This document shows, one piece after another, positions 1 to 64,000 of a stretch of 64,000 nucleotides of DNA (positions are counted from its first letter, which is position 1; each line of letters begins with the position of its first letter). The position numbers and the translations under genes are program-made. This DNA is from a virus (Duplodnaviria; Caudoviricetes): IMG/VR virus record IMGVR_UViG_3300021958_000023, positions 32,001 through 96,000 of that record; one strand, 5' to 3'. The notes under the pieces are model-generated. The model saw nothing but the letters and a program-made list of their open reading frames with translations. It made no database searches and had not been told where the DNA came from.

Positions 1-1121
1 GTGGAAGGAATTGGAACTGTAGGATTAATAGGATGATCCCAGCCAGATCTTGTATACCCTTTTTGAAGCCAGTTTAAAGTAGTTTGAGGACCATTGGTTG
101 CTCCTGAATAACTAGAAGTTGAGGGAGATGATATAGGAATATAGGTTGAAGGTAAACCAGCAGGAGATCCTGGAGCCCCGCCAGTAACTAGTCCTCCACT
201 TCCTCCAACAGCTCCTCCTCCTGCTACGACATAGTTAGTTCCACCAACGTTAACTGTTGTTGTTCCTCCAGAAGTTGTAGTAGCTTGCCCTACAGTAATT
301 GTAACTGGGGTTGAAGGAGTAACAGGTATAGTAGTAGGATAGTAAGCTATGGCTCCTGCACCTCCCCCACCTGCTCCAGACATATCAACTTGATAAGCGT
401 AGTGAGGCCACCACCAATAACCAGAATCATAAGAAAAAGGAGACTCACCACCACCAGTACCATCTCCTCCAGTATTCATATAAGTTCCAGTTGCTCCTCC
501 TGCACCAACAGCAGCATAAACATGCATAGTACTAATACCTTGACCAGCAATAGCCCCAACAGTAGAGTTTATAGGAGAATCATATACATAATCAGCTGTA
601 GGAGCCTTTTTATAGGCTGTATCTGATCCAATAGAGTTGATACCAGTACCAAAACTATTAATACCACGAACTACAAATTCGTGTAGTGTGCCTCCAGGAG
701 TTGAAGGAATTGTGACAGTTGCTGAAGTAGAAGTAATTGGAGAGCCAAGATAATCAGTAGAAATATAAGTATACGCATCAGTAGAAGGAGAAGGTCTCCA
801 ACCGACCTGCCAAGTATTAGCTGATTCACCATCTGTATCTGCTGTCCAAGATACATCAATGCCATCAAATACTGCTGCAGCTGTAGAGGCTGTTACAGAG
901 GGTGCACCGTGAACTGTCGCGCGAAGATCATAAAAGTTTGAAAGAGAAAGCTCCCCAGAAGAAGGGATAGTAGCGCCTGGACCACCACCTAGGCGTTCTC
1001 CAGCTGCTACAACAGAACCGCCAGCATAATAATCACCAAGAGATCCTGGAGCTGTACGAACAGGAGAATAGAGATTTTGAAGATCGGAAATCGAAATTTC
1101 CCCAGAGGTGGGTGTTGCCAT
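1..1121 (-). CDS. Gly/Pro/Thr-rich virion (tail fibre-associated) protein with Fn3-like segment; runs off the left edge
   Basis: Not in the ORF track. ATG at 1121-1119 overlaps the upstream TAA (TAATG). Translates MATPTSGEISISDLQNLYSPVRTAPGSLGDYYAGGSVV...SGELSLSNFY..., then a Fn3-like segment and Gly-rich repeats. Confidence 0.75.
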   Translation of the reverse strand, partial: MATPTSGEISISDLQNLYSPVRTAPGSLGDYYAGGSVVAAGERLGGGPGATIPSSGELSLSNFYDLRATVHGAPSVTASTAAAVFDGIDVSWTADTDGESANTWQVGWRPSPSTDAYTYISTDYLGSPITSTSATVTIPSTPGGTLHEFVVRGINSFGTGINSIGSDTAYKKAPTADYVYDSPINSTVGAIAGQGISTMHVYAAVGAGGATGTYMNTGGDGTGGGESPFSYDSGYWWWPHYAYQVDMSGAGGGGAGAIAYYPTTIPVTPSTPVTITVGQATTTSGGTTTVNVGGTNYVVAGGGAVGGSGGLVTGGAPGSPAGLPSTYIPISSPSTSSYSGATNGPQTTLNWLQKGYTRSGWDHPINPTVPIPS

Positions 1122-3547
1122 TACTTGTCCTCAATTTGAGCTTTTAGTTCTTTTATAGCTTGAATCAGTAGAGGAACTACTCGACCATAGTCTACAGATA
1201 GATAACCATCATCCCTTTCTTTTACTGCTTCTGGTAATACTTCTTTCAATTCTTGTGCTATCACACCAACATCATGACCTTTTAGATGTCCATAGTGAAG
1301 ACCTGCTTCGGAAGCATCCCAATCAAATTCAACACCTTGTATTTGATCTATTTTATCAAGCGCAGAATCAATAGATTTTACGTTGTGTTTCAAACGGTAA
1401 TCTGAAGTATTAAATGCCGAAACATCGCCACCTGCATGAATTGCTCCTTCAACTCCTAAACCACCTTGTGTGATAATTATTGCACCTGTATCTTTAGAAG
1501 TAGATGCGGTGGTGTTTGTTACAGAAAGAGAATCAGATTCAAGAGAAGTGAAGTTACCAGTTCCTTGTGATGCAGCACCAATATTAGTTCCATCAATTGC
1601 ACCGCCATTAATATCTACAGTAGAAATAGTAACTGTTGTACCGTTAAATGTAAATGTAGAAGCGTCTTGTAATTCACCATTAGTACCGGCATAAACAACT
1701 CTTCCAGAAGTTAAGTCTGCAACATTAGCTGAAGCTACTTTTAGTTGAGTTCCTTGTTTAATATGAACATCACCACTTCCATTAGGCGATAAAAGTATAT
1801 CACCATTTGTGTCTGTAGAGCTTATAGTTCTGCCATTAAGTTGTAATTGATCAACACGAATGTCTGTGGCAACAGAGCTAGTACCGATAGTAACACCATC
1901 AATAGCACCCCCATTAATATCAACAGTTTGAGCAGTAAGAGTTGTTCCATTAAAAGTTAAATCTGCGTCAGTTACAAGCTCACCAGAAGTTGTTGTATAG
2001 ACAACTCTACCACTAGTTTGTCCAGTTACAAACACATTTGGAGATCTCAAATCTCTTTGTGGTAAAACATCTCTAGCATAAACATCTTGATAACCAGTAA
2101 CTGAAAGAGATCCTGCAGCTGTACCATCATCAGTAGTGCTAAAAGCAGCCCAACCATCATTTGCTTCATCCCAGATCCATGCCATATTGTCTACAGAAGG
2201 ACGATAAACTAGTAATCCTGCATCATAACTAGCAGGAGCAGACTGATTATTAGCAATAACAATAAAAGGATCTTGTACTAAAAGGTTAGTAGCATCAGCT
2301 GTAAAAGTAGAACCCTGAACTGTGAAATCACCTTGAACAAGCACATCTTGTTCAAAAGTTTTATCAACAGTAAAGTTTTGCGAACCTGAGTGAATAGCTG
2401 TAACATTGTCTTGAACAGTGTTTAATGCAGTCTTAGTAGCAAATGTAGTGTTAGCATACGATCCTGCAGTGTCTACAACTGCTCTTACAACTGTTACATT
2501 ATTTTGAACTGAGTTTACATTAGCAACTTGATCAGTGTGTAGAGTATCAATTCTTGAACCAATTGGAGTTAGATTACTTTGAACACTATCAATATTAGTA
2601 TTCGCTGTTGACGCAAAATAGTCTAAGTTTGCCTTAACAAGATTGATAGATGTATTAGCAGAATCTAAACCAAAGGTTAAAGAGTTTAAAGTTGTATTAG
2701 TAGTAGAGGCATAGTGATGTAAGTTAATCTGAACTTTACCTGCAGCAACATCTTGAGATAATGTTGCCCCTACAATAACAAGATTACCGTTAATTCTTAA
2801 GTTACCATTAATTTGAAATTGAGTATTAGGAACAATACCGCCAGGACCAATAATGACTTGGTCTCCAACCTCATCATTAGCTACATATCTGAAACCATTA
2901 TCACCAACAGTTAACGACTCAGTAATAGTAACAGTATTAGCTCCTTTAATAGCTCCATACATTGTAATATTTCTAAGCTGACTTGCAGGAGATCCTATAT
3001 CCATATAAGATTGAAGAACCGTGATTCCATAATCAGGATCAAAACCATATGTACCAAAATTACGATCTGGAATAATAGAACTATTGGCAGTTAGTATACG
3101 ATTATATTTATAACCATCGCTAAAAAATGCCGCACTATGTGCATGATCTACAGCAAAGTAACCATTATAAGTATCAGCAGGTGGAAAAGCATTATTACTG
3201 GTGAAAGCTGTGCCAAATATCATACGAGCAGTAGTAACAAAAGCGTTACCGTTGTCAGTGATAAATGTCAAACCACCAGTAGAAATTGAGGCATTATTTA
3301 GAATAGGACTATCAATAACAGGAGATCCATTAATTCTAGTTCCAGGGCTCATGTATAGATTTGCATTAATAGTAGCAGGCACACCAATAGGCTCATTAAG
3401 AGTAAGCCCCTCAATGGTTACTGTTGTTATATTTACATTTGATAGACTGGTTTGTACAGTTGCATCACTGATTCCAAGGTTATCTATAGCCCCAGAAATA
3501 TTGTTTGAACCTGTACCACCCAAGGAAACGGGAATTATGGTTGCCAT
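1121..3547 (-). CDS. Tail fibre/spike with C-terminal peptidase S74 intramolecular chaperone
   Basis: C-terminus SDYRLKHNV...GVIAQEL...LSVDYGRVVPLLIQAIKEL is the S74 chaperone signature. Internal duplicated module SGRVVY...TFNGTT..TVDINGGAIDG. Likely start is MATIIPV at 3547 after GAGG (ORF track start 3607). Confidence 0.9.
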   Translation of the reverse strand: MATIIPVSLGGTGSNNISGAIDNLGISDATVQTSLSNVNITTVTIEGLTLNEPIGVPATINANLYMSPGTRINGSPVIDSPILNNASISTGGLTFITDNGNAFVTTARMIFGTAFTSNNAFPPADTYNGYFAVDHAHSAAFFSDGYKYNRILTANSSIIPDRNFGTYGFDPDYGITVLQSYMDIGSPASQLRNITMYGAIKGANTVTITESLTVGDNGFRYVANDEVGDQVIIGPGGIVPNTQFQINGNLRINGNLVIVGATLSQDVAAGKVQINLHHYASTTNTTLNSLTFGLDSANTSINLVKANLDYFASTANTNIDSVQSNLTPIGSRIDTLHTDQVANVNSVQNNVTVVRAVVDTAGSYANTTFATKTALNTVQDNVTAIHSGSQNFTVDKTFEQDVLVQGDFTVQGSTFTADATNLLVQDPFIVIANNQSAPASYDAGLLVYRPSVDNMAWIWDEANDGWAAFSTTDDGTAAGSLSVTGYQDVYARDVLPQRDLRSPNVFVTGQTSGRVVYTTTSGELVTDADLTFNGTTLTAQTVDINGGAIDGVTIGTSSVATDIRVDQLQLNGRTISSTDTNGDILLSPNGSGDVHIKQGTQLKVASANVADLTSGRVVYAGTNGELQDASTFTFNGTTVTISTVDINGGAIDGTNIGAASQGTGNFTSLESDSLSVTNTTASTSKDTGAIIITQGGLGVEGAIHAGGDVSAFNTSDYRLKHNVKSIDSALDKIDQIQGVEFDWDASEAGLHYGHLKGHDVGVIAQELKEVLPEAVKERDDGYLSVDYGRVVPLLIQAIKELKAQIEDK

Positions 3548-3634
3548 CAGTACCTCACAAAAATTCTTGTATAGTGTCATAATACAAGAATTAATCAGGT
3601 TTGGCAATTGGTATTTTTGCTAATTTAGGTATTA

Positions 3635-4156
3635 CTACCTATAAAATATATGGTCATCGATAACAGTGGTTATCTTTTTTTCTTCAGCCCAGTCAGGAGA
3701 TACATAATTAGCATGGTAGTGAGTAGAGCCTTCAGTAAAGTCAAACATATCAGATTTTAGAAATGATCTGATAGTTTCTTTTATCTTCTCATATACAACC
3801 TCGTCTTTAATAGTATCTCTCATACCGTCACAGTACCAAGAAAACTGACAACGATGTCTAATAGGATAGTATACTCTCTCAGAGTCATCTAGTGAAGAGT
3901 CTTTTTTAGTTTTCCAACTTTCTTTAACAGGGCCTTGCAGTATAACTTCACAGACCTCGTTTGGAAAATGTTCACTTTCAACTCTATTAAGGACAACTAG
4001 TACTACCGCTAGTTGTCCTGCTAAAGACTGATTTTTAGCCTCAAAATAAGAATTAGTCGCTAAACAATCTAAATCATTAGTTAGTTTGGGTTCGCTCGTC
4101 GCGTTTGCCTCTCCAATCATGGTTAGGAGCATCAGCGCGCTCAATGTCATCCTCAA
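3635..4156 (-). CDS. Cell wall hydrolase, SleB/Hydrolase_2 family
   Basis: CLATNSYFEA, VVLNRV, CQFSWYCDG, GSTHYHANYV.P.W, IDDHIFY motifs; hydrophobic N-terminus. Confidence 0.9.
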   Translation of the reverse strand: MRMTLSALMLLTMIGEANATSEPKLTNDLDCLATNSYFEAKNQSLAGQLAVVLVVLNRVESEHFPNEVCEVILQGPVKESWKTKKDSSLDDSERVYYPIRHRCQFSWYCDGMRDTIKDEVVYEKIKETIRSFLKSDMFDFTEGSTHYHANYVSPDWAEEKKITTVIDDHIFYR

Positions 4157-4883
4157 TGCATTTATCTCCTTGTTGAACCTCTAAAATAAATAGAGGCTCT
4201 GTTGTAGAGTAGTTACAGAGTTGATGCCAAGCACCTTGAGGAATATCAATAGTTTCATGGGTTTTTAGCACCTCTCCAGGAACTACTTTACTATTATAAA
4301 CATAAGCGGTTCCTTTTACTACATACCAGTGTTCGGATCTGTGCTCATGTCTTTGAAAAGAAAGTTCTTTATCAGGTAAAACATGAAGTTCTTTTACTTT
4401 TACAGACCCGTAGTCTTTTAATACTGTCCATGTTCCCCAATCACGAATACAGTGCTCTCCTGCCCAATTAGACAGTAGATGAGAAGATGATTCTGTTTTT
4501 TCACCTCCTATGTTCCATAGCAGTTCGATATCGTTAACTAAACAATAATCTACTTCAGGAACATTTGTATTTCTACGATCTCCTCCATTTGCAAAATAAA
4601 GATCTGCATCTGTATAGAGTTCTTTCATTTTTTTAAGACCATCTAAAGCAGTACCATCACTATCATCCATAATGATTACGTCGTGTACTCCTTTTATAGA
4701 ATTCATAACATACTCTCTATGATCTTCTGTCATAAAGGGTTTTCCTTTTTTATTACTCAACCATCTATCTGAGTTAAGTAATACAATAACCTTACCATAA
4801 GTAGCCGCATCTTCAATCATTTCTAAATGACCTTTGTGAACAGGGTCAAAACCACCACTTACTGCTATATATTTTTCTTTCAT
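4077..4883 (-). CDS. Cytidylyltransferase-like (RfaE/TagD) domain fused to type II mannose-6-phosphate isomerase cupin
   Basis: N-terminal SGGFDPVHKGH (HxGH) and FANGGDR; C-terminal RDWG..LSFQRHEHRSEHWYVV..EVQQG..EDDIER. Confidence 0.85.
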   Translation of the reverse strand: MKEKYIAVSGGFDPVHKGHLEMIEDAATYGKVIVLLNSDRWLSNKKGKPFMTEDHREYVMNSIKGVHDVIIMDDSDGTALDGLKKMKELYTDADLYFANGGDRRNTNVPEVDYCLVNDIELLWNIGGEKTESSSHLLSNWAGEHCIRDWGTWTVLKDYGSVKVKELHVLPDKELSFQRHEHRSEHWYVVKGTAYVYNSKVVPGEVLKTHETIDIPQGAWHQLCNYSTTEPLFILEVQQGDKCIEDDIERADAPNHDWRGKRDERTQTN

Positions 4884-4898
4884 ATTTTCCTCTATAGT

Positions 4899-4972
4899 TG
4901 GAGCGGGATACGGGAATCGAACCCGTCTCGTCAGCTTGGAAGGCTGTCATAATACCACTATACCAATCCCGC
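4899..4972 (-). tRNA. tRNA-Gly(TCC)
   Basis: Reverse complement GCGGGATTGGTATAGTGG...GCCTTCCAAGC...GGGTTCGATTCCCGTATCCCGCTCCA folds as a cloverleaf with encoded CCA. Confidence 0.95.
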
Positions 4973-4973
4973 C

Positions 4974-5051
4974 TGGCCTCTGCGGGAGGACTCGAACCCC
5001 CGACCCACGGCTTAGAAGGCCGTTGCTCTAATCCAGCTGAGCTACGCAGAG
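4974..5051 (-). tRNA. tRNA-Arg(TCT)
   Basis: Reverse complement CTCTGCGTAGCTCAGCTGGATTAGAGCAACGGCCTTCTAAGCCGT...GGTTCGAGTCCTCCCGCAGAGGCCA. Confidence 0.95.
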
Positions 5052-5207
5052 TTAATCTAAGTCTATTATCTCTTCTATCTCTTCAACGATTTCTTTTATT
5101 TCTTCTAGTTGAGTCGGAAGATGAACTATCTCATCTTCACAATATAAAACATCTTTTATTTTTAGTAGTAACTCAACTAATTCTGAATGTTGATGAGGGA
5201 GTAGCAT
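5052..5207 (-). CDS. Small acidic hypothetical protein (51 aa)
   Basis: Not in track. MLLPHQHSELVELLLKIKD...EIIDLD*; fills the gap exactly and is TAATG-coupled to the upstream gene. Confidence 0.55.
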   Translation of the reverse strand: MLLPHQHSELVELLLKIKDVLYCEDEIVHLPTQLEEIKEIVEEIEEIIDLD

Positions 5208-5464
5208 TATTCAAAATAGGTATCAAGAGAGTCTATCATATCATCGTATTTAGACACTAGATCTAATTCTTTTTCAATTTCTTCCATGATATCGCCGTGT
5301 TCTCCAATACCAACAGGATTATTGATCAGAATTTCGATATTAGCTATGTGCTTTTCTAGATGACCTTCTAGATGCTTTCTTGTTGCTCGGAGAAGTATAT
5401 CTCTCATTTTAGTCCTCCTTAGACCAGTCATATAATTTTTTTGTAACACTATAAGTATAGTCAT
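5207..5464 (-). CDS. Conserved phage hypothetical protein
   Basis: NIEILINNPVGIGEHGDIMEEIEKEL motif, common in marine phages. Likely start is MRDILL after GGAGG. Confidence 0.7.
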   Translation of the reverse strand: MTILIVLQKNYMTGLRRTKMRDILLRATRKHLEGHLEKHIANIEILINNPVGIGEHGDIMEEIEKELDLVSKYDDMIDSLDTYFE

Positions 5465-5542
5465 ATATTGCTAACATATGAATTAGTATAACAAAAAGAA
5501 ATATAATTAGCAAGAATGTTTTCATTTTAAATACCCCATTTC

Positions 5543-6103
5543 CTATATTTTTGTTTCTGCTCTCATACCTGGAACTCCATACTGCCCTCTGAGTAATATA
5601 TTAAAACTAATCGTTTTTCTTACCTTACTAGTTACATTTTGCTTAACAAAATGAGGTAACCAGCTAGGAAATATAATAAGTTTATTAGGTAATGCTTGAC
5701 TAAAAGGTAGTATATTATTGTAACGAGCATTTAACTGAAAACTAGACGCAGCAGGTCGGGGATCAATGAATATTGTAGGTTCTCCGTCTGTTATGTAATA
5801 TATACCACTAAATATAGAGTTAGGATGTACATGAATAGGGTGATCTTTTCCTAAGTCATTTACATTACACCACATTTCTGTAATATCTATTTCATATTTT
5901 GTTTCAACTTGTATGTCTTTTAGTATCTCTTCTACATAGCTTATTATTGTTTCCTGTAGTTTAGTATGAGAAACTGATGCCCCATCTTCTAAGTTAGCTG
6001 ACGAAATAAAATTAAAGTTTTTATCACTAAGAACGTGTTTCCACTCATAAACTATGGTAGGAAAAAGAATATTTTTTTCCATACTAAACCCTACTTGCAG
6101 CAA
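5543..6103 (-). CDS. 2OG-Fe(II) oxygenase (TIGR02466-like)
   Basis: LFPT, MWCN, HPIHVHPNSIFSGIYY, DPRP, IFPSWLPHFV, RKTISFN. Confidence 0.85.
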   Translation of the reverse strand: MLQVGFSMEKNILFPTIVYEWKHVLSDKNFNFISSANLEDGASVSHTKLQETIISYVEEILKDIQVETKYEIDITEMWCNVNDLGKDHPIHVHPNSIFSGIYYITDGEPTIFIDPRPAASSFQLNARYNNILPFSQALPNKLIIFPSWLPHFVKQNVTSKVRKTISFNILLRGQYGVPGMRAETKI

Positions 6104-6632
6104 TCATATTAGGTATTTCTGAAGTAATTGCCATCTTTTTGTGTTTTTTATATTCTAGTTCCATCTTTTCTTGATCAGGTAAAAAAGGATTTAGAAACAC
6201 TTCACGAAGTTCTTTGTAAAACATTTTAAACTCTTTACCGTGTGGTTGAACATAGTGCATATGATGAAATCTTTTATGGTTGTATTGTGCTGCATGAGCC
6301 ATTTCATGAGTGATATGGTGTAATAGTTTATGCTCAAGATTATTAGTAAAGAAACCTCCAATTACAGGATCTTTATCAAATGAAGCATATTCATATACCC
6401 GACGAGGAGCGTCATAGTTTTCATCAGGAATTGCAACACTCATAGCGATTGAAATAACAGGTCCTCCGTTTCTCCATCCACCACGAGAACAACGACGCCT
6501 CTTTGACCAATCAAGTTTACACTCTACAAGTGCAAACTTTTCAGCACTAGAGAATCGAGAATACTTGTGAAACCACTTTTCAATATCATTCACATATTGA
6601 TCTGCTAGTTCATTCCAATGTCTACGATTCAT
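6084..6632 (-). CDS. SprT-like zinc metalloprotease
   Basis: HEMAH (HExxH) followed by PHGKEFK. Confidence 0.7.
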   Translation of the reverse strand: MNRRHWNELADQYVNDIEKWFHKYSRFSSAEKFALVECKLDWSKRRRCSRGGWRNGGPVISIAMSVAIPDENYDAPRRVYEYASFDKDPVIGGFFTNNLEHKLLHHITHEMAHAAQYNHKRFHHMHYVQPHGKEFKMFYKELREVFLNPFLPDQEKMELEYKKHKKMAITSEIPNMIAASRV

Positions 6633-6847
6633 TTACCTATATCCTTTACATTATTAGCTGTTACAATAGTATAAGCTCCTTTATTAAATGCAGGAGCAGT
6701 TGGAAATATCTTTTTATCTTCCCCACAGTCAAGACACGTTTTATAACCTAGTTTTCTTCTCTGATAAGAAAACTCCTCACCACAATCTATACAGTATACT
6801 GCAAAATTTTTCTTGCCAATATCTGGTTTTAGTGCTATTATAGTCAT
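6629..6847 (-). CDS. Small DksA/TraR-like zinc-finger protein
   Basis: CIDCGE..RRKLGYKTCLDC; PAFNKGAY. Confidence 0.65.
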   Translation of the reverse strand: MTIIALKPDIGKKNFAVYCIDCGEEFSYQRRKLGYKTCLDCGEDKKIFPTAPAFNKGAYTIVTANNVKDIGK

Positions 6848-7432
6848 ATGTATTTACCTAACCACTTACAAAATTTTTCTACACAGTTGTACGAAAGATA
6901 TAAAAATATAAACCCAGTTGAGATAATAACAAATTATCACTTCATAAGAGATGGAAGAGTTTTCTTCATTGAAAATGGTGAAGAGAATATGGTATTTCCT
7001 GACTCTTATAAAAATACTATATCAAAAATTAAAGCTCATAGCAAGAATACATTTAAAGTAGAAGGTTTTGAAAAGTTTGATGAATATCTTGCAACTGTGT
7101 GTGATAGTAAAACTAAAGATGAATATATAGACTGTCATTTGTATTGGGGTAAAGTGGGAAAATCTAGTTTTATAACCCATGTTGATCCTTACGATGTTGT
7201 AATAGTAATGATTTCTGGCACTAAAAAAATGGTGTTTCCTGATAATAATGAAGAACAAGTACTGAATCCAGGAGATACTGTATATATTCCAGGAAATAAA
7301 GCACACTATGCTAATAACGTAACAGAAAATATTTCTCTAAGTTTTGGTATTAGAAAGTACTATAAATACATAGATTTAAAACTCCAATCATTGCAGATGG
7401 CAGCTGATGCATCATATAACAGTATATCTTAA
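6848..7432 (+). CDS. JmjC/cupin 2OG-dependent hydroxylase
   Basis: SFITHVDPYDVVIVMISGTKK...LNPGDTVYIP...HYA...SLSFG has the JmjC HxD...H pattern. Confidence 0.8.
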   Translation: MYLPNHLQNFSTQLYERYKNINPVEIITNYHFIRDGRVFFIENGEENMVFPDSYKNTISKIKAHSKNTFKVEGFEKFDEYLATVCDSKTKDEYIDCHLYWGKVGKSSFITHVDPYDVVIVMISGTKKMVFPDNNEEQVLNPGDTVYIPGNKAHYANNVTENISLSFGIRKYYKYIDLKLQSLQMAADASYNSIS

Positions 7433-8459
7433 AACTACAGAAACTTGTCAGTTAAATTGTAAACATTGTTTTACCAACGGGATAAACGGTAGAAAAATAT
7501 ATTTTAACCCTGTTAAGACAGTAGAGTGGATAAATAAATTAAAAACAGCTTATCAAAACAACTCTATACATTTTGAGTTTCACGGTGGAGAACCGTTTTT
7601 AGCCCCAGTTTCGGATATGAAATATGTTGTTGAAAATACAAAACAACTGTGGAACAACGCAAGTTATGGAATGACAAGTAATCTAACTCTTAATCTGGAC
7701 GAAGAAAAAACACAATTTATATTGAAAGATTTAAATGGTATAATAGGCACTTCGTGGGATAAAAGTATCAGATTTACTAACATAAAACAAAAAGAGTTAT
7801 GGGAAAATAATGTAAAATATTTAAAGTCTTTAGGTGTTTATATAACACTATTTGTAAGTGTTACTAAGGAACTTTGCAATACTGATCCTGAAACTATTAT
7901 AGAATATTTTAATAGTTTAGGAGTAGATGAAGTAGATTTTGAAAGACTAACCAATCACGGAAATGCAAAACTACATCCTGAAATTTTTCCGACTAATAAA
8001 GAACAAGATACTTGGTTTTTAAACTTATACAAGTGTAAAACAAAAAGAGAGTGGAAAGATAGTTTTATAGACTCAATAGTAAAAACAAGACTAGCAGGTT
8101 CTCAAACAGCTACTTTTTGCAGAGATTGTGAACAAAAATTATTTACTGTAAATGCAGACGGAACAATTAGTGGATGTCCTAATGCAGCTCCAGAAGAGGT
8201 TTATGGTAATATTGAACAAGACATTTGGGATTTACTTTGGAATCCAAAAAGAAAATATATAATAGCTTGTGAAGCAGCTAGAGATGAAAGATGTTATAGC
8301 TGTGAAGTATTTGATTTATGTGGGAGTGGGTGTCATCAGCTAGACTGGGATGAAACTCATTGCCCCTCTCCTAAAAGTTTATTTAAGCTATTAAAACAAA
8401 CACCTATAAAAGAAATAAAAGAAGGAGCGTATTATGCCAATTCAAAACACTGGGGATGA
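7407..8459 (+). CDS. Radical SAM/SPASM protein #1
   Basis: CQLNCKHC (CxxxCxxC), FHGGEP; C-terminal CRDC..GTISGCP..CYSCEVFDLCGSGC..CP. Confidence 0.92.
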   Translation: MHHITVYLKTTETCQLNCKHCFTNGINGRKIYFNPVKTVEWINKLKTAYQNNSIHFEFHGGEPFLAPVSDMKYVVENTKQLWNNASYGMTSNLTLNLDEEKTQFILKDLNGIIGTSWDKSIRFTNIKQKELWENNVKYLKSLGVYITLFVSVTKELCNTDPETIIEYFNSLGVDEVDFERLTNHGNAKLHPEIFPTNKEQDTWFLNLYKCKTKREWKDSFIDSIVKTRLAGSQTATFCRDCEQKLFTVNADGTISGCPNAAPEEVYGNIEQDIWDLLWNPKRKYIIACEAARDERCYSCEVFDLCGSGCHQLDWDETHCPSPKSLFKLLKQTPIKEIKEGAYYANSKHWG

Positions 8460-9036
8460 AATTAGTAAAGCAGCAGTTTTACAAAGATTTAATGAAGTCA
8501 TGCGTGACAATATTAATCCTGTTATTGATGTAGGTTCTGGAACACCTTTTACCACTGGAACATACAGGGAGTTGACAAATACAGGGGATGGAGGTATTCC
8601 TATTAATCATGTAGGAGCGCCTACAGTATCTCCTGCTACAACCGGGGGTCTAACAGACACTATTATAGACGCTGCAGGATTAGCCAATTATTTAAGAACT
8701 CTTACTAGAAATTATAGCCAAGTAAGAAAACTAAATTGGAGACTGAGATTTAATAAAACAGGATATCCTAGTGGTAATGGTAATCTGGTTTTAGAACAAA
8801 CAACTACTGACTACATTCATCTAAATGCTGAAACATATAAACAAACAGTTACAGATAATGCTACAACCTATAATATTGAAGAAGGCGATCTAATTGATGC
8901 ATCTGACTTTGAAAGCTATATAGCAGATTTATACTCACAGTGGAGTACTTTAAAAGAAAATACAGTAACAATCTATGTTGATACTTGTCATGCAAGTTGT
9001 CATTCAAACTGTCACGGTTCTAGGGGAAGAAGATAA
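8434..9036 (+). CDS. Putative substrate/precursor: virion-like protein with C-terminal (CHxS/N)3-RGRR tail
   Basis: Thr/Gly/Asn-rich 200-aa protein. Its only three Cys lie in the terminal CHASCHSNCHGSRGRR. Embedded among radical SAM genes. Confidence 0.7.
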   Translation: MPIQNTGDEISKAAVLQRFNEVMRDNINPVIDVGSGTPFTTGTYRELTNTGDGGIPINHVGAPTVSPATTGGLTDTIIDAAGLANYLRTLTRNYSQVRKLNWRLRFNKTGYPSGNGNLVLEQTTTDYIHLNAETYKQTVTDNATTYNIEEGDLIDASDFESYIADLYSQWSTLKENTVTIYVDTCHASCHSNCHGSRGRR

Positions 9037-9734
9037 TGAAAGTAATTAAGACTAAGGCACCAATAGATGTTGAATATTTACAAGAATATTTTTCATCTGA
9101 AGAAGAAATAATGTTTGAGTTAATGTATTATGATAGTGATATAAAAGGAAGAACTTTTTTTAACTATGTAGCAAATCTAGACATTAAGTTCAAACTGAAT
9201 TTTTATGAAACCACACAAGAAGAAAGGTATGAGTTATTAGATCTTTACCTTAATTCTAACTCAATAATTTCCTGTAAAGAACTTGAATTGGCATTAACGT
9301 ATTTAGTACTTAAATATAATAACTGTAATGTAGATGACTTATACTCTTTTTCAATTCTTAGTCCGGAGTATGCTGAAAAATTTATAACAGAAAAAATGAA
9401 TAAACTGATGACTGTAACAGAATTTTTAGAATCTTTACCTATTACGACTCTCTCTTTTGTATCCTCTTTAAAAGAGTTTGTAAATCAAGAATTGAAAAAT
9501 TATGATGTAGTAGAAGATACAGATATAATAGGTAAAAATATAATAAATCTGATTAATAATCCTTTTATATTTCAACTGTATGAAACTAGTGGAAGTAGAA
9601 AAAGATATTTTAAGTATTACTCTGAAGAGTATATTTATGATGAAAAAAATCTATACGGCTGGATGACCGACAACGACGTACCCCTCTTAGTTTTTGTATC
9701 AGGAATAGCAGCCGGTGTTCAACCTAGTAAATAA
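9036..9734 (+). CDS. Hypothetical protein of the radical SAM cluster
   Basis: Long ORF, TAATG-coupled to the precursor gene; no recognisable motif. Confidence 0.75.
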   Translation: MKVIKTKAPIDVEYLQEYFSSEEEIMFELMYYDSDIKGRTFFNYVANLDIKFKLNFYETTQEERYELLDLYLNSNSIISCKELELALTYLVLKYNNCNVDDLYSFSILSPEYAEKFITEKMNKLMTVTEFLESLPITTLSFVSSLKEFVNQELKNYDVVEDTDIIGKNIINLINNPFIFQLYETSGSRKRYFKYYSEEYIYDEKNLYGWMTDNDVPLLVFVSGIAAGVQPSK

Positions 9735-10851
9735 TGTATATTTAGAATATAATTTTTGTTATACCTCTGAAATACCTAAACTATTAGTAGGGTATGAAGA
9801 GCCTTTGCCAAACACTTGGAATTATTTCAAAGACGCTGATAGTTTATTTGAAAGTAATACTTTAAAAAATATAGATAAAAGTACAGAAATAGTAGTTTTA
9901 GCAAACGAAGATGCTTATAACAAAATATTAATTACATATTTAAAATCAATCCTACCAAACTGCATAGAGCAATCTGCGTATCATTTTTATAAACTTCTTT
10001 TACAAAAACATATCTATTTACACGGAAAATCATGTTTAGCACATGATGACGGATCTACTAATCTAAAATCTCCTTGGAACTCATTAACATTATTATCGTT
10101 AAAGGAATTTAGTAGTATATATAAAACTTGTAGTAAACACTTACTAGATGATTTCTATACAAAAGGAGCTTGTTTAGAACTACACTTAGCTAGTTATTTA
10201 GCAAATACTAAATATAACCATAAAGATATATTATATAAAAAACTATATAATATAGTTGCTGATACAGTATTAAACGAATTAACTTATTGGAAAATGAATG
10301 TAATGTGTCAGTTATTTGAGTTAGGGGATTTAGTTGATAGCATAGAGTATGGCTCTCATTTGTATGAAAATGCAGTTTATGAAGATTTAAAACTACCAAA
10401 AGAATACGATTGGTTAATGGATGGAAATATAAAAGCCTACCCTGACCTAAAGTATGTTAAAGAAAACTATGATCTAAAAACTCTATTTAGACTTTATAGA
10501 AAATCTGTAATGAAGTATGGTCACAATGGATTTTATAATAGTGAAGTTTTAATGGAAAAGTTCATTGAAGGTAACTTAGGATTAAGAGACATAATAAATA
10601 TCGATATTAACACAATTTATGCAGGTGGAAATATTGGAGAATATCAATATCAAGATAGAACTACTCACTACTTATTAAGATATTTCTATCTCTTAGCAAC
10701 AGAAAAAAGATACGATAAACTATCTGAGTATTCTTTAGAAACTACTGACAAAGTATTTAAACCTTTTATAAATGAATATAAAAGAAATAAAAAAATTCCG
10801 AAAGAATGGAATTTAACAGACCACCACAGTTTTAGAGAAGGCTATGTATAA
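9715..10851 (+). CDS. Hypothetical protein of the radical SAM cluster
   Basis: 378-aa ORF overlapping both neighbours; no recognisable motif. Confidence 0.75.
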   Translation: MFNLVNNVYLEYNFCYTSEIPKLLVGYEEPLPNTWNYFKDADSLFESNTLKNIDKSTEIVVLANEDAYNKILITYLKSILPNCIEQSAYHFYKLLLQKHIYLHGKSCLAHDDGSTNLKSPWNSLTLLSLKEFSSIYKTCSKHLLDDFYTKGACLELHLASYLANTKYNHKDILYKKLYNIVADTVLNELTYWKMNVMCQLFELGDLVDSIEYGSHLYENAVYEDLKLPKEYDWLMDGNIKAYPDLKYVKENYDLKTLFRLYRKSVMKYGHNGFYNSEVLMEKFIEGNLGLRDIINIDINTIYAGGNIGEYQYQDRTTHYLLRYFYLLATEKRYDKLSEYSLETTDKVFKPFINEYKRNKKIPKEWNLTDHHSFREGYV

Positions 10852-11833
10852 CACAGTCATAGATAAAAAAGCGTCCACTCTGGGAGAGGTTATTGTAACA
10901 CTGTTTGAACACTGTAATCTTGCGTGTAGTTTTTGTTCTCAAAATCATAATTCATTTGAGGGTGTGGAATCCATCCCAGAAAAATACTTTGCGATAAAAA
11001 GCGTCTATGAAAACTTACGCTCACAAAATAAAGAACAATTTTCCTTTCATTTTATGGGCGGAGAGATTTTGAGTGATTCAGTTTCAAATCAAATTTTGAA
11101 TAAAATTGAAGATTTAATTCTTAGATGTCAACAATCATTTGAAAACAGTGAATTTCTAATAACTTCTAATATGATATGGAGTGATAGAGATAGGGTAAGA
11201 CAAATGCTAGATAGGCTAGAAATTAAACTAGCAGTCAGCTATGATCCTGCGGGTCGCTTTAATACTACTCAACTAGAACAGTTTATGTCTAATGTTGAGT
11301 ATTTTAAAGATTATATCACCACAGTAAATATAATTCTAACAGCTCCTAATATTTATAAATTTTTAGGTAATGATATAACAGGTTTTGAGTATCTATATGA
11401 TAACTTTAATATATATTTTGATTACTATACTCCTGAAAAAAACGCTAGTATAAACTGTCCTACAGATGTAGAGTTATTAGAAATATTCAAATATTTGTCT
11501 AGTAATTATCCTAAAGTAGCACCTATAAACAAGTATTTATCTGGAGATACTAGGAAAAATTTAACCTGTCAAAGAACAAAGGTAATAGCTGCTAATGGAG
11601 AAATAGGTCACTGTAATTTATTAGTTGGAGGCAACTATAGAGCATTAGCACATGATAGTAGAGATAAGATGGAAGCTAAATGGATAGAAGGATTTAATTG
11701 CTTAATGTGTGATCATTTTACTAGATGTGGGTTGGGGTGTTTTCAAGAAAACCATATTTTACCTGAAAAAAGTACTATGGAGCATTGTTGGATTAAAGAC
11801 TATTGGGAATGGTTAGATGGAACTTATAATTAA
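10844..11833 (+). CDS. Radical SAM/SPASM-like protein #2
   Basis: CNLACSFC, FMGGE; C-terminal CLMCDHFTRCGLGC..HC. Confidence 0.9.
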   Translation: MYNTVIDKKASTLGEVIVTLFEHCNLACSFCSQNHNSFEGVESIPEKYFAIKSVYENLRSQNKEQFSFHFMGGEILSDSVSNQILNKIEDLILRCQQSFENSEFLITSNMIWSDRDRVRQMLDRLEIKLAVSYDPAGRFNTTQLEQFMSNVEYFKDYITTVNIILTAPNIYKFLGNDITGFEYLYDNFNIYFDYYTPEKNASINCPTDVELLEIFKYLSSNYPKVAPINKYLSGDTRKNLTCQRTKVIAANGEIGHCNLLVGGNYRALAHDSRDKMEAKWIEGFNCLMCDHFTRCGLGCFQENHILPEKSTMEHCWIKDYWEWLDGTYN

Positions 11834-12890
11834 ACCAACAGAACGTTGTAACTTTAAATGTACCTTTTGCTCTAGTACAAAAATTGCTGATTCTAAATCT
11901 GTAGAATTAGAGCATGAAAAAATATTTGCTTTTTTAAGAAGATTTCCTGATACTAATACTATTATTGTAAACGGTGGTGACCCTCTAATGATGACACCTG
12001 ATTACTATTGGAAAATAATAGATTACTTAAATGAACACGGCTTGAATACTACTATATCTTTAACGACTAATCTATGGCCGTTCTATAAAAATCCGACTAA
12101 ATGGATTGATCTTTTGAGTCATCCTAGAGTAGGGGTTTGTACCTCTTTTCAATATGGAGGAGGTAGATTAAAAGGAGATTTTTCAGAGTTTACTGAAGAA
12201 GACTTTTGGAATGTTTCAGATAAAATGTTAGAACTCGTAGGTTACCGTCCTGATTTTATCTCAGTAATAACAAAAGAAAATGAAGATCAAGCTATTGACA
12301 ATGTAAGATTAGCTAAAAAAATGGGAGTAGTGTGTAAACTAAACTATGCTGTTGCAAGCGGTCCAGAAATTAGATTTCTTAATGGAATTAAGATGGGATT
12401 AGAAAACTATACCTATCTACTTGCAGATATATATGAAATTTATCTTAAAATTTATAAGCTAGGACTTGCTGATTGGGAATATAACACTACTCAACTACTA
12501 AAAAGATTTTCTTCTAATACTACTTGTCCACAAAACAGACGTTGTGATGAAAATATTAGAAACCTAAATCCAGGAGGTGACTACTATTCTTGCGGAGCAT
12601 TTGGAGATGACAAAGAGTATGAAATAGATTTTGATAAAGAGATGAATCAAGATAAAGTAGAAACTCCTTTACAAAAGTCTATAGAACTACTATCTTTAAA
12701 ACAATCTTGTTTTACTTGTCCTATGTTTAAGATTTGTAATGGATGTAAAAAAACTACTAGTGATTTGAAAAGATTAAATTTAGTAGAAACACACTGTAAA
12801 AAAATGAAGAAACTAGCGCCTGACATAATAGAAATATGTAATTTAAAAACAAAAGTAACGGAGTATATAGATGAGTCAATATACACATAG
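11817..12890 (+). CDS. Radical SAM/SPASM protein #3
   Basis: IIKPTERCNFKCTFC, NGGDP; CPQNRRC..YYSCG..CFTCPMFKICNGC..HC. Confidence 0.92.
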   Translation: MELIIKPTERCNFKCTFCSSTKIADSKSVELEHEKIFAFLRRFPDTNTIIVNGGDPLMMTPDYYWKIIDYLNEHGLNTTISLTTNLWPFYKNPTKWIDLLSHPRVGVCTSFQYGGGRLKGDFSEFTEEDFWNVSDKMLELVGYRPDFISVITKENEDQAIDNVRLAKKMGVVCKLNYAVASGPEIRFLNGIKMGLENYTYLLADIYEIYLKIYKLGLADWEYNTTQLLKRFSSNTTCPQNRRCDENIRNLNPGGDYYSCGAFGDDKEYEIDFDKEMNQDKVETPLQKSIELLSLKQSCFTCPMFKICNGCKKTTSDLKRLNLVETHCKKMKKLAPDIIEICNLKTKVTEYIDESIYT

Positions 12891-13668
12891 AAAACTATGG
12901 CCTACCCCTATTTTATTAGGAAGTATTGATAAAGAATTAGCCAAAGATTTATTTAATTATATACTGAATAAGTATCATAATCCTGATGAAAAAACAGAAG
13001 TATTTAATCTGTTTTCTATCGGTGAGCCTCTTTTAGATAATCTATATAAAAACCATATTGTTCCTGCTACAAAAGAATATATTAAAAATAATTTATTTCA
13101 GTCTAACCATTATGAAATAAATTCTTATGCGTGGGCTCACGTATTGCCACAAGGACAAAATGTAGGTATTCATAATCATCCTAATAATCATATAAGCGGT
13201 ACTATATGGTTAAACGATCATGATAGTCATCTTTTAATGGTCGATCCAAAAGGTAATTCTAATATGATGGATTTTGGATATCTAGATTTAGAAATGTTAA
13301 CTAAAATGGGTATGACTGTTGGGAATGATGAAATTAGACATAACCATACTTCTAGATATAACGAGTTTGGAAGACAGATGAATAATAGCACACTAGACTT
13401 CACAGGACTTTTTGGTGATTATGTTGATACATTTGATAAACCAACTAGATCAGTAAATCCAACTAACATCACTATTAAACCAGAGCTTGGTAAGTTTGTA
13501 TTATTTCCATCTTGGGTATGGCACGAAGTAGAACCAAACCAATCTAAAATGCCTAGAATTAGTATTTCTTGGGATACTAGAATTACTCCAAAGATAAAAA
13601 AAGAGCATAATATTCATCATGAACAAGACATTAGAATATTAGGAGATGTTCTTGATATACAGAACTAA
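12871..13668 (+). CDS. 2OG-Fe(II) oxygenase (TIGR02466-like)
   Basis: LWPTP, HNHPNNHISG, LFPSWVWHEV, RISISWD. Confidence 0.85.
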   Translation: MSQYTHRKLWPTPILLGSIDKELAKDLFNYILNKYHNPDEKTEVFNLFSIGEPLLDNLYKNHIVPATKEYIKNNLFQSNHYEINSYAWAHVLPQGQNVGIHNHPNNHISGTIWLNDHDSHLLMVDPKGNSNMMDFGYLDLEMLTKMGMTVGNDEIRHNHTSRYNEFGRQMNNSTLDFTGLFGDYVDTFDKPTRSVNPTNITIKPELGKFVLFPSWVWHEVEPNQSKMPRISISWDTRITPKIKKEHNIHHEQDIRILGDVLDIQN

Positions 13669-14071
13669 GAAAGCTGATATTAATGATTTACAAATATTAG
13701 TAGCTTTATCATATAATATGATAAAAGATGAGCGGTATGAACGAGATGATTTAGTTTATATTATAAAAAATGATATAATTGAAATACTATATTTCAATAA
13801 TATAGCTATTGGATACTATACCGTAATTAATCATGAGAAGGGTAAGTACTTAGAAACTATATTAATTGATAAAAAATATCAAGGAACAGAAGCAGTATAT
13901 CAATTATGTAATAAAGCAGTTAACCCTATTAATGGAAATCCTTTATGGGGTTTAAGTAGATATAAACGAGTTGATATATTATTGAAAAAATATGGTTTTG
14001 AACCAAAAGAATATGAAACAATTAAAGGAAGAAAGTACAGATGGTGGATAAACCGTTTTCAGTCTCAATAA
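13646..14071 (+). CDS. GNAT-family acetyltransferase-like protein
   Basis: KADINDL, IGYY, YLETILIDKKYQG (motif A-like), LLKKYGF. Confidence 0.6.
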   Translation: MFLIYRTKKADINDLQILVALSYNMIKDERYERDDLVYIIKNDIIEILYFNNIAIGYYTVINHEKGKYLETILIDKKYQGTEAVYQLCNKAVNPINGNPLWGLSRYKRVDILLKKYGFEPKEYETIKGRKYRWWINRFQSQ

Positions 14072-14958
14072 ACCCTAGTTACTTTTGTAATTTTAGATGT
14101 GATTTTTGTTATCTAACTCCTGAACAACTAGGAGACCAGAAAAAAATTGATCTTAAAAAATTAGATAAATTACTTTCTGAAGTGCCAAAAATAGATCATA
14201 TAGATTTATACGGCGGAGAAATAGGAGCATTAAAAAGGAGTTATTATGAAGACCTTATCAAAACAATACGCAATTGGTATTCTGACACTATCAACATTAA
14301 TACTAATTTTTCTATGCTTGACGACAGATTCTTCGAGGATGGAATCTCTCTTTCCGTCTCATATGATTTTTCAGCAAGAGAAAAATCTAATCTAGTATAT
14401 AATAATATGTTAATGAGCCCTGTGCCTCTCTCGGTTCTTATCTTAGCTTCAGCTGAAGTAGTAAAAATGGATGTAGACTATATGATTAAACAATTAAATA
14501 TGTGTAAATCAGTAAAGTCAGTTGAAATAAAGCCATATTCTATAAATCAAGCAAATGCTCATTTAGTAACTCATAGAGAGTTTGAGTTATTTGTGTCTCA
14601 GTGGATTGATAGTCCTATAGAAAAACGGTTTGAGTTTCAAAACTTGAGAAGAATTGAACGAAGTGTCAAGAAGGAGTATAGTGCTTGGTCTGATGATCAT
14701 ATCTATATTACTCCTAATGGAAAGTTTGCTGTATTAGAGTTTGATCAAAACGATAGAGAATATTTTATGGAATTACCGAGTTACAACGCATTTGAACAAT
14801 GGGCGTGGAGAGAGAAAAGAACACTATCTACAATATGTCAAAACTGTAGTTGGGTAGGACATTGCTTAACAGAACACTATAGACAAGTAAAAGATTTAAA
14901 ACATAGTTGTAATGGTTATATAAATCTTTTAACAAAGTACCAACATGATTTTATATAA
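14041..14958 (+). CDS. Radical SAM protein #4 with Cys-rich C-terminus
   Basis: CNFRCDFC, LYGGE; C-terminal CQNCSWVGHCLTEH..SCNG. Confidence 0.9.
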   Translation: MVDKPFSVSINPSYFCNFRCDFCYLTPEQLGDQKKIDLKKLDKLLSEVPKIDHIDLYGGEIGALKRSYYEDLIKTIRNWYSDTININTNFSMLDDRFFEDGISLSVSYDFSAREKSNLVYNNMLMSPVPLSVLILASAEVVKMDVDYMIKQLNMCKSVKSVEIKPYSINQANAHLVTHREFELFVSQWIDSPIEKRFEFQNLRRIERSVKKEYSAWSDDHIYITPNGKFAVLEFDQNDREYFMELPSYNAFEQWAWREKRTLSTICQNCSWVGHCLTEHYRQVKDLKHSCNGYINLLTKYQHDFI

Positions 14959-15454
14959 AGACGTTTTAGAAAATGGTTTTGCTTTCAGTGAAATTAATCT
15001 AAATCCTATTGCTAAAGATTTAGAATCTTTAGAGTTTTATGAAAACGAAGATAGAAAACCAGGAGTTGAAGTAAGCTGGTCTACTTTTGGTATGCCTAAA
15101 AAAGTTAATAACTACTTAATACATAGTTTAAAAAACGTATGTGATGATTACATAGGTTCCTTAATAGATAAAATAGACACATTTGAAGCGTATAAAACAG
15201 AAGTAAAAGAATATACACAGCTTCACAGCGATTCTTCTTTTGGAGGGCTGATACAAATTATGGTCTACTATATTAAGGGAGATTTAAAGGGTAGAAACTT
15301 TTTATATGGAAAAGTAAGCAGAATAGATAGTATAGTTCCTTATACAGGACTAGTTATAGTATCTGATCAACTAAATAAAGAGTGGTTACATGGCACTAAC
15401 CCACTAATAAATCCGTGTTTTAATTTATGTATAACAGCGATAACTCCAAGATGA
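14945..15454 (+). CDS. Putative 2OG-Fe(II) oxygenase
   Basis: LHSD...GRNFLYG...P..GLVIV...WLHGT is consistent with an HxD...H facial triad. Confidence 0.55.
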   Translation: MILYKDVLENGFAFSEINLNPIAKDLESLEFYENEDRKPGVEVSWSTFGMPKKVNNYLIHSLKNVCDDYIGSLIDKIDTFEAYKTEVKEYTQLHSDSSFGGLIQIMVYYIKGDLKGRNFLYGKVSRIDSIVPYTGLVIVSDQLNKEWLHGTNPLINPCFNLCITAITPR

Positions 15455-16134
15455 ATAAAAAAGAATTTTATAAGAAAGAACATTTTTCTAAAAAGAACTG
15501 GTTACATGACAATGGTAGAGTAAACGCTACAGTATCAGGAAATAACTGGGTAGGAGTATCTATATCTCCTTATATGAAAGATTTTAAGTCTCAAGTAGAT
15601 CCAGGAATTTGGCCGTTGGTTGAGATACTAACTAAAAAAGGATATTTAACTTGTTCATCTTGTGAAGGGCATGATTGGATGGAAGAATCTTTTGTAGTAG
15701 TGTGTTTTGGGTCTAGAGATTCAAGAGATCAATTTGCTAAACAAGTAGTAAAAGCACACATACCTCAATACCGAGTATTCTATCAAGAATCACAGACTAA
15801 TATAAATCTTTATGATCCATTCAATAATTATCATGAATTAATGGATGATCCTACAATGGATGAAACTCAGAATTGGTTTAAAGTAAAAGATAAACTATAT
15901 TTTACAAAAGTTGAAGACGATATACCAGAAGAAATTATAGAAAAAGAAGCAGAAAACTGGAATCACTGTTTTGGTAGAAAATATAAACGATGGTACTATT
16001 GTCGACTTCTAATTGGGGGTGCAGTACTAAACGGTAAGACTCCCACAACACTATGTGTACACTGGACTCGTTATTTTTGGATAAAAAAATTAGCTAGTTT
16101 TATTGAAAGAAAGGTATCTAATGGCTTTGACTGA
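15427..16134 (+). CDS. Hypothetical protein with Tyw3-like SSCxGH motif
   Basis: VDPGIWPLVEILTKKGYLTCSSCEGH resembles the Tyw3 N-terminal D..I..L...YTTSSCSGR pattern. Likely start is MNKKEF. Confidence 0.55.
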   Translation: MYNSDNSKMNKKEFYKKEHFSKKNWLHDNGRVNATVSGNNWVGVSISPYMKDFKSQVDPGIWPLVEILTKKGYLTCSSCEGHDWMEESFVVVCFGSRDSRDQFAKQVVKAHIPQYRVFYQESQTNINLYDPFNNYHELMDDPTMDETQNWFKVKDKLYFTKVEDDIPEEIIEKEAENWNHCFGRKYKRWYYCRLLIGGAVLNGKTPTTLCVHWTRYFWIKKLASFIERKVSNGFD

Positions 16135-16771
16135 GAAATTTAGAGAAATACAATATGATTCTGATAATCTTATAGAGTATTCTTACCATGCAAACGATAC
16201 ATCTAAAGAAGTATTAGAACTAAAAAATAAACTTTACACAATTTTTAAAGAAGAAAGTGCTGCTGACTTAGCTTTTAAACACGATATGATCAGCTATCAT
16301 TCTAAAAATGGAACTACTTATGAAGAAGATGCTATTGTAGTTGTTTATTCTGAAAAATGTCCTTTTTATTTAAGAGAAGAGTTTAATCTAAAAGATTTTA
16401 ACTCTTTAGACTTTTATGCAATAAAATATTTCTTAAATAGTAAAAAAAGAGTATTAAAAACGTATGATGCAGATATGTATAATTATGAAATACCCCAACT
16501 CCCTCCTAAATCAGCTATCGGTAATCAATTTGGTGTTGGAAGAACACACGGAATTGAAAAAGAGTATAGAGATGTTTACTTTTTTAACTCTAATGATATG
16601 ATGGTAGGGTATTTTTGGGGAGATTGGATTCCTAAAATAGAAGAACCATATAAAAATCCCGCAACTAAATGTTACGGGATTACTTACGAAGAAGGAATCA
16701 AAGATGTTTTAAAGTTAAAACGTTACCTGTTTCCTTTTCATTATGAAATGTCTGATCTAACTTTATTATGA
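16103..16771 (+). CDS. Hypothetical protein, last gene of the island
   Basis: 222-aa ORF converging on the minus-strand gene that ends at 16766. Confidence 0.7.
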   Translation: MKERYLMALTEKFREIQYDSDNLIEYSYHANDTSKEVLELKNKLYTIFKEESAADLAFKHDMISYHSKNGTTYEEDAIVVVYSEKCPFYLREEFNLKDFNSLDFYAIKYFLNSKKRVLKTYDADMYNYEIPQLPPKSAIGNQFGVGRTHGIEKEYRDVYFFNSNDMMVGYFWGDWIPKIEEPYKNPATKCYGITYEEGIKDVLKLKRYLFPFHYEMSDLTLL

Positions 16772-17377
16772 TTTTCTCTCAATAGTAAAAGAAACAGGGG
16801 GTGGATTAGGAGCAATATTAAAACTAATAATAGCTTTTGGTATATCTTTATCTATATGTCTATTACTAGTATGTCCTATAAAAGATGGAAATATTATCAC
16901 ATCTCCTTCGTCCACTGTTGGAGTTACAGAATCTATATTACCATCATAAGGAGTTCCAAAAGGGCTATAAAAACTAGTACCCCCACTAGGAGGAACATCA
17001 ATATACAGAATAGCACTATAGCCTAGAGCTCCATGATTATGATAAGGATGAGATCCTCCATAGGCATAGTGTTGAAACCACATCTCACTAATTATAAGTT
17101 TTTCTAACCCTACCTGTTCTTTCCATTCAAATAGTTCTTTTTCTATAGTTTGAAACACAAATTTTGTGTATTGCTTTTTACTAAGGTTTTCCCAAAAGTC
17201 TGTAGCTATACCTGTATTTTCATCTACACCTATTGCAGGTAGTAACGTAAGCAATTCTTCTTTTTTATTTTTCCAATCAGAAACTCTAAATCTCCAATAA
17301 GGAACTCTAAATAAGTCTCTTTGTTGTATCATATATCGCCTATCATTGGAAAAATTTCTGCAATTACTTTTGCACAA
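16766..17377 (-). CDS. 2OG-Fe(II) oxygenase
   Basis: MWFQHY..HPYHNHG...YSAILY, EGDVIIFPSFIGH, IISFN. Likely start is MIQQRDLF. Confidence 0.8.
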   Translation of the reverse strand: MCKSNCRNFSNDRRYMIQQRDLFRVPYWRFRVSDWKNKKEELLTLLPAIGVDENTGIATDFWENLSKKQYTKFVFQTIEKELFEWKEQVGLEKLIISEMWFQHYAYGGSHPYHNHGALGYSAILYIDVPPSGGTSFYSPFGTPYDGNIDSVTPTVDEGDVIIFPSFIGHTSNRHIDKDIPKAIISFNIAPNPPPVSFTIERKS

Positions 17378-18027
17378 GCGTGTGCAATTTCCATGTGTTC
17401 TAATTGTGTTCCATTAGCTCCACGTAGATCGATATAGTGAATCCATGAACGTAAAGTACCGTTCATATATAAACGTGTTTTAGTCAATCCTTCTGGTAAC
17501 ACAACACGAGCCTGTTCTTTAGCAATACCGTTTTCTATAGCCCAATTGTATGCGTTACTAGCTGCTAGAATAACTTGATCTTGTTTAGACAACCATTGTT
17601 GTTGTAAAGCAGCTTGTTCTTTGCTTTCTAACTCACTGTCTTCTAAAGAGATACTATTTTGTCTATTCTTTTTATCTTGTAATCTCGCATCTCTACGAGT
17701 AAAAATTTCTCCTAAACTTTTAGGATTAGCGTAACGCTGACTAAACTCTTGAAATGAAAAAGAACGATGACGCACAATTTGATGTGCGATATCACGAGTA
17801 GTTTCAATTTCTAAACACACATTTACCATCTCAAAAGGAGACCAATGTTTATGTTGCATTAAATAGTATAGTAGCTTTTCAGAAGTTTCTTCATTGATTT
17901 GATTTCCTGGATTAGAAACTCTTGCACAATAGGCAACTAGTCCTTTTATATCTCTTACACTACTGTTAGTATCAAATAGTTCTTTAGATACTGTACTATA
18001 AGAAACTAATTTAACTTTCGTATCCAT
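17329..18027 (-). CDS. thyX: Flavin-dependent thymidylate synthase
   Basis: HWSPFE, RHRSFSFQEFSQRY signature, EQARVVLP, LRSWIHYI. Confidence 0.97.
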   Translation of the reverse strand: MDTKVKLVSYSTVSKELFDTNSSVRDIKGLVAYCARVSNPGNQINEETSEKLLYYLMQHKHWSPFEMVNVCLEIETTRDIAHQIVRHRSFSFQEFSQRYANPKSLGEIFTRRDARLQDKKNRQNSISLEDSELESKEQAALQQQWLSKQDQVILAASNAYNWAIENGIAKEQARVVLPEGLTKTRLYMNGTLRSWIHYIDLRGANGTQLEHMEIAHACAKVIAEIFPMIGDI

Positions 18028-18346
18028 TATTTTCCTCTATTTTTTCTGCTCTAATTTTTTCATACTCTTTAAAATCAGATTCCAAAACATCATGATTATG
18101 CAAAGCCAAAAGCCCGTAGTGTATAATTTTTAATAAGTCTTGACGATTTTTACCTGATTTTTTACCGTATCTTTGGGAGTATTTCATTATATTACCTATA
18201 GCGAAACCCTCACCTTGTCCAGAGTCGATAATAAACTCTGTGGCTTGAAACTTATTCAAAGAGTAATGCTGAGTATAAGTTTTATCTATATACTCAGCAA
18301 TCTCCTGTAGTAGAGCAGGCTCGTTGTATTTATAGTCTATGCTCAT
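18011..18346 (-). CDS. DUF3310-like conserved phage protein
   Basis: HYS...GEGFAIGNIMKYSQRYGKK.G..DLLKIIHY. Confidence 0.75.
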   Translation of the reverse strand: MSIDYKYNEPALLQEIAEYIDKTYTQHYSLNKFQATEFIIDSGQGEGFAIGNIMKYSQRYGKKSGKNRQDLLKIIHYGLLALHNHDVLESDFKEYEKIRAEKIEENNGYES

Positions 18347-18609
18347 GCAGTTCTCATTTTAATTTGAGCAGGACGTGGAAATCCCCACACATCATTAGTT
18401 TTTACTCTAATAAAGCGTTTATTTGTTTCTTCTTTATTAGGATTTTCTACGGTAATCCAAGGGTTTTCACCTTTAGCCCAATGTTTAGTAATATTTGCTG
18501 TTTTCCAATCAGCAGAACGTTCACGCCTACACATCTTAAGAATTTTCTTAGATACGCTAGAGCGCTCACCTTTAGATACATAATGTTTTCCAGATGACTT
18601 TTTTGCCAT
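18343..18609 (-). CDS. Basic conserved phage hypothetical protein
   Basis: YVSKGER...W.KGENPWITVENPNKEETNKRFIRV; GGAG RBS. Confidence 0.75.
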   Translation of the reverse strand: MAKKSSGKHYVSKGERSSVSKKILKMCRRERSADWKTANITKHWAKGENPWITVENPNKEETNKRFIRVKTNDVWGFPRPAQIKMRTA

Positions 18610-18651
18610 AACAATCTCCTCTTGATTTTCTATATTCTAACAAATATAGAA

Positions 18652-18846
18652 CTAACAAGCAAGATGATTGTTACTTTTATTGAATACTGATTGGTAGGGA
18701 ATTTCATAAAGCTCATTACTTTGATCAAATGCGTTTATACATTTTTCACAATGTAAAAGAGAAGTGGGAAAAAATGTCCCACTTCCTATAATAGTGTTTT
18801 GCTTTGTTTCACAATACGGACACTTAACTGTTGCTACGTAATACAT
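18652..18846 (-). CDS. Zinc-ribbon protein
   Basis: CPYC...CEKC. Confidence 0.55.
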   Translation of the reverse strand: MYYVATVKCPYCETKQNTIIGSGTFFPTSLLHCEKCINAFDQSNELYEIPYQSVFNKSNNHLAC

Positions 18847-19564
18847 GCTCTATTTTGTTTTTATACTTTGTCATGCTATGGTCATATATGCCATCAAAAA
18901 GTTGAAACTTTTTTAACGCCGTGCTACGGCCTCTCCACCCGTCTTTAAACTTTTGCCAGGCGGTTGGTTTTCTTATATTTCCATAGTGGTTAATATAACA
19001 TAGATTACCATAATGTTTGTATCCTAGCAAGCAAAAAGGTACTTTGGGAACAAGATCGTTATTATTGACAAACCTATAGTGTGTAAAGGTTTGCTGCTTG
19101 CACCAAACTCTATTTCCAACTCTAGGAGAGCCGAAACTATACACAGTACAGTCTTTAATTCTAGAACCAGCTAGAGTAGCTAAAGCTCCTCCTAAAGAAT
19201 GTCCACATACTATAATAGGGTTATTCTTGCTGGACTCTATCCATTTTACAATGTTTGCCCATACATCGTCTAAAGACTCTTTAAAACCAAAATGAACTCT
19301 TCCAGTAGTATCTGATTTAGTTTTCCACCCTCTTAAATCAGCCTGTATGTCTTTAAATTTATTTGGTTCTGTTCCTCTAAAAACAATATAGTTATAACCG
19401 TTTAAAACGAAGCAAGCTGCTTCAGTTCCATCATGTTTAAAAAATTCAAAATCACCTATGCCTCCTAATTGAGAAATTTTAGATAACATCTCTTCTTTTG
19501 GAGAATATACATAAGCAGCAGCCGCTGCACAAATAGCAGCTTGGTTCAAAGTTGTCGCATCCAT
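18824..19564 (-). CDS. Lipase, class 3 (alpha/beta hydrolase)
   Basis: VFRGTE, VHFGF, GHSLGGALA nucleophile elbow, FGSPRVG, NNNDLVPKVP, DHSM. Confidence 0.92.
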   Translation of the reverse strand: MDATTLNQAAICAAAAAYVYSPKEEMLSKISQLGGIGDFEFFKHDGTEAACFVLNGYNYIVFRGTEPNKFKDIQADLRGWKTKSDTTGRVHFGFKESLDDVWANIVKWIESSKNNPIIVCGHSLGGALATLAGSRIKDCTVYSFGSPRVGNRVWCKQQTFTHYRFVNNNDLVPKVPFCLLGYKHYGNLCYINHYGNIRKPTAWQKFKDGWRGRSTALKKFQLFDGIYDHSMTKYKNKIEHVLRSNS

Positions 19565-19572
19565 GTCAGCAC

Positions 19573-19896
19573 CTATTTCTTTTTAAGCGCATCAGCACCA
19601 AAAAAAGCAGATACTAATACTGCAATAGATGCAAAATATGTTGGAGCGATATCAGCAATTAAATTTGCTGCAGTATCAAGGCCTAGTAAAGATGTTAAAG
19701 CAATACCGATTGGATATACTAATAGACCAAAAAGAGAAAACCAGGCCATTTTACGAATAGCATCTCTTTGAGCGTCATTATCTTCTAGTTCTTTACGTTT
19801 AAACTCTAGATACATCTTATGTTCTTCTGGAGTTACTACGCCGTCGCCATCACTATCAGCCGGGTGATACCCAGCTTTCTGAATTTCTTCCGTCAT
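19573..19896 (-). CDS. Two-TM membrane protein with N-terminal EF-hand-like loop (holin candidate)
   Basis: DSDGDGVVTPEE; two hydrophobic helices; basic C-terminus; downstream of the lysis genes. Confidence 0.6.
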   Translation of the reverse strand: MTEEIQKAGYHPADSDGDGVVTPEEHKMYLEFKRKELEDNDAQRDAIRKMAWFSLFGLLVYPIGIALTSLLGLDTAANLIADIAPTYFASIAVLVSAFFGADALKKK

Positions 19897-19915
19897 TTTT
19901 CATCCTTTCATTCTT

Positions 19916-20242
19916 TTAAGAATCTTGGTAATTATTATTCTTATCTTGAGGGTTTTGTTGTTGTTGTATTCTAATAGTATCTTCAAGTAGTACTATTCTA
20001 TTTTCAAGTTCATCAATTTTCTTTGTGACATATGGATACTTCTTTCTCCATGCATCGGTCGGTTGTTCAAACCATGTCCAACCGTATTTAGCAACAAGAT
20101 AATCGAGGAACTGATCTAATTTAGCATAGCACCATAGACCAGCTCTCGTATCTTTAAAATATGCTAGGAAGGCTGCGCCAAGAAGTGAGCCTCCTATAGC
20201 TGTATATATCCATAGCGTATCTTCAAACATTCTCGCGATCAT
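19916..20242 (-). CDS. Membrane-anchored hypothetical protein
   Basis: N-terminal TM helix and C-terminal coiled coil. Confidence 0.7.
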   Translation of the reverse strand: MIARMFEDTLWIYTAIGGSLLGAAFLAYFKDTRAGLWCYAKLDQFLDYLVAKYGWTWFEQPTDAWRKKYPYVTKKIDELENRIVLLEDTIRIQQQQNPQDKNNNYQDS

Positions 20243-20364
20243 ATGTTTTTCCTAATCCATCTAAATGCTGCATAGGCAACAAGTAAAACTACGATTGTTC
20301 CAATGCCATCGAACCAAGATGTTTCATTCATGGCATGAATAAGATCTGATGTAAACCAATCCAT
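20239..20364 (-). CDS. Small single-TM protein (41 aa)
   Basis: Not in track. MDWFTSDLIHAMNETSWFDGIGTIVVLLVAYAAFRWIRKNI*; coupled at both ends (TAATG, ATGA). Confidence 0.65.
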   Translation of the reverse strand: MDWFTSDLIHAMNETSWFDGIGTIVVLLVAYAAFRWIRKNI

Positions 20365-20789
20365 TATTCACACCATCCTTCTTTTGTACCCCCGTCATAA
20401 GGGCGAGCTAATCCAGCATTAATTATCTCATCTTTATAAAGTTTACCATCGAGATAAACATCAACTAATACACGTCCTCCATATTTATCCCATTTTAGAT
20501 TAGCAAATTCAATTTTCTCTGCTTCTCTAAATAGTTTATTAGCTAGTTCTCTGGCTTTTAAAGCTAGCTTCTTTTCTTCATCACACTCAGCACGAATTTC
20601 AGGAGTATCAATTCCTAAAATTCTGACGCTCATTTTTTGAAGAGGTTCTGGAAGTGAGGGGGCAGTTACATAACAAGTATCTCCATCATAACAAAGATTG
20701 TTTCTGTATTCTCTCATTTGTAAAAAATCATCTGCTACAGCCTGTGATACTACAAACAACATTGCAAACATAATTAAATAATATTTCAT
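20364..20789 (-). CDS. Thermonuclease (SNase-like) with signal peptide
   Basis: YDGDT, VRILGIDTPE, DKYGGRVL, GLARPYDGG. Confidence 0.9.
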   Translation of the reverse strand: MKYYLIMFAMLFVVSQAVADDFLQMREYRNNLCYDGDTCYVTAPSLPEPLQKMSVRILGIDTPEIRAECDEEKKLALKARELANKLFREAEKIEFANLKWDKYGGRVLVDVYLDGKLYKDEIINAGLARPYDGGTKEGWCE

Positions 20790-21184
20790 TTCTTTTCCTC
20801 TTCCTTTTCTGCTGTTACAGCCTCTTCATAGTAAACTATAATTTCAATTTGTTGATTAATATATCTTTTTAACTCTGCAACGTTTAATGCTAGATTTTCA
20901 TAATCACGCATACTCAAAGCAACAAAAGCAATAGTTCCATATTGCTCTTCATACTCTTTTAAGAATACATCTAGTGTGTCTTTAGTAACTACTCGAACTC
21001 GGGTATCAGTTAGTTGTAGTGGTTTCGGTCTCGACACTTTCGGTATCTGAACTTGCTCCACTTTCGTTACTACTTTGATTTCCGGTTCCGGTGTCCTCCC
21101 TACGCAACCACTCAGGAAGATCATACTCGTTAATATTACCAGTGTCGTCCATAAAGCTACGCCAAAGTTTTGCTGTTGCACCAT
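20786..21184 (-). CDS. Outer-membrane spanin (Rz1-like lipoprotein)
   Basis: Lipobox IFLSGC, Pro-rich linker and helical C-terminus; overlaps the i-spanin 3' end by 179 nt in another frame. Confidence 0.75.
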   Translation of the reverse strand: MVQQQNFGVALWTTLVILTSMIFLSGCVGRTPEPEIKVVTKVEQVQIPKVSRPKPLQLTDTRVRVVTKDTLDVFLKEYEEQYGTIAFVALSMRDYENLALNVAELKRYINQQIEIIVYYEEAVTAEKEEEKK

Positions 21185-21509
21185 TCATCTTTCCTTCTAA
21201 TTCTGCAGCGTCTTTTAAAGCGTCTTGAACTAGGTTCATTCTGCTTAGTTTACCACGAAGTTCATCGCCATAAGCTTCAGCTTTTTGTAAATCTGCTGCT
21301 AATTGAGTATTTAACTCTTGCATCTTTGCTGCATTTTGTTGTAAAGAGGCAATACTTGCTTCAGCAGTTTCAACTGCTCCTTCAAGTTTTGCATTATTTT
21401 CTCTTAAAGTTGCTATAGTAGCTTGGGTAGTATCATAATAATACTTAGCTGCATATCCAACACCACCCAAAGCCATAATTATAACAACTAGAATATATAT
21501 TCTAATCAT
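21006..21509 (-). CDS. Inner-membrane spanin (Rz-like)
   Basis: N-terminal TM followed by a long coiled coil; lies between the endolysin and the lipoprotein. Confidence 0.75.
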   Translation of the reverse strand: MIRIYILVVIIMALGGVGYAAKYYYDTTQATIATLRENNAKLEGAVETAEASIASLQQNAAKMQELNTQLAADLQKAEAYGDELRGKLSRMNLVQDALKDAAELEGKMNGATAKLWRSFMDDTGNINEYDLPEWLRREDTGTGNQSSNESGASSDTESVETETTTTN

Positions 21510-21600
21510 TGCCTACCTTTACCGGTTAAATATTGAGGGTTATTATCTATATTAAACCATTTTTTTAAAAATCTGTCAAATAGTTCTTCTAACCAACTCA

Positions 21601-22041
21601 TCAGATTGCTCTCATACGCGCTACTAGTCTTTCTGCACGATTAGTTACTTGTTTGTACCAACGAGAATCAACCATTTCATCTGCTGCACGATTCCAATCA
21701 CGTGCATCAACACCTGCTTTCATGCCTTTAAATTTTGAGAGACGTGGATAACCGAGGTTAAACATCATATTTGCTATGATTCTTTGAGCTTCTTCTGGCA
21801 AATCGGCAAACTCTGGGTAAAGCTTGTCGCAGTCAGACAAGACTGTTTGGATATCCTGTTCGAAGGCTTCATTGCATCTAGACTCATCAACGGGCGTTCC
21901 GACTTCCCAACCGTGTTCGGGGTCATCATCGCGAACAAGATGACCAATGCCAAAAGTAGGCAAACCAAGGTGGTCCAAATAAATTTCATGTACCACACCT
22001 TCATCATGTGCTATTTCCTCTCTCAATTTTTCTAGGTTCAT
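21601..22041 (-). CDS. Endolysin, T4-type lysozyme (GH24)
   Basis: DEG..EIYLDHLGLPTFGIGH (E-x8-D-x5-T triad), NMMFNLG, SRWYKQVTNRAERL. Likely start is MNLEKL at 22041. Confidence 0.93.
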   Translation of the reverse strand: MNLEKLREEIAHDEGVVHEIYLDHLGLPTFGIGHLVRDDDPEHGWEVGTPVDESRCNEAFEQDIQTVLSDCDKLYPEFADLPEEAQRIIANMMFNLGYPRLSKFKGMKAGVDARDWNRAADEMVDSRWYKQVTNRAERLVARMRAI

Positions 22042-22165
22042 TTTTAATCCTTTCTTCAAGTTGTTTTTTCTGTTTTTGCCACCATTGAGCTCTAGCATCT
22101 ATTTCTTTCATTTCACAGATGCCACATTGTTTATCAGGAAGGCAATCTGAGCAACTATAATGCAT
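22004..22165 (-). CDS. Small CxxC...CxxC protein (53 aa)
   Basis: Not in track. MHYSCSDCLPDKQCGICEMKEIDARAQWWQKQ...; TAATG-coupled to the upstream gene. Confidence 0.5.
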   Translation of the reverse strand: MHYSCSDCLPDKQCGICEMKEIDARAQWWQKQKKQLEERIKNEPRKIERGNST

Positions 22166-22371
22166 TAAAAGTTACTCATATTAAAAGACTCTGATCCAAT
22201 AGTTTTTTCCATATAACAATTGTGATCTGGTTTATCTTTCATTTGAGCTACCCAGTTTAGCTCTTGAATACAGCGATTATACCACTGTTTATCGTGAGGG
22301 TCATGGGCTTTGTTCATATCTTCTTGTAGTTGTTGAATTCTAGTTTGAATATAGCGATCTTGTTTAGTCAT
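22165..22371 (-). CDS. Conserved phage hypothetical protein
   Basis: YIQTRIQQL.ED..KA.D.HDKQWYNRCIQELNWV; GGAGG RBS. Confidence 0.75.
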   Translation of the reverse strand: MTKQDRYIQTRIQQLQEDMNKAHDPHDKQWYNRCIQELNWVAQMKDKPDHNCYMEKTIGSESFNMSNF

Positions 22372-22382
22372 CTACACCTCCA

Positions 22383-22523
22383 CTATGATCTATCAGGCTC
22401 CACATCAGATGGTAGTCCATTATAAGGGTCTTCATGAGTTTTACCACAATCACAAACATCACAACCGCAATCACAAGAATCCCAGTTACAATGACAATCG
22501 TGTCCACATTTTTTACATTTCAT
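22383..22523 (-). CDS. Metallothionein-like Cys-rich protein (46 aa)
   Basis: Not in track. MKCKKCGHDCHCNWDSCDCGCDVCDCGKTHEDPYNGLPSDVEPDRS*; 9 Cys in the first 26 aa; AGGA RBS. Confidence 0.65.
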   Translation of the reverse strand: MKCKKCGHDCHCNWDSCDCGCDVCDCGKTHEDPYNGLPSDVEPDRS

Positions 22524-22524
22524 T

Positions 22525-22758
22525 TTATGTTCCTATTTTAGATATATCTAGTTGATCTATTTGTTGTTGAGTAAGACACAACAGTGTATGTCCTTTTTGG
22601 TTTGGTTCTAATAATAAAATGTCTTGTTTTACACTTGGTTCATTAATATAATAATTCATACAGTTTTCTTTAGTAGAAAAAGAAGGAGATGTCATTTTAT
22701 GAATATTTATCTCTTCTGTATTATTAAAATAAACTAATGCAATGATAAACCACTTCAT
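22525..22758 (-). CDS. Small secreted hypothetical protein
   Basis: Hydrophobic N-terminus; F.TKENC...C pattern. Confidence 0.65.
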   Translation of the reverse strand: MKWFIIALVYFNNTEEINIHKMTSPSFSTKENCMNYYINEPSVKQDILLLEPNQKGHTLLCLTQQQIDQLDISKIGT

Positions 22759-22759
22759 A

Positions 22760-23758
22760 CTATGTTTGAGCTCCTACTGATCCCATTATCCCTACAGAAA
22801 CAGTAAGTTCTCCGACATCTTGATAATTACCATCCGTACTAAAAGAATATTTTTCCATTACATCCGCAAAACCACCTCCGATAGCATATCCAAAAGTAGT
22901 AGAAGAAAGTCCTTGTGCCCCGTCTCTATTTGATGATAGGTCTCCTACATCAGTACCTGTTATCGAACTACCAAACGCAAATTTCTGAATTACGTTCCAT
23001 GCTAGACCACCACTACTTACACCGCCGGCTCCATATCCGTGAGTAGTGCTAGAAGCTCCAGCAAATCCTCTGCCTGTGAAGGCAATCTCTCCTACATCGG
23101 TACTAGAGGTGTCGGTACTAAAAGGAAACTTATCAATAACATCTGTATAAGCAGGCCAGCCTCCAGAAGCATAACCATCTGTGGAAGAAGATTGACCTGA
23201 CCTATACTGATTATTAGTTATTGAAAGTTCTCCTATGTCTGAAGCAGGAGAATCAGTACTAAAAGGAAATTTTTGCATTACATCAGCAATACTGTTTGAT
23301 AAGTAGCCTCCTGTAGTATATCCATTTGTTGATGATGATTGAGAAGCAGTATATGCTAAAGTGCCTGTCAGTTCTCCAACGTCTGTTGCATTTGTTTCCG
23401 AAGAAAAAGGAGTTTTCTGAATAATATCGTATCTAGTAGGAGAATTTAATTCTCCTCCCATAGCATAAGCATCTGTAGAAGATTGAGCACCCGCAATAGA
23501 ATAAGATGGATTAATCAAAGTTGAACTAGTAGAAGAAGGAGAATCTGCTGTAAAATCAATTTTGTGAATAGAGTTATAAGTATAAGCCCCACCAAAGGCA
23601 TAACCAAATGAAGAACCTTGAAATGAATAAGTAGGGGGCGATGTGTAAACACCAGTAATCCACTCAAATGACGCATTGTTTGCTACCCATATCAGGTTGG
23701 ATCCAGGCTTGGCGCCCGTAGTATCTAATGCATTTATACTAACTAGTTTAATAGACAT
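22760..23758 (-). CDS. Virion-associated repeat (beta-propeller-like) protein
   Basis: About six ~47-aa repeats, GY..GG...I.KFPFS.D...TDVGEL. Confidence 0.75.
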   Translation of the reverse strand: MSIKLVSINALDTTGAKPGSNLIWVANNASFEWITGVYTSPPTYSFQGSSFGYAFGGAYTYNSIHKIDFTADSPSSTSSTLINPSYSIAGAQSSTDAYAMGGELNSPTRYDIIQKTPFSSETNATDVGELTGTLAYTASQSSSTNGYTTGGYLSNSIADVMQKFPFSTDSPASDIGELSITNNQYRSGQSSSTDGYASGGWPAYTDVIDKFPFSTDTSSTDVGEIAFTGRGFAGASSTTHGYGAGGVSSGGLAWNVIQKFAFGSSITGTDVGDLSSNRDGAQGLSSTTFGYAIGGGFADVMEKYSFSTDGNYQDVGELTVSVGIMGSVGAQT

Positions 23759-23767
23759 CTATACTCC

Positions 23768-25270
23768 TTAAGGGTAAGTATTTCCCCATTTAATTCCGAC
23801 TCCTCCAACTTGTCCATTGCCACCGCTTGTAGCAAGGTTTTTAGCATATCCGCCAGGATAAGTACCGAATGAAGGACGGCCAATATACAACATTCCTGAT
23901 CCGGCTCCTCCGCCTCCGCCACCATGAAATGGTCCTGGAGGTGATCCATCTCCGCCAACTGATGATCCGTGTGATAGCGTATAAGGAGGAGCTCCTCCTG
24001 CTCCGCTAGGGCCTTTACCTGTTAATCCTACTCCGCCACCTGCTCCTCCTGTAAGGACATAGGCTGGAAAAAATGGAGAAGTTGTGTTAAAGAAATAAGA
24101 GCGAGATGCTTGACCTCCACCACCACCACCAGCAGGTGCGGGGCTTCCACTACCATTACCCGTATCAACAAAAGGATAATAACTGCCTAAGCTTCCTCCT
24201 CCGCCACCAACACCTTCATATCCAGCAGCTCCCCCACCGCCTCCGCTAGAGATTGAGGGATTTATGTTAAAGCTACCTGATTCAGCATTACCATCATCTG
24301 ACCAACTTCTTCCTCCAACTCCACCTCTGTATTCTCCTGTTGTTCCTGTAATTGTTGGATCAAAAACAAAAGGGGTACTATTAGCTGGGTTTGAGCCTGC
24401 CGATCCAGTGCTGTATCGAGGTACAAGAGTTGATAACCCTCCAACTCCTCCGCCTGCAGAAACTAATGTAGTTCCTCCTCTAGCTATATAGGATGCTCCA
24501 CCATTACCTCCTGCATTTCCTGCTGAGCCATAAACAACACTCCCGCCATTGCCTGCAGCGCCTACAACAACAGTTAAACTTTCTCCTGGAGTAACAGGAA
24601 TCGAATTAGCCCAAGCTAAGTCTCCGCCATTTCCGCCCTTGCCTTGATAATGACTAGGAGAATACATAAGATTAATTTCTGGAGTAAATGGAGAGTTAGC
24701 CGGTGCTCGTGGAAAACCACTGTATGGAGAGCGAGCAGCTCCTCCACCACCTCCGCCTCCGCCTACTACTACAGCACTAATACTTTCAACACCTTCGGGG
24801 ACAACAAAAGTATGGCTTCCAGCAGTAGTAAAATAATTAGATCCTACAGGATCTTGGCTGCTATCTAATATAGTAATAGAAGTATTCACACGTGGATAAC
24901 TATCTAAAGTAATGGTTAAGGTTTCTGTTCCTTCTGTAGTTAAATCTTCTGACGTATTTAAAACAATAGATTCAGCGTTTCCTGTATAAAAAGCTCCTAT
25001 TAAAGGAGCTGAATTAATATCAGCAGAAGAAACTCCTGTAATTGTATAAGCAAAAGATTCTCCATCAGGAGCTCTATTACCATGCTCAAGAGTTATATTA
25101 ATTGATTGGCCTTCATTTACAGAAGTTACATTACTAGAAAGAGAGACAGCATAGGCCCCTGTAGATACCCATTCAAGAGCATTATTAGAGCCTACATAGA
25201 CTAATTCCGCCTCTACTATAGAAGTAGGAGGGCCAGATAACTGAGAAATATCAAATCTTCTCAAACTCAT
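23768..25270 (-). CDS. Glycine-rich virion/tail fibre protein with N-terminal Ig/Calx-beta-like domain
   Basis: SVNEGQSINITL...TEGTETLTITLD; FVVPEGVESISAVVVGGGGGG followed by a Gly-rich domain. Confidence 0.8.
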   Translation of the reverse strand: MSLRRFDISQLSGPPTSIVEAELVYVGSNNALEWVSTGAYAVSLSSNVTSVNEGQSINITLEHGNRAPDGESFAYTITGVSSADINSAPLIGAFYTGNAESIVLNTSEDLTTEGTETLTITLDSYPRVNTSITILDSSQDPVGSNYFTTAGSHTFVVPEGVESISAVVVGGGGGGGGAARSPYSGFPRAPANSPFTPEINLMYSPSHYQGKGGNGGDLAWANSIPVTPGESLTVVVGAAGNGGSVVYGSAGNAGGNGGASYIARGGTTLVSAGGGVGGLSTLVPRYSTGSAGSNPANSTPFVFDPTITGTTGEYRGGVGGRSWSDDGNAESGSFNINPSISSGGGGGAAGYEGVGGGGGSLGSYYPFVDTGNGSGSPAPAGGGGGGQASRSYFFNTTSPFFPAYVLTGGAGGGVGLTGKGPSGAGGAPPYTLSHGSSVGGDGSPPGPFHGGGGGGAGSGMLYIGRPSFGTYPGGYAKNLATSGGNGQVGGVGIKWGNTYP

Positions 25271-25617
25271 TATTTTCTCCTATTAATGCCTCTAGTATAT
25301 TTTTGAGACTTTGGAGGTGATTTTTTTGAACCACTTGGTCCTGCCCAATATACCTTATCTGCCCAATAAGCTGCACTCATTTTGCCTTTTGCAATATTAC
25401 GTGCATGACGAGCTTTAAAAGAGCGTCTTGCTTCTGGTGAATAGTTATGACCCATTGAAGAGTCACCGAAATGGATTAGTTTAATTTTCTCGCCTTCTTT
25501 AGCAAGCACCATTCCTTTTTTGCCTGTTCGATCACTTCTACGTGGTTTGTTAAAACCAGCAAAAGTACGACCTGCATACTTAATCTTGCCTGAAGGGGTT
25601 CTTTCATATTTTGCCAT
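25270..25617 (-). CDS. Highly basic conserved viral protein
   Basis: GFNKPRRS, KLIHFGD, ARRSFKARH, SAAYWA.KV.W. Confidence 0.75.
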   Translation of the reverse strand: MAKYERTPSGKIKYAGRTFAGFNKPRRSDRTGKKGMVLAKEGEKIKLIHFGDSSMGHNYSPEARRSFKARHARNIAKGKMSAAYWADKVYWAGPSGSKKSPPKSQKYTRGINRRK

Positions 25618-25634
25618 TTTTCTATCCTTTGTTG

Positions 25635-26741
25635 TTAAACTTGAGCACCTGTTGCTACATTAAAAATTCGAGCTCCAATTTCTCCTACATCTGTTGCTGG
25701 AGCATCAGCACTAAAAGGAAAACTTTGAATTGAGTTTACTGAATTAGTATTAACAGCAGGTGAATATGATCCTCCTAATGAGTAACCGCTACTAGTAGAA
25801 CTAGAAGGAGCATTGTAGTATACTCCTTGAACTAGCTCTCCTACATCAGAGCCGTTTGAATCGTTAGAAAATAAAAATTTATGTATAGTATTAGTAGCTG
25901 CAGGAAAAGGAGATCCTCCCGCATAGTATCCTGCTAATGCTGAGGATACAGAAGTTCCACGATCTGTCTGAGGGTACGAAACAAAAGAAGATGTTTGGGT
26001 TGTTTCTGTAGCGTAAGAAAATTTTATCACAGCTGTAGCTGGAGGTCCTATAGGAGTAAGAGCATTAAATAAAAATGCTTCCGTAGGCGTTCCTGTAGCA
26101 GCATAGTAACCTGCATTAGCTAATTCTCCTACATCAGTTGCCGGAGTAGTAGAAGAAGCAAAAGGAAATTTTGAAATAGTATCTAAATTTCCTACTGGAT
26201 ACGGAGTGGTATAAACTGGAACGTCGTTTTGTCCTCCGTATCCTCCATAAACATAACCAGTATCGGAAGACGAGGACCCTGCTTTATTATATCCTGTATA
26301 CTGTGTCCAAATAGTAGCTAGAGCATAGGTATCAGAAGCATAACTAATAGACCAAGAAGCTCCTCGAATATTAAAAGGTTGAGGTTGTGGATATATTGGA
26401 TGACCTATTTCATAAGCATAGTCCGTTCCTGATACTCCTATTGAAGCACCTGCGGTTCTTGATTCAGGACCTAGTAATGGAGTATCTCCAATATTAGTCT
26501 GCGTAGCTTCATTTGCAAAAGAAAATTTAATAGCATCTGACGGTAAATAGGGAGAAGTTGGTCGATATGTTCCTCCTATTTTATAACCATAAGTTTCTCC
26601 TTGCATAGTAGGAACAGGAGCTTTAAATATAGAATCAGTTGAAGAAATTGCTTCAAAACCGTTAGCAGTGTGTGCTACTCTATAACCATCTTGAACGTTG
26701 GCAGGAACTTGAATATATGCAAGAGGTATTTTTTTGGTCAT
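25635..26741 (-). CDS. Virion-associated repeat protein, paralog of 22760-23758
   Basis: Same GY..GG...I.KFPF...ATDVGEL repeats. Confidence 0.75.
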   Translation of the reverse strand: MTKKIPLAYIQVPANVQDGYRVAHTANGFEAISSTDSIFKAPVPTMQGETYGYKIGGTYRPTSPYLPSDAIKFSFANEATQTNIGDTPLLGPESRTAGASIGVSGTDYAYEIGHPIYPQPQPFNIRGASWSISYASDTYALATIWTQYTGYNKAGSSSSDTGYVYGGYGGQNDVPVYTTPYPVGNLDTISKFPFASSTTPATDVGELANAGYYAATGTPTEAFLFNALTPIGPPATAVIKFSYATETTQTSSFVSYPQTDRGTSVSSALAGYYAGGSPFPAATNTIHKFLFSNDSNGSDVGELVQGVYYNAPSSSTSSGYSLGGSYSPAVNTNSVNSIQSFPFSADAPATDVGEIGARIFNVATGAQV

Positions 26742-26750
26742 CTAGCTCCT

Positions 26751-27572
26751 TTAAGCTGGGACAGATATTGTTCCTGCCATGCTGCTGTGGTATTGACAGT
26801 TATAGTAATAAGTTCCTGTTGAGGGTACAGTCCAATCTACGTTGCCAACTTCTTGTCCGTTAGTTCCATTAGTGCCTGTTGCTTGATTTCCAGTTCCTGT
26901 ACTATTAACCGTTTTTACATAGAAAGGGTGTCCTGATGCGTTAACTGCAAATCTAACTTTGTCTCCAGCATAAAATGTTAATGTTGGATTACTAGTTGAT
27001 GAATTAACTGTGCCATTTCTATCACTGCCTGAAAAATTATATGCGCTAGCAAAGTCGTTTGTAACAGATAGAGTATAATCAGGGCTGAATGTAGTAGAAG
27101 TAGAAGTATCTGCAATAGATACACTATTACTCAATCCGCCTGTTAATGCTCCTACACTATCATAAGTATCTAAAGTAAGAGTTAGAGTTTCTGGTCCCTC
27201 AGTGGCGGCATCTGATGCAAGAGTAAATGTAACCTGTCCTTGATCAGAAGTTAATGTAATCGATCCTGAAATGCTTCCCGCGCTTAAATCTGCAGAGTCA
27301 ATCCCAGTTACACTATAACCTACTGTGGTGCCATTTACTGAATTAGCTGTATTAACAGTAAAAGTAACTGACTGACCTTCGTCTATCGAAGCTGCACTAG
27401 TTGTAAGTGTGTTATACCTAATTCCTGTATCTACATAGTCAAATATAGAATCAGTTGGAGAAATAAATTCAATTTTATTATTAGCCTGTACATAAACAGC
27501 TTTATAACCGTCTTGTGCAGCTACAAAACTACTAACATCTATTTGTGAAATATCTAATTTTGTAGTGCTCAT
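26751..27572 (-). CDS. Virion-like protein with Ig/Calx-beta-like domain and C-terminal cupredoxin-like domain
   Basis: SIDEGQSVTFTV...TEGPETLTLTLD; C-terminal GHPFY...GTYYYNCQYHSSMAGTI. Likely start is MSTTKL at 27572. Confidence 0.75.
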   Translation of the reverse strand: MSTTKLDISQIDVSSFVAAQDGYKAVYVQANNKIEFISPTDSIFDYVDTGIRYNTLTTSAASIDEGQSVTFTVNTANSVNGTTVGYSVTGIDSADLSAGSISGSITLTSDQGQVTFTLASDAATEGPETLTLTLDTYDSVGALTGGLSNSVSIADTSTSTTFSPDYTLSVTNDFASAYNFSGSDRNGTVNSSTSNPTLTFYAGDKVRFAVNASGHPFYVKTVNSTGTGNQATGTNGTNGQEVGNVDWTVPSTGTYYYNCQYHSSMAGTISVPA

Positions 27573-27916
27573 ACTGCAAAGCTTTCTCCACATCCACACT
27601 GTGCTGTTGCATTTGGATTTACTACTTTTAAGTAAGAGCCTCCTAGCTCTTTTACATAATCAATAGTACATCCTGCTACAAACATTTCAGCCATAGAATC
27701 TAAGACTAAAACATCTTCAATAACTGATCCTAGCGTAGTATCTTCTGTAAAATCCCATTTATATTGAAACCCAGAGCAACCACCTCCTGTTACAGAAAGG
27801 TAAACATATTTTTTATTGTGCATACTAATCATCTCTGATAAGTAATTTTTAGCACTTTCAGAGACGTTAATGATAGATAAAATTTTATGTTTTTGCAAGT
27901 GTTCTACTACACTCAT
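27569..27916 (-). CDS. iscA: A-type Fe-S cluster carrier (HesB/IscA/ErpA)
   Basis: GGGCSGFQY, IDYV..LGGS, NPNATAQCGCGESF. Confidence 0.93.
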   Translation of the reverse strand: MSVVEHLQKHKILSIINVSESAKNYLSEMISMHNKKYVYLSVTGGGCSGFQYKWDFTEDTTLGSVIEDVLVLDSMAEMFVAGCTIDYVKELGGSYLKVVNPNATAQCGCGESFAV

Positions 27917-28122
27917 CCATATCTTCCTTTTTCTTGATATTGATCGTATAGTTTTTTAACTAAGTTCCATTTATTTGTAGTAAGTTTGCCGTATCTCATT
28001 TGATCAGAAATCAAACTGCGAATTAATCGAGCATCTGCATCTGTCAAATTCGGACGACTCATAAAATAAGTTTCAAGTTTTCTATCTATATAATTTTTAC
28101 CTTTTTTCCACATTTTTGTCAA
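27913..28122 (-). CDS. Hypothetical protein
   Basis: Coupled ORF in the operon (TTG start). Confidence 0.55.
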   Translation of the reverse strand: MTKMWKKGKNYIDRKLETYFMSRPNLTDADARLIRSLISDQMRYGKLTTNKWNLVKKLYDQYQEKGRYG

Positions 28123-28799
28123 CCTTTATTTTTTTGCATTTTATGAAATTGTAGTATTCGACTTCTTAAATCAGAAAAGTGATGAACAGCACTAGCTTCA
28201 AATATTTGGGGTTCTCCATTTTCTACTGTAATCACAATAGCTAAATGACGAATATCTGTTCCATACATTTCATTATGAGCAAAAGCATATGCTGTGCCTT
28301 GTAAAAAATAGTCTTTAATTTGTTTCACATATTTCTTGCGGCGCGAAGTTTTAAAATCAATAATAGCAGGTTTACCTTTCCAAATACCTATCATATCAGA
28401 ACGTCCTGCATATTTTAATTTCTTACTCCAAAGAACTGCTTCTTGTCCCCAAATTTCTTCTATACCAGTTGAAACAGCTTTTATGAGATTGCGGGTCATC
28501 TGAGCTGTTACAAGTTCTTGTTTAGCAAGCTCCTCTGTAACATCTTCCCCATTAAAATAGTGTTCAGCTATCTCGTGAACAATAGTACCACGATCAGTTG
28601 CTTCCTTTGATACTCTACGAGCCTCTTCTTCTCCTACTTTATCTATCCAAGCCTGTAACCAGGTTTTATCAGCTGTTTTGCCTAATAGTGTAGTTATGCT
28701 AGCATAGTCTCCGTCTGGGGTAAAATAAGTTCTACCTGTTTCAAGAGTTTCTGCTTTAATAGTAGTTTTATAGTCGTATTTATTTAAATTTTCTAACAT
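28119..28799 (-). CDS. PD-(D/E)xK exonuclease
   Basis: SITTLL, RGTIVH, YAGRSD, IIDFKTS, YFLQGTAYA. Confidence 0.88.
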   Translation of the reverse strand: MLENLNKYDYKTTIKAETLETGRTYFTPDGDYASITTLLGKTADKTWLQAWIDKVGEEEARRVSKEATDRGTIVHEIAEHYFNGEDVTEELAKQELVTAQMTRNLIKAVSTGIEEIWGQEAVLWSKKLKYAGRSDMIGIWKGKPAIIDFKTSRRKKYVKQIKDYFLQGTAYAFAHNEMYGTDIRHLAIVITVENGEPQIFEASAVHHFSDLRSRILQFHKMQKNKG

Positions 28800-28805
28800 A
28801 GTTTA

Positions 28806-28834
28806 ATTATATATTAATTTAGTTTTTTTGGCAA
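28806..28834 (-). promoter_or_regulatory. Sigma70-type promoter
   Basis: TTGCCA-17 nt-TATAAT on the minus strand, just upstream of the exonuclease ATG. Confidence 0.65.
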
Positions 28835-28843
28835 GCAATTTAT

Positions 28844-28872
28844 GAAAGAAAGGGCGCCTTTATAGACGCCCC
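28844..28872 (-). terminator. Intrinsic terminator
   Basis: GGGCGTCT-ATAA-AGGCGCCC followed by TTTCTTT on the minus strand. Confidence 0.7.
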
Positions 28873-28909
28873 GATAATTGTTCATTTTCTTCTTCAGTGT
28901 ATGGCCACA

Positions 28910-29080
28910 TTATTTTTCTTCTCCACACATTAAGTATTTTGCTTCTTCATAGTATCCCATTTGTGCTAATGCACTTGCTGCTCTTGCACGACCGATACTC
29001 TCTGTAATACTCATTAGTTTATTTCCAAACGAAACTACTGCTTCGCAAAATACACAATATGTTGCTGTAATTGTTGTCAT
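28910..29080 (-). CDS. Small hypothetical protein (56 aa)
   Basis: Not in track. MTTITATYCVFCEAVVSFGNKLMSITESIGRARAASALAQMGYYEEAKYLMCGEEK*; AAGGA RBS. Confidence 0.65.
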   Translation of the reverse strand: MTTITATYCVFCEAVVSFGNKLMSITESIGRARAASALAQMGYYEEAKYLMCGEEK

Positions 29081-29208
29081 AGCCAAATTCCTTTTCTCTG
29101 AAGTTCTTTCATTCTATTTTCTAGATCTACATGATCTGTTGCTTTTGCTAGATATTTTGTTGCAGGATCAATCCAAAGATTGTTCCACCATTTTTTAATA
29201 TTTTTCAT
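29077..29208 (-). CDS. DUF3563-like small protein (43 aa)
   Basis: Not in track. ...DPATKYLAKATDHVDLENRMKELQRKG resembles the YLA.S.D..DLE.R..EL pattern. Confidence 0.6.
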   Translation of the reverse strand: MKNIKKWWNNLWIDPATKYLAKATDHVDLENRMKELQRKGIWL

Positions 29209-29360
29209 TAAAAATTAACTCCTCTTATAGGCGGTTTTCCTTGTTTTAACATAAACTGATACGCCCACTCCCAGTCTTTGCCATATTCTACTTGAGCCCA
29301 ACGCTCAATACTGTTTTCATAATTAGGTCTAATAAACATTCTTTCAAATAATTTTTTCAT
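29208..29360 (-). CDS. Small hypothetical protein (50 aa)
   Basis: MKKLFERMF...IERWAQVEYGKDWEWAY; start at 29360 after TGAGG. Confidence 0.7.
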   Translation of the reverse strand: MKKLFERMFIRPNYENSIERWAQVEYGKDWEWAYQFMLKQGKPPIRGVNF

Positions 29361-29510
29361 TTTTGCCTCACAAATAAAATGCACACACGCAAAAAGGCTC
29401 TGCGACAAATTGTCACAGTGCCTAACTTAGTTTATAGATTTGCTTGAGGAAAGCAATACCCTGTGTCTATCCACAGCGCCACCGCTTTTGAGGCATGGGT
29501 TATGCCGAGA
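29361..29510 (-). ncRNA. Candidate structured cis-regulatory leader (riboswitch/attenuator-like)
   Basis: GC-rich non-coding stretch with four hairpins, a terminator-like hairpin plus U5, and a 7-nt anti-RBS (TGCCTCA vs TGAGGCA). Confidence 0.55.
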
Positions 29511-29515
29511 ATGAA

Positions 29516-29764
29516 TTAGTCAAATAAATGAACTAATTCTAATACCGCTTGATTTTTTTCTTCAAGTTCTTCTTTATTTCTTTTATGAATTGCTGAAGCT
29601 GCTGCTCTTACAACAGACGGAGCCAATCCATAATCAGCTTTGAGTTTTTTAACAATCTCATTGACTGTTTCTCTTGCTGCTTCGATTTCGTACATTACAT
29701 CAACAATAGAGTTGATAGCTGCTTTTACTTCTTCTTTATCAATTTGTACTATTGATTCTGACAT
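29516..29764 (-). CDS. T4 DsbA-like dsDNA-binding protein
   Basis: AINSIVDVMYEIEAARETVNEIVKKLKADYGL...RAAASAIHK helical pattern. Confidence 0.65.
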   Translation of the reverse strand: MSESIVQIDKEEVKAAINSIVDVMYEIEAARETVNEIVKKLKADYGLAPSVVRAAASAIHKRNKEELEEKNQAVLELVHLFD

Positions 29765-30191
29765 CGGTTCCCCCTACTACTTTAAATCCTTGTCTTACTA
29801 TTTCTGGTTTTCTTCTAATGATTCTTTCTTCTTCTAAATCTTGCATTATCAATTCAAATAAGTCTTCTACAGATTCTTTTGTGTGATAAACAGTATTATT
29901 AGAAGAAACGCGCTTAAGCTCTGCTAAAGGTTCTAATGATCCTTGTAGTGCTTTTTTCAATACTGTATTTGCTACAATTAAGTTTGCTGAACCGATATAC
30001 TTAAGATCATAATCATCTTCTTCTATTTCTAACTCTTCTTGGTCTTCTTCTTCATAAATAGATAAGTCTCTATTATTAACTAGTTCCCAAGTATCTGCTT
30101 GAAATAATACCCCACTATCATCATCATACAAATCTGCTGGTAAATCTTCTAATATTTCAACAATCTTCTTTTTTAAATCATCATAGTTCAT
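29739..30191 (-). CDS. Acidic hypothetical protein
   Basis: Coupled ORF, Glu/Asp-rich. Confidence 0.7.
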   Translation of the reverse strand: MNYDDLKKKIVEILEDLPADLYDDDSGVLFQADTWELVNNRDLSIYEEEDQEELEIEEDDYDLKYIGSANLIVANTVLKKALQGSLEPLAELKRVSSNNTVYHTKESVEDLFELIMQDLEEERIIRRKPEIVRQGFKVVGGTDVRINSTN

Positions 30192-31048
30192 TTCTGTACT
30201 TCAGGGGAGTAATAAGTAGTTCTACCGTCATCAAGTTTTATTTTAGCAACAGGGTTACCGTATATATCTGTCTTACGACCGTAGATCATAACCCTATTAT
30301 CCCATCTTGCTTCTAACATTTCTTTGGGGTTAGAAGGAAATCTGGTATACTTACCGTGATTATTATACAGATCACTATAATTTCGTATAGTAGATCCTCC
30401 TGATTCATAACTACTTTTTAGTACTTTTTTCACTGCTTCATACAGTTTCATTAGTTCATCGTCTGAACAAGATTCAATAGTTCTTCTTGGATCTATTCCT
30501 GCTAAAAACAGTGCTTCGCTTTTATAGATATTTCCAACACCAGAAATATTTTTCTGATTCATTAAGAATTTTACCATAGAATTTTTATTCCGTCTACGAG
30601 AAATTTCTAACCATTCTGAAGATTGGCATGGATCATTTAGCATATCTGGGCCTATTTCAGAAAGTTTTTTCTGCAAAGCTAACTCTGCATTATCACGAGT
30701 GAAAAACTTTAATGTTCCAAAATTTCTCATATCTGAATAGAAAATTTCTGATCCATCACTGAAGCAAAATTTTACACGAGCATACTTATTATCTTCTGTC
30801 TTAAAAGTGCCTGACATTCCAAGAGTAATAAAGATTGTATCACTATGATCTGTCATCAAATAAATGAACTTGCCTTTATTATTTACTCCAGCTACCGTTT
30901 GTGGTAGTATATCTAAAAAAGCATTATAACCATCTGGCGCTTTTTTAGTATATCTTCCTGTAAGCAGTTCAATATTAGTAAGTTCTTTATTGGCACAAAA
31001 AGAGTGTAGTTGTTTTGCTACAATAGTACATTCTGGTCCTTCAGGCAT
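30188..31048 (-). CDS. mutM: Fpg/Nei DNA glycosylase without zinc finger
   Basis: N-terminal MPEGPE, KGKFIY, LGMSG, D.RNFG, H2TH NQKNISGVGNIYKSEALF; C-terminal GRTTYY without Cys ligands. Confidence 0.92.
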   Translation of the reverse strand: MPEGPECTIVAKQLHSFCANKELTNIELLTGRYTKKAPDGYNAFLDILPQTVAGVNNKGKFIYLMTDHSDTIFITLGMSGTFKTEDNKYARVKFCFSDGSEIFYSDMRNFGTLKFFTRDNAELALQKKLSEIGPDMLNDPCQSSEWLEISRRRNKNSMVKFLMNQKNISGVGNIYKSEALFLAGIDPRRTIESCSDDELMKLYEAVKKVLKSSYESGGSTIRNYSDLYNNHGKYTRFPSNPKEMLEARWDNRVMIYGRKTDIYGNPVAKIKLDDGRTTYYSPEVQK

Positions 31049-31313
31049 TATCAATTCTCTTTAAAAGTTCATAATAAGACTTAGTTAATTCAGCATTGTC
31101 TAGTTTTAGAGCCTCAATTTGAGACTCTAATTCTCCAATTTTTGCTCGTAGATAAGGATTCTCATAGTCTAATTTATGTTTCTTATCTAGTTTTTGAGCT
31201 TCAATTTCTGCTGATTCTTCTCTTAATCTTCTTTGCATATAATTATGATAAGACTCTCTTTGGTTTTCTGACATTTTCAACAATCCAATCTCTATAACCT
31301 GGGCTATTTTCAA
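31041..31313 (-). CDS. Coiled-coil hypothetical protein
   Basis: ESYHNYMQRRLREE motif. Likely start is MSENQ. Confidence 0.65.
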   Translation of the reverse strand: MKIAQVIEIGLLKMSENQRESYHNYMQRRLREESAEIEAQKLDKKHKLDYENPYLRAKIGELESQIEALKLDNAELTKSYYELLKRIDNA

Positions 31314-31605
31314 GAAAATAAATTTCTTTTTTAACTTCTACAATCGAGTTAGCAAATATTACATTTAGGAAAAACTGATGCCACGGATTTTTAAAATTAA
31401 AAACATTAGATAGTTTTTCATCACTAAAGGTAGAATAAAATTTATTATTCTGTGCAGGATGGGTATAAAACCATTTTTTATCTTGAAGTTTAGTTAACAA
31501 GATACTAATAGAATTAACAACGGCTTCTAATTTTTCTTCTTCTGTTGCTTTATAGTTAACAATCTTATTAACTCTTCTCAAAGCAAACTCATATGGGTTT
31601 AACAT
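31243..31605 (-). CDS. Hypothetical protein
   Basis: ORF with GGAG RBS. Confidence 0.65.
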   Translation of the reverse strand: MLNPYEFALRRVNKIVNYKATEEEKLEAVVNSISILLTKLQDKKWFYTHPAQNNKFYSTFSDEKLSNVFNFKNPWHQFFLNVIFANSIVEVKKEIYFLENSPGYRDWIVENVRKPKRVLS

Positions 31606-31620
31606 TTTTTCTCCTTGTTA

Positions 31621-31905
31621 TTAGATATGAACAATATAAACTGCACGGTCTGGAGCGTGTGCTCCCCACAGTACTTTCTTATCATAATACACTTTCTTTT
31701 CTACTGAGTCAAGAAATGTATTAATTTGGTCAACTACTTTGTTATATCTATTTGCTTGCATTTCATTTACTACTTCATACCGAGCTTCTTCTAACCAGTT
31801 TAGTGCTTCTTTTGGGTTCCATTTAGCTAAATAATATACATTAGTTAGAATAGCATCAAGTGAATAATAACCTTTAAATACTCCAAATCCTGATGATTTT
31901 GCCAT
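31621..31905 (-). CDS. Hypothetical protein
   Basis: ORF with AGGA RBS. Confidence 0.7.
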   Translation of the reverse strand: MAKSSGFGVFKGYYSLDAILTNVYYLAKWNPKEALNWLEEARYEVVNEMQANRYNKVVDQINTFLDSVEKKVYYDKKVLWGAHAPDRAVYIVHI

Positions 31906-31913
31906 TTATTTTC

Positions 31914-32105
31914 CTATGAGTTTTGAATTAGTGGTAATTGAATATTAATTAAATCTTCGTAACAATTAATAATAAATCTAGCGTATGCAATATCTCCTAA
32001 TGTTTCTCTGATTGACTCTGCTTCTATAAACAAATCTGTTGCTTGAGTTACACCTCGATTTTCCATTGCTAAAAAGTAAGACTTAGCTTCTGAATACTTT
32101 GTCAT
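31914..32105 (-). CDS. Hypothetical protein
   Basis: First ORF after the leftward promoter. Confidence 0.6.
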   Translation of the reverse strand: MTKYSEAKSYFLAMENRGVTQATDLFIEAESIRETLGDIAYARFIINCYEDLINIQLPLIQNS

Positions 32106-32116
32106 TTTATAATCCT

Positions 32117-32213
32117 ATTATATTATAATAACAACCTCTAAGCAAATAAAAATAAGCATTTTAAGGTTGTTATTAAGAAAGTTATTGACATATTTTTTTA
32201 TGTGATATATAAT
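32117..32213. promoter_or_regulatory. Divergent sigma70 promoter pair at the strand switch
   Basis: Plus strand: TTGACA (32185-90)-17-TATAAT (32208-13), a perfect consensus. Minus strand: TTGCTT (32145-40)-17-TATAAT (32122-17). 12-bp inverted repeat at 32126-37/32164-75. Confidence 0.85.
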
Positions 32214-32292
32214 GAATTTACTAGTTGGGTAAAAAACGCAGTTAGTAAACTCATTAAATATATAATAACAAAAACTTATCTTATAGGCAAGA

Positions 32293-32550
32293 TTGAATAT
32301 GATTTATAAACTAGTTGGATTCTATAAAAATTCACATAATCTAGACTACATAGAGCAGCTTTTTACTGAAATTAAAAAGCGTCATTCCTCTATTACACAG
32401 TCAGAGATATATAACTATCAGTCTTCTAAAGTTGCTGAGTTAAATATTACAAATTTTCCTTGCATACTCCTATATAAAAATGATACTCTACATAGAAAGT
32501 TGGAGTCTAAACTAACAATAAAAGAATCATTAGAAAAATTGAGATTATAA
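32293..32550 (+). CDS. Thioredoxin-fold-like protein lacking CxxC
   Basis: VAELNITNFPCILLYKND resembles the cis-Pro region of the Trx fold. Confidence 0.55.
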   Translation: MNMIYKLVGFYKNSHNLDYIEQLFTEIKKRHSSITQSEIYNYQSSKVAELNITNFPCILLYKNDTLHRKLESKLTIKESLEKLRL

Positions 32551-32741
32551 TGTATGTAAAAGTAAGAAATAATGATGTTGGAAAAGCTTATAAAATATTA
32601 AGTAGAAAATTAAATAACGAAGGTATTTTTAAGAAACTAAAAGAAAAAAGATTTCATATCACTAAAGGTGAAAAGAAAAGACTAAAACATAAAGAAGCTG
32701 TTGCTAGGTTGCGTAAATTAGAGCGTAAACAAGAAGATTAG
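32550..32741 (+). CDS. rpsU: Ribosomal protein bS21
   Basis: VKVRNNDVGKAYKILSRKL..EGIFKKLKEKRFH.TKGEKKRLKHKEA.AR; 63 aa, basic. Confidence 0.85.
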   Translation: MYVKVRNNDVGKAYKILSRKLNNEGIFKKLKEKRFHITKGEKKRLKHKEAVARLRKLERKQED

Positions 32742-32745
32742 TCTT

Positions 32746-33168
32746 GTGTCAGATGATTTAAAAATATCTATACATAAAGACTATGTTTTAGTAGAAACAG
32801 AAATACTAGACTTAAAAGAAATTAGAGAACAGATGAAAGAACAACAAGAAGAACATATTAATCTAATTGATGAAAAAAATGTAATTCATGATAAGGCTAA
32901 TAATGTCATAGAGTATATGATTAAATTTACTAATCTAGATACAGAAGAAGAAGGGTTTTTAGTAGAAGATGTAGGCATCGGCACAGTTATAACTCAGAAA
33001 TGGTCGGATTTAGACGAAGTTACAGAAAGATGGAAATTTATTCAAAAAACTGTTCCTAAGAATGTAAAAGTTGAAATTATAGCAGAAGAAACTATTGAGC
33101 TAAGAATTAAAAATGTAGAATTAGATGAAGCTCCTCCTTTAATGGAAATAGAGTCTTCTGAAGACTAA
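32746..33168 (+). CDS. Acidic hypothetical protein
   Basis: 140-aa ORF between rpsU and the tmRNA. Confidence 0.65.
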   Translation: MSDDLKISIHKDYVLVETEILDLKEIREQMKEQQEEHINLIDEKNVIHDKANNVIEYMIKFTNLDTEEEGFLVEDVGIGTVITQKWSDLDEVTERWKFIQKTVPKNVKVEIIAEETIELRIKNVELDEAPPLMEIESSED

Positions 33169-33500
33169 TTGCTTCGTTTGAGAAGAGGTAGAATAGACGG
33201 ACTGGACGCGGGGGCAGTACCCGCCGCCTCCACCATAACTACACCGGCGTTGTGGCCGGCATAAGACTATTAAAGAAGACCGATAAGGGTGCTGGGTAGC
33301 ATCATTAAAGACCGGTGTAGTTATGATGGGGGCGAAATAGGATCGACAGACGTAGTAAAAACTAAATCGAGAAGCAGGTGCGCAAGCGACCTTAACCGCA
33401 AGAAAACAAACAATTGCAAATGATAATTTCGCAATCGAGGATTACCGCCTAGCGGCATAATCTCACGGGGTATGGTTCCACCTAGCAACAGAACGGACCG
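33169..33500 (+). ncRNA. ssrA: Circularly permuted two-piece tmRNA (alphaproteobacterial type)
   Basis: Acceptor piece ends GCGGGGGCAGTACCCGCCGCCTCCACCA (33235). The intervening segment is closed by the inverted repeat CATAACTACACCGG/CCGGTGTAGTTATG. The coding piece starts GGGGGCGAAATAGGATCGAC (33328). Tag at 33416-33460 is ANDNFAIEDYRLAA*. Outer ends are approximate. Confidence 0.93.
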
Positions 33501-33549
33501 CTCTCCCCAAAGTTAACTTATTCGTCCAACAAAAGTTGGGCGTATTTTT

Positions 33550-33918
33550 ATGAAAGGTATAACAATGAAAAAATATTTAATTTCAGGCTTTGCACTTAGC
33601 CTAGTTTCAAGTGCTGCATTAGCTGAAGGAATGGGCTTGCCTGAAGTAGTGTTTCCAGAAGTTGAAGTAACTGTTGGTGCAGAAAGAGAACTAGAAGCAG
33701 AAGTTAATTCAGTTTATTCTTCTGTTGCTATCGGATCTCTTAGAGTAGGCACTACTTTTGCAGATACTGCAGCCGATCAAGGCGCTTTTAGTGTTAGTAA
33801 ATATGAATTTGATGTAGAACAATCATTAGGTCCTAACGTGGTTCTTTATGTAGAAAATGATTTTAATAATGAGTTTAAACATACAGAAACCGTTGTAGGC
33901 GGCAAAATTAAATTTTAA
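33550..33918 (+). CDS. Small outer-membrane beta-barrel-like protein
   Basis: Sec signal peptide (MKKYLISGFALSLVSSAALA), amphipathic strands, C-terminal VGGKIKF ending in Phe. Confidence 0.7.
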   Translation: MKGITMKKYLISGFALSLVSSAALAEGMGLPEVVFPEVEVTVGAERELEAEVNSVYSSVAIGSLRVGTTFADTAADQGAFSVSKYEFDVEQSLGPNVVLYVENDFNNEFKHTETVVGGKIKF

Positions 33919-33940
33919 TTTGTTAATAATCAAAGCAGAT

Positions 33941-33968
33941 AAAAGGGAGGTTTAACCTCCCTTTTTTT
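33941..33968 (+). terminator. Intrinsic (possibly bidirectional) terminator
   Basis: AAAAGGGAGG-TTTAA-CCTCCCTTTTTTT. Confidence 0.85.
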
Positions 33969-33999
33969 AATTTCTATAGTTTACCCACCAAACTAGCAC

Positions 34000-34027
34000 T
34001 TGAAAATTTTTTAGAAACGTGTATAAT
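34000..34027 (+). promoter_or_regulatory. Sigma70-type promoter for the glycosylation island
   Basis: TTGAAA-16-TATAAT. Confidence 0.6.
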
Positions 34028-34049
34028 ACTATTATATATGGAGTAATAA

Positions 34050-34793
34050 ATGATAGAACAAAAAGCAACAAAAGACTATGCAGAAACTAATATAGAATAT
34101 ATTAAACAATTAAACTCTGTATTTAATTCTGGATGGGAAAAAGAAACAGAAGAATTTAATCAAATCTGGGATGAATGGTTTTTAGAACAGTCTATTGAAG
34201 CACACGCAGATTATGGCGGGCAATGGGCAGGATCTGGTACACTAGATTATACAGAAGCTAGAGTAATATATACTTTGCTTAAAAAAATAAAACCTACAAA
34301 GGTTTTAGAAATAGGAGTAGCACAAGGAGTAAGCGGTAGTTTAATTAGAGAAGCTTTACCCAATACTACCCAATTTGACGGAATAGATATTAAAGTTCCT
34401 CACAGAATATGTTCTCGTTATAAAAATTATTTAGAAAACGATTCTATTTCTTTTTATAAAGGCGATGCAATAGAGTTTATAAAAGAGTCTGAAGAAAATT
34501 ATGATTTAATTTTTGTAGATGCTGATCACCGAGAACCTTTTTGTACTGCTTTAGCAAAAGAAATTAAACAAAAATATCCAAAAACTACTATTATATATCA
34601 TGAATGGTCTTTTTCTGTAAACGCAGATGACGAAGAATTAAAATATGTTTCTAGAAAAGAATGGATTAAACAGTTTTATGAAAGAAAAGCTTTCGAAGAT
34701 GAGTATTCAGAAAAAGAATATAAACACATAGGGTTTTATGGTAGCTGTGGAGTAGGAGTAGTAATTCATGAAAATTTATTTTCGTTGTTGTGA
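34050..34793 (+). CDS. Class I SAM-dependent methyltransferase (Methyltransf_24-like)
   Basis: VLEIGVAQGVS, GDAIEFI, YDLIFVDADH. Confidence 0.85.
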   Translation: MIEQKATKDYAETNIEYIKQLNSVFNSGWEKETEEFNQIWDEWFLEQSIEAHADYGGQWAGSGTLDYTEARVIYTLLKKIKPTKVLEIGVAQGVSGSLIREALPNTTQFDGIDIKVPHRICSRYKNYLENDSISFYKGDAIEFIKESEENYDLIFVDADHREPFCTALAKEIKQKYPKTTIIYHEWSFSVNADDEELKYVSRKEWIKQFYERKAFEDEYSEKEYKHIGFYGSCGVGVVIHENLFSLL

Positions 34794-35469
34794 AAAACAA
34801 CAAAGTGTTAGTGGGGTTCAAAGATGGTCAGAGATTCCCAAAAACGTAATGATTAAAAAATGTTGGAAATCTATATATGACGGTATAGATGCAAATGATG
34901 AAGTTTTTATACTTCATGATGAAGTATCAGAAGATACACTGAGTTTTATTGAAAAGTACTCATATGACAACACAACTTTTTTAGAAGTACCAAAGCATGA
35001 AATACAAGATAGACTTCACACTTTTAAAATGTTAGAGTTTCTAAAAACCCAACTACAATCTAGTAATCCTGATGATATACACTACATTGTTGAAGATGAT
35101 TACCTTCACACACCAGACGCAATTTCGTCTATGAAAGAAATATTTAAAAAATGGGAACATTTTGTAACTACATATGATTATCCAGATAGATATACAATGG
35201 ATAGAAATCCTTGTTATCTTATGGTAGGGTCTGATAGACATTGGAGAACAAATCCTTCAGGCACTTATACTTTTGCAGCTAAAACAAAAACATGGCTTGA
35301 CTCATGGGATATTATTATGGAACACGCTCCTCATAATCCTACTATAAAAATGTTTGAAAAACACTCATGTATTTCCCCTGTACCAGGAACTTCCTCTCAC
35401 CTAACTCCACACCACATGAGTCCTATTGTAGATTGGGATTCTTTATGGAATAGTGTTGATGCATATTAA
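34768..35469 (+). CDS. GT-A fold glycosyltransferase
   Basis: YIVEDDYLH DxD-like motif. Confidence 0.7.
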   Translation: MKIYFRCCEKQQSVSGVQRWSEIPKNVMIKKCWKSIYDGIDANDEVFILHDEVSEDTLSFIEKYSYDNTTFLEVPKHEIQDRLHTFKMLEFLKTQLQSSNPDDIHYIVEDDYLHTPDAISSMKEIFKKWEHFVTTYDYPDRYTMDRNPCYLMVGSDRHWRTNPSGTYTFAAKTKTWLDSWDIIMEHAPHNPTIKMFEKHSCISPVPGTSSHLTPHHMSPIVDWDSLWNSVDAY

Positions 35470-36328
35470 TTATGAAGAAGTTAGAGCAAACGCTAAACAA
35501 GCTGATCATGTTCTGTATGGTCCTTGGGTAGGAGAGTTTGGATGGGAGTTATTTAGCTGTCAGGGTTATTTAAGAAAATTAAAAGAAGATAACCCTCATC
35601 TAAAATCATTTCACATAATTAGCAGAACGGGTAGAAGTTTTTTATACCAGGATTTCTGCGATTCATATATTGAATATGATTGTCCAGGTAAAAATACAAC
35701 AGGAGCACTTTGTATAGATTACCGCTATGATAATTTTCATAAAAAAGTTATAAACAAATTAAATCTAAAAAACTGTTTATGGATTCCAACTCAGACTTTT
35801 TTAGTAGATTATCACGCAGATGGAGAAGGTAGGGAACCTCGCTTATCAGATTTTTTAAATCATCAAAAATTTATTAAGTATACTAGTAACTCTATTTTAA
35901 ACTCTCCTTATGATATTCTAATACACGCTAGAGAAAGTTTTCATCACGACACAGGAAGTAAAAACTGGTCAAAAGATAAGTGGGACAAAGTTACAGAATA
36001 TCTTTCAAATAAAGGTTATAGATTAGCCGCTACTGGAAGTAAAACAGGAGCTTATGCGCCTAAACATTGTGACGATATAAGAGGAATTGATTTATCTGAA
36101 GATATCTCATATTTAAATCAGTGTAAATTTTTAATTTCAACCTGTAGCGGTCCTGCTCATTTAGCCTCTCTTTGCAATACTCCCTTAGTTGTTATAACAA
36201 ATGAAAATAACATAAACAGGTATAAAACAGACTGGAACCCTTTTAATACGCCTAGAGAGATAGTGTACGAAGAAGGATGGAATCCAAGTGTTGATTTAGT
36301 GATAAGTAAAATTGAGAAAATGCTATGA
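35453..36328 (+). CDS. GT9 (heptosyltransferase-like) glycosyltransferase
   Basis: GEFGWE, KNWSKDKW, CSGPAHLASLCNTP. Confidence 0.75.
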   Translation: MLMHINYEEVRANAKQADHVLYGPWVGEFGWELFSCQGYLRKLKEDNPHLKSFHIISRTGRSFLYQDFCDSYIEYDCPGKNTTGALCIDYRYDNFHKKVINKLNLKNCLWIPTQTFLVDYHADGEGREPRLSDFLNHQKFIKYTSNSILNSPYDILIHARESFHHDTGSKNWSKDKWDKVTEYLSNKGYRLAATGSKTGAYAPKHCDDIRGIDLSEDISYLNQCKFLISTCSGPAHLASLCNTPLVVITNENNINRYKTDWNPFNTPREIVYEEGWNPSVDLVISKIEKML

Positions 36329-37173
36329 AGATACTTTATGTAGGAGTTTTTACTAATCACTCTACAAATATAGGACAAGCTGATTCTTTAGATAAAATTA
36401 GTGATTTAATTACTTTTGACATGAGAGACATTGGTTCTTATACTTTAGAACAACGTGATCAGGCTATTTTAAAAATAGTAAAAGAAGAAAACCCGGATTT
36501 ATTGCTAATTAGTAAAGGCAATACTATAAACGTAGAAGTTATTAAAAAGGCAAAAGAGCATTGTAAAGTAGCTTGTTGGTATATGGACCCTTTAGTAAAT
36601 GCAGACAATGAATGGATGGAAAAAGTTCAGCACAGTGATTATATATTCTCTGCTTATGAAAAACTAGCAAACTTATTCAGAGACAAAAATAAAAATAGTT
36701 TTTATCTTCAAGAAGGTTTTGATCCCAATATTCACAGACCTATGAAATTTGAAAAATCATATGATGCAACATTTGTAGGTTATTTAAAAGATCATAGAAG
36801 AGACTACCATGCTTCATTAAACTTTAAAAACTTTAATGATTCTTATGGAGTAGAATATACAAAAATCGTAAATAAAAGCAGAGTAAACTTAGGCTTTACA
36901 ACTAACAAAGAAGGAACCTCGGACAGAGTATATAAAGTGCTTGCATGCGGTCAGTTTTTCTTATCAGAGTCTTGGGAACTGATGGAAAACGACTGGGAAG
37001 TTGAAAAAGATTTTGTAACTTTTAACTCAATACAAGATTTAGATGATAAGATAAAATATTTCTTAAAGAACCCTAAAGAAAGACTTGAAATAGCAAATCA
37101 CGGAAAACAGACAGTACAAAAATACTCTACTGATAATTGGGCGAAAAGAATAGTAGAAACAGTGAGTGCATAG
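36325..37173 (+). CDS. Glycosyltransferase (CgeB/Glyco_trans_1_2-like)
   Basis: WYMDP, GFDPNIH, SDRVYKVLACG, KIKYFLKNPKERLEIA. Confidence 0.8.
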   Translation: MKILYVGVFTNHSTNIGQADSLDKISDLITFDMRDIGSYTLEQRDQAILKIVKEENPDLLLISKGNTINVEVIKKAKEHCKVACWYMDPLVNADNEWMEKVQHSDYIFSAYEKLANLFRDKNKNSFYLQEGFDPNIHRPMKFEKSYDATFVGYLKDHRRDYHASLNFKNFNDSYGVEYTKIVNKSRVNLGFTTNKEGTSDRVYKVLACGQFFLSESWELMENDWEVEKDFVTFNSIQDLDDKIKYFLKNPKERLEIANHGKQTVQKYSTDNWAKRIVETVSA

Positions 37174-37755
37174 ATGTTTACATATTTTAAAGTAAGGAAA
37201 AACATGAAAATTATTAATGGTTTTTTATCTGAAAAAGTACTAAAAGATTTAATTAAGTTAGCAAATAAAGAAATAGAAGAAGCTTGCGATACAGAAATAC
37301 CTCTATATCAATCAATGGTAGATATGCATATTAAATATAAAGATAATAAAGAGTTCAATTATTTAATATCAAAAGTAGAGTCTATTGCATCTAAAGCATA
37401 TGATGACAATCTAAAAATTATTAAGTGTTGGTTTAATATTACAGATAAAGGTTCAACATTTTTAGGAGAAGAAGGTTGGCACATTCACGAAGATGCAAAA
37501 GTAAGCGCTATTTACTATTTAGATAAATGTGATGAAGACGGTACTTATTTTAAAATTGATGATAAAGCTCAGAAATTTACCACTAAAGATAATAGTATTA
37601 TTTTATTTAATAGTAAGTTACAACACGCATCTCCAGAATATAAAAATAAAAGAAGGATAATAATTGCTTTTGATCTTCAAAATATTGGAGAAGATATAGA
37701 TGACGGAGTAACTGTGCCAGAAGACAAAGAATATGATGAAAATTTGGGGAACTAG
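37174..37755 (+). CDS. 2OG-Fe(II) oxygenase
   Basis: CWFN, WHIH, SAIYYL, FNSKLQH, RIIIAFD. Confidence 0.75.
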   Translation: MFTYFKVRKNMKIINGFLSEKVLKDLIKLANKEIEEACDTEIPLYQSMVDMHIKYKDNKEFNYLISKVESIASKAYDDNLKIIKCWFNITDKGSTFLGEEGWHIHEDAKVSAIYYLDKCDEDGTYFKIDDKAQKFTTKDNSIILFNSKLQHASPEYKNKRRIIIAFDLQNIGEDIDDGVTVPEDKEYDENLGN

Positions 37756-38653
37756 TTTTGGATTAATAGGAGACTTAATTATGTCTCTTCCTCAACTAAC
37801 ATATTTTGAAAAAAAATATCCTGGCAGCTATAAATATTTTGGCATCCATCAAAAAATTTCTCAATGCGCTCCATTATTTTTTAATCATCCTTTAATTGAT
37901 AGAATAAAAATTACAGACAAATGGCATGAGTTTGGCGAAGAAGACTATAAGTTAGCTAGTGGTTGTGATGTATCAACTAGAAAAATAGATCATAAAGAAA
38001 GAACAGTTTATAATTGTAAGTCAATCGATGGCTGGTTTAATGAAATGGATTGTATTGAACACACTGCTAGATGTTCAAATATATTTGATATGAAAGAGGT
38101 TCTTTCAGAAGAAGAAAGATACCCTACACTATATAAATGGTTTGATAGTGATTTTACTAATATTGAGAACAATGAAGGATATTCTAAAGAAAGAAAAAAG
38201 TCAAATAAAATCGGAAATAATTCAATAGCTATTTGGCCTTTTGCTGCATACGGACGAGTAACAGGTAGATCCCCTTCTTTAGACTGGTGGAAAAGTACTA
38301 TACAAAAATTAATTACAGAAGGTTTTGAAATACATCATTTTGGGTGGATAGAAGAACCAAGACTCAGTAATGATAATAAATATCATTATCACACTAAATT
38401 AGAGTTTTTTGAACAAATAAAAGGAAGTTTAGGATGTGATTTTAGTATAGGTACAGATAGTGGATCGATGTGGGTACTTGCAGCATACTCTCATCCAGGT
38501 ATTGTACTTTCAGGGCCTTGGATGCCTGGTCACAATACAAATTGGGAAGCTTTTTTACCTCCTAATAAAAACGGTAAATACATATATAATCTTCCTCACA
38601 TAACAACTATAACATATAATCAAGTTATAGAAAAAATAAAAGAGATAGTTTAA
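37733..38653 (+). CDS. GT9-like glycosyltransferase
   Basis: GLIGDLIMSLP, NHPLIDRI, IGTDSGSMWVLAAY. Confidence 0.78.
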   Translation: MMKIWGTSFGLIGDLIMSLPQLTYFEKKYPGSYKYFGIHQKISQCAPLFFNHPLIDRIKITDKWHEFGEEDYKLASGCDVSTRKIDHKERTVYNCKSIDGWFNEMDCIEHTARCSNIFDMKEVLSEEERYPTLYKWFDSDFTNIENNEGYSKERKKSNKIGNNSIAIWPFAAYGRVTGRSPSLDWWKSTIQKLITEGFEIHHFGWIEEPRLSNDNKYHYHTKLEFFEQIKGSLGCDFSIGTDSGSMWVLAAYSHPGIVLSGPWMPGHNTNWEAFLPPNKNGKYIYNLPHITTITYNQVIEKIKEIV

Positions 38654-39423
38654 TGAAGACTTTAATTGTTTTTGGACACGGATTAGGAGACGCAGTTGTA
38701 TTATCTTCTGCTTTAAAAAACTGGTATAACCAAAAAGGATATAGAGCCTCAGTTGCAATGCAAAAAAGATTTGAACAAGCAAACCTATGGAAAAATTGCC
38801 CCTATATTGATGAGTCTGTTTATATTTTAAGCGATCCGTGGCATGATTTTGGTCACTTAAATACTAGAGTAGGGTTTCCTTCTATTTTACAAGAAGGCAT
38901 TGAGTGGGCTAAAAGAAATGGTTATGATGAAGTTAGAATGATATGGGATAGTCCGAACAACTATTTAGTACAAAACTATAATGATATGCTAGAAGTTACA
39001 ATGGAAGATGCAGATCCAGAAGTTTGGATTAGTGAAGATGATAGAGCTTTTGCAAAAGAAGAAGTACAAAGATTAACTGACGGAAATAAGTTTGCATTTA
39101 TTCAAACTCATAGCGGTGATCCTAACAGAAGCCTTCCTGAAAACTATGGTAGAGAGTGGGCTAAAAAACAAGGTATTACTCACTTTATTGAAATAAGCAA
39201 AGAAATAGAAGTAAAAGAACATGATTATTTAGTGCAGTGTGCCATAGCTAATCTAGCAGATATGGTAATAGTACCTAATTCAGGGTATTGGCACGCTTTC
39301 TGTTCTAAATCTATGAATAAAAAGATTGATTTATTATACTTTTCTAGAGGAAAAGAAGATTTTATAAAACGAAATTATTATCCACACTATAAGTGGTTTG
39401 ATAATATTATATATACTTTATGA
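38653..39423 (+). CDS. GT9-like glycosyltransferase
   Basis: HGLGDAVVLS, CPYIDE, NSGYWH. Confidence 0.65.
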   Translation: MKTLIVFGHGLGDAVVLSSALKNWYNQKGYRASVAMQKRFEQANLWKNCPYIDESVYILSDPWHDFGHLNTRVGFPSILQEGIEWAKRNGYDEVRMIWDSPNNYLVQNYNDMLEVTMEDADPEVWISEDDRAFAKEEVQRLTDGNKFAFIQTHSGDPNRSLPENYGREWAKKQGITHFIEISKEIEVKEHDYLVQCAIANLADMVIVPNSGYWHAFCSKSMNKKIDLLYFSRGKEDFIKRNYYPHYKWFDNIIYTL

Positions 39424-39430
39424 GGGAAAA

Positions 39431-40615
39431 ATGAGATATCCATTAGCGTGTGAAACCTGGGATCATGAAGAGCTTGGAATGATTCAAAAAGTAATAAATA
39501 GTAATAGATTTACTATGGGTCCAGAAGTAGAAAAATTTGAAAAACAATTTGCCAAAACTGTGGGTAAAAACCATGCTGTAATGGTAAATAGTGGAAGTTC
39601 AGCTAATTTATTAATGATTGGCAGTTTAGTACTAAATGAAGATATTGACTTAAATCCCGGAGATGAAGTTATTGTTCCTGCAGTTAGTTGGTCTACTACA
39701 TTTTTTCCAGTTCATCAGTATGGACTAGTAATGAAATTTGTTGATGTAAATCCTCATACTTTCAACATCGATCCTAGTGATATTGAAAAAAATATCACTG
39801 AAAACACAAAAGCTGTTCTTGCTGTTAACCTGTTAGGTAACTCTTGTGAATACGCTAGACTAATAGAAATTTGTCACAGACACAATATTCTACTATTAGA
39901 AGATAACTGCGAAAGCTTAGGTGCGAAATATAGAGGAAGACATTTAGGAACTATTGGCACTATGGGTACTTATTCCTTCTTTTTTAGTCATCATATGCAG
40001 ACTATGGAAGGAGGCATGATCGTAACAGACGATCTTAAACTTGCAGAATATTGTAAAAGTTTAAGAGCTCATGGTTGGATGAGAGAGTTGCCACAAGAAA
40101 ATACTGTTTGTAATAAAGTAGGCAACCCGTTTAAAGACAGTTTTAGATTTGCACTACCTGGTTACAGTGTAAGACCATTAGAAATGAGTGGAGCAATTGG
40201 GCAGGCTCAGTTAAAAAAGCTAGATAGCATGACTAGTGCTAGAAGAGACAATGCTCTTTATTTTCAAGATAGACTTAGGGATAACCCAGATTTTTACTTA
40301 CAAAAAGAAGAAAATGATGGACACAAAAATACCACATATAGTAGCTGGTTTGGGTTTGGTATTGTTTTAAGAGAAGGACTAGATAGAGATTTTATTGTAG
40401 GAAAATTAATTGAAAACGAAATTGAGTGCAGACCGATAGTTGCAGGTAATTTTATGAACAATCCTGTTATTAAAAGACTTAACTATAAAACTAATATTGA
40501 TGGTTATAAAGGATCTGATATCTTAGATAATCAAGGATTCTTCATTGGTAATAATCCAAGTAAAATGCACGAAGAGATAGATTACTTTTTTAGAACGATG
40601 GAGACTTACATATGA
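39431..40615 (+). CDS. colD: GDP-4-keto-6-deoxymannose 3-dehydratase (DegT/DnrJ family, ColD type)
   Basis: VNSGSSANL, EDNCESLGA, SFFFSHHMQTMEGG: His replaces the PLP Schiff-base Lys, which is the ColD hallmark. Adjacent to gmd. Confidence 0.85.
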   Translation: MRYPLACETWDHEELGMIQKVINSNRFTMGPEVEKFEKQFAKTVGKNHAVMVNSGSSANLLMIGSLVLNEDIDLNPGDEVIVPAVSWSTTFFPVHQYGLVMKFVDVNPHTFNIDPSDIEKNITENTKAVLAVNLLGNSCEYARLIEICHRHNILLLEDNCESLGAKYRGRHLGTIGTMGTYSFFFSHHMQTMEGGMIVTDDLKLAEYCKSLRAHGWMRELPQENTVCNKVGNPFKDSFRFALPGYSVRPLEMSGAIGQAQLKKLDSMTSARRDNALYFQDRLRDNPDFYLQKEENDGHKNTTYSSWFGFGIVLREGLDRDFIVGKLIENEIECRPIVAGNFMNNPVIKRLNYKTNIDGYKGSDILDNQGFFIGNNPSKMHEEIDYFFRTMETYI

Positions 40616-41649
40616 GTAAAAAAAGAGCACTAGTAACAGGAGTTACAGGACAAGACGGAGCATACTTATCATCACTACTTTTATCAGAAGGTTATGAAGT
40701 ATATGGAGGCATGAGAAGAAGTAGCACAGACAGTTCTTGGAGACTAAAAGAACTAGGAGTGTGGAATAGAATTAAACCTGTTTCTCTTGAAATGCTAGAG
40801 TACAGTAATATTTATGAAACTATTAAACAAATTCAGCCCGATGAAATATACAACTTAGCTGCACAAAGTTTTGTCAGAGCAAGTTTTGATCAACCAATAT
40901 ATACTTCTGAAGCAACTGCTTTAGGGCCTCTAAAAATATTAGAAACAATTAAGACAGTTAATCCTGAAATTAAATTTTATCAAGCCTCTTCTTCAGAAAT
41001 GTATGGATTAGTACAAGAACCAATTCAGAATGAAGACACAAAGTTTTATCCAAGAAGTCCTTATGCTGTGGCTAAAACATATGCTCATTATATGACAGTT
41101 AACTATAGAGAGTCTTATAATATTTTTGGGTGTTGTGGTATTTTATTTAATCATGAATCTCCTTTAAGAGGTGAAGAGTTTGTTACTAGAAAAATTACTT
41201 CTCATTTAGCTAGAATAAAGTCAGGAGAAAATATGGTAATGGAACTTGGAAATTTTAAAGCTAAAAGAGATTGGGGATATGCTTATGACTTTGTAAGAGC
41301 AATGTATCTTATGATGCAACACAAAGTACCAGACGATTATGTTATTGCTACTGGAGAAGAACATACTGTAGAAGAGTTTTTAACTATGACAGCTGACATT
41401 CTAGAAATGCCTGTTGTTATAGAAGGAGAAGGTCTTGATACTGTAGCAATTAGAAAAAGCGATAATACTGTAATTGCAAAAGTAAACCCAACACATTTTA
41501 GACCAACAGAAGTAGAATTATTACTAGGAGACTCATCTAAAGCAGAGAAACAATTGGGCTGGAAACATGAAATGAGTTTTGAAGGACTAGTTGATTTAAT
41601 GGTTAGAGAAGATTTTGACAAAGCAAGAAAAAATTGGTGGGGTCGATGA
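40612..41649 (+). CDS. gmd: GDP-mannose 4,6-dehydratase
   Basis: TGVTGQDGAYL, YNLAAQSFV, YQASSSEMYG, PRSPYAVAK, NHESPLRGEEFVTRKI. Confidence 0.97.
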   Translation: MSKKRALVTGVTGQDGAYLSSLLLSEGYEVYGGMRRSSTDSSWRLKELGVWNRIKPVSLEMLEYSNIYETIKQIQPDEIYNLAAQSFVRASFDQPIYTSEATALGPLKILETIKTVNPEIKFYQASSSEMYGLVQEPIQNEDTKFYPRSPYAVAKTYAHYMTVNYRESYNIFGCCGILFNHESPLRGEEFVTRKITSHLARIKSGENMVMELGNFKAKRDWGYAYDFVRAMYLMMQHKVPDDYVIATGEEHTVEEFLTMTADILEMPVVIEGEGLDTVAIRKSDNTVIAKVNPTHFRPTEVELLLGDSSKAEKQLGWKHEMSFEGLVDLMVREDFDKARKNWWGR

Positions 41650-42650
41650 GAGTATTTATTACAGGAATTGGAGGGTTTTTAGGCCATCACATTGCTATGC
41701 GTATGCACGAACTAGGATATCAAGTTGCAGGTAATGATACATTTGTTGGAGGAGAAGAAGATAATGTTCCTTCTTTTGCAGATTTTACTCTTTGTGATTG
41801 TTGTGATTTTGATGCGATGAAAAAAGCAATGGAAGGCTGTGATTTAGTGTATCATTGCGCAGCTACAGCACACGAAGGACTAAGTGTTTTTTCTCCCTCT
41901 TTTATCACAAGAAATATTTTTGAAGCATCAGTAACTACTTTTTCAGCAGCAATTGCTGCAAAAGTTAAAAGAATTGTATTCTGTACATCAATGGCTCGTT
42001 ACGGAGAACAACAACCACCTTTTAAAGAAACTATGACTCCTGCGCCTGTAGATCCTTATGGAATAGCAAAAGTTGCGGCGGAAGATGTTTTAAAAGTATT
42101 AGGAAAGGTACATAACATTGAGTGGAATATTGCAGTTCCTCATAATATTGTTGGAGAAAATCAAAAATATGATGACCCCTTTAGGAATGTTATGAGTATC
42201 ATGTTAAATAGAAATTTACAAGGCAAGCCTTCTATTATATATGGAGACGGGACGCAGACTCGTTGTTTCTCTTATGTAGATGATTGTGTTCAGTGTTTAG
42301 AAAAAATGGGAACAAGCGAAAATATTGTAGGAGAAACAATTAATATAGGACCTGATGAGCAAGAAATTACTATTGGACAACTAGCGGAACTTTGTGCAAA
42401 TGAAACAGGACTAAATGAAGAACCTATTTATTATACACAAGGTAGACCACAAGAAGTAAAACACGCTACTTGTTCTTCAGACAAAGCAAGAAAACTTTTA
42501 GGATATAAAACAACTACTACAGTAGAAGAAGCAGTGACAAAAACTGCTAATTGGATTAGAGAAAAAGGAACAAAACCTTTTAAATATCATCTTCCTTTAG
42601 AGATTATAAATGAAAAAACACCAAAAACTTGGACAGAAAAGAGGTTTTAA
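41646..42650 (+). CDS. NAD-dependent NDP-sugar epimerase/reductase (extended SDR)
   Basis: TGIGGFLG, YGIAK (YxxxK), GDGTQTRCFSYVDD. Confidence 0.9.
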   Translation: MRVFITGIGGFLGHHIAMRMHELGYQVAGNDTFVGGEEDNVPSFADFTLCDCCDFDAMKKAMEGCDLVYHCAATAHEGLSVFSPSFITRNIFEASVTTFSAAIAAKVKRIVFCTSMARYGEQQPPFKETMTPAPVDPYGIAKVAAEDVLKVLGKVHNIEWNIAVPHNIVGENQKYDDPFRNVMSIMLNRNLQGKPSIIYGDGTQTRCFSYVDDCVQCLEKMGTSENIVGETINIGPDEQEITIGQLAELCANETGLNEEPIYYTQGRPQEVKHATCSSDKARKLLGYKTTTTVEEAVTKTANWIREKGTKPFKYHLPLEIINEKTPKTWTEKRF

Positions 42651-43021
42651 TGATTGAAGTACCAGTATCAAACGGAGAACTACTAGATAAAATCGCTATC
42701 CTAGAAGTAAAATACGATAGCGGGATTGATTCAGTAGAAAAAGAACTTAATATACTACTAGACTTAGTTGAAGAACAAGACTGGTGGCATTTACCTTATA
42801 TATACGTTTATTATCGTATGCTGCTTTCAATAAATCAAGAACTATGGGATATTGAAGATGCAAAAAGACAGTGTGAACAACAAAAAGACTTTAGCGATAA
42901 ATTTGTTCAATTAGCTAGAGCCGTCTATATTATAAACGATGAGAGAGCTAGAGTTAAAAAATCAATTAACAAATACTCAAATAGTGCATTAACAGAATAT
43001 AAAAATCACAGAGATTATTAA
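42629..43021 (+). CDS. DUF6165-like protein
   Basis: VPVSNGELLDKIAILEVK, INQELWDIED..R, LARAVYIINDERA. Confidence 0.75.
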   Translation: MDRKEVLMIEVPVSNGELLDKIAILEVKYDSGIDSVEKELNILLDLVEEQDWWHLPYIYVYYRMLLSINQELWDIEDAKRQCEQQKDFSDKFVQLARAVYIINDERARVKKSINKYSNSALTEYKNHRDY

Positions 43022-43755
43022 TGTTTACAATTATCACTCCCTATGTTTTTGAAGAAGAAATTCAAGAGTTTAAAAGTAATCTTCCTTGGGGAGTACCAGC
43101 TTTGATAGAGTCTGATCAAGCAAAGATTGGTCCTGATTTAATGTATCAAAAACTTTGGAACTCGTGTGATACAGATATTTTTATTATGCACGCAGATATG
43201 ACTCCTCACCCAGACGGAGAAAGTTGGGAAGAAGATATTTTAGAATATGTTGAAAAGTATCCAGAAGCAGGAATACTAGGTCTTAAATTACTCTATCCTA
43301 GTACTTATAATGGTAAAAGTATTATTGAGTGTGCAGGAGGAAAGTTTGATGACAACGGTAATCCAGATCACTACGGAAGCGGATTAGAATTGTTTACACA
43401 AAGAACTTGGAAAGATCTAGAACTAGATGAAGGACAGTATAATAAAGTTAGAGAAGTTGCTTGGTATACTTTTGGAGGCATCTATATTCGCAGAGAAGTT
43501 CTAGATAAAGTAGGAGATTTTGATCCTCACTACAAGTGGAGCTATAACAGAGATGTAGATTACTGTTTAGAGGTAAGGAAAGCCGGTTGGAAAATTTACC
43601 AATTACCTATACCTATGTATCATTTTCAAAGTAAAGATGTAAAAAGAATTAAAACACCAGAGATGGCTGATGCCGAGTCTTATAACTTAAACTACTTAAA
43701 AAATAAGTGGAAAGACAGCGAATTAATGAAAACAATAGATCGAGATGTGGAATGA
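43021..43755 (+). CDS. GT2 glycosyltransferase
   Basis: MHADM, GLKLLYP, VGDFDP, DVDYCLEVRKAGWKI. Confidence 0.82.
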   Translation: MFTIITPYVFEEEIQEFKSNLPWGVPALIESDQAKIGPDLMYQKLWNSCDTDIFIMHADMTPHPDGESWEEDILEYVEKYPEAGILGLKLLYPSTYNGKSIIECAGGKFDDNGNPDHYGSGLELFTQRTWKDLELDEGQYNKVREVAWYTFGGIYIRREVLDKVGDFDPHYKWSYNRDVDYCLEVRKAGWKIYQLPIPMYHFQSKDVKRIKTPEMADAESYNLNYLKNKWKDSELMKTIDRDVE

Positions 43756-44000
43756 GATTAATCAATTATCAACAACTAGAAGAGCTGTTTCAAAAACACG
43801 ATTTAAACATATCTAAACCAGCAACTTTTTCTAGTAAAATATTTCAAAAACTGTTCGTAATAGGATCAACAGGATTTATAGTAATCTACGGAGTACTACT
43901 ATTTTTATTACTATTACCTCTAGTTTTGGTAGAAGCAATTATAACAGGTTTTATAAGGGGAATTAAACATGCAAAAGAAATCCGTAATAAGTCTGATTAG
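43707..44000 (+). CDS. Small membrane protein
   Basis: Long hydrophobic stretch. Likely start is MRLINY. Confidence 0.6.
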   Translation: MERQRINENNRSRCGMRLINYQQLEELFQKHDLNISKPATFSSKIFQKLFVIGSTGFIVIYGVLLFLLLLPLVLVEAIITGFIRGIKHAKEIRNKSD

Positions 44001-44805
44001 TTACGACGCAGAGTATTTACCTGCAAGTATTATGTCTTACTACGCCTATGTAGATGAGATTATTTTAGGATTAGACAAAAATAGAAAAACATGGGCAGGA
44101 AATGATTTTAAATTCAATGAGAGTAAGATTTTTAAAGAACTATCTAGAATTGATGGAGATAATAAAATTAGCATTATTGAAGAAGATTTTGTTGTATCTC
44201 AAAAATTTATTGAGAATGATAACTATGAAAGAAACTTTCTTAAAAAACAGTGTTCACATGATTGGGTTTTTTCTTTTGACGCAGACGAAGAGCTGATTAA
44301 TCCTAAAGAGTTTTTTGAAGACTATCTTCCGCTTGTTGAGCCTTATTATAAAGATTATGATCTGGCTTTTAATTGGTTTTTACCTTATAAAGAGTTTGAT
44401 GATAGATATTTATGCATCGCTTCAGAACAAGGATGGTTAGATATCAACGAACAACAAGGGTTTGCTAATTGGAAAAACTATGAGTTTGTTTATGCTAGGT
44501 GGACAAATAATGCTCAACAAAATAGAAGACTCTTAAAAACTCCTCTTGCAATACTACACTGGAGTGTTTGTAGGCCAGCAGGAGATTTACACCAAAAAAT
44601 AAATAATATTGGTCACGCAGATATTGCAGATCAAGATCCTTTTTATCAAATCTGGACACAAATCAATCTAATGAATTATAAAGAACTAAGAAACTTTAAA
44701 ACATCTGGTTTCGGAGACCCAAAACAATGGGCAAGACTAATTGAAATTCCAAAAGATAAGTTTAAACAAGAATTAAAAGAACACGCTGGTAGAATCGAGG
44801 TTTAA
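43969..44805 (+). CDS. GT-A fold glycosyltransferase-like protein
   Basis: YVDEIILG, ERNFL, DWVFSFDADE. Confidence 0.72.
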   Translation: MQKKSVISLISYDAEYLPASIMSYYAYVDEIILGLDKNRKTWAGNDFKFNESKIFKELSRIDGDNKISIIEEDFVVSQKFIENDNYERNFLKKQCSHDWVFSFDADEELINPKEFFEDYLPLVEPYYKDYDLAFNWFLPYKEFDDRYLCIASEQGWLDINEQQGFANWKNYEFVYARWTNNAQQNRRLLKTPLAILHWSVCRPAGDLHQKINNIGHADIADQDPFYQIWTQINLMNYKELRNFKTSGFGDPKQWARLIEIPKDKFKQELKEHAGRIEV

Positions 44806-44806
44806 A

Positions 44807-45961
44807 ATGAGCAAGAAAATAGTAGAAATTATTGGAAAAGTATTTGATAATCATAGTCTAGCTATTGTTACTAGAAAAATGGCTATTGAACTATCAAAAA
44901 ACGAAAATTTTGAGGTGGTGATTAACCCACTAGATACATATGATCCTCAATATAATCTAGCTTCTTCTGAACTAAAAGAGTTAAAAGCCTTAATTAAACC
45001 TGTAAACACAGAACCAGATATTCAAATTAGACACTCTTACCCTCCTATTTGGAGATGGCCAGTATCAGACAAAACAAAAATAGTACAGATACAGCCTTGG
45101 GAATATAAAAAACTTCCTTTTGAATGGCAATATAAGTTCGAGACTTTTGCCGACTTAGTTATTACTCCTTCTTCTTGGACAGCTAAAGTGTTTCTAGATG
45201 CTGGACTAATGCCGAGTAAGGTGGCAGTAGTACCAAATGGTTATGATCCAAAACATTTTAATACTAGCAATAAAAAACCGAATGATAAGTTTACTTTTGT
45301 TTATGTTGGAAATGCTCAGTGGAGAAAAGGATTAAATATCTTATTGCAAGCATGGAGTTCTTCTTTTAAAAAGGAAGAAAGTGTTAAACTAGTAATTAAA
45401 GATAATCCTGCAGTTTATGGAAACTATAATCTTTTACAACAACTAGTAAAACTACAATACGAAACTGGTTGTGCAGAGATCGAATATAATGATAAACAAC
45501 TCAGTGAAATTGATATGAGTCGCATTTATAAATCTGCACACTGTTTAGTGCATCCTTATAGAGGAGAAGGTTTTGGAATGCACATTCAAGAAGCAATGGC
45601 TTGTGGATTAGTACCTCTTGTAAGTGACAAAGGACCGACAGATGATTTTGTAAAAGATGAAAGATGCAGAATCAAAGTTAATCCTACAGTAGTAAAAGCT
45701 GATGATCCAAATGTAATGATGATGAAACCAGGAGATGCATTAACATCTATGGGAGGTCATGCAGTTGCGTTTGAACCTGATGTAAATGACTTAGTAACAA
45801 AAATGAGACAAGCGTACCAAGGCGATCTATCTCCGATAGACTACTCACTAGATATTACCACTTGGAAAGAAGTGGGTCTAAAGTATGCTGAGGTAATCAA
45901 TTCCATTGATTTGAGCACACCAGCTGCCAGATTGCAGACGCAAGGGTGGCGTACTACGTGA
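44807..45961 (+). CDS. GT4 glycosyltransferase
   Basis: VVPNGYD, RKGLNILL, PYRGEGFGMHIQEAMACG. Confidence 0.9.
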   Translation: MSKKIVEIIGKVFDNHSLAIVTRKMAIELSKNENFEVVINPLDTYDPQYNLASSELKELKALIKPVNTEPDIQIRHSYPPIWRWPVSDKTKIVQIQPWEYKKLPFEWQYKFETFADLVITPSSWTAKVFLDAGLMPSKVAVVPNGYDPKHFNTSNKKPNDKFTFVYVGNAQWRKGLNILLQAWSSSFKKEESVKLVIKDNPAVYGNYNLLQQLVKLQYETGCAEIEYNDKQLSEIDMSRIYKSAHCLVHPYRGEGFGMHIQEAMACGLVPLVSDKGPTDDFVKDERCRIKVNPTVVKADDPNVMMMKPGDALTSMGGHAVAFEPDVNDLVTKMRQAYQGDLSPIDYSLDITTWKEVGLKYAEVINSIDLSTPAARLQTQGWRTT

Positions 45962-46143
45962 TTACACTCCGTGTATAGTGGAGAACGCATGATCATCTGG
46001 GGGAGCCATGTGACATCTAGATTAAATTGCGTAAATCTACGATTTAGTTGATTTAAAATTGATTAAATACGAGTATAAAGTAACACACATTTTGACAAAG
46101 AGCAAGTATTAAAAGTTGAATTTGCTCTTCAAGAAAGGAAAAC

Positions 46144-46422
46144 ATGGAAAACGAAACAGAACGTAGCTTTGGAACTGCGTACAGAAAAGCGAACGGAAAT
46201 GAGATTCGTGTGACATACAATGAGTTTCGAGGTGTCGCCTATGTTCACATTCGTGAATATTCAATGGACGGCGACTCTGGAAACTGGTATCCCACGTCTA
46301 AAGGCTACGCCTTGCTCGCAGACGAAACTACATCCGTAACCAAACTACTAGATGAGGCCGCTGAACATGCTGCCCAGAGACATAGAAAAGGAGGATCACA
46401 TGAGCGTGAAAGCGTGGAGTGA
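46144..46422 (+). CDS. PC4/YdbC-like ssDNA-binding protein
   Basis: IRVTYNEFRGVAYVHIREY...W.PTSKG. Confidence 0.82.
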   Translation: MENETERSFGTAYRKANGNEIRVTYNEFRGVAYVHIREYSMDGDSGNWYPTSKGYALLADETTSVTKLLDEAAEHAAQRHRKGGSHERESVE

Positions 46423-46720
46423 TGAACAAGAAGCAGAACTAATCAAGCTTTATACAGAAGAAGGCATGAAAGATGTAAATGAACTAGGAGATCATTTTGG
46501 CAAAGGTTACCGATCCGTCATCTCTAAACTGGTACAACTACGCATCTATGAAAAGCCTGTAGATGAAGAGCGTGAGGGATCTCGTACCGTAAAAACAATG
46601 TTACGCGATCTTGAAACACTCTTAGACATTGAGATTGAAGGAACTAATCTTAATAAAAAGTCTAACCTTACCAATCTAGTGATTGCGCTTGAACGTAAAC
46701 TAGCAAACAATGTAGATTAA
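46400..46720 (+). CDS. T5 D3-like DNA-binding protein
   Basis: WSDEQEAELIKLY...FGKGYRSVISKL..L.IY; start at 46400 after GGAGG. Confidence 0.6.
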   Translation: MSVKAWSDEQEAELIKLYTEEGMKDVNELGDHFGKGYRSVISKLVQLRIYEKPVDEEREGSRTVKTMLRDLETLLDIEIEGTNLNKKSNLTNLVIALERKLANNVD

Positions 46721-46723
46721 TCA

Positions 46724-46752
46724 TTGCATCTCGCTTATATATTTGATATTCT
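46724..46752 (+). promoter_or_regulatory. Sigma70-type promoter upstream of the ligase
   Basis: TTGCAT-17-TATTCT, with imperfect complementarity to the downstream RBS region. Confidence 0.5.
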
Positions 46753-46772
46753 AGTATCAGATTTAAGGAGAA

Positions 46773-48518
46773 GTGATGAACTATACAGAACTAAAACAAC
46801 TAGTCGCTCGATATGCACATGAGTATTATGATCTTGCAAAACCAAGTGTCACAGATCAAGAGTGGGATGCTCTTTATGATCAGTTGTGTGAAACTGAGCG
46901 TCGTCAAGGTTGGAGAGACGCAGATTCTCCCTCTCTCAGAGTCGGAGGTAGTGCAGGAAAAATTAGACATCCTTTTAAACTATACTCCTTACAAAAAAGT
47001 TATGATCGTGCAGAGATTGGTACAGAGTTTAATGTTGTATTACCTAAACTTGATGGTGCAAATCTTTCACTAATCTATCGAGCAGGCAAGCTAGATCGCG
47101 CTGTTACTCGTGGCAATGGTGAGTATGGTGAAGATGTTACTCATCTAATGCCTTATTGTGCGAGTGTTCCACAAACCATTTCAATTGACTCAGCTGTTAT
47201 TGTTGGCGAGTGTGTCACAGATAATGAGGTAGAAAACTTCAGAAACTATGTGAGTGGCGCGCTTGGTCTAAAAGATGCTGAAGAGTTTCGTGATCGTGCT
47301 ATTCGATTTATTGCGCACGACTCACTCGGAGTACAAGCTGACTATACTATCAGAATGAAAATTGTAAAAACAGCTGGGTTTCAGACTGTTTTTGAACAAG
47401 ATTTGTGTGGACAATATCCGCAAGATGGTGTAGTATATAGAATAGATTCATGGAAAGAGTGTGAGCGTCTTGGATACACTTCAAAGTATCCACGATTTGC
47501 AATAGCACTAAAAGAGAGGGGAGCACTTCTTGCCACTACTCGTCTACAATCAGTAGAGTGGGTAATTGGCCGTACTGGTGCAGTTAATCCTGTAGGTCTT
47601 GTTGATCCTGTGGAGATTGATGGCGCACTCATCTCACGTGTTACTCTACACAACATTGAGTTCATTGAATCACATAATCTAGGCGTTGGAGATTTAATAC
47701 AGATCGAACGCTCTGGAGGAGTTATTCCTAAGTTTGTGAGTGTGTTAAAAGCACATCCAAACTCACAAACTGTTGATCAGCTGCACGCTGAACAAGCAAT
47801 CGGCACATCTCTACGCCGTCAAGGACCAAAACTCTTTTGTGATGATGAATCAAAGCGTTCAACAGTAAAACTACTAGAACACTTTATTCGTATAATGGAA
47901 ATTAAAGGCCTTGGTCCGGCATCAATTAAGAAGATGGGTATTACTCATCCTGTTGATTTGTATACGCCGCAATCTTGGCATTTATTAGGTGCAAACGGTT
48001 CTAAGATTCAAGATGAACTAGAACGTTCTTGTACCAAACCGTATTCTCAAGTGTTAGCCGCACTTGGAATCCCTGGAGTAGGTCGCTCAATGTCGCAAGA
48101 TATTGTAGAAATGCTTCCTGCTTTTGGTCGACTGAGAGAGATTGAATATCAGACTATTACTGGTGTCGGTCCAAAAACAGTTGATAATATTTTGGCTTGG
48201 TTAGAAGTAAATGAAGAATGGGTATTACAACTACCAGTTCAGCTAGAACAAGACTTGAGTGTACAAGCTATTATGTCTACTTCTAAAAACAAAAAGGTCT
48301 GTGTGACTGGTAAACTTGATATGACTCGCAATCAAATTACAGATCATCTTGCGAAGTTTGGTTTTCAAGTGACAAACACAGTTACTAAAGACTGTATTGC
48401 TTTAATTAGTGGAGATAGTGACGCTACCTCATCTAAAGCCAAGCGTGCTGAATCTCTGGGCATAAAAATTATCAATTACTGGGATAATCGTGCAGAGATT
48501 CTAAAAGGAATTGTTTAA
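46773..48518 (+). CDS. ligA: NAD-dependent DNA ligase
   Basis: YY...P.VTDQEWD, KLDG, TRGNG..GED, DGVV, PRFAIALK, GRTG, TLHN, HhH motifs, C-terminal BRCT (VCVTGKL). Confidence 0.95.
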   Translation: MMNYTELKQLVARYAHEYYDLAKPSVTDQEWDALYDQLCETERRQGWRDADSPSLRVGGSAGKIRHPFKLYSLQKSYDRAEIGTEFNVVLPKLDGANLSLIYRAGKLDRAVTRGNGEYGEDVTHLMPYCASVPQTISIDSAVIVGECVTDNEVENFRNYVSGALGLKDAEEFRDRAIRFIAHDSLGVQADYTIRMKIVKTAGFQTVFEQDLCGQYPQDGVVYRIDSWKECERLGYTSKYPRFAIALKERGALLATTRLQSVEWVIGRTGAVNPVGLVDPVEIDGALISRVTLHNIEFIESHNLGVGDLIQIERSGGVIPKFVSVLKAHPNSQTVDQLHAEQAIGTSLRRQGPKLFCDDESKRSTVKLLEHFIRIMEIKGLGPASIKKMGITHPVDLYTPQSWHLLGANGSKIQDELERSCTKPYSQVLAALGIPGVGRSMSQDIVEMLPAFGRLREIEYQTITGVGPKTVDNILAWLEVNEEWVLQLPVQLEQDLSVQAIMSTSKNKKVCVTGKLDMTRNQITDHLAKFGFQVTNTVTKDCIALISGDSDATSSKAKRAESLGIKIINYWDNRAEILKGIV

Positions 48519-48647
48519 CAACAAGCAATTACTTTAACTTTTTACTTGGTTATAGCTGATTTCTTCTGATATAATCAATTCATAAAGTTGAGAAAAGAGT
48601 TTTTCAACTTCAAACACAAAACCAAACTTTAAAAGAGGGAAAATAAA

Positions 48648-49331
48648 ATGAGTAAATTTGAATATACTGAAGACATGGTTACCCGTATGGAATCTGCTTG
48701 TGCAAGCGGTGTAACAGAAGACATTATTGAAACACTTTGCGATGAGTTCGAGTTTCCTCGTCGTTCAGTAACTGCAAAGCTTCGCAAGCTTGGATTTGAT
48801 GTTCCTAAGAAGCCTGGTGCAGCACCTGTGTTCTCAGCTGACGAAACTGACGCACTAGCAGCTTTCTTGGCAGAAAACTCTGGTGTTCATACAGCAGAAG
48901 AAATTGCTGATGTATTTGCTGGTGGTAAGTTTACTGCTCGTCAGATCAACGGTAAAGCACTGTCACTTGAAATGACTTCTCATATCAAGCCAGCTGAAAA
49001 GAAGATCACTCCTAAGACCTTTACTGCTGAACAAGAAGCTCAAATCGAAGCACTTGTTAATGCTGGTAAGTATCTTGAAGAAATTGCAGATGAGCTTGGT
49101 CGTCCAGTCAACTCTGTTCGTGGTAAGCTTCTTTCAATGGGTCTTAAAGCAGAACAGCGTGATAAGAAAGCTTCAAAGTCTGATCCATATGAGGGTATCG
49201 AAGATATGCTCGATCAGTCTGTAGAAGATATCGCTGATGCCTTTGGTAAAACTGTGCGTGGTGTTAAGACTGTTCTTACACGTCGTGGCCTTTCATGTGC
49301 AGATTACACACCGAAAGCAAACGAAGGTTAA
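48648..49331 (+). CDS. T5 D5-like DNA-binding protein (repeated HTH units)
   Basis: Repeats RRSVTAKLRKLG / ARQINGKALSLE / VNSVRGKLLSMG / VRGVKTVLTRRG; strongly biased codon usage. Confidence 0.75.
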   Translation: MSKFEYTEDMVTRMESACASGVTEDIIETLCDEFEFPRRSVTAKLRKLGFDVPKKPGAAPVFSADETDALAAFLAENSGVHTAEEIADVFAGGKFTARQINGKALSLEMTSHIKPAEKKITPKTFTAEQEAQIEALVNAGKYLEEIADELGRPVNSVRGKLLSMGLKAEQRDKKASKSDPYEGIEDMLDQSVEDIADAFGKTVRGVKTVLTRRGLSCADYTPKANEG

Positions 49332-49357
49332 TTTTAACCTTTCAAATGTAAAAAGCA

Positions 49358-49387
49358 AGGCAGAGGCTTTTAGTCTCTGCCTACTTG
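49358..49387 (+). terminator. Probable intrinsic terminator
   Basis: AGGCAGAGGC-TTTTA-GTCTCTGCCT hairpin after the D5-like gene; weak U tail. Confidence 0.55.
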
Positions 49388-49391
49388 TGCA

Positions 49392-49688
49392 ATGAAACTG
49401 TACCAACTACCTGAACCTGCATTAGATTATATAATCTCACTCTCTCCTCAACAACGCTATCTCTATCTTAAAGAAGTTGCTTTAAAACAGTTTTCAATAA
49501 CCTTAGACGACAAAGAGATGTTGGAACGTACTATTAAGGCATTAGAGGCTAGTGTTTTGATGGAAAAACTGTATCGAAATAATGAGTTTTTAAAAAAGAA
49601 CTTTACAATGGTATATTCAGATGGTGGAATAGTAAGAAATATGGTTAATGACATATATTATACAGAGGATGATTTAATAGTACACTAA
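49392..49688 (+). CDS. Hypothetical protein
   Basis: Coupled ORF. Confidence 0.65.
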   Translation: MKLYQLPEPALDYIISLSPQQRYLYLKEVALKQFSITLDDKEMLERTIKALEASVLMEKLYRNNEFLKKNFTMVYSDGGIVRNMVNDIYYTEDDLIVH

Positions 49689-50263
49689 TGATACATACTT
49701 TATATAGTGATGATATCTATATCATAAAACTGCCTCAACACAAACAAATAAAAGAACTCTTAATGCCTTTTGCACTAAGAGATGATTTGTTTATAGAGAC
49801 AGAATGGAATTGTGATGTACAAACAACTATGAGTGAAAAAAATCCGGAACTACCTTGGTCAAGGGTAGTTCCTTTTTTTATTGAACAAATGAAAGAGTAT
49901 ATAAAGTGGTTTGAGCCAAAGAAAGCTTTTGAAATAAGAGCAGCTCCGTGGATGTGTAGATATAAAAAAGGAGCTTTTCAAGAACAACATAATCATTTAG
50001 GAATTTTTAATGAACAATTTAGTTGTGCATACTTTATGAATAATCCTCCAAATAGTTCAAAATTTATCTTTTCTAATTCACAAGATTACTATACAGCGGC
50101 TGGTTGGAAAAATTTTTTCGAGAATCCACCAGAAAGACTGTATGAACCTCCTCAAGAAGAGGGAACACTAATTATATTTCCAAGTCATTTAGATCACTAT
50201 GTTACTCCTAATCAGTCTGACGAGACAAGAGTAAGCATTAGTATGAACTTTGCCCTAGTTTAA
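49688..50263 (+). CDS. 2OG-Fe(II) oxygenase
   Basis: W...Y..GAFQEQHNH, FSCAYF, EGTLIIFPSHLDHYV, RVSISMN. Confidence 0.85.
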   Translation: MIHTLYSDDIYIIKLPQHKQIKELLMPFALRDDLFIETEWNCDVQTTMSEKNPELPWSRVVPFFIEQMKEYIKWFEPKKAFEIRAAPWMCRYKKGAFQEQHNHLGIFNEQFSCAYFMNNPPNSSKFIFSNSQDYYTAAGWKNFFENPPERLYEPPQEEGTLIIFPSHLDHYVTPNQSDETRVSISMNFALV

Positions 50264-50320
50264 CCTAACCTAGAGACTGTAAGCGACGGGGTAAAACCGT
50301 CAAACAGAAAGGAAAATGCA

Positions 50321-51274
50321 ATGGAAGCACTTACCTTATGGATGGTAGTTGGATTTTTATTCGCTGCCTATTCCGTTATAGCAAATGATTCAGTACAAAC
50401 TCTCGGTACATGGATCGCATCAAACAATGAGAGATTTAGTTATAAAACAATGTGGATTGCTGCCTCAGCAGTTTTAATATGGGCGTTATGGTACGGTTGG
50501 TATGCTTATGGGGGAGACATTTCTTATGGACGGTTAAATAAAATACCGTTTCAAGAAGTGCAATGGTATCATGCTTTAGCACCTGGAATTCTACTAGTAT
50601 TAACTCGTTTTGGAGTTCCAGTTTCAACATCGTTTTTAGTATTGAGTGCTTTTGCAAGTACATTTGTACTAGAAAAAATGTTAATGAAATCAATTATGGG
50701 ATATGGTATTGCTGCTATTGCTGCATACAGTATTTGGTATTTTGTCAGCCGTTGGTTAAATGAAGGAATACCAGTCAAAGAAAAGCATAAAACTTTTTGG
50801 CGAGTAGCCCAGTGGATAACTACAGGATTGCTTTGGTGGACTTGGTTAAGTCACGATATTGCTAATATTGCGGTATTTTTACCTCGTACATTAACATTTG
50901 ACCTAATGGTAATGGTTAGCGTTGTATTTGTTGCAGGTTTGTATTTTATGTTTCGTGAAAACGGTGGTAAAATACAAAAAATTGTATTAGAAAAACACAA
51001 CACTCGTTATGTTCGTAGTGCTACGTTAATTGATCTTTTTTACTGGTTAATTTTGTGGTTCTTTAAAGAACTAAATGATATTCCAATGTCAACAACTTGG
51101 GTGTTTGTTGGATTACTTGCAGGTCGTGAACTTGCTATTGCAACATTCACAGGCAAGAAAAAAACTCGCAGTGTTTTCCCACTAGTTGGAAAAGACTTTA
51201 TGAAAATGATGATAGGGTTAGCAGCTAGTGTTGCTATTGTATTATTAATTCATGGAGTAATAGCCCCTAACTAA
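50321..51274 (+). CDS. PiT/PHO4-like inorganic phosphate transporter (short form)
   Basis: Multi-TM protein with duplicated PiT-like signatures IANDSVQTLGT and SHDIANIA, plus GVPVSTS and IPMSTT. Confidence 0.7.
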   Translation: MEALTLWMVVGFLFAAYSVIANDSVQTLGTWIASNNERFSYKTMWIAASAVLIWALWYGWYAYGGDISYGRLNKIPFQEVQWYHALAPGILLVLTRFGVPVSTSFLVLSAFASTFVLEKMLMKSIMGYGIAAIAAYSIWYFVSRWLNEGIPVKEKHKTFWRVAQWITTGLLWWTWLSHDIANIAVFLPRTLTFDLMVMVSVVFVAGLYFMFRENGGKIQKIVLEKHNTRYVRSATLIDLFYWLILWFFKELNDIPMSTTWVFVGLLAGRELAIATFTGKKKTRSVFPLVGKDFMKMMIGLAASVAIVLLIHGVIAPN

Positions 51275-51287
51275 TGTAAAATTAACA

Positions 51288-51338
51288 TTGACAGAGACTC
51301 CTGATTAGCGTATTATATAAATACAACTAATCAGGAGT
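51288..51338 (+). promoter_or_regulatory. Promoter embedded in an RBS-sequestering hairpin (uvsE)
   Basis: TTGACA-17-TATTAT; ACTCCTGATTAG (51297-308) pairs with CTAATCAGGAGT (51327-38). Confidence 0.75.
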
Positions 51339-51343
51339 TTTTT

Positions 51344-52414
51344 ATGTACTTTAACAAAACAGAAACTAACTGGCGAATATCTCAATGCTGCCAGTTTCAT
51401 GATAAACAAAAAGCAAAAAGGTATAATTTTGGAACAACAACAAAAACATACGCCCTCAAAGAAGGGGGTAAAGAAAGAGTTCAAGCAAAGGCTCTCGAAA
51501 ACTGTCGCAAGTTGGAAGATATTTTGGAAACATACTTTCCAACTCAGCCAATTCATCTACGGAGTTTTCGTATCTCGTCTGAGTTGTTTCCTTGCTACAC
51601 TCTTGATTTCACCCGTGAATGGTATAAAGAAATTTGGGACGAAATTTCAGAAATACTTTCTAGAGCAGGAAGTAGTGCAAGTAAAAATGAAGTACGTCTT
51701 AGTGTCCATCCTGGGCAATATACTGTTCTGGCTTCTAATAAGCCAGATGTAGTTGAAAAATCAATTGAAGATTTAGAATATCATGCACTGTATGGATCTT
51801 TGATGGGATTACCTGCTGAAGATTTTACAATGAATATTCACTTACAAGGACTATATGGAGGAAAACACGAAGATGGTATTAAACGGTTTGCCACCCACTT
51901 CCCATATCTTTCCGACTACGCCCAAAAGTGTCTTGCAGTCGAGAACGAAGATAAACCCAATGGATATGATATCCAGCACACACTTGAACTTGCGCAACGG
52001 ATCCCTATCAGGTGTACCCTCGACACACACCACTATGCCTGCCATAGAATGGTTGAGACAGAGAGAGTTAAGATTGACGAAAAAACGGTCAATCGGAAAG
52101 TGCGAGACGTGGATCACATCACCCACACAAGTGACTACTTCTTGGAAGCTGTCAAAAGCTGGAGAGGAGTACGCCCGTTGTTCCACAAATCACAATCATT
52201 TCACCCCGACAATATCGATTACTGGATGAAGCCTAATGCTCATTCAGAAACATATTGGGACGAACATCTTATGGCTAATCATGTGCCTATGTTGGAGTAT
52301 GCTGACTTTGATATTGAAGCAAAATTCAAAGAAGTAGCTGTACAAAGATTCTATGATTTTATTAAAGCTGAAGAAGAGTTTGCGGGTGAAGCAATTATCA
52401 CTAAAACAGTTTAG
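51344..52414 (+). CDS. uvsE: UV damage endonuclease UvsE/UvdE
   Basis: FRISSELFP, RLSVHPGQYTVL, NIH, LAVENED, LDTHH, DIEAKFKE. Confidence 0.9.
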   Translation: MYFNKTETNWRISQCCQFHDKQKAKRYNFGTTTKTYALKEGGKERVQAKALENCRKLEDILETYFPTQPIHLRSFRISSELFPCYTLDFTREWYKEIWDEISEILSRAGSSASKNEVRLSVHPGQYTVLASNKPDVVEKSIEDLEYHALYGSLMGLPAEDFTMNIHLQGLYGGKHEDGIKRFATHFPYLSDYAQKCLAVENEDKPNGYDIQHTLELAQRIPIRCTLDTHHYACHRMVETERVKIDEKTVNRKVRDVDHITHTSDYFLEAVKSWRGVRPLFHKSQSFHPDNIDYWMKPNAHSETYWDEHLMANHVPMLEYADFDIEAKFKEVAVQRFYDFIKAEEEFAGEAIITKTV

Positions 52415-52422
52415 GAGGCGCG

Positions 52423-53277
52423 ATGATACTAGTTTGGATAACGTTTCTAACAGCTATTGCTATATCAGGAGTAGCTGCTTGGTTTAGTGTTATCGGACTA
52501 ACACAAATATTTGCGGCAGCATTTTTGCCTGTTGCTATTATGGGAGGCGTGTTAGAACTAGGAAAAGTTGTAGCAGCTGTATGGACCCATCATCATTGGA
52601 GAGACCTATCTGTTATATCAAAAACAATTCTAGTTCCAATAGTAGGTCTTCTGATGGTAGTAACTAGTTTAGGTATTTTTGGACTACTATCAAAAGGACA
52701 TAGTGCCCAAGAAATGCCTATTATCATAGTAGAGCAAAAAGTCGCAGTACTTGATACACAGATTCAGTTTGCTAAAGATAAAGTAACTGGATTAAATGTT
52801 AGACTTAATACACTAAATGAAGCACTAACTAAATATATTGAACTTGGTGCAGTATCTAAAGGCTTAGACAAAACCCAAGAAGATATTTCAAATATACAAT
52901 CACAAATACAATCAGAACTAAATAATATAGCTGATCTAGAACAACAAAAACTTGAAGAAAAACTATCAATTAGTGAAATAGAAGCAGAGCTTGGCCCACT
53001 TAAATATGTGGCTAACTTATTAGGAGAAACAGATAATTTACAAAATGCAGTTACTATTGTTATTTTTATAATTATATTTTGTTTTGATCCTTTAGCACTA
53101 ATTCTACTAGTGTTATCAGTTGATAGAATATTTAATAGACAACAAATATTTGATGCTGAAAACCTAACTAAACTAAAAGCTATTGAGTTAGCTAAGAAAA
53201 AACTAGGCTTAACTAGAGCTCAATCAGAAAAAATGAGTAAAGAGGCGATTGTTCAGCTACTCAATAATGCAAAATAA
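52423..53277 (+). CDS. Membrane protein with coiled coil
   Basis: Three N-terminal TMs (LELGKVVAA, TSLGIFGLLSK), coiled coil, ELGPLKY, FDPLA. Confidence 0.75.
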   Translation: MILVWITFLTAIAISGVAAWFSVIGLTQIFAAAFLPVAIMGGVLELGKVVAAVWTHHHWRDLSVISKTILVPIVGLLMVVTSLGIFGLLSKGHSAQEMPIIIVEQKVAVLDTQIQFAKDKVTGLNVRLNTLNEALTKYIELGAVSKGLDKTQEDISNIQSQIQSELNNIADLEQQKLEEKLSISEIEAELGPLKYVANLLGETDNLQNAVTIVIFIIIFCFDPLALILLVLSVDRIFNRQQIFDAENLTKLKAIELAKKKLGLTRAQSEKMSKEAIVQLLNNAK

Positions 53278-53290
53278 ATGTACATTGTAT

Positions 53291-53335
53291 TTGACAACTA
53301 CCCTCCGTTTTGTTATAATATACAAAATGGAGGGT
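53291..53335 (+). promoter_or_regulatory. Consensus promoter embedded in an RBS-sequestering hairpin
   Basis: TTGACA (53291-96)-17-TATAAT (53314-19); ACCCTCCGTTTTGT pairs with ACAAAATGGAGGGT. Confidence 0.85.
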
Positions 53336-53341
53336 TTTTAA

Positions 53342-54121
53342 ATGGCAAGAGCAAAAGTCAATACAAACGAAATTCCTGAATCAAAAATCAGACAAGTTAT
53401 TTGGATGATAAAAGCCAACAAGACTAAAAAGGCTTGTTGTGAGCATCTTGGTATTGCTTATAATACAAAAAGACTTGATGCTATTATTCAAGAATTTAGA
53501 GATAAAGAAGAAAGACAAAAAGAACTTAAAAAGAAAGCAAGAGCTAAGGTTCTTTCTGAATCTGAAATTAAAAGCATTGTAACTGACTATCTTGATGGAG
53601 ATAATCAGACTAATATTGCAAAACGAATGTATATCAGTCCTCAGCGAGTAAAAAAGATTCTGATAGAAAACAATGTTCCTATCAGAGCAAGAGGAAAAAA
53701 TAAAGCTGCACAAGTAGATCACGTTGTACAAGACTTAGATGTAATTTTTAAAGCTGGAGATAGAGTATTTATTCCTTCTAAAAATACTTTTGCAAAAATT
53801 GCTGAAGTATATGACGAAGAGTGGATTGATTATCATAGATCTCCTATTCGTAGAAAATATATTGAATTACATGGTTTAAAATATGCTAGAAAAAAGTTTG
53901 GTGATTCGTATGAAGGACAAATAGGTGTCCATTATGAAATTTACTGGGAATATGATAATGGTAAATCTTGGAAAGAAGATGCTATTATTCGTGCGATTAA
54001 AAAAGCAGAAACCTATATTGAAGAAACTGGTAGAGAGTGGTATCTAAGCTATATGGAAGGCGATAGAGCAGGATACTTTTCTGGAACTAGAGATAAATTT
54101 TATCCGATAGCGAGTAGATAA
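53342..54121 (+). CDS. T5 D2-like DNA-binding protein
   Basis: TKKACCEHLGIAYNTKRL..II...YLDGD....IAKRMYISPQRVKKIL HTH pattern. Confidence 0.6.
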   Translation: MARAKVNTNEIPESKIRQVIWMIKANKTKKACCEHLGIAYNTKRLDAIIQEFRDKEERQKELKKKARAKVLSESEIKSIVTDYLDGDNQTNIAKRMYISPQRVKKILIENNVPIRARGKNKAAQVDHVVQDLDVIFKAGDRVFIPSKNTFAKIAEVYDEEWIDYHRSPIRRKYIELHGLKYARKKFGDSYEGQIGVHYEIYWEYDNGKSWKEDAIIRAIKKAETYIEETGREWYLSYMEGDRAGYFSGTRDKFYPIASR

Positions 54122-54124
54122 TAG

Positions 54125-55525
54125 ATGAATATTGATCTTCAAAAACTGACAATAAAACGATTATTGTCAGAACAGAATCACGATTTCTTTACAAAGCTTA
54201 GCCCCTACTTTTTCTCAGGGGCTAACTCTTCTATTTATAACAAAATAGAGTCTTACTATAAAGCAAATCTTAAAATACCTTCAGAAGAAGAATTTTACCT
54301 TATCAATAAAGATGTTAACTCTCAAGAATATTTTGAGACACAAATTGTTGCATCTGAAAAGTATAGAGATATTGATAATGATTTTATTATTGCACAACTT
54401 CAAGATCATTTTGTAAGAGAAGAAACAATCTCTTTCTTGGATGGTTATATTGATCAGCTAGAAGATTTAGAAAAAATTGAAATAGTAGATAAAATACAAA
54501 ATCATCTTTTAAAACTTAATAGTGCCTTGCCTACATCAGATGAGTTATTTGATGTAGCTGATCTTGATTTCTTTCCAAGCGCTGATGATTTTAAACTATA
54601 TCCGTCTGGGTTAAGTGCTGAGTATGATGCAATTAATGGCGGTTTCGGATCACAAGAACTTGTTCTTCTTGGAGGCAGACGTGGATCAGGTAAATCTATT
54701 ATATCACTAAACTGTTCTATCAATAGATTTTTACAAGGATCAACTGTTGCGTTTTTTAGTATCGAAATGCGTTACAAAGAAGTACATGATAGGCTTCTCA
54801 GCATTATTAGTGAAGTTCCGTTTCTTGATATCTATAAAAATAAACTAAGTGAAGAACAAAAGTTAAAACTAGCAAAAGCAAAGTTAGATTATTTCTTTGA
54901 TAATACGGATCAAAAAGCAGTTGATTACTATAATGACTTAGAAAAGACAAAAGATTTCAAAGCATTTGAACAAAAGATGAAGTTTGATAAGCCTGAGTAT
55001 AAAGAAAATCGTTTCTTTATTATTGATGACGCTGGACTAACTCTTAATCGTATTGATCATTATTGTAATATGTTTCAAGCTAAATATCCAAGATACACTA
55101 TGGCTTGTGTAGACTATATTAATATCATTCGACACGAAGATCAAAAAGATTGGAAAAGTCAAATTACTATTGCAGAAAACTTAAAACTAATGAGCCGTAA
55201 ATATGATTTAACAATGTTCTCACCTTATCAGATTGATGCTGGTGGTGAGGCTCGTTTTGCAAAGGGTATTCTAGATTCTGCTGATCGTAGTTTTAACTTC
55301 TTTCCGCCCGATGAAAATAATGATCCTAATCGAGTAGCTGTTCATACTACAAAAATTCGTAATGGTAGAACAATGAATTTTGATATCGGCATGAACTGGG
55401 AATGTACTAAAGTTGTAGCAAGTGATTCAAACTTAATCAATGAAAAACCTTTTGCATCTGCAAAGTATGGTAGTGAAGAAGATAAGCAACCAAAACGCAC
55501 AAGAGAAATTGAGCGTGATCTATGA
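54125..55525 (+). CDS. Replicative DnaB-like helicase (T5 D6-like)
   Basis: Walker A GGRRGSGKS, FSIEM, VDYINI, PYQID..GEARFAKGILDSAD, KIRNG. Confidence 0.9.
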   Translation: MNIDLQKLTIKRLLSEQNHDFFTKLSPYFFSGANSSIYNKIESYYKANLKIPSEEEFYLINKDVNSQEYFETQIVASEKYRDIDNDFIIAQLQDHFVREETISFLDGYIDQLEDLEKIEIVDKIQNHLLKLNSALPTSDELFDVADLDFFPSADDFKLYPSGLSAEYDAINGGFGSQELVLLGGRRGSGKSIISLNCSINRFLQGSTVAFFSIEMRYKEVHDRLLSIISEVPFLDIYKNKLSEEQKLKLAKAKLDYFFDNTDQKAVDYYNDLEKTKDFKAFEQKMKFDKPEYKENRFFIIDDAGLTLNRIDHYCNMFQAKYPRYTMACVDYINIIRHEDQKDWKSQITIAENLKLMSRKYDLTMFSPYQIDAGGEARFAKGILDSADRSFNFFPPDENNDPNRVAVHTTKIRNGRTMNFDIGMNWECTKVVASDSNLINEKPFASAKYGSEEDKQPKRTREIERDL

Positions 55526-55701
55526 TAAAAAAGTGGCTACAAAAACGAAAAGATAAAAAAATACATGAAAGACGTATGGAACAAATGAAAAAGAATCCAT
55601 ATAAACGTGTTGATAGTGAAAACATGACTGAGGTTGAAAAAATGGATAAAGGTTTTAATGGTAAAACCTATACAATGAATGGAATAGACATTGACTTCTG
55701 A
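55522..55701 (+). CDS. Small hypothetical protein (59 aa)
   Basis: Not in track. MIKKWLQKRKDKKIHERRMEQMKKNPY...GIDIDF*; ATGA-coupled to the helicase. Confidence 0.55.
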   Translation: MIKKWLQKRKDKKIHERRMEQMKKNPYKRVDSENMTEVEKMDKGFNGKTYTMNGIDIDF

Positions 55702-55813
55702 TACCGTACTTTGGATTATATGGTGTATTATATTTTTAATTACAGTAGCAGCACTACCTTTTATTGTGCGTATGCAATATCTATCAGAATTTTTGGCAAG
55801 GTGTTTTGGATAA
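55691..55813 (+). CDS. Small single-TM protein (40 aa)
   Basis: TTG start; TSDTVLWIIWCIIFLITVAALPFIVRMQYLSEFLARCFG*; TAATG-coupled to the primase. Confidence 0.45.
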   Translation: MTSDTVLWIIWCIIFLITVAALPFIVRMQYLSEFLARCFG

Positions 55814-56676
55814 TGGACTTAACTGATTTATTAACTGATAAAGGTATATATTATAAAAAATCAAACAACCCAAGTGAGATTCTTATCACTTGTACATCTG
55901 GTGAGCACGTAGATAAAGATCCAAGTCTTAGTTACAATCTTGAAAAAGATATGTTTCATTGTTGGAGTTGTGGATTTAAAGGCAGTAAACGCAAATTTCT
56001 TGAAAGTATTGGTGTTTCTAGTAATATTACTTTTGAAACAAAACAATCTTTTAAGATACAAAAGTTAAAAAATAAAATCACAAAACTAATGGAAGCCAAT
56101 GAATGTAATATGCCTACAGAATTTAGACTTTGGAATCAGAGTTACAAAGGTATTAATGAGAAAACGTTAAAAGAATTTGGTTGTTTTACTACAACAGAGA
56201 TGGGTTTTGAAGACTATCTTTGTATTCCTGTTTATCAATTTGGTAAATTAAAGTTTATTGAGGGAAGATATAGATTTAATTCAAAAAACAAACCAAAATA
56301 TAATCGTAAGCCTAATGGTGTAAATGTAACAAATATTGCATTTCCTTTAGATAAGCTTGAAGACAAATCTAAAGTTATAATAGTTGAAGGTATATTTGAT
56401 ATGTTAAACCTATGGCAACACGGAGTCAGAAACGTTTTATGTGTTTTCGGAACACAAAACTTTGGTGATCAAAAGATAAAACTATTTGATGATGTAGGTA
56501 TTAGAAATGTTCAAATCATGTTTGATGGTGATGCTGCCGGACAAAGTGCTGCAGGAAAAATAAGAAATTTATTAACTAAGAATAATATTTCGTCTAGTAT
56601 TATAAAGGTTCCACTAGGTAAAGATCCTGGATTATTAGTACCAGATGAAATAAAATCTCTATTGTCTAATGGATAA
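55813..56676 (+). CDS. DNA primase (Zn-binding domain plus TOPRIM)
   Basis: C...HVDKDPS...FHCWSCG, IIVEGIFD, MFDGDAAG, KDPG. Likely start is MDLTDLL at 55813. Confidence 0.92.
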   Translation: MDLTDLLTDKGIYYKKSNNPSEILITCTSGEHVDKDPSLSYNLEKDMFHCWSCGFKGSKRKFLESIGVSSNITFETKQSFKIQKLKNKITKLMEANECNMPTEFRLWNQSYKGINEKTLKEFGCFTTTEMGFEDYLCIPVYQFGKLKFIEGRYRFNSKNKPKYNRKPNGVNVTNIAFPLDKLEDKSKVIIVEGIFDMLNLWQHGVRNVLCVFGTQNFGDQKIKLFDDVGIRNVQIMFDGDAAGQSAAGKIRNLLTKNNISSSIIKVPLGKDPGLLVPDEIKSLLSNG

Positions 56677-56690
56677 AATGTTGATATAAT
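56662..56690 (+). promoter_or_regulatory. Sigma70-type promoter upstream of DNA polymerase
   Basis: TTGTCT-17-TATAAT. Confidence 0.55.
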
Positions 56691-56719
56691 TATGTATGAA
56701 TTAAGAATGAGGAAAAGTT

Positions 56720-58963
56720 ATGAGTAAAAAAATTGCATTTGTTTATCCAGCTAAGATAAACAACCCAGACAAAACACTTGCTAAATTTATGGATAAGCAT
56801 ATCAGTGATGAGGCTGACTATGTATTCCTATGTTCTCAAGAAAAAGAAAAAATCTTGAAAAAAGATATTGATTGCGATATTGATAATCTAAAAAACACTT
56901 ATGAGATTATTGTTCCAATTGGTGCAGAAGCTCTTAAATATGTTTGTGGTCTTACAGGTATTACAAAATATAACGGTATGTTTATTGAAAAGAAATTTCT
57001 TCCGTTAATTAATCCCTCTATGATTGTGTTCAAACCACAATACGAAGAAGACATTATTAAAGCATTTAATATGTTGGGCAAAATCTTAGTTGGCGAAGTT
57101 GATAATACTGCTCATGAAAAAGATTATCGCTTTATTGATAATCGTAATCAATTTGAAGAATACTTAGAAATACTAAAACAAGCAGATCCAATTGTAGTAG
57201 ATATTGAAACTTCTGGTCTTAATCCAAGAAGTTCAAACGTGCTTGGTATTGCTTTAAGCACTAAACCCCATGAAGGCGTATATGTATCTTCTGAGATCTG
57301 CCACGCTTACAAGTCTGAAATACACGAGTTATTCAAAACTAGAAAATGTATTTTTCATAACGGAAAATTTGATATGGGTTTTTTAGAGTATGAATTTGAT
57401 TTTGAGTTTCCTGATTTTGATGACACAATGCTTATGCATTACTGCCTTGAAGAAGCTGTAGGAACACACGGTCTTAAACCTCTTGCGCTTAGATTTACGG
57501 ATCTAGGTGATTATGAAAAAGAACTAGATGATTACAAAAAAGTATTTTGTCGAAAGAATAAGATTAAACTAGATGAGTTTAACTATGGTATGATTCCTAT
57601 TGATATTCTTGCTCCTTATGCAGAACGTGATGCTGATGCTACATTTCAATTATATAATAAATTCTGGCCTTTGATAGATCGTAGCGAGGGTTTTACAAAA
57701 CTATACAAAGAAATACTACTACCTGCAACATCAGCTCTTATGCGCCTTGAGAAAAATGGTGGTTATATCGATACTTCTATGTTACAATCTGTTAAAGAAA
57801 ACTATGAGATAGATATTGAAGAATGTATTAATGAAATTTCAATGCACGAAGCTGTACAACGTTATGAAAAACTACACGAAAAAACTTTTAACCCAAATAG
57901 CACTCTTCAATTGCGTGAAGTATTCTTTAAGATTCTTAGATTAAAGTCTACGAAGAAAACTTCGACTGGTGCAGAGTCTACAGATAAAGAGGTATTACAA
58001 GAACTAAACCATCCTCTTGCAGAAGCTATTCTTGATTTAAGAGAAAAATCAAAACTTACAAACACTTATTTATCTAATATTCAAAACGGAGTAGATGCGG
58101 ATAGTCGTTTACGTTCAGGATTTAATATTCATGGAACAACCTCTGGTCGTTTATCTTCTAGTGGTAATCTAAACTATCAAAATATTCCTCGTGATAATAA
58201 AGATATTAAAAAAATGTTTAGAGCGAGAGATGGATTTAAAATTATGCAGTGTGATCTTCAAACTGCTGAGGTTTATTATGCGGCAGCTCTGAGTAATGAT
58301 AGATTCTTACAACGAGCCTTTATTGAAAAGCTTGACTTTCATTCCTATATTGCTAAACAGATTTTTAACCTTCCTTGTGATGTGAATGAAGTAAAAAACA
58401 CTTTTGGAGATAAAAGACAACACGCTAAAGCTATTACTTTTGGTATTATGTATCAAGCTGGTCCTGCAAAAATTGCAGAAACAGCAGGTGTTGGTTTTCA
58501 GGAAGCTAAATCTTTTATCAACAAATACTTTAACGAAGCCTATAATCTAAAGCGTTGGATTGATTCAGCTAATAGACAGATTGAATTAAATGCTTATATC
58601 TATTCATACTTTGGTCGTAAGCGTAGACTTCCTGAGTCTCGTTCTCCAAATCAAGGAGTATCTAAACACGCTATTCGTTCTGGTGTTAACTTCTTAGTAC
58701 AATCTGTAGCATCTGATATTAATGTTTTAGGATTAATTGATGCTATGAAGTGGATTGATGATAAAGGATATCAAGAAGATATTCTTCCTTTTACAGTTGT
58801 GCACGACTCTATTGTTGCCGAAGTTAGAGAAGATCTGTGTGAAGAATGGGCAATCAATTGTACAAAAGCACTTCAATCTCCTAGAGGAGTAGAAATTGAG
58901 GGCTGTCCTATTGGTGTTGATTTTGAAATCGGTCCTAGCTGGGGAGAATTAGAGGGGTTTTAA
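56720..58963 (+). CDS. Family A DNA polymerase with 3'-5' exonuclease and N-terminal degenerate UDG-like domain
   Basis: DIETSG, HNGKFD, YAERDADAT (Exo I-III); TTSGRLSS, DLQTAE, RQHAKAITFGIMY, VHDSI. Confidence 0.95.
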   Translation: MSKKIAFVYPAKINNPDKTLAKFMDKHISDEADYVFLCSQEKEKILKKDIDCDIDNLKNTYEIIVPIGAEALKYVCGLTGITKYNGMFIEKKFLPLINPSMIVFKPQYEEDIIKAFNMLGKILVGEVDNTAHEKDYRFIDNRNQFEEYLEILKQADPIVVDIETSGLNPRSSNVLGIALSTKPHEGVYVSSEICHAYKSEIHELFKTRKCIFHNGKFDMGFLEYEFDFEFPDFDDTMLMHYCLEEAVGTHGLKPLALRFTDLGDYEKELDDYKKVFCRKNKIKLDEFNYGMIPIDILAPYAERDADATFQLYNKFWPLIDRSEGFTKLYKEILLPATSALMRLEKNGGYIDTSMLQSVKENYEIDIEECINEISMHEAVQRYEKLHEKTFNPNSTLQLREVFFKILRLKSTKKTSTGAESTDKEVLQELNHPLAEAILDLREKSKLTNTYLSNIQNGVDADSRLRSGFNIHGTTSGRLSSSGNLNYQNIPRDNKDIKKMFRARDGFKIMQCDLQTAEVYYAAALSNDRFLQRAFIEKLDFHSYIAKQIFNLPCDVNEVKNTFGDKRQHAKAITFGIMYQAGPAKIAETAGVGFQEAKSFINKYFNEAYNLKRWIDSANRQIELNAYIYSYFGRKRRLPESRSPNQGVSKHAIRSGVNFLVQSVASDINVLGLIDAMKWIDDKGYQEDILPFTVVHDSIVAEVREDLCEEWAINCTKALQSPRGVEIEGCPIGVDFEIGPSWGELEGF

Positions 58964-59485
58964 ATGATAAGTAAAATTATTGATACTATTAACTATCCTG
59001 CATTTGCACTAAAAGAAGCTCCTTATAAAGTAACTTTTAAAGAAGATAGTATTACTATTATAAAACAACCTGATGGTAAAGAATATATTTTTGATGTTAT
59101 GGTTGAAGATGCTAATTCTTATGTAGAAAGACTATTTTATATAGAAGAAGAAATGAGTAATAGAATACAGTTTGACTACACTATCCTAAATAAAGAACAA
59201 CTGGTTTTTAGTTATGAAAATCTAGGATGGTGTGTTGATGCTGTTGGAAAAATATTTAATCTAGGACACAAACAAAACTTACCAGTACAGTGTAGAAAAG
59301 TAAAGAATATTAAAGGAAATAAAATCTGGTTAGAAAAAATACTCGCTCCATTTAATCTTCCTGTAATAGTAGAAGAATCAAATGCAGATGAGCTATGGGC
59401 TACTATAGTAAGTATTAATAATGTTTGGTATATTAAAAAACTTTCATATGAATATATTAACTATGATAACTATTTAGTAACATGA
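58964..59485 (+). CDS. Hypothetical protein between polymerase and D10 helicase
   Basis: Coupled ORF in a T5-like position. Confidence 0.7.
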   Translation: MISKIIDTINYPAFALKEAPYKVTFKEDSITIIKQPDGKEYIFDVMVEDANSYVERLFYIEEEMSNRIQFDYTILNKEQLVFSYENLGWCVDAVGKIFNLGHKQNLPVQCRKVKNIKGNKIWLEKILAPFNLPVIVEESNADELWATIVSINNVWYIKKLSYEYINYDNYLVT

Positions 59486-60780
59486 CAGAAAAAATTAATA
59501 TTAAATACGCATCTCTATCAGATAAAATATATATCAATGGTGATGCGATAGAAGACATTGAGAAGTTTGAAAGAGCGTATAGTTATATACTAGACGATGT
59601 AACTTTTTATACCTATGATTATGATGAAGAAGAAGACGTATATTCAGTGCCTTCAAACTCTTATTATAAGTTGAATATTCAAGAATATAAAGATAAGAGA
59701 AATTTCTTTGCTAATGAAGCAGACAAAGCATTTAAATTTGCCGGTAGTCTTAGAGAAGAACAGCAAGATGTAGTAGATGCTTTCTTTAAGATAGGTAGAG
59801 TAAGAAGTGGTTTATTTCAGGCGCCTTGTGGTTGGGGTAAAACTTATGCAGCGTGCTCTCTTATTGCTCAAGCTGATATGCCTACACTCATTATTGTTCA
59901 TACAAAACTACTATTTAAACAGTGGCAACAAGAATTAGAGAAACTAATACCAAATGCAGATATTGGATATATCGGAGATGGAGACTTTAAATTAACTAAT
60001 TTAACTGTTGGAATATATAAAAGTGTTCATAATAATATGGAGCATATTAGAGATAAGTTTAGTTTAATTTTTGTAGACGAAGCACATCTGTGTCCTGCTG
60101 ATTTATTTTCTACTACAGTTAATAATATTAATTGTAAGATTAAAATAGCAGTAACAGCAACTCCCCGTAGAAAAGACGGAAAACACATTGTATTAAATGA
60201 CTTTTTTACACCGTTCAGAGTAGTAGCACGAGACGAAAAAGAGCACGAAACTCCTCGTATAGAATTAATACATACGGACGTAGCCTTTAATGTTATAGAG
60301 CCTAAACGAGACTGGTCAAGGCAAATGAATAAAATAACACAAAATAAAGCTTTATTATCTCTTATAGCAAAAGAAGCTACTCAAGACATAGCAAACGGTA
60401 GATGCTTATTGATATTATCTGAAAGAGTTGATATGTTAAAAACTCTGCAAAAAATGATAAATAAAAGCGTATTACTTATTGGTGAAACAGGTGAAGAAGA
60501 TAGAAAAGAAATATTAAAAACAGCAGGGTCTAAATATATGGCGATACTTTCTACAAAAATATTTGATGAAGGTATCTCATGTCATAGGTTAGACACTCTT
60601 TATCTAACCTGTCCTAATAATAACCCTATCAAATTAGAACAAAGAATTGGTAGAATAATCAGAGAACACCCAGAAAAGAATGTTCCTCTTGTAAAAGATT
60701 TTTGGTTTAAAGGAGCCATTGTTAATAATCAACAAAGAAAAAGATTAGAATGGTATAAAACCAGAGGGTATGTATTGTGA
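59482..60780 (+). CDS. SF2 helicase (T5 D10/UvsW-like)
   Basis: LREEQ, APCGWGKT, DEAH, TATPRRKDG, EQRIGRIIR. Confidence 0.92.
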   Translation: MTEKINIKYASLSDKIYINGDAIEDIEKFERAYSYILDDVTFYTYDYDEEEDVYSVPSNSYYKLNIQEYKDKRNFFANEADKAFKFAGSLREEQQDVVDAFFKIGRVRSGLFQAPCGWGKTYAACSLIAQADMPTLIIVHTKLLFKQWQQELEKLIPNADIGYIGDGDFKLTNLTVGIYKSVHNNMEHIRDKFSLIFVDEAHLCPADLFSTTVNNINCKIKIAVTATPRRKDGKHIVLNDFFTPFRVVARDEKEHETPRIELIHTDVAFNVIEPKRDWSRQMNKITQNKALLSLIAKEATQDIANGRCLLILSERVDMLKTLQKMINKSVLLIGETGEEDRKEILKTAGSKYMAILSTKIFDEGISCHRLDTLYLTCPNNNPIKLEQRIGRIIREHPEKNVPLVKDFWFKGAIVNNQQRKRLEWYKTRGYVL

Positions 60781-61223
60781 AATATATGTTTAACTGGTTT
60801 GATCTAAAAACAAAATCCAATAACGAACCAGAATCTATATTAATCTTGACATATGCTATCACAAAAAGTTATAATTCTATTATAGCGTGGAATTCGAAAC
60901 ACCTTATGAATTCTTTAAAGATTAATAGAATACCTAGCACTTTGTTTAAAAGAAACTTATTAGTAAATACAAAAAAAGGTATAGTAAGTAAGTATAAAAC
61001 AACATTACCTGATGCATATTTTAAAAATAAAAGATTTTTATTTTTAGATGTTTCATTAGAACAAAAAATAAATTACATATATTTATTAGGTCACAGAAAG
61101 TTATCTAATGAAAATGATTATTTAGATATTGATAATTTTAAAGATGAAATTATTGCCAATCTTTATAATCCACTGACAAAACATGAAAACAACAACTTAA
61201 AATTTATCTATGAAGGAGAATGA
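60777..61223 (+). CDS. Hypothetical protein (T5-like position between D10 and D11)
   Basis: Coupled ORF; FNW... and FIYE ends. Confidence 0.7.
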   Translation: MKYMFNWFDLKTKSNNEPESILILTYAITKSYNSIIAWNSKHLMNSLKINRIPSTLFKRNLLVNTKKGIVSKYKTTLPDAYFKNKRFLFLDVSLEQKINYIYLLGHRKLSNENDYLDIDNFKDEIIANLYNPLTKHENNNLKFIYEGE

Positions 61224-61879
61224 TCATGGTATCATGGGACAAAACACAAGGAATCAAATCACAAGGCTCAAGCGATAGAAAAGAAATTCAAAGAATCACA
61301 CTACAAAACGGAGATAATAAAATTAGACTAATTGGCGAAGTATTGCCTCGCTATGTGTACTGGCTAACTACCAAAGACGGAAAACGTATGCCAGTAGAAT
61401 GTTTAAAGTTTGACCGAAACACCGAACAGTTTTCTGGAACAGAAGATCCTTTTGATGAAATTTCACCTGATATCTATGCAGATAAGCCTCAATTTGCTTA
61501 CGTATGTAATGTGATTGATCGAGGAGATAATCAAGTAAAACTATTTGATTTAAAAGCAACTATTTATCGTCAAATTGTAGACTTTGCTAAAGATGCTGAA
61601 TATGGTAATCCAGCAGACGAAGCATCAGGGTATGACATTACTATTGTAAAAGAAAAAACAGGTCCTTTGCCTCAAAACGTAAAGTATACTGTAAGACCCG
61701 CAAGAGCATCTACAGCATTAACTGATGAAGAAAAGTCGGCAGATCTATTTGAACTAGATCGTATCTATAAGAGACCTGACTATACAGAACAAAAACGTTG
61801 GTTGTTAGAAAACACTACTATGTTTGCAGCTGACGATGACAACTCGTTTTCGCCTGAAAGCGTAGAGGACCTTGACTAA
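61220..61879 (+). CDS. ssDNA-binding protein (T5 D11-like)
   Basis: RLIGEVLPRYVYW, PVECL.FDR, KTGPLPQNVKY, acidic C-terminal tail. Confidence 0.8.
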   Translation: MIMVSWDKTQGIKSQGSSDRKEIQRITLQNGDNKIRLIGEVLPRYVYWLTTKDGKRMPVECLKFDRNTEQFSGTEDPFDEISPDIYADKPQFAYVCNVIDRGDNQVKLFDLKATIYRQIVDFAKDAEYGNPADEASGYDITIVKEKTGPLPQNVKYTVRPARASTALTDEEKSADLFELDRIYKRPDYTEQKRWLLENTTMFAADDDNSFSPESVEDLD

Positions 61880-62727
61880 TGGCTAAAAAATACAAACTTT
61901 CAGATATACTAGAAGAAAATGAAAGTAAACCGGCACAATCTCCTCAGAAAAAAACTGAGGGGGCAGTGTCACTACCTGCCGCTATAAAACAAATTGAAGG
62001 CAATCAAGTTACTATTGATACTTCAGTGTTAAGAAAGAATAATATCTTTTTTGCCACACCTTGTTATGGTGGATTAATTACTGATCAATTCTTTTTAAGT
62101 ATGTTTAAAACTACACAAACACTAATTCAGCACGGGATTAATTTTAGACTTACTACTCTTAGAAATGAAAGTCTAATTACGAGAGCACGTAATATTCTTA
62201 CTGCTATGTTTTTAGAAAGTAATTGTACTCATTTGATGTTTATTGACGCAGATATTGAATGGGATTCAGAAGCAATTATTAGAATGTTAGCAATGGATAA
62301 ACCTATTATTGCAGGAGCGTATCCAAAAAAGACTTTACCAATAGACTATGCAATTAATTTAAAGTTTGTTGATAAAGAGCGTAAACAAGTAAGAGTAGAA
62401 AACGGAGCAGTTGAAGTTTTAGATGCTTCTACAGGATTTTTTATGATTCGTAGAGATACTATTGAAAAAATGATTGAAGCATATCCAGAACTCTACTATA
62501 TTAACGATAGTTCTATTGACCCTAAATTTAATCAATACTGCTATTCACTATTTGATACTATTCATGATCCAGATGATAATAGATACCTATCAGAAGACTA
62601 TACTTTCTGTCGTCGTTGGCAGAAAATTGGTGGAGAAATCTGGTTAGATCCAAATACTAAACTTAATCATGTTGGAAGTTATACTTTCCAGGGTGATGTT
62701 AACAAAATATTTAATTGGAATAATTAA
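61879..62727 (+). CDS. GT-A fold glycosyltransferase-like protein
   Basis: FATPCYGG, ESLITRARN, THLMFIDADI, GAYPKK, YLSEDYTFC.RW..IGG.IW.D. Confidence 0.8.
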   Translation: MAKKYKLSDILEENESKPAQSPQKKTEGAVSLPAAIKQIEGNQVTIDTSVLRKNNIFFATPCYGGLITDQFFLSMFKTTQTLIQHGINFRLTTLRNESLITRARNILTAMFLESNCTHLMFIDADIEWDSEAIIRMLAMDKPIIAGAYPKKTLPIDYAINLKFVDKERKQVRVENGAVEVLDASTGFFMIRRDTIEKMIEAYPELYYINDSSIDPKFNQYCYSLFDTIHDPDDNRYLSEDYTFCRRWQKIGGEIWLDPNTKLNHVGSYTFQGDVNKIFNWNN

Positions 62728-63696
62728 ATGACAAAAATACTTCACTCAGCTGACTGGCACATTAACCTACATAAGAAAAAAGTACCTATTGAGTGGCAAG
62801 AAAAACGTTTCAAGCTGATGTTTCAAAAACTTCATCAGCTTGAAGAATCTTGTGACATACACATCATTGCAGGAGATGTATTCGACAGAAAGCCAGAACC
62901 TGATGAAATATGTTTGTTTTTATCTTACATTAATTGTGTGTCTATACCTACCTATATAATTCCAGGTAATCATGAAGCAACAAAGAAGGGCGAAACCTTT
63001 TTAGAGCACTTTTTAGAAGACGCAGTTATTACTAATCCTAACGTCAGACTTTTTACCAAAAATCAAAGAATAAAAGAGCCTAATGAGCCAGGAATACAGT
63101 TTTGGCCATACGGAGAAATGCAAGTAGATAACTTACCAGAATATCATGAAGGAGATATTTTAGTTGCACATATTAGAGGTGAAGTACCTCCTCATATTAC
63201 GGCTGAGTATGATTTTGAAAAGATTAGAAAATGGGGTTTAATCTTATTAGGAGATATTCACTTTAATCATAGGTATAAAGATTATGGAGCCTATTATAGC
63301 GGTAGTCCTATAAACACTCATTTTGATCGTGATAATAACAAAGAATATGGAGTTAATATATTTAATTTTATTGATAGTTCTAATTATTCAGTTGAATTTA
63401 TTGATTTAAAGCTACCAAAACTAATCAGAAAAACAATAAAATCTGAAGAAGAGATGAAACCTGATGGCTATGACCATGTAGTGTATGAAGTTGTAGGGTC
63501 GATTGATGATCTTTCAAAAATTAAAAATTCAGAATTACTAGATAAAAAAGTGTCTTATGAACCGTCAGAAGAAGCTACACTAGATTTAAAAAATTTATCA
63601 CTAACAGAAGAATTAAGAAAGTATCTTGAATATATAAAGGTCTCAGACATTGAAGGTACTCTAAACGAATTTAATGATTTACAGGTAGAAAAATGA
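62728..63696 (+). CDS. SbcD/Mre11-like nuclease (T5 D12-like)
   Basis: SADWH, AGDVFD, PGNHE, LGDIH, YSGSP. Confidence 0.9.
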   Translation: MTKILHSADWHINLHKKKVPIEWQEKRFKLMFQKLHQLEESCDIHIIAGDVFDRKPEPDEICLFLSYINCVSIPTYIIPGNHEATKKGETFLEHFLEDAVITNPNVRLFTKNQRIKEPNEPGIQFWPYGEMQVDNLPEYHEGDILVAHIRGEVPPHITAEYDFEKIRKWGLILLGDIHFNHRYKDYGAYYSGSPINTHFDRDNNKEYGVNIFNFIDSSNYSVEFIDLKLPKLIRKTIKSEEEMKPDGYDHVVYEVVGSIDDLSKIKNSELLDKKVSYEPSEEATLDLKNLSLTEELRKYLEYIKVSDIEGTLNEFNDLQVEK

Positions 63697-64000
63697 AACT
63701 AGAATGTCTCTATCCTGATTATGGATATTTTTTATATACAGAAGCAACAGAGATTAATCAGTATAAACAAGAAATAGCTGAATATGCAATAAAGACTTTT
63801 CAAAGTGATTTTGATTTACAGTTTGGTTATAATGTCAGACTAGATCCTCATAAATTTCCTTTGATTAAAGAGATATATGCTTATTTTTTCAAACTGTGTG
63901 TTAATAACTTTGATAATGTAATTGTAGATCAGAGAAATAGAGAAATTGCTTGGACTTATGTACAAAATAAAGAAACTAGCAGTAATGTGTGGCATAATCA
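63693..64000 (+). CDS. Probable 2OG-Fe(II) oxygenase, truncated by the window end
   Basis: Not in track. ATGA-coupled; MKLECLYPDYG...EIAWTYVQNKETSSNVWHNH. Confidence 0.55.
   Translation, partial: MKLECLYPDYGYFLYTEATEINQYKQEIAEYAIKTFQSDFDLQFGYNVRLDPHKFPLIKEIYAYFFKLCVNNFDNVIVDQRNREIAWTYVQNKETSSNVWHN

Follow-up and report, generated by a model that had tools for sequence, protein, structure and literature searches.

The window that we analysed is a 64,000-nt stretch of a marine phage (Caudoviricetes), positions 32,001 to 96,000 of IMGVR_UViG_3300021958_000023. Between 6848 and 16771, ORF calling reveals an island of 13 co-directional plus-strand ORFs (g01 to g13), one more than the twelve genes of the preliminary description. 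As described there, the genes overlap, at all 12 junctions (1-32 nt), and minus-strand genes lie on both sides; the sign of the GC skew is reversed across the island. The best-scoring sigma-70-like promoter match (TTGCCA-17-TG-TATTAT, plus strand, 6813-6841) lies directly upstream of g01; such sites are no more numerous in the region than expected from shuffling, and the promoter evidence is therefore weak. The island encodes four CxxxCxxC radical SAM (rSAM) enzymes, one JmjC-type cupin, two 2OG-oxygenase-like proteins, one GNAT-like protein, a 200-aa tail protein and four ORFs without an assigned family (g04, g05, g12 and g13). Family searches of the 13 ORFs revealed neither a protease nor a transporter, in agreement with the preliminary description, although these four stay without assignment. 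The surroundings hold a ThyX gene near the island (17329-18027), a tail-fibre gene at 1121-3607 on the opposite strand, 3 kb from the island, and, at 34-45 kb of the window, a block of enzyme genes that includes an aminotransferase.

The four rSAM enzymes are those that had been announced: g02 (rSAM1, 350 aa, 7407-8459), g06 (rSAM2, 10844-11833), g07 (rSAM3, 11817-12890) and g10 (rSAM4, 14041-14958) carry CxxxCxxC inside their first 31 residues (C14/18/21, C24/28/31, C11/15/18 and C16/20/23 respectively) and match both PF04055 and phrog_1802, g02 reaching 1e-55 for the latter. The gathering score of PF04055 is passed only by g07 (41.0 vs 29.5). SPASM-like C-termini had been proposed for all four; g02 passes the SPASM model TIGR04085 (36.4, cut-off 27), while g07 (25.0) and g06 (15.1) stay below and g10 has no match to it. 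The cysteine motifs are the SPASM-type Cx2Cx5Cx3C in g02 and g06, Cx2Cx5Cx2C in g07 and only Cx2Cx5C in the short Cys-rich C-terminus of g10 (Cx2Cx5C...C). Profiles of rSAM1, which is without an N-terminal recognition domain, and of rSAM3 match anSME along their whole length (rSAM1 with 4K36-39 at E 1e-13, rSAM3 at E 2e-7). The best NCBIfam matches of the rSAM enzymes are peptide or protein maturases throughout, with PapB as top match of rSAM1. None of the Hxs, PapB, anSME and CXXX-repeat models reaches its cut-off for an island protein, and with rSAM family scores far below every equivalog cut-off the chemistry is not assignable from them.

The JmjC enzyme is confirmed as g01 (194 aa, 6848-7432), a JmjC_2/cupin Fe(II)/2OG oxygenase with H-V-D...H ligands that matches phrog_8014 and PF08007 (43.7 bits vs a cut-off of 22), a family whose members include NO66, MINA53 and YcfD, hydroxylases of His or Arg in proteins. 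Two further 2OG oxygenases had been claimed: g08 (265 aa, 12871-13668) is recovered by Pfam as a 2OG-FeII_Oxy_5 protein (PF13759, 69 bits), and g11 (169 aa, 14945-15454) shows the fold only by Atlas structure, with TM 0.72-0.77 to 2OG-FeII_Oxy_3/5 clusters. The claimed GNAT, g09 (141 aa, 13646-14071), is likewise recognised only by Atlas features (0.97, 178 shared features, top matches all GNAT); a Pfam search of g09 and g11 returned no match.

The 200-aa protein with a Cys/His tail is encoded by g03 (8434-9036), the presumed substrate and, by homology, a virion protein. Its C-terminus, CHASCHSNCHGSRGRR, reads ...VDT-CHAS-CHSN-CHGS-RGRR as had been noticed, the tail (8986-9033) being 16 residues in a (Cys-His-x-Ser)x3-Arg-Gly-Arg-Arg pattern. 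The family has 261 non-redundant members of 116-364 aa, and its 125 loci-derived members form a single BLAST cluster. The tail is the sole invariant part of this family (mean column identity 17 %): CH..CH..CH..R.RR stands at the C-terminus of 108 of the 110 homologues checked (108 by profile search plus Atu_ph07 gp170 and RSL2 ORF068) and, in position counts over the 261 proteins, the tail Ser and Arg are invariant besides the Cys/His ligand residues, figures to be read knowing that many members were fetched by a DNA pattern in which Cys, His and Arg are themselves required at their positions, and that the tail also weighs in the word-seeded profile search. The same counts give the tail cysteines as the only cysteines in 69 % of members. 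Structure comparison of the g03 AF2 model (pLDDT 77) recognised no known fold for the body, fibre or adhesin relatives included, and the protein is without a signal peptide or peptidoglycan-binding domain. Always directly 3' of g03 lies g04 (unk232, phrog_20767, 9036-9734), whose AF2 model (pLDDT 93) found no fold match.

A core in the order cupin-rSAM1-CHxS protein-unk232-rSAM2-rSAM3-rSAM4 recurs elsewhere: IMG/VR holds at least 119 phage contigs with it, the cultured jumbo phages Atu_ph07, Phosso, pPa_SNUABM_DT01 and those of the RSL2 group have it, and so do the genomes of about 27 species of Bdellovibrionota, where it is chromosomal; the cassette is thus phage-carried, as proposed, but not phage-only. 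Among the 121 tail-bearing loci, a count that includes loci with truncated flanks, rSAM1 is found in 88, unk232 in 82, rSAM2 in 63, the g01 cupin in 52 (always as the cassette's first gene) and rSAM4 in 33. The apparent exceptions are small tandem forms, in which 1-6 divergent CxxxCxxC ORFs come next and tail-fibre genes lie directly upstream. Conversely, rSAM1 homologues in jumbo phages are 40-47 % identical, and the tail protein is the next gene in all 15 cultured-phage records whose rSAM1 homologue reaches 40 % identity or more. Co-occurrence in both directions and conservation uphold the view of a self-contained modification cassette around the CHxS protein.

Wherever the flank is long enough, in 11 of 11 loci, three to six rSAM genes are present in fixed order. 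Each of the four rSAM orthogroups is conserved in its own right between this phage and Bdellovibrionota (E 1e-50 to 1e-138), which implies distinct roles; rSAM3 is the best-conserved cassette enzyme (E 1e-122 to 1e-138 to the Bdellovibrionota orthologues), and g10 has an orthologue in locus L170 (E 6e-95). The remaining genes are another matter. While g08 is a frequent accessory (10 of the 121 phage loci, and adjoining the cassette in L170), g09 and g11 occur in 1 locus each, g13 (222 aa, 16103-16771) in 2, g05 (378 aa, 9715-10851) in 3 and g12 (235 aa, 15427-16134) in 5. Bdellovibrionota cassettes also contain g13, which has a homologue in L170 at 13472-14074 (E 1e-14). The whole island had been taken as one pathway; as g05, the GNAT and g11 to g13 are rarely or patchily shared, the pathway really corresponds to the seven-gene core.

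Evidence for the location of the tail protein comes from one phage, Atu_ph07: mass spectrometry of its purified virions identified the g03 homologue gp170 (296 aa, 31.89 kDa, P0001 at 31,894 Da) through 8 unique peptides that cover 35 % of it (PMC6102473 Table S5). The proteins gp165, gp168, gp169, gp171 and gp172 are missing from the same virion list, gp169 being the counterpart of g04. In that table gp170 is most abundant in gel band 1, at the top and far above monomer size. The Atu_ph07 loading buffer as described names no reductant, so this high-molecular-weight gp170 could be disulfide-linked or a stable oligomer and not enzymatically cross-linked. The cassette usually adjoins tail-fibre or fibre-chaperone genes. 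In Atu_ph07 and Phosso a few genes separate it from giant virion structural proteins encoded upstream, the first gene of the DT01 locus as shown, some 6 kb upstream of the cassette, encodes a central spike, and in three Bdellovibrionota genomes its neighbours are fibre chaperones of the Peptidase_S74 type or a giant Big_2/RCC1 protein.

Gene neighbourhood and conservation point to the tail as the substrate of the rSAM enzymes. We hypothesize, with moderate confidence, that these enzymes mature the C-terminal tail of a virion protein in place and that the modified tail is kept for a role in host contact. Modification of whole proteins by rSAM enzymes has precedents in HxsA (PMC13128918) and CrpA (PMC13692751). 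Under this hypothesis, g03 would fold into a protein of about 200 aa with an exposed 16-residue C-terminus, the common substrate of four non-redundant rSAM enzymes of anSME-like architecture that have no leader-recognition domain; the JmjC-type hydroxylase and the 2OG oxygenases probably also act on it. The likely chemistry would be H-atom abstraction at Cys, Ser or His side chains, yielding thioether and/or His-Ser-type carbon cross-links or formylglycine, plus His or Arg hydroxylation. The modified tail would stay attached and g03 be built into the particle, most likely on or near the tail fibre or baseplate, the equivalent site in predatory bacteria being a surface fibre. The outcome may be a rigid, protease-resistant, cationic end piece for contact with the prey envelope. 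Modification in place had been favoured in the preliminary description, and we retain it because gp170 is found in Atu_ph07 particles and the cassette recurs beside fibre genes; on the same grounds the cassette is probably a chemical finishing step for a host-contact protein, of which we found no description in the literature. Some points do not sit easily with this: the fibre gene of the window is 3 kb off on the other strand, the g03 body has no recognisable fibre or adhesin relative, and the Cys3His3 set could simply bind metal.

The latter possibility can be extended to a reading in which the tail is a metal or Fe-S site or carrier arm, g03 is a scaffold or metallochaperone and the rSAM enzymes act on a glycan, lipid or small molecule. 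Alternating Cys-His with a period of 4 is a plausible ligand set, and Fe or Zn is often coordinated by His motifs at the tips of phage fibres and spikes. We nevertheless regard this as rather unlikely: the nearest rSAM families are peptide or protein maturases, and the strict adjacency and overlap of g03 and rSAM1 together with the invariant Ser and Arg exceeds what a metal site needs. The aminotransferase-containing block of the window would fit this reading, but the core cassette has no glycosyltransferase or sugar-activation genes.

The preliminary description also entertained a RiPP-like system releasing a peptide. On that view the body of g03 would serve as a long leader, from which the modified 16-mer or a portion of it would be cleaved to act as a free toxin, signal or redox/metal cofactor, comparable to PQQ or mycofactocin. 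MftA and PqqA-type precursors have their core at the C-terminus, several rSAM enzymes with oxygenases look like a cofactor pathway, and the four family-less ORFs could hide a protease. The analysis does not support this, and the cassette is no RiPP system of the usual kind: the "leader" is a folded, family-conserved body of 116-364 aa, itself present in virions at 35 % coverage, there is no sign of release, searches of the island gave neither a protease nor an exporter or immunity gene, and no lineage examined has a candidate peptidase in the core cassette. We consider it quite improbable.

It is conceivable, at low probability, that the matured cationic HxS/RGRR tail binds DNA in the periplasm, excluding superinfecting phages, escorting or protecting the phage's own DNA or countering host HXS defence. 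HxsA, an HxS-repeat protein matured by two rSAM enzymes, is a DNA binder that keeps phage DNA from entering (PMC13128918); the tail has three HxS triplets and an RGRR end, and a virion protein could reach the periplasm on infection. However, g03 lacks a signal peptide or peptidoglycan-binding domain, Hxs models score far below cut-off, HxsD was not found in the island, and Bdellovibrionota, which inject no DNA, retain the complete cassette next to fibre genes. A pathway unrelated to g03, for nucleotide or DNA hypermodification or for a cofactor, to which the nearby ThyX gene and a DHFR gene between the rSAM genes of the RSL2 cluster might point, is extremely improbable, given that neither gene is a conserved cassette part in the loci compared, that no nucleotide-modifying rSAM family is among the full-length top matches and that the CHxS protein is universally present.

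Several known systems resemble parts of the cassette. The triceptide maturases HaaB and HtkB are rSAM/SPASM enzymes that join a His ring carbon to the beta-carbon two residues on (PMC11499958), and H-x-S occurs three times in the phage tail; in contrast, the YhhB, XyeB, FxsB and GrrM matches are below cut-off, weak and generic, and the cassette has no triceptide precursor or protease context. SPASM rSAM enzymes of the ranthipeptide, sactipeptide and thioether type (PapB/freyrasin, QhpD/QhpC, CrpC/CrpA, CXXX-repeat TIGR04115) cross-link regularly spaced Cys, as found at every fourth residue of the tail; PapB is the top NCBIfam match of rSAM1, and QhpC and CrpA are protein substrates. Here the phage scores are all far below cut-off, the tail has no Asp/Glu/Asn acceptors, there is no leader or RRE, and the product would not be released. 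The best solved full-length relative of rSAM1 and rSAM3 is anSME (PDB 4K36-4K39), a compact rSAM+SPASM enzyme also without a leader-recognition domain that acts on Cys or Ser of whole proteins, and the last repeat of the tail, C-H-[GST]-S-R, recalls its C-x-[PA]-x-R. The phage system differs: position 3 of the motif is not Pro/Ala, TIGR03942 gives 56 bits vs a cut-off of 349, there is no sulfatase and four different enzymes would serve one tail. Of the known systems, the nearest to the cassette is the antiphage system HXS of bacteria, with HxsA/B/C/D (TIGR03976-03979; Li et al. 2026, PMC13128918). HXS is a host defence island, whereas the cassette belongs to phages and predatory bacteria with its protein in the virion; the phage repeats are Cys-His-x-Ser with a period of 4, exactly C-terminal and capped by RGRR; the cassette has 4-7 rSAM enzymes plus cupin and 2OG oxygenases, no HxsD and no peptidoglycan-binding or signal region on its protein; and the scores against the Hxs HMMs reach roughly one tenth of the cut-offs. 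HXS involves a small partner protein and an essential modified repeat, as the cassette may do. What the two have in common is a whole protein with His-x-Ser repeats rich in basic residues and more than one dedicated adjacent rSAM enzyme.

The third gene of the island (g03, window 8434-9036) encodes a 200-aa protein with the C-terminal end VDT-CHAS-CHSN-CHGS-RGRR, hereafter the tail. A degenerate DNA pattern for this tail retrieved at least 119 IMG/VR contigs, and 125 of the ORFs ending at the pattern, which range from 116 to 364 aa, form a single BLAST-linked family; the pattern fixes the Cys, His and Arg positions, so that their invariance among these ORFs is in part built into the search. 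Searching 5.8 billion proteins with a profile returned 108 homologues, every one of them unnamed and without Pfam domains. Counted together with the cultured-phage homologues gp170 (Atu_ph07) and ORF068 (RSL2), 108 of 110 keep CH..CH..CH..R.RR at the C-terminus, in a search that was word-seeded and thus also somewhat biased towards the tail.

The consensus over 261 non-redundant members is [VIL]-C-H-[AST]-S-C-H-[STG]-[SN]-C-H-[GST]-S-R-G-R-R, and 69 % of these members have no cysteine beyond the tail. Between members, the body of the protein differs in both length and sequence, whereas the tail stays constant, as would be expected of a body that adapts to hosts and a tail that several enzymes have to accept. 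The predicted structure of g03 is of moderate confidence (pLDDT 77, pTM 0.76) and shows an alpha/beta body with the tail leaving from the last strand. Fold searches with this model against the PDB (Foldseek), VIA wide and the ESM Atlas stayed at chance level (Z up to 4.2, TM up to 0.36), and matches in BFVD were confined to uncharacterised phage homologues. A few members carry four or six CHxS units (four in loci L152, L160 and L035), and in one protein RGRR is preceded by two complete (CHxS)3 blocks in a row; the extra-repeat loci include L151, a Dysosmobacter segnis contig.

We compared 121 tail-bearing loci, 119 from viral contigs and one each from Atu_ph07 and RSL2. Their flanks vary in extent; rSAM1 is present in 88 of the loci, g04 (unk232) in 82, rSAM2 in 63, the cupin and rSAM3 in 52 each and rSAM4 in 33. 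Where the enzymes seem to be missing, the locus encodes a tandem pair of tail proteins, each about 127 aa long, and after the pair come one to six divergent ORFs with CxxxCxxC. All 11 loci whose available flanks reach 1.8 kb or more upstream and 7 kb or more downstream hold three to six radical SAM genes, usually in the order cupin-rSAM1-CHxS protein-unk232-rSAM2-rSAM3-rSAM4. In the reverse direction, the tail protein is the next gene in 15 out of 15 cultured-phage records that have an rSAM1 homologue with 40 % identity or more (Atu_ph07, Phosso, pPa_SNUABM_DT01 and the RSL2/RSF1/FLC/RsoM3USA/SURPRISE13 group). The preliminary description had held that radical SAM enzymes occurring without the CHxS protein would speak against a joint system, and no such case was seen in these 15 records.

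The remaining genes g05, g09 and g11 to g13 are rarely common to other loci. The conserved system is thus a seven-gene core, and the island of this phage is one member with extra accessory genes. The number of radical SAM genes runs from three or four up to seven or more: seven are found in a Bacteriovoracaceae genome (L172, G004:C3:147000-167000), and at least seven are annotated in the cassette of the Pseudomonas jumbo phage pPa_SNUABM_DT01 (L174). This variation suggests lineage-specific extra steps. In RSL2 (L002) a dihydrofolate reductase gene (15039-15575) sits between radical SAM genes and is absent from the other lineages seen.

The four radical SAM enzymes of the island, rSAM1 to rSAM4 (g02, g06, g07 and g10), all have CxxxCxxC within residues 11-31. 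They match PF04055 at E values of 3e-10 to 6e-5, with the gathering score passed by rSAM3 only, and likewise match Fer4_12 and phrog_1802. The SPASM model TIGR04085 (cut-off 27) gives 36.4 bits for rSAM1, 25.0 for rSAM3 and 15.1 for rSAM2, and no match for rSAM4. By eye, the auxiliary-cluster Cys pattern (Cx2Cx5Cx3C...C) is present in the first three, and partial in rSAM4, whose Cys-rich end is short.

Single-sequence searches with rSAM1 and rSAM3 found nothing among PDB sequences, and profiles were needed to reveal a relation to anSME, with which both align over their full length (E 1e-13 and 2e-7, respectively). CteB, ChlB, MoaA, YydG and SkfB match these two profiles mostly over the core only, while an uncharacterised radical SAM structure, 8VPO, aligns with rSAM1 at full length (E 6e-8).

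The first gene of the island encodes a JmjC_2 cupin (PF08007, 43.7 bits, gathering score 22) with an H-V-D plus a later His, which fits the iron triad HxD/E...H. PF08007 includes the ribosomal-protein His/Arg hydroxylases NO66, MINA53 and YcfD, so that the cupin could plausibly act on His and Arg in the tail. Of the accessory enzymes, g08 is a 2OG-FeII_Oxy_5 oxygenase by Pfam, while Atlas structure places g11 in the 2OG-oxygenase fold and Atlas features mark g09 as GNAT-like, neither having a Pfam match. No family match was found for g04, g05, g12 and g13. The structure of g04 is predicted with high confidence (pLDDT 93), and a fold search with it gave no convincing match, the best (Z 5.5) covering 56 residues only. 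Profile comparison lent no support to g04 as a degenerate radical SAM enzyme or as a relative of the 378-aa ORF g05 (P about 0.5). A complex prediction for g04 with g03 scored 0.02, which counts neither for nor against binding.

The island itself (window 6848-16771) is formed by 13 plus-strand ORFs that overlap at all 12 junctions and have minus-strand genes on either side. The GC skew changes sign across it and its GC content goes down to 29-31 %. The earlier account of this layout holds, apart from its count of twelve genes. Sites resembling promoters or terminators are about as frequent as expected by chance, the T4 late-promoter motif TATAAATA shows no enrichment (7 occurrences, 12 expected), and searching cultured phages with the island at the DNA level gave no match. 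Genes for 2OG-FeII_Oxy_5 oxygenases flank the island on the minus strand (5543-6103 and 16766-17377), so that together with g08 and g11 four small 2OG oxygenases lie within 12 kb. Also adjoining on the minus strand are genes for a SprT-like metalloprotease-family protein (6084-6632), a DksA/TraR-type zinc-finger protein (6629-6847) and ThyX (17329-18027); the start of the zinc-finger ORF abuts that of the cupin gene (6847/6848), leaving no intergenic space between the divergent genes.

The parent record, from which the window takes bases 32001-96000, is a complete, low-GC IMG/VR virus of 173.5 kb. The window also encodes an NAD-dependent ligase, a DnaB-type helicase and, on the plus strand (56720-58963), a family A DNA polymerase with about 40 % identity to the enzymes of T5-like phages of Vibrio and Providencia. 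Such a polymerase indicates that this marine 173-kb phage, in contrast to several further carriers of the cassette, is not T4-like. A long co-directional run of enzyme-sized ORFs at 34050-45961 (plus strand), including a phrog_3139 aminotransferase (39398-40615), may be a second biosynthetic block, possibly for sugar tailoring.

The cassette is not restricted to phages. Scanning one genome per prokaryotic species for the tail pattern yielded 47 stretches, about 38 of which form the end of a true family member, taken as an ORF of 100 aa or more. About 27 of these come from Bdellovibrionota, where the contigs are chromosomal and reach 2.8 Mb, and most of the others look like phage contigs inside MAGs. 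The cassette is found in 10 of 301 sampled genomes of the phylum Bdellovibrionota. Among three regions, two have the full cassette with five to seven radical SAM genes and the third has at least three within the 20 kb examined. The enzymes match those of the window's phage at E 1e-92 (rSAM1), 1e-122 to 1e-138 (rSAM3) and 6e-95 (rSAM4). In a quick maximum-likelihood tree of rSAM3, rooted by a distant paralogue, eight of nine Bdellovibrionota copies group together, the ninth branches apart and none falls inside the phage clade (SH-aLRT 91-93 for the separating branches). With this placement the Bdellovibrionota copies do not look like recent prophage contamination.

In both groups the gene context points to fibres. 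A tail-fibre gene lies directly upstream of the cassette in phages with the tandem form, and in the window one is found 3 kb upstream of the island on the opposite strand (1121-3607). Atu_ph07 and Phosso have a giant virion structural protein a few genes upstream, baseplate and virion protein genes precede the cassette in RSL2, and in pPa_SNUABM_DT01 the locus examined opens with a gene for a Mu gp45-like central spike, about 6 kb upstream of the cassette. A protein with Peptidase_S74, the fibre intramolecular chaperone, adjoins the cassette in two Bdellovibrionota families, and a 2355-aa Big_2/RCC1 protein does so in a third genome. In the same two families a conserved protein of about 200 aa, with no family assigned, pairs with the Peptidase_S74 protein (L170:2160-2762 and L172:6573-7202, both minus strand).

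The virion location comes from Atu_ph07, where gp170 (31.89 kDa) was identified in purified particles by ESI-MS/MS on the basis of 8 unique peptides (35 % coverage); it was present in gel bands 1-9, with its highest abundance in band 1 (PMC6102473 Table S5). The translated gene 3' of Atu_ph07 rSAM1 has 296 aa, a mass of 31,894 Da and the C-terminal end CHSSCHASCHNSRSRR; it is identical with gp170. Neither the radical SAM enzymes nor gp169 and gp172 are among the virion proteins listed (PMC6102473 Table S5). For the uncultured phage of the window, g03 is a putative virion protein by homology with gp170. That gp170 migrates well above the size of its monomer suggests an assembly that is covalent or very stable; alternatively, with a loading buffer described without reductant, disulfides through the three tail cysteines could account for it.

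The most economical reading of these results is that the invariant tail would be the common substrate of four non-redundant radical SAM enzymes and the oxygenases, that the modified tail would remain attached to its protein and that this protein would be a fibre- or baseplate-associated virion component. Candidate chemistries would be thioether links, His-to-Ser carbon links, formylglycine, hydroxylation or a change like the +8 Da reported for HxsA, the nature of which is still undefined (PMC13128918). Tentatively, we hypothesize that an ancient pathway of several dedicated radical SAM enzymes, common to tailed phages and Bdellovibrio-like predators, makes a cross-linked Cys/His structure, possibly also covalent subunit links, from the (CHxS)3-RGRR end of a fibre-associated protein, yielding a tip needed to recognise or breach the prey envelope. 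The link between phages and Bdellovibrionota suggests a common molecular solution for attacking Gram-negative envelopes.

A Cys/His tail might instead bind metal or act as a carrier while the enzymes have another substrate; this seems unlikely to us. Release of a RiPP or a cofactor is improbable: a RiPP implies a protease-removed leader and a released core, whereas no protease or transporter family was found among the island proteins (four ORFs being without a family) and the full gp170 body is in Atu_ph07 virions.

Among described systems, the HXS defence system comes closest: its radical SAM enzymes mature an entire protein that carries HxS repeats (PMC13128918). The tail too has three H-x-S triplets, but separated by Cys, and membership fails on every model tested: the best scores are 35.2 bits for HxsB (TIGR03978, cut-off 370) and 33.3 for HxsC (TIGR03977, cut-off 267.9), and HxsA (TIGR03979) and HxsD (TIGR03976) have no match in g01-g10 at E up to 0.1. 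An HXS-like DNA-binding function accordingly has little probability. Nucleotide modification is highly improbable. Peptide and protein maturases (PapB, anSME, DarE, DynA, YhhB, HxsB/C) head or abound in the NCBIfam lists of rSAM1-3, whereas that of rSAM4 is headed by viperin, YfkAB, NrdG and MoaA; every hit stays at a small fraction of its cut-off.

If the modified tip is real, no virion protein would have been known before to undergo enzymatic radical modification, and the post-translational chemistry would be new. To our knowledge, there is no case of a virus particle protein finished by radical SAM chemistry, and literature searches found none matured in this way. The carriers comprise at least 119 viral contigs, several cultured jumbo phages of plant pathogens and Pseudomonas, and predatory bacteria; a genome cost of up to 10-14 kb and a near-invariant target motif indicate a strongly selected function. 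With culturable carriers (Atu_ph07, the RSL2/RSF1/FLC phages, pPa_SNUABM_DT01 and Phosso), both the chemistry and the role in infection are directly testable.

Literature searches found no description of the cassette or the tail motif, and phage genome papers merely name its genes 'radical SAM', 'Fe-S oxidoreductase' or 'cupin'. PapB and CXXX-repeat systems act on short leader-bearing precursors, in contrast to the folded protein of 116-364 aa in the cassette, and their models score low (NF047865, 60.6 bits, cut-off 340; TIGR04115, 25.8 bits, cut-off 350). The anSME equivalog TIGR03942 gives 56.1 bits (cut-off 349), the island has no sulfatase, and the anSME substrate motif C/S-x-P/A-x-R differs from the C-H-[GST]-S-R of the tail. 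Like anSME, which acts on Cys or Ser within a protein, rSAM1 and rSAM3 are without an N-terminal recognition domain. Radical SAM maturation is established for small peptides and a few proteins, namely sulfatases, QhpC and lately HxsA (PMC13128918) and CrpA (PMC13692751). Mechanistic precedents for the modification of a protein are anSME, QhpD/QhpC and CrpC/CrpA (PMC13692751), and the cassette, real and widespread, is apparently an undescribed variant of radical SAM protein or peptide maturation.

Follow-up and report, generated by a model that had tools for sequence, protein, structure and literature searches.

What purpose does the unusual C-terminal end of a small phage protein serve, and is this end likely to be altered by the radical-SAM enzymes encoded alongside it? 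To address this question, the ORF at 8434-9036 was examined within a 64,000-nucleotide stretch of a Caudoviricetes virus genome (IMG/VR record IMGVR_UViG_3300021958_000023, positions 32,001 to 96,000; referred to here as the window). The ORF possesses an ATG start codon preceded, at a distance of 8 nt, by AAGGAG, and encodes a 200-aa protein with exactly three Cys residues, at positions 185, 189 and 193. These Cys residues recur with a strict four-residue period, C-H-x-S/N, in the terminal CHAS-CHSN-CHGS-RGRR, which is directly followed by the stop codon. What had been observed in the sequence-only reading, i.e. three Cys residues confined to a periodic 16-residue tail capped by RGRR, was therefore confirmed.

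To establish whether this tail could have arisen by chance, its conservation was compared with that of the remainder of the protein, a pattern of conserved core and variable body having been set beforehand as a test of a substrate role. A profile search with the tail protein identified a family of 790 representative clusters. In an alignment of 49 homologues that are 27-73% identical to this protein, C, H, C, H, C, H, S, R, R and R were found to be invariant columns, while 212 of 224 family representatives end in CH..CH..CH..R.RR, although their bodies share only 25-40% identity with this protein. The fourth position of each unit is S or N in at least 97% of cases, whereas the bodies are depleted in Cys (0.2%; 154 of 208 contain none) and in His (0.68%). 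The expected pattern was thus very strongly observed, and the tail is far from a chance occurrence.

The body of the protein was next examined, as the sequence-only reading had described three loose repeats and a Thr/Gly/Asn-rich, fibre-like composition. The repeats were shown to be weak but real: in a profile self-comparison of the family alignment, the segment pairs (75,151), (7,75) and (7,151) rank 1st, 5th and 15th among 14,028 pairs (z of about 4.7, 3.9 and 3.6, respectively), and each repeat lies just before, and runs into the start of, one of the three long helices of the predicted structure. The composition (T 13.5%, G 8.5% and N 8.5%) is likewise as described. However, the AlphaFold2 model (pLDDT 82.5, pTM 0.79) represents a compact alpha/beta domain with a disordered tail, for which pLDDT falls to 49-66 over the last 20 residues, and a fibre-like body is therefore not supported. 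Searches with this model using Foldseek against the PDB, VIA-align wide (best Z 4.2) and the ESM Atlas (TM at most 0.30) did not return a convincing fold match.

The gene was shown to reside in a conserved cassette with the order cupin, rSAM-A, tail protein, unknown B, unknown C, rSAM-B, rSAM-C and rSAM-D, the coordinates of which are listed below. This order was observed in metagenomic contigs, across the 80 IMG/VR and nine GTDB genome loci fetched, and in the cultured jumbo phages Atu_ph07, RSL2 and pPa_SNUABM_DT01. Among these 89 loci, rSAM-A was detected in 85 and was adjacent to and upstream of the tail-protein gene in 69. The presence of chromosomal copies in Bdellovibrionota ruled out an initially considered phage-only distribution. 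Direct searches of the cultured-phage collection by megablast with the cassette, or by tblastn with a consensus-like family member, returned no hits, and cultured relatives were reached only through the tail, unknown B and rSAM-A.

Features of the cassette and of its surroundings, with positions given relative to the window
Position	Strand	Feature	Supporting observations
1121..3607	-	828-aa tail-fibre protein with a Peptidase_S74 chaperone domain (context)	Fibre or baseplate genes also flank the cassette in five other loci
6848..7432	+	Cupin/JmjC-like protein heading the cassette	Homologues at the same position in six loci; detected in 42 of 89 loci
7407..8459	+	rSAM-A, a radical-SAM/SPASM enzyme	CxxxCxxC at residues 14-21; phrog_1802; overlaps the tail-protein gene by 26 nt
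8434..9036	+	Cys-His-tail protein, folded alpha/beta body (predicted) plus C-terminal tail	
8986..9033	+	16-residue tail, putative modified core	Last 16 codons of the ORF
9036..9734	+	Unknown B (232 aa, phrog_20767), conserved partner directly downstream	Detected in 70 of 89 loci; AlphaFold2 pLDDT 91.4; no fold match
9715..10851	+	Unknown C (378 aa), fast-evolving positional homologue	ORF of about 350-375 aa at this position in the other loci; only N-terminal similarity (E 0.015)
10844..11833	+	rSAM-B (radical SAM, SPASM-like C-terminus)	Detected in 69 of 89 loci
11817..12890	+	rSAM-C (radical SAM/SPASM), most conserved enzyme of the cassette	44-88% identical across all loci, 54-70% outside the window's four close relatives
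12871..13668	+	2OG-Fe(II) oxygenase (PF13759), accessory gene	Detected in only 10 of 89 loci with this query, although other loci carry other 2OG oxygenases
13646..14071	+	141-aa ORF inside the cassette	No family hit
14041..14958	+	rSAM-D (radical SAM with a Cys-rich C-terminus)	Detected in 61 of 89 loci
23768..25270	-	500-aa protein with a Gly_rich_2 domain	Domain shared with a natural fusion of the tail protein

All four radical-SAM proteins contain a CxxxCxxC motif. rSAM-A surpasses the cut-off for the SPASM domain (TIGR04085; 36.4 bits against 27), with rSAM-C scoring just below it (25.0 bits), and the full SPASM Cys set of rSAM-A, consisting of a seven-Cys motif plus an eighth Cys (C238, C241, C257, C296, C299, C305, C309 and C319), is invariant. 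The best full-length matches of rSAM-A are protein or peptide maturases, i.e. PapB, anSME, DarE, YhhB, DynA and QhpD, as well as the anSME structure 4k37. However, all NCBIfam scores of these enzymes are far below the family cut-offs, so that the chemistry cannot be read from homology. Furthermore, a clade in which the tail ends in CHGS[I/L], without RxRR, was shown to lack rSAM-B and rSAM-D within 10 kb, while retaining rSAM-A, rSAM-C and an unknown-B-like gene, although this co-variation rests on a single clade and therefore counts as one evolutionary event. A predicted complex of rSAM-A with the tail protein, including three 4Fe-4S clusters and SAM, scored 0.01 against a mark of 0.32, which counts neither for nor against binding. 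For unknown B, the best structural match had a Z of 5.4 over 61 residues, and ESM Atlas feature searches for unknown B and unknown C yielded no usable hit.

Evidence for an association with the virion was obtained from the published proteome of Atu_ph07 (PMC6102473, Table S5). The homologue AUZ94952 has a mass of 31.89 kDa, equal to that of gp170, which was identified with eight unique peptides and 35% coverage and was most abundant in gel band 1, where proteins above about 120 kDa run. The neighbouring rSAM and cupin products are not in that list. This evidence is nevertheless limited to a single proteome from a PEG-purified stock, which also lists clearly non-structural proteins (RecA-like, ssDNA-binding, terminase and ribonucleotide reductase), and, as the loading buffer described contains no reducing agent, the high-mass band could be due to disulfides. 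In addition, a natural fusion was identified in which the body and tail are joined to a Gly_rich_2 domain, the same domain as that of the 500-aa protein of this window.

Taken together, these findings are best explained, with moderate confidence, by a protein of about 22 kDa whose folded body carries a flexible tail, (Cys-His-x-Ser/Asn)x3-Arg-x-Arg-Arg, that serves as the substrate of the co-encoded SPASM-type radical-SAM enzymes. In this view, rSAM-A, translationally coupled directly upstream, and rSAM-C would form the universal core, with rSAM-B and rSAM-D accompanying the RxRR ending. The three units would each receive the same covalent modification, most plausibly an intramolecular cross-link or oxidation involving the Cys, the His and the Ser/Asn beta-carbon, turning a floppy tail into a rigid, possibly metal- or polyanion-binding end. 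The protein would not be cut up into a secreted peptide, but would remain whole and be built into a host-contact structure, i.e. the virion of phages, probably near the baseplate or fibres, and a structure of predatory Bdellovibrionota, in which the cassette is chromosomal and has no virion context. Tail invariance, synteny, taxonomic distribution and the detection of one homologue in a virion preparation are shown, whereas it is inferred, without direct evidence of any modification, that the tail is modified, by which enzymes this occurs and what the modification does. A precedent for radical-SAM maturation of a whole protein bearing H-x-S units is provided by HxsA (PMC13128918).

The interpretation offered in the sequence-only reading is accordingly only partly supported: the conserved core, the link to radical-SAM enzymes and, through one proteome, the virion association are supported, the fibre-like body is not, and the proposed His-x-Ser cyclophanes or Cys thioethers remain hypothetical. 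Two further readings of the tail were rejected. Heme attachment at CX3CH, which both CHASCH and CHSNCH would fit, was dismissed as there is no cytochrome maturation context, the protein is made in the cytoplasm, and the conservation of Ser/Asn and RxRR would be unexplained. A lanthionine between Cys and Ser was dismissed as Asn freely substitutes for Ser.

Among the alternatives, an unmodified, metal-binding tail survives best, and is not excluded, although it is considered unlikely. Three Cys-His pairs, possibly from several subunits, could simply chelate Zn, Fe or Cu, much as His-rich motifs bind Fe or Zn in phage spikes and fibres, while the neighbouring radical-SAM enzymes would act on another substrate. 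Cys and His are the classic metal ligands and are concentrated in the tail, metal sites are established at the fibre and spike tips of T4 gp37 and gp12 and of P2-like spikes, and the protein was found in a virion preparation. However, this explanation does not account for the conserved Ser/Asn at the fourth unit position, the almost invariant RxRR end, the near-obligatory coupling to rSAM-A directly upstream over hundreds of divergent loci, or the co-loss of RxRR with rSAM-B and rSAM-D, and no other candidate substrate is conserved in the cassette.

An HxsA-like effector, in which the matured basic tail would bind DNA or another polyanion in the periplasm and serve superinfection exclusion in phages and defence in Bdellovibrionota rather than being a structural part, is more doubtful. 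HxsA is a radical-SAM-matured protein whose basic HxS repeats bind DNA and block phage DNA entry (PMC13128918), the tail described here has three H-x-S/N units and ends in RxRR, and the cassette stands alone on Bdellovibrionota chromosomes. Conversely, no Pfam or NCBIfam domain, and hence no peptidoglycan-binding domain, was detected in the protein, and its N-terminus has, by inspection, no signal-peptide-like hydrophobic stretch. Moreover, the enzymes do not resemble those of the HXS system at the level of family cut-offs (see below), the cassette sits among fibre and baseplate genes, and the homologue was detected in a virion preparation.

A classical RiPP, in which the 184-residue body would represent a very long leader and the modified tail would be released as a small bioactive peptide, is about as doubtful. 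A conserved core with a variable N-terminal part is the RiPP pattern, repeated short motifs are typical of radical-SAM RiPP cores, and PapB is the best family hit of rSAM-A. However, no protease or exporter belongs to the conserved core of the cassette, the body is a confidently folded (predicted), conserved domain that was detected with 35% coverage in a virion preparation, and it also occurs fused to a domain shared with another large protein of this window. Least likely is a role of the tail in binding an Fe-S cluster, with the protein serving the four enzymes as a scaffold, chaperone or electron donor, since, although the cassette needs up to a dozen [4Fe-4S] clusters, three terminal Cys could ligate one and the gene is coupled to rSAM-A, C-x3-C-x3-C with obligatory His, Ser/Asn and RxRR is not a known Fe-S carrier motif, the protein but not the enzymes is in the virion preparation, and some loci have tandem paralogues and some tails have two or four units.

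Radical-SAM maturation has been described for secreted peptides and for a few cellular proteins, whereas, to our knowledge, no phage particle protein is known to be modified in this way. Literature searches retrieved only gene lists that mention cupin, rSAM and 2OG genes in FLC6 and S13 (PMC8066314, PMC11898562) and multiple rSAM genes in Campylobacter phages (PMC2853527), without any functional description, and no paper describing the cassette was found among those that could be searched. The cassette costs the phages 8-10 kb, yet is kept from marine phages of about 170 kb to 490-kb jumbo phages of plant pathogens and Pseudomonas aeruginosa, and its sharing with predatory bacteria argues for an important role in attacking Gram-negative cells. 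If the inferred maturation is correct, it would offer new enzyme chemistry on a simple, repeated, leader-independent C-terminal motif, accessible in cultured phages, and may mirror the recently described HXS defence. An improbable, though not excluded, extension of this view, which would be of great interest if true, is that the modified tail is a chemically active end (redox, metal-binding or polyanion-binding) on a host-contact protein shared by phages and predatory Bdellovibrionota for attacking Gram-negative cells, which could, for example, help to cross the envelope or escort DNA through the periplasm, and could be the attackers' counterpart of the HxsA gatekeeper.

To place the cassette among known systems, its enzymes and tail were compared with those of characterized maturation systems. 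With regard to triceptide and dynobactin-type three-residue cross-links (XyeB, GrrM, FxsB, YhhB; DynA His-N to C-beta at i+2), H-x-S/N is an aromatic-x-x unit repeated three times, as in triceptide cores, and DynA is the best hit of rSAM-C (55.1 bits). However, all scores are 5-10 times below the cut-offs (310-450 bits for the XyeB, GrrM, FxsB and YhhB models), with YhhB at 45.1 and FxsB at 31.4 bits for rSAM-A, XyeB at 22.1 bits for rSAM-C and GrrM at 22.3 bits for rSAM-D, and the invariant Cys before each His has no counterpart; any such cross-link, in triceptides a C-C bond between an aromatic ring and the C-beta of residue i+2, remains conjectural here. The maturase family of the CXXX-repeat target system (TIGR04115, cut-off 350 bits) was matched by rSAM-A and rSAM-B at 25.8 and 19.0 bits only.

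In ranthipeptide and sactipeptide maturation (PapB with CX3D repeats; CteB; thuricin CD with its C-x3-C-x3-C ladder), Cys residues are likewise repeated with a period of four, and PapB can act on C-terminal motifs without a leader (PMC12373016, PMC12715619). rSAM-A scores 60.6 bits against the PapB equivalog (NF047865, cut-off 340 bits), the tail has no Asp or Glu acceptor as required by Cys-X3-Asp/Glu motifs, sactipeptide and ranthipeptide precursors are short, and sactipeptide products are cleaved from a leader. The anaerobic sulfatase-maturating enzyme and QhpD/QhpC systems represent SPASM enzymes that modify whole proteins, which remain functional proteins. rSAM-A is a minimal enzyme of about 350 aa with no N-terminal recognition domain, aligns end to end with anSME, and its eight invariant Cys in the C-terminal half would allow two fully ligated auxiliary clusters. 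Nonetheless, it scores 56.1 bits against a cut-off of 349 for anSME (TIGR03942) and 35.6 against 453 for QhpD, while the sulfatase motif C/S-x-P/A-x-R and the Cys...Asp/Glu pairs of QhpC are absent from the tail, only the third unit, C-H-G-S-R, resembling the former, with G/S/N where P/A is expected.

The closest known system is the HXS antiphage system, in which HxsA is matured by the radical-SAM enzymes HxsB and HxsC with HxsD (Li et al., Nat Commun 2026, PMC13128918; NCBIfam TIGR03976-03979). In both cases a whole folded protein, rather than a short peptide, carries tandem His-x-Ser units with basic residues, which in HxsA are matured by two or more dedicated radical-SAM enzymes, as is inferred for the tail described here; in HxsA, a +8 Da change maps to an S-H-x-S-S unit, and the mature protein acts in the cell envelope during phage DNA entry. 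Each feature of HXS membership that was examined was found to be lacking. rSAM-A scores 35.2 bits against the HxsB model (TIGR03978, cut-off 370 bits), which ranks 11th among its hits, and rSAM-C scores 33.3 bits against the HxsC model (TIGR03977, cut-off 267.9 bits), over its first 89 residues only. HxsD (TIGR03976), a small protein with LYW and LLNDYxLRE motifs, was not found among the ORFs scanned against NCBIfam, which did not include the 2OG oxygenase: unknown B, unknown C, the 141-aa ORF and a 169-aa ORF gave no hit at E <= 0.01, and the cupin only two unrelated ones. The tail protein also has, by inspection, no signal-peptide-like N-terminus, no peptidoglycan-binding domain was detected in it, each of its units starts with an invariant Cys, and the units are located at the extreme C-terminus, followed by RxRR, alongside four radical-SAM enzymes, all far below the HxsB and HxsC cut-offs. 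Furthermore, the carriers of the cassette are phages and Bdellovibrionota, whereas 99.7% of HXS systems are in Pseudomonadota.

To examine the gene encoding the Cys-His-tail protein, the ORF at 8434-9036 (+) was first inspected at the sequence level. The ORF starts at an ATG preceded by AAGGAG 8 nt upstream, overlaps the end of the preceding ORF by 26 nt, and has a stop codon which overlaps the start of the next ORF (TAATG). The deduced protein consists of 200 residues, and its only three Cys residues (185, 189 and 193) are located in CHAS-CHSN-CHGS, which is followed by RGRR and the stop codon. The coordinates and the C-terminal motif proposed in the sequence-only reading were therefore exact, and its observation was confirmed.

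A word-indexed search identified 76 homologues, all derived from metagenomes. In an alignment of 49 of these, which are 27-73% identical to the protein studied here, the invariant columns were M1 and the C, H, C, H, C, H, S, R, R and R residues of the tail. An exhaustive profile search identified 790 representative clusters at E <= 0.001, and 457 at 1e-10. Of the 224 representatives whose sequences could be read, 212 end in CH..CH..CH..R.RR. The fourth position of each unit is occupied by S or N in at least 97%, while the third position is a small residue. The bodies were shown to be depleted in Cys (0.2%, with none in 154 of 208) and in His (0.68%). Rare variants were also observed, i.e. a tail of two units (family representative P0300), a tail of four units (homologous locus L098), replacement of the middle Cys (representatives P0246 and P0281), tandem paralogous tail proteins (loci L075, L076, L078 and L096), and a clade in which the tail ends in CHGS[I/L] without RxRR.

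Protein structure prediction using AlphaFold2 on the family alignment yielded a confident, compact alpha/beta domain (pLDDT 82.5, pTM 0.79) with a low-confidence tail. Searches with this model using Foldseek against the PDB, VIA-align against 48,161 chains (best Z 4.2) and the ESM Atlas returned no convincing match. On this predicted model the body is therefore not fibre-like, contrary to the sequence-only reading, and no related fold was found in the collections searched. The three loose repeats which that reading had pointed out represent the best internal similarities in a profile self-comparison (z 3.6-4.7), each lying just before, and running into the start of, one of the three long helices. 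The Thr/Gly/Asn richness of the protein was likewise shown to be real.

The window belongs to a 173.5-kb IMG/VR virus which encodes a family-A DNA polymerase, a NAD ligase and a DnaB-like helicase. The ORF is located in a co-directional block of mostly overlapping genes, the coordinates of which are listed below together with those of other features. All four radical-SAM enzymes of this block (rSAM-A to rSAM-D) carry CxxxCxxC within their first 30 residues, so that none has an N-terminal recognition domain, and all four have Cys-rich C-termini. rSAM-A passes the SPASM domain cut-off (36.4 against 27 bits), and eight Cys residues in its C-terminal half are invariant. An 828-aa tail fibre with a Peptidase_S74 domain is located about 3 kb upstream on the other strand. 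The tRNA genes listed lie between the lysis/sugar genes and the cassette.

Positions of the cassette genes and of other features in the window and in two homologous loci (L007 and the Bdellovibrionota locus L097)
Sequence	Position	Strand	Feature
Window	4898-5260	+	120-aa ORF overlapping the two tRNA genes, probably spurious
Window	4899-5051	-	Two adjacent tRNA genes, Gly(tcc) and Arg(tct)
Window	6848-7432	+	Cupin/JmjC-like protein
Window	7407-8459	+	rSAM-A
Window	8434-9036	+	Tail protein
Window	9036-9734	+	Unknown B (phrog_20767)
Window	9715-10851	+	Unknown C
Window	10844-11833	+	rSAM-B
Window	11817-12890	+	rSAM-C
Window	12871-13668	+	2OG oxygenase
Window	13646-14071	+	141-aa ORF
Window	14041-14958	+	rSAM-D
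Window	23768-25270	-	500-aa protein with a Gly_rich_2 (PF21722) domain
Window	39398-45961	+	Sugar-modification genes (a DegT-type aminotransferase and a GT4 glycosyltransferase)
Window	46773-48518		NAD-dependent DNA ligase with a BRCT domain
L007	13355-15028		B12-binding class-B radical-SAM enzyme
L097	7264-8991		B12-binding class-B radical-SAM enzyme
L097	17708-18754		348-aa protein combining a type IV pilin N-terminal methylation motif with a Peptidase_S74 (fibre chaperone) domain

The same gene order was shown to recur in contigs carrying homologues of only 27-41% identity, in 80 IMG/VR loci, and in the cultured jumbo phages Agrobacterium Atu_ph07 (tail CHSSCHASCHNSRSRR), Ralstonia RSL2 (ORF068, CHSSCHTSCHGSRGRR) and Pseudomonas pPa_SNUABM_DT01 (CHTSCHTSCHSARGRR). 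Homologues of rSAM-A also occur in Sinorhizobium Phosso and in Burkholderia FLC6, FLC8 and S13. A tblastn comparison over 89 loci, many of which are truncated, detected rSAM-A in 85 (upstream-adjacent in 69), unknown B in 70, rSAM-B in 69, rSAM-C in 69, rSAM-D in 61 and the cupin in 42. The enzymes are much more conserved than the body of the putative substrate: outside the window's four close relatives, rSAM-C is 54-70% identical in all but one locus and rSAM-A mostly 46-57%, compared with 25-40% for most of the tail-protein matches. Fibre, baseplate or giant structural genes flank the cassette in most loci.

The clade with tails ending in CHGS[I/L] (loci L071-L074, L080, L082, L083, L085, L089 and L090) carries rSAM-A, an unknown-B-like gene, rSAM-C and a class-B (B12-binding) rSAM of 634 aa, while no rSAM-B or rSAM-D was found within 10 kb. 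rSAM-A, rSAM-C and unknown B thus form the core, and RxRR travels with rSAM-B and rSAM-D, although this association rests on one clade and hence on a single evolutionary event. Some other cassettes (those of L007 and L097) add a B12-binding class-B radical-SAM enzyme, suggesting an optional methylation step.

To assess whether the tail protein is associated with virions, the computed masses of the Atu_ph07 products were compared with a published proteome. AUZ94952, the Atu_ph07 homologue, has a computed mass of 31.89 kDa, and its neighbours AUZ94958 and AUZ94959 have masses of 66.07 and 21.66 kDa, values which match gp170, gp176 and gp177 of Supplementary Table S5 of Attai et al. 2018 (PMC6102473). 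In that study, gp170 was identified by ESI-MS/MS with 8 unique peptides and 35.16% coverage in gel slices 1-9, and was most abundant in slice 1, where the 127-139 kDa proteins run, whereas other proteins of 29-32 kDa peak in slices 7-8. However, the stock was PEG-purified, the list also contains evident non-structural proteins, and the loading buffer is described without a reducing agent, so that disulfides could explain the anomalous migration. The rSAM (40.87 kDa), the cupin and unknown B are absent from the list. Furthermore, a natural fusion (representative P0236, 453 aa) joins a Gly_rich_2 domain (PF21722) to the body and tail, and the same domain occurs in a 500-aa protein of the window, consistent with a structural role.

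To explore the distribution of the cassette beyond phages, a pattern scan of 185,579 species genomes was performed, which identified only 9 loci, five on phage-like MAG contigs and four from Bdellovibrionota. An HMM search found matches in 15 of 401 sampled Bdellovibrionota genomes, whereas in two control phyla the same search found only the starting genome, among 401 genomes of the phylum of the Marinovum MAG and likewise among 401 of the phylum of the Vicingus MAG. The Bdellovibrionota copies (loci L097, L110, L111 and L112) lie on contigs of up to 2.84 Mb (2.84 Mb for L112 and 2.45 Mb for L110), and carry the full enzyme set (rSAM-A to rSAM-D), with unknown B and the tail protein, in a shuffled orientation. 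These chromosomal copies are flanked by housekeeping genes, i.e. a DinG-like helicase, LspA and a RecN-like protein at L110, and a phosphonate ABC transporter at L097, where the cassette also lies next to the pilin/Peptidase_S74 protein. The cassette is thus shared by two kinds of attackers of Gram-negative cells.

Together, the presence of an invariant, repetitive and predicted disordered tail on a diverging body, the near-obligatory coupling to SPASM rSAMs that lack recognition domains, the co-variation of the tail end with the enzyme set, and the detection of a homologue, but not of the enzymes, in a virion preparation suggest that the tail is the substrate of the SPASM-type rSAM enzymes of the cassette, and that the protein stays whole and joins a host-contact structure. 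While the conservation, the gene order, the distribution and the detection of a homologue in one virion preparation were shown, the modification itself, the enzymes responsible and a place in the virion are inferred. An rSAM-modified tail of a structural or host-contact protein is considered more likely than not, with moderate confidence, and the interpretation offered by the sequence-only reading, a modified tip on a structural protein of fibre-like composition, is supported in part. The threefold repeat suggests one reaction per unit, for which a Cys thioether, a His-to-C-beta link as in dynobactin or the triceptides, or oxidation of Cys are candidates, each of which, taken alone, remains doubtful. 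Homology cannot decide between these, as the best family hits (PapB 60.6, anSME 56.1, DarE 50.6 and YhhB 45.1 bits for rSAM-A; DynA 55.1 bits for rSAM-C) are 5-10 times below their cut-offs, and the only full-length solved relative is anSME.

Literature searches returned only gene lists in which these genes are mentioned. Pfam and NCBIfam contain no model for the tail protein, and PHROGs contains only an unannotated one (phrog_35144). Maturation by rSAM enzymes of a ribosomal protein bearing repeated motifs is already known, and the cassette is considered to follow this principle while differing from the described systems with which it was compared. The features tested for the ranthipeptide, anSME, triceptide and CXXX-repeat families were not found in the cassette. 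The closest described system is HXS (PMC13128918), in which HxsB and HxsC, with HxsD, mature the protein HxsA, which has five basic HxS repeats; a +8 Da change maps to an SHRSS unit, and the mature protein blocks phage DNA entry in the periplasm. The present cassette resembles HXS in principle, but every membership feature tested failed: the rSAM scores are too low, no HxsD was identified, and no signal peptide or peptidoglycan-binding domain was recognised in the tail protein, which furthermore carries a Cys in every unit and is associated with a different host range.
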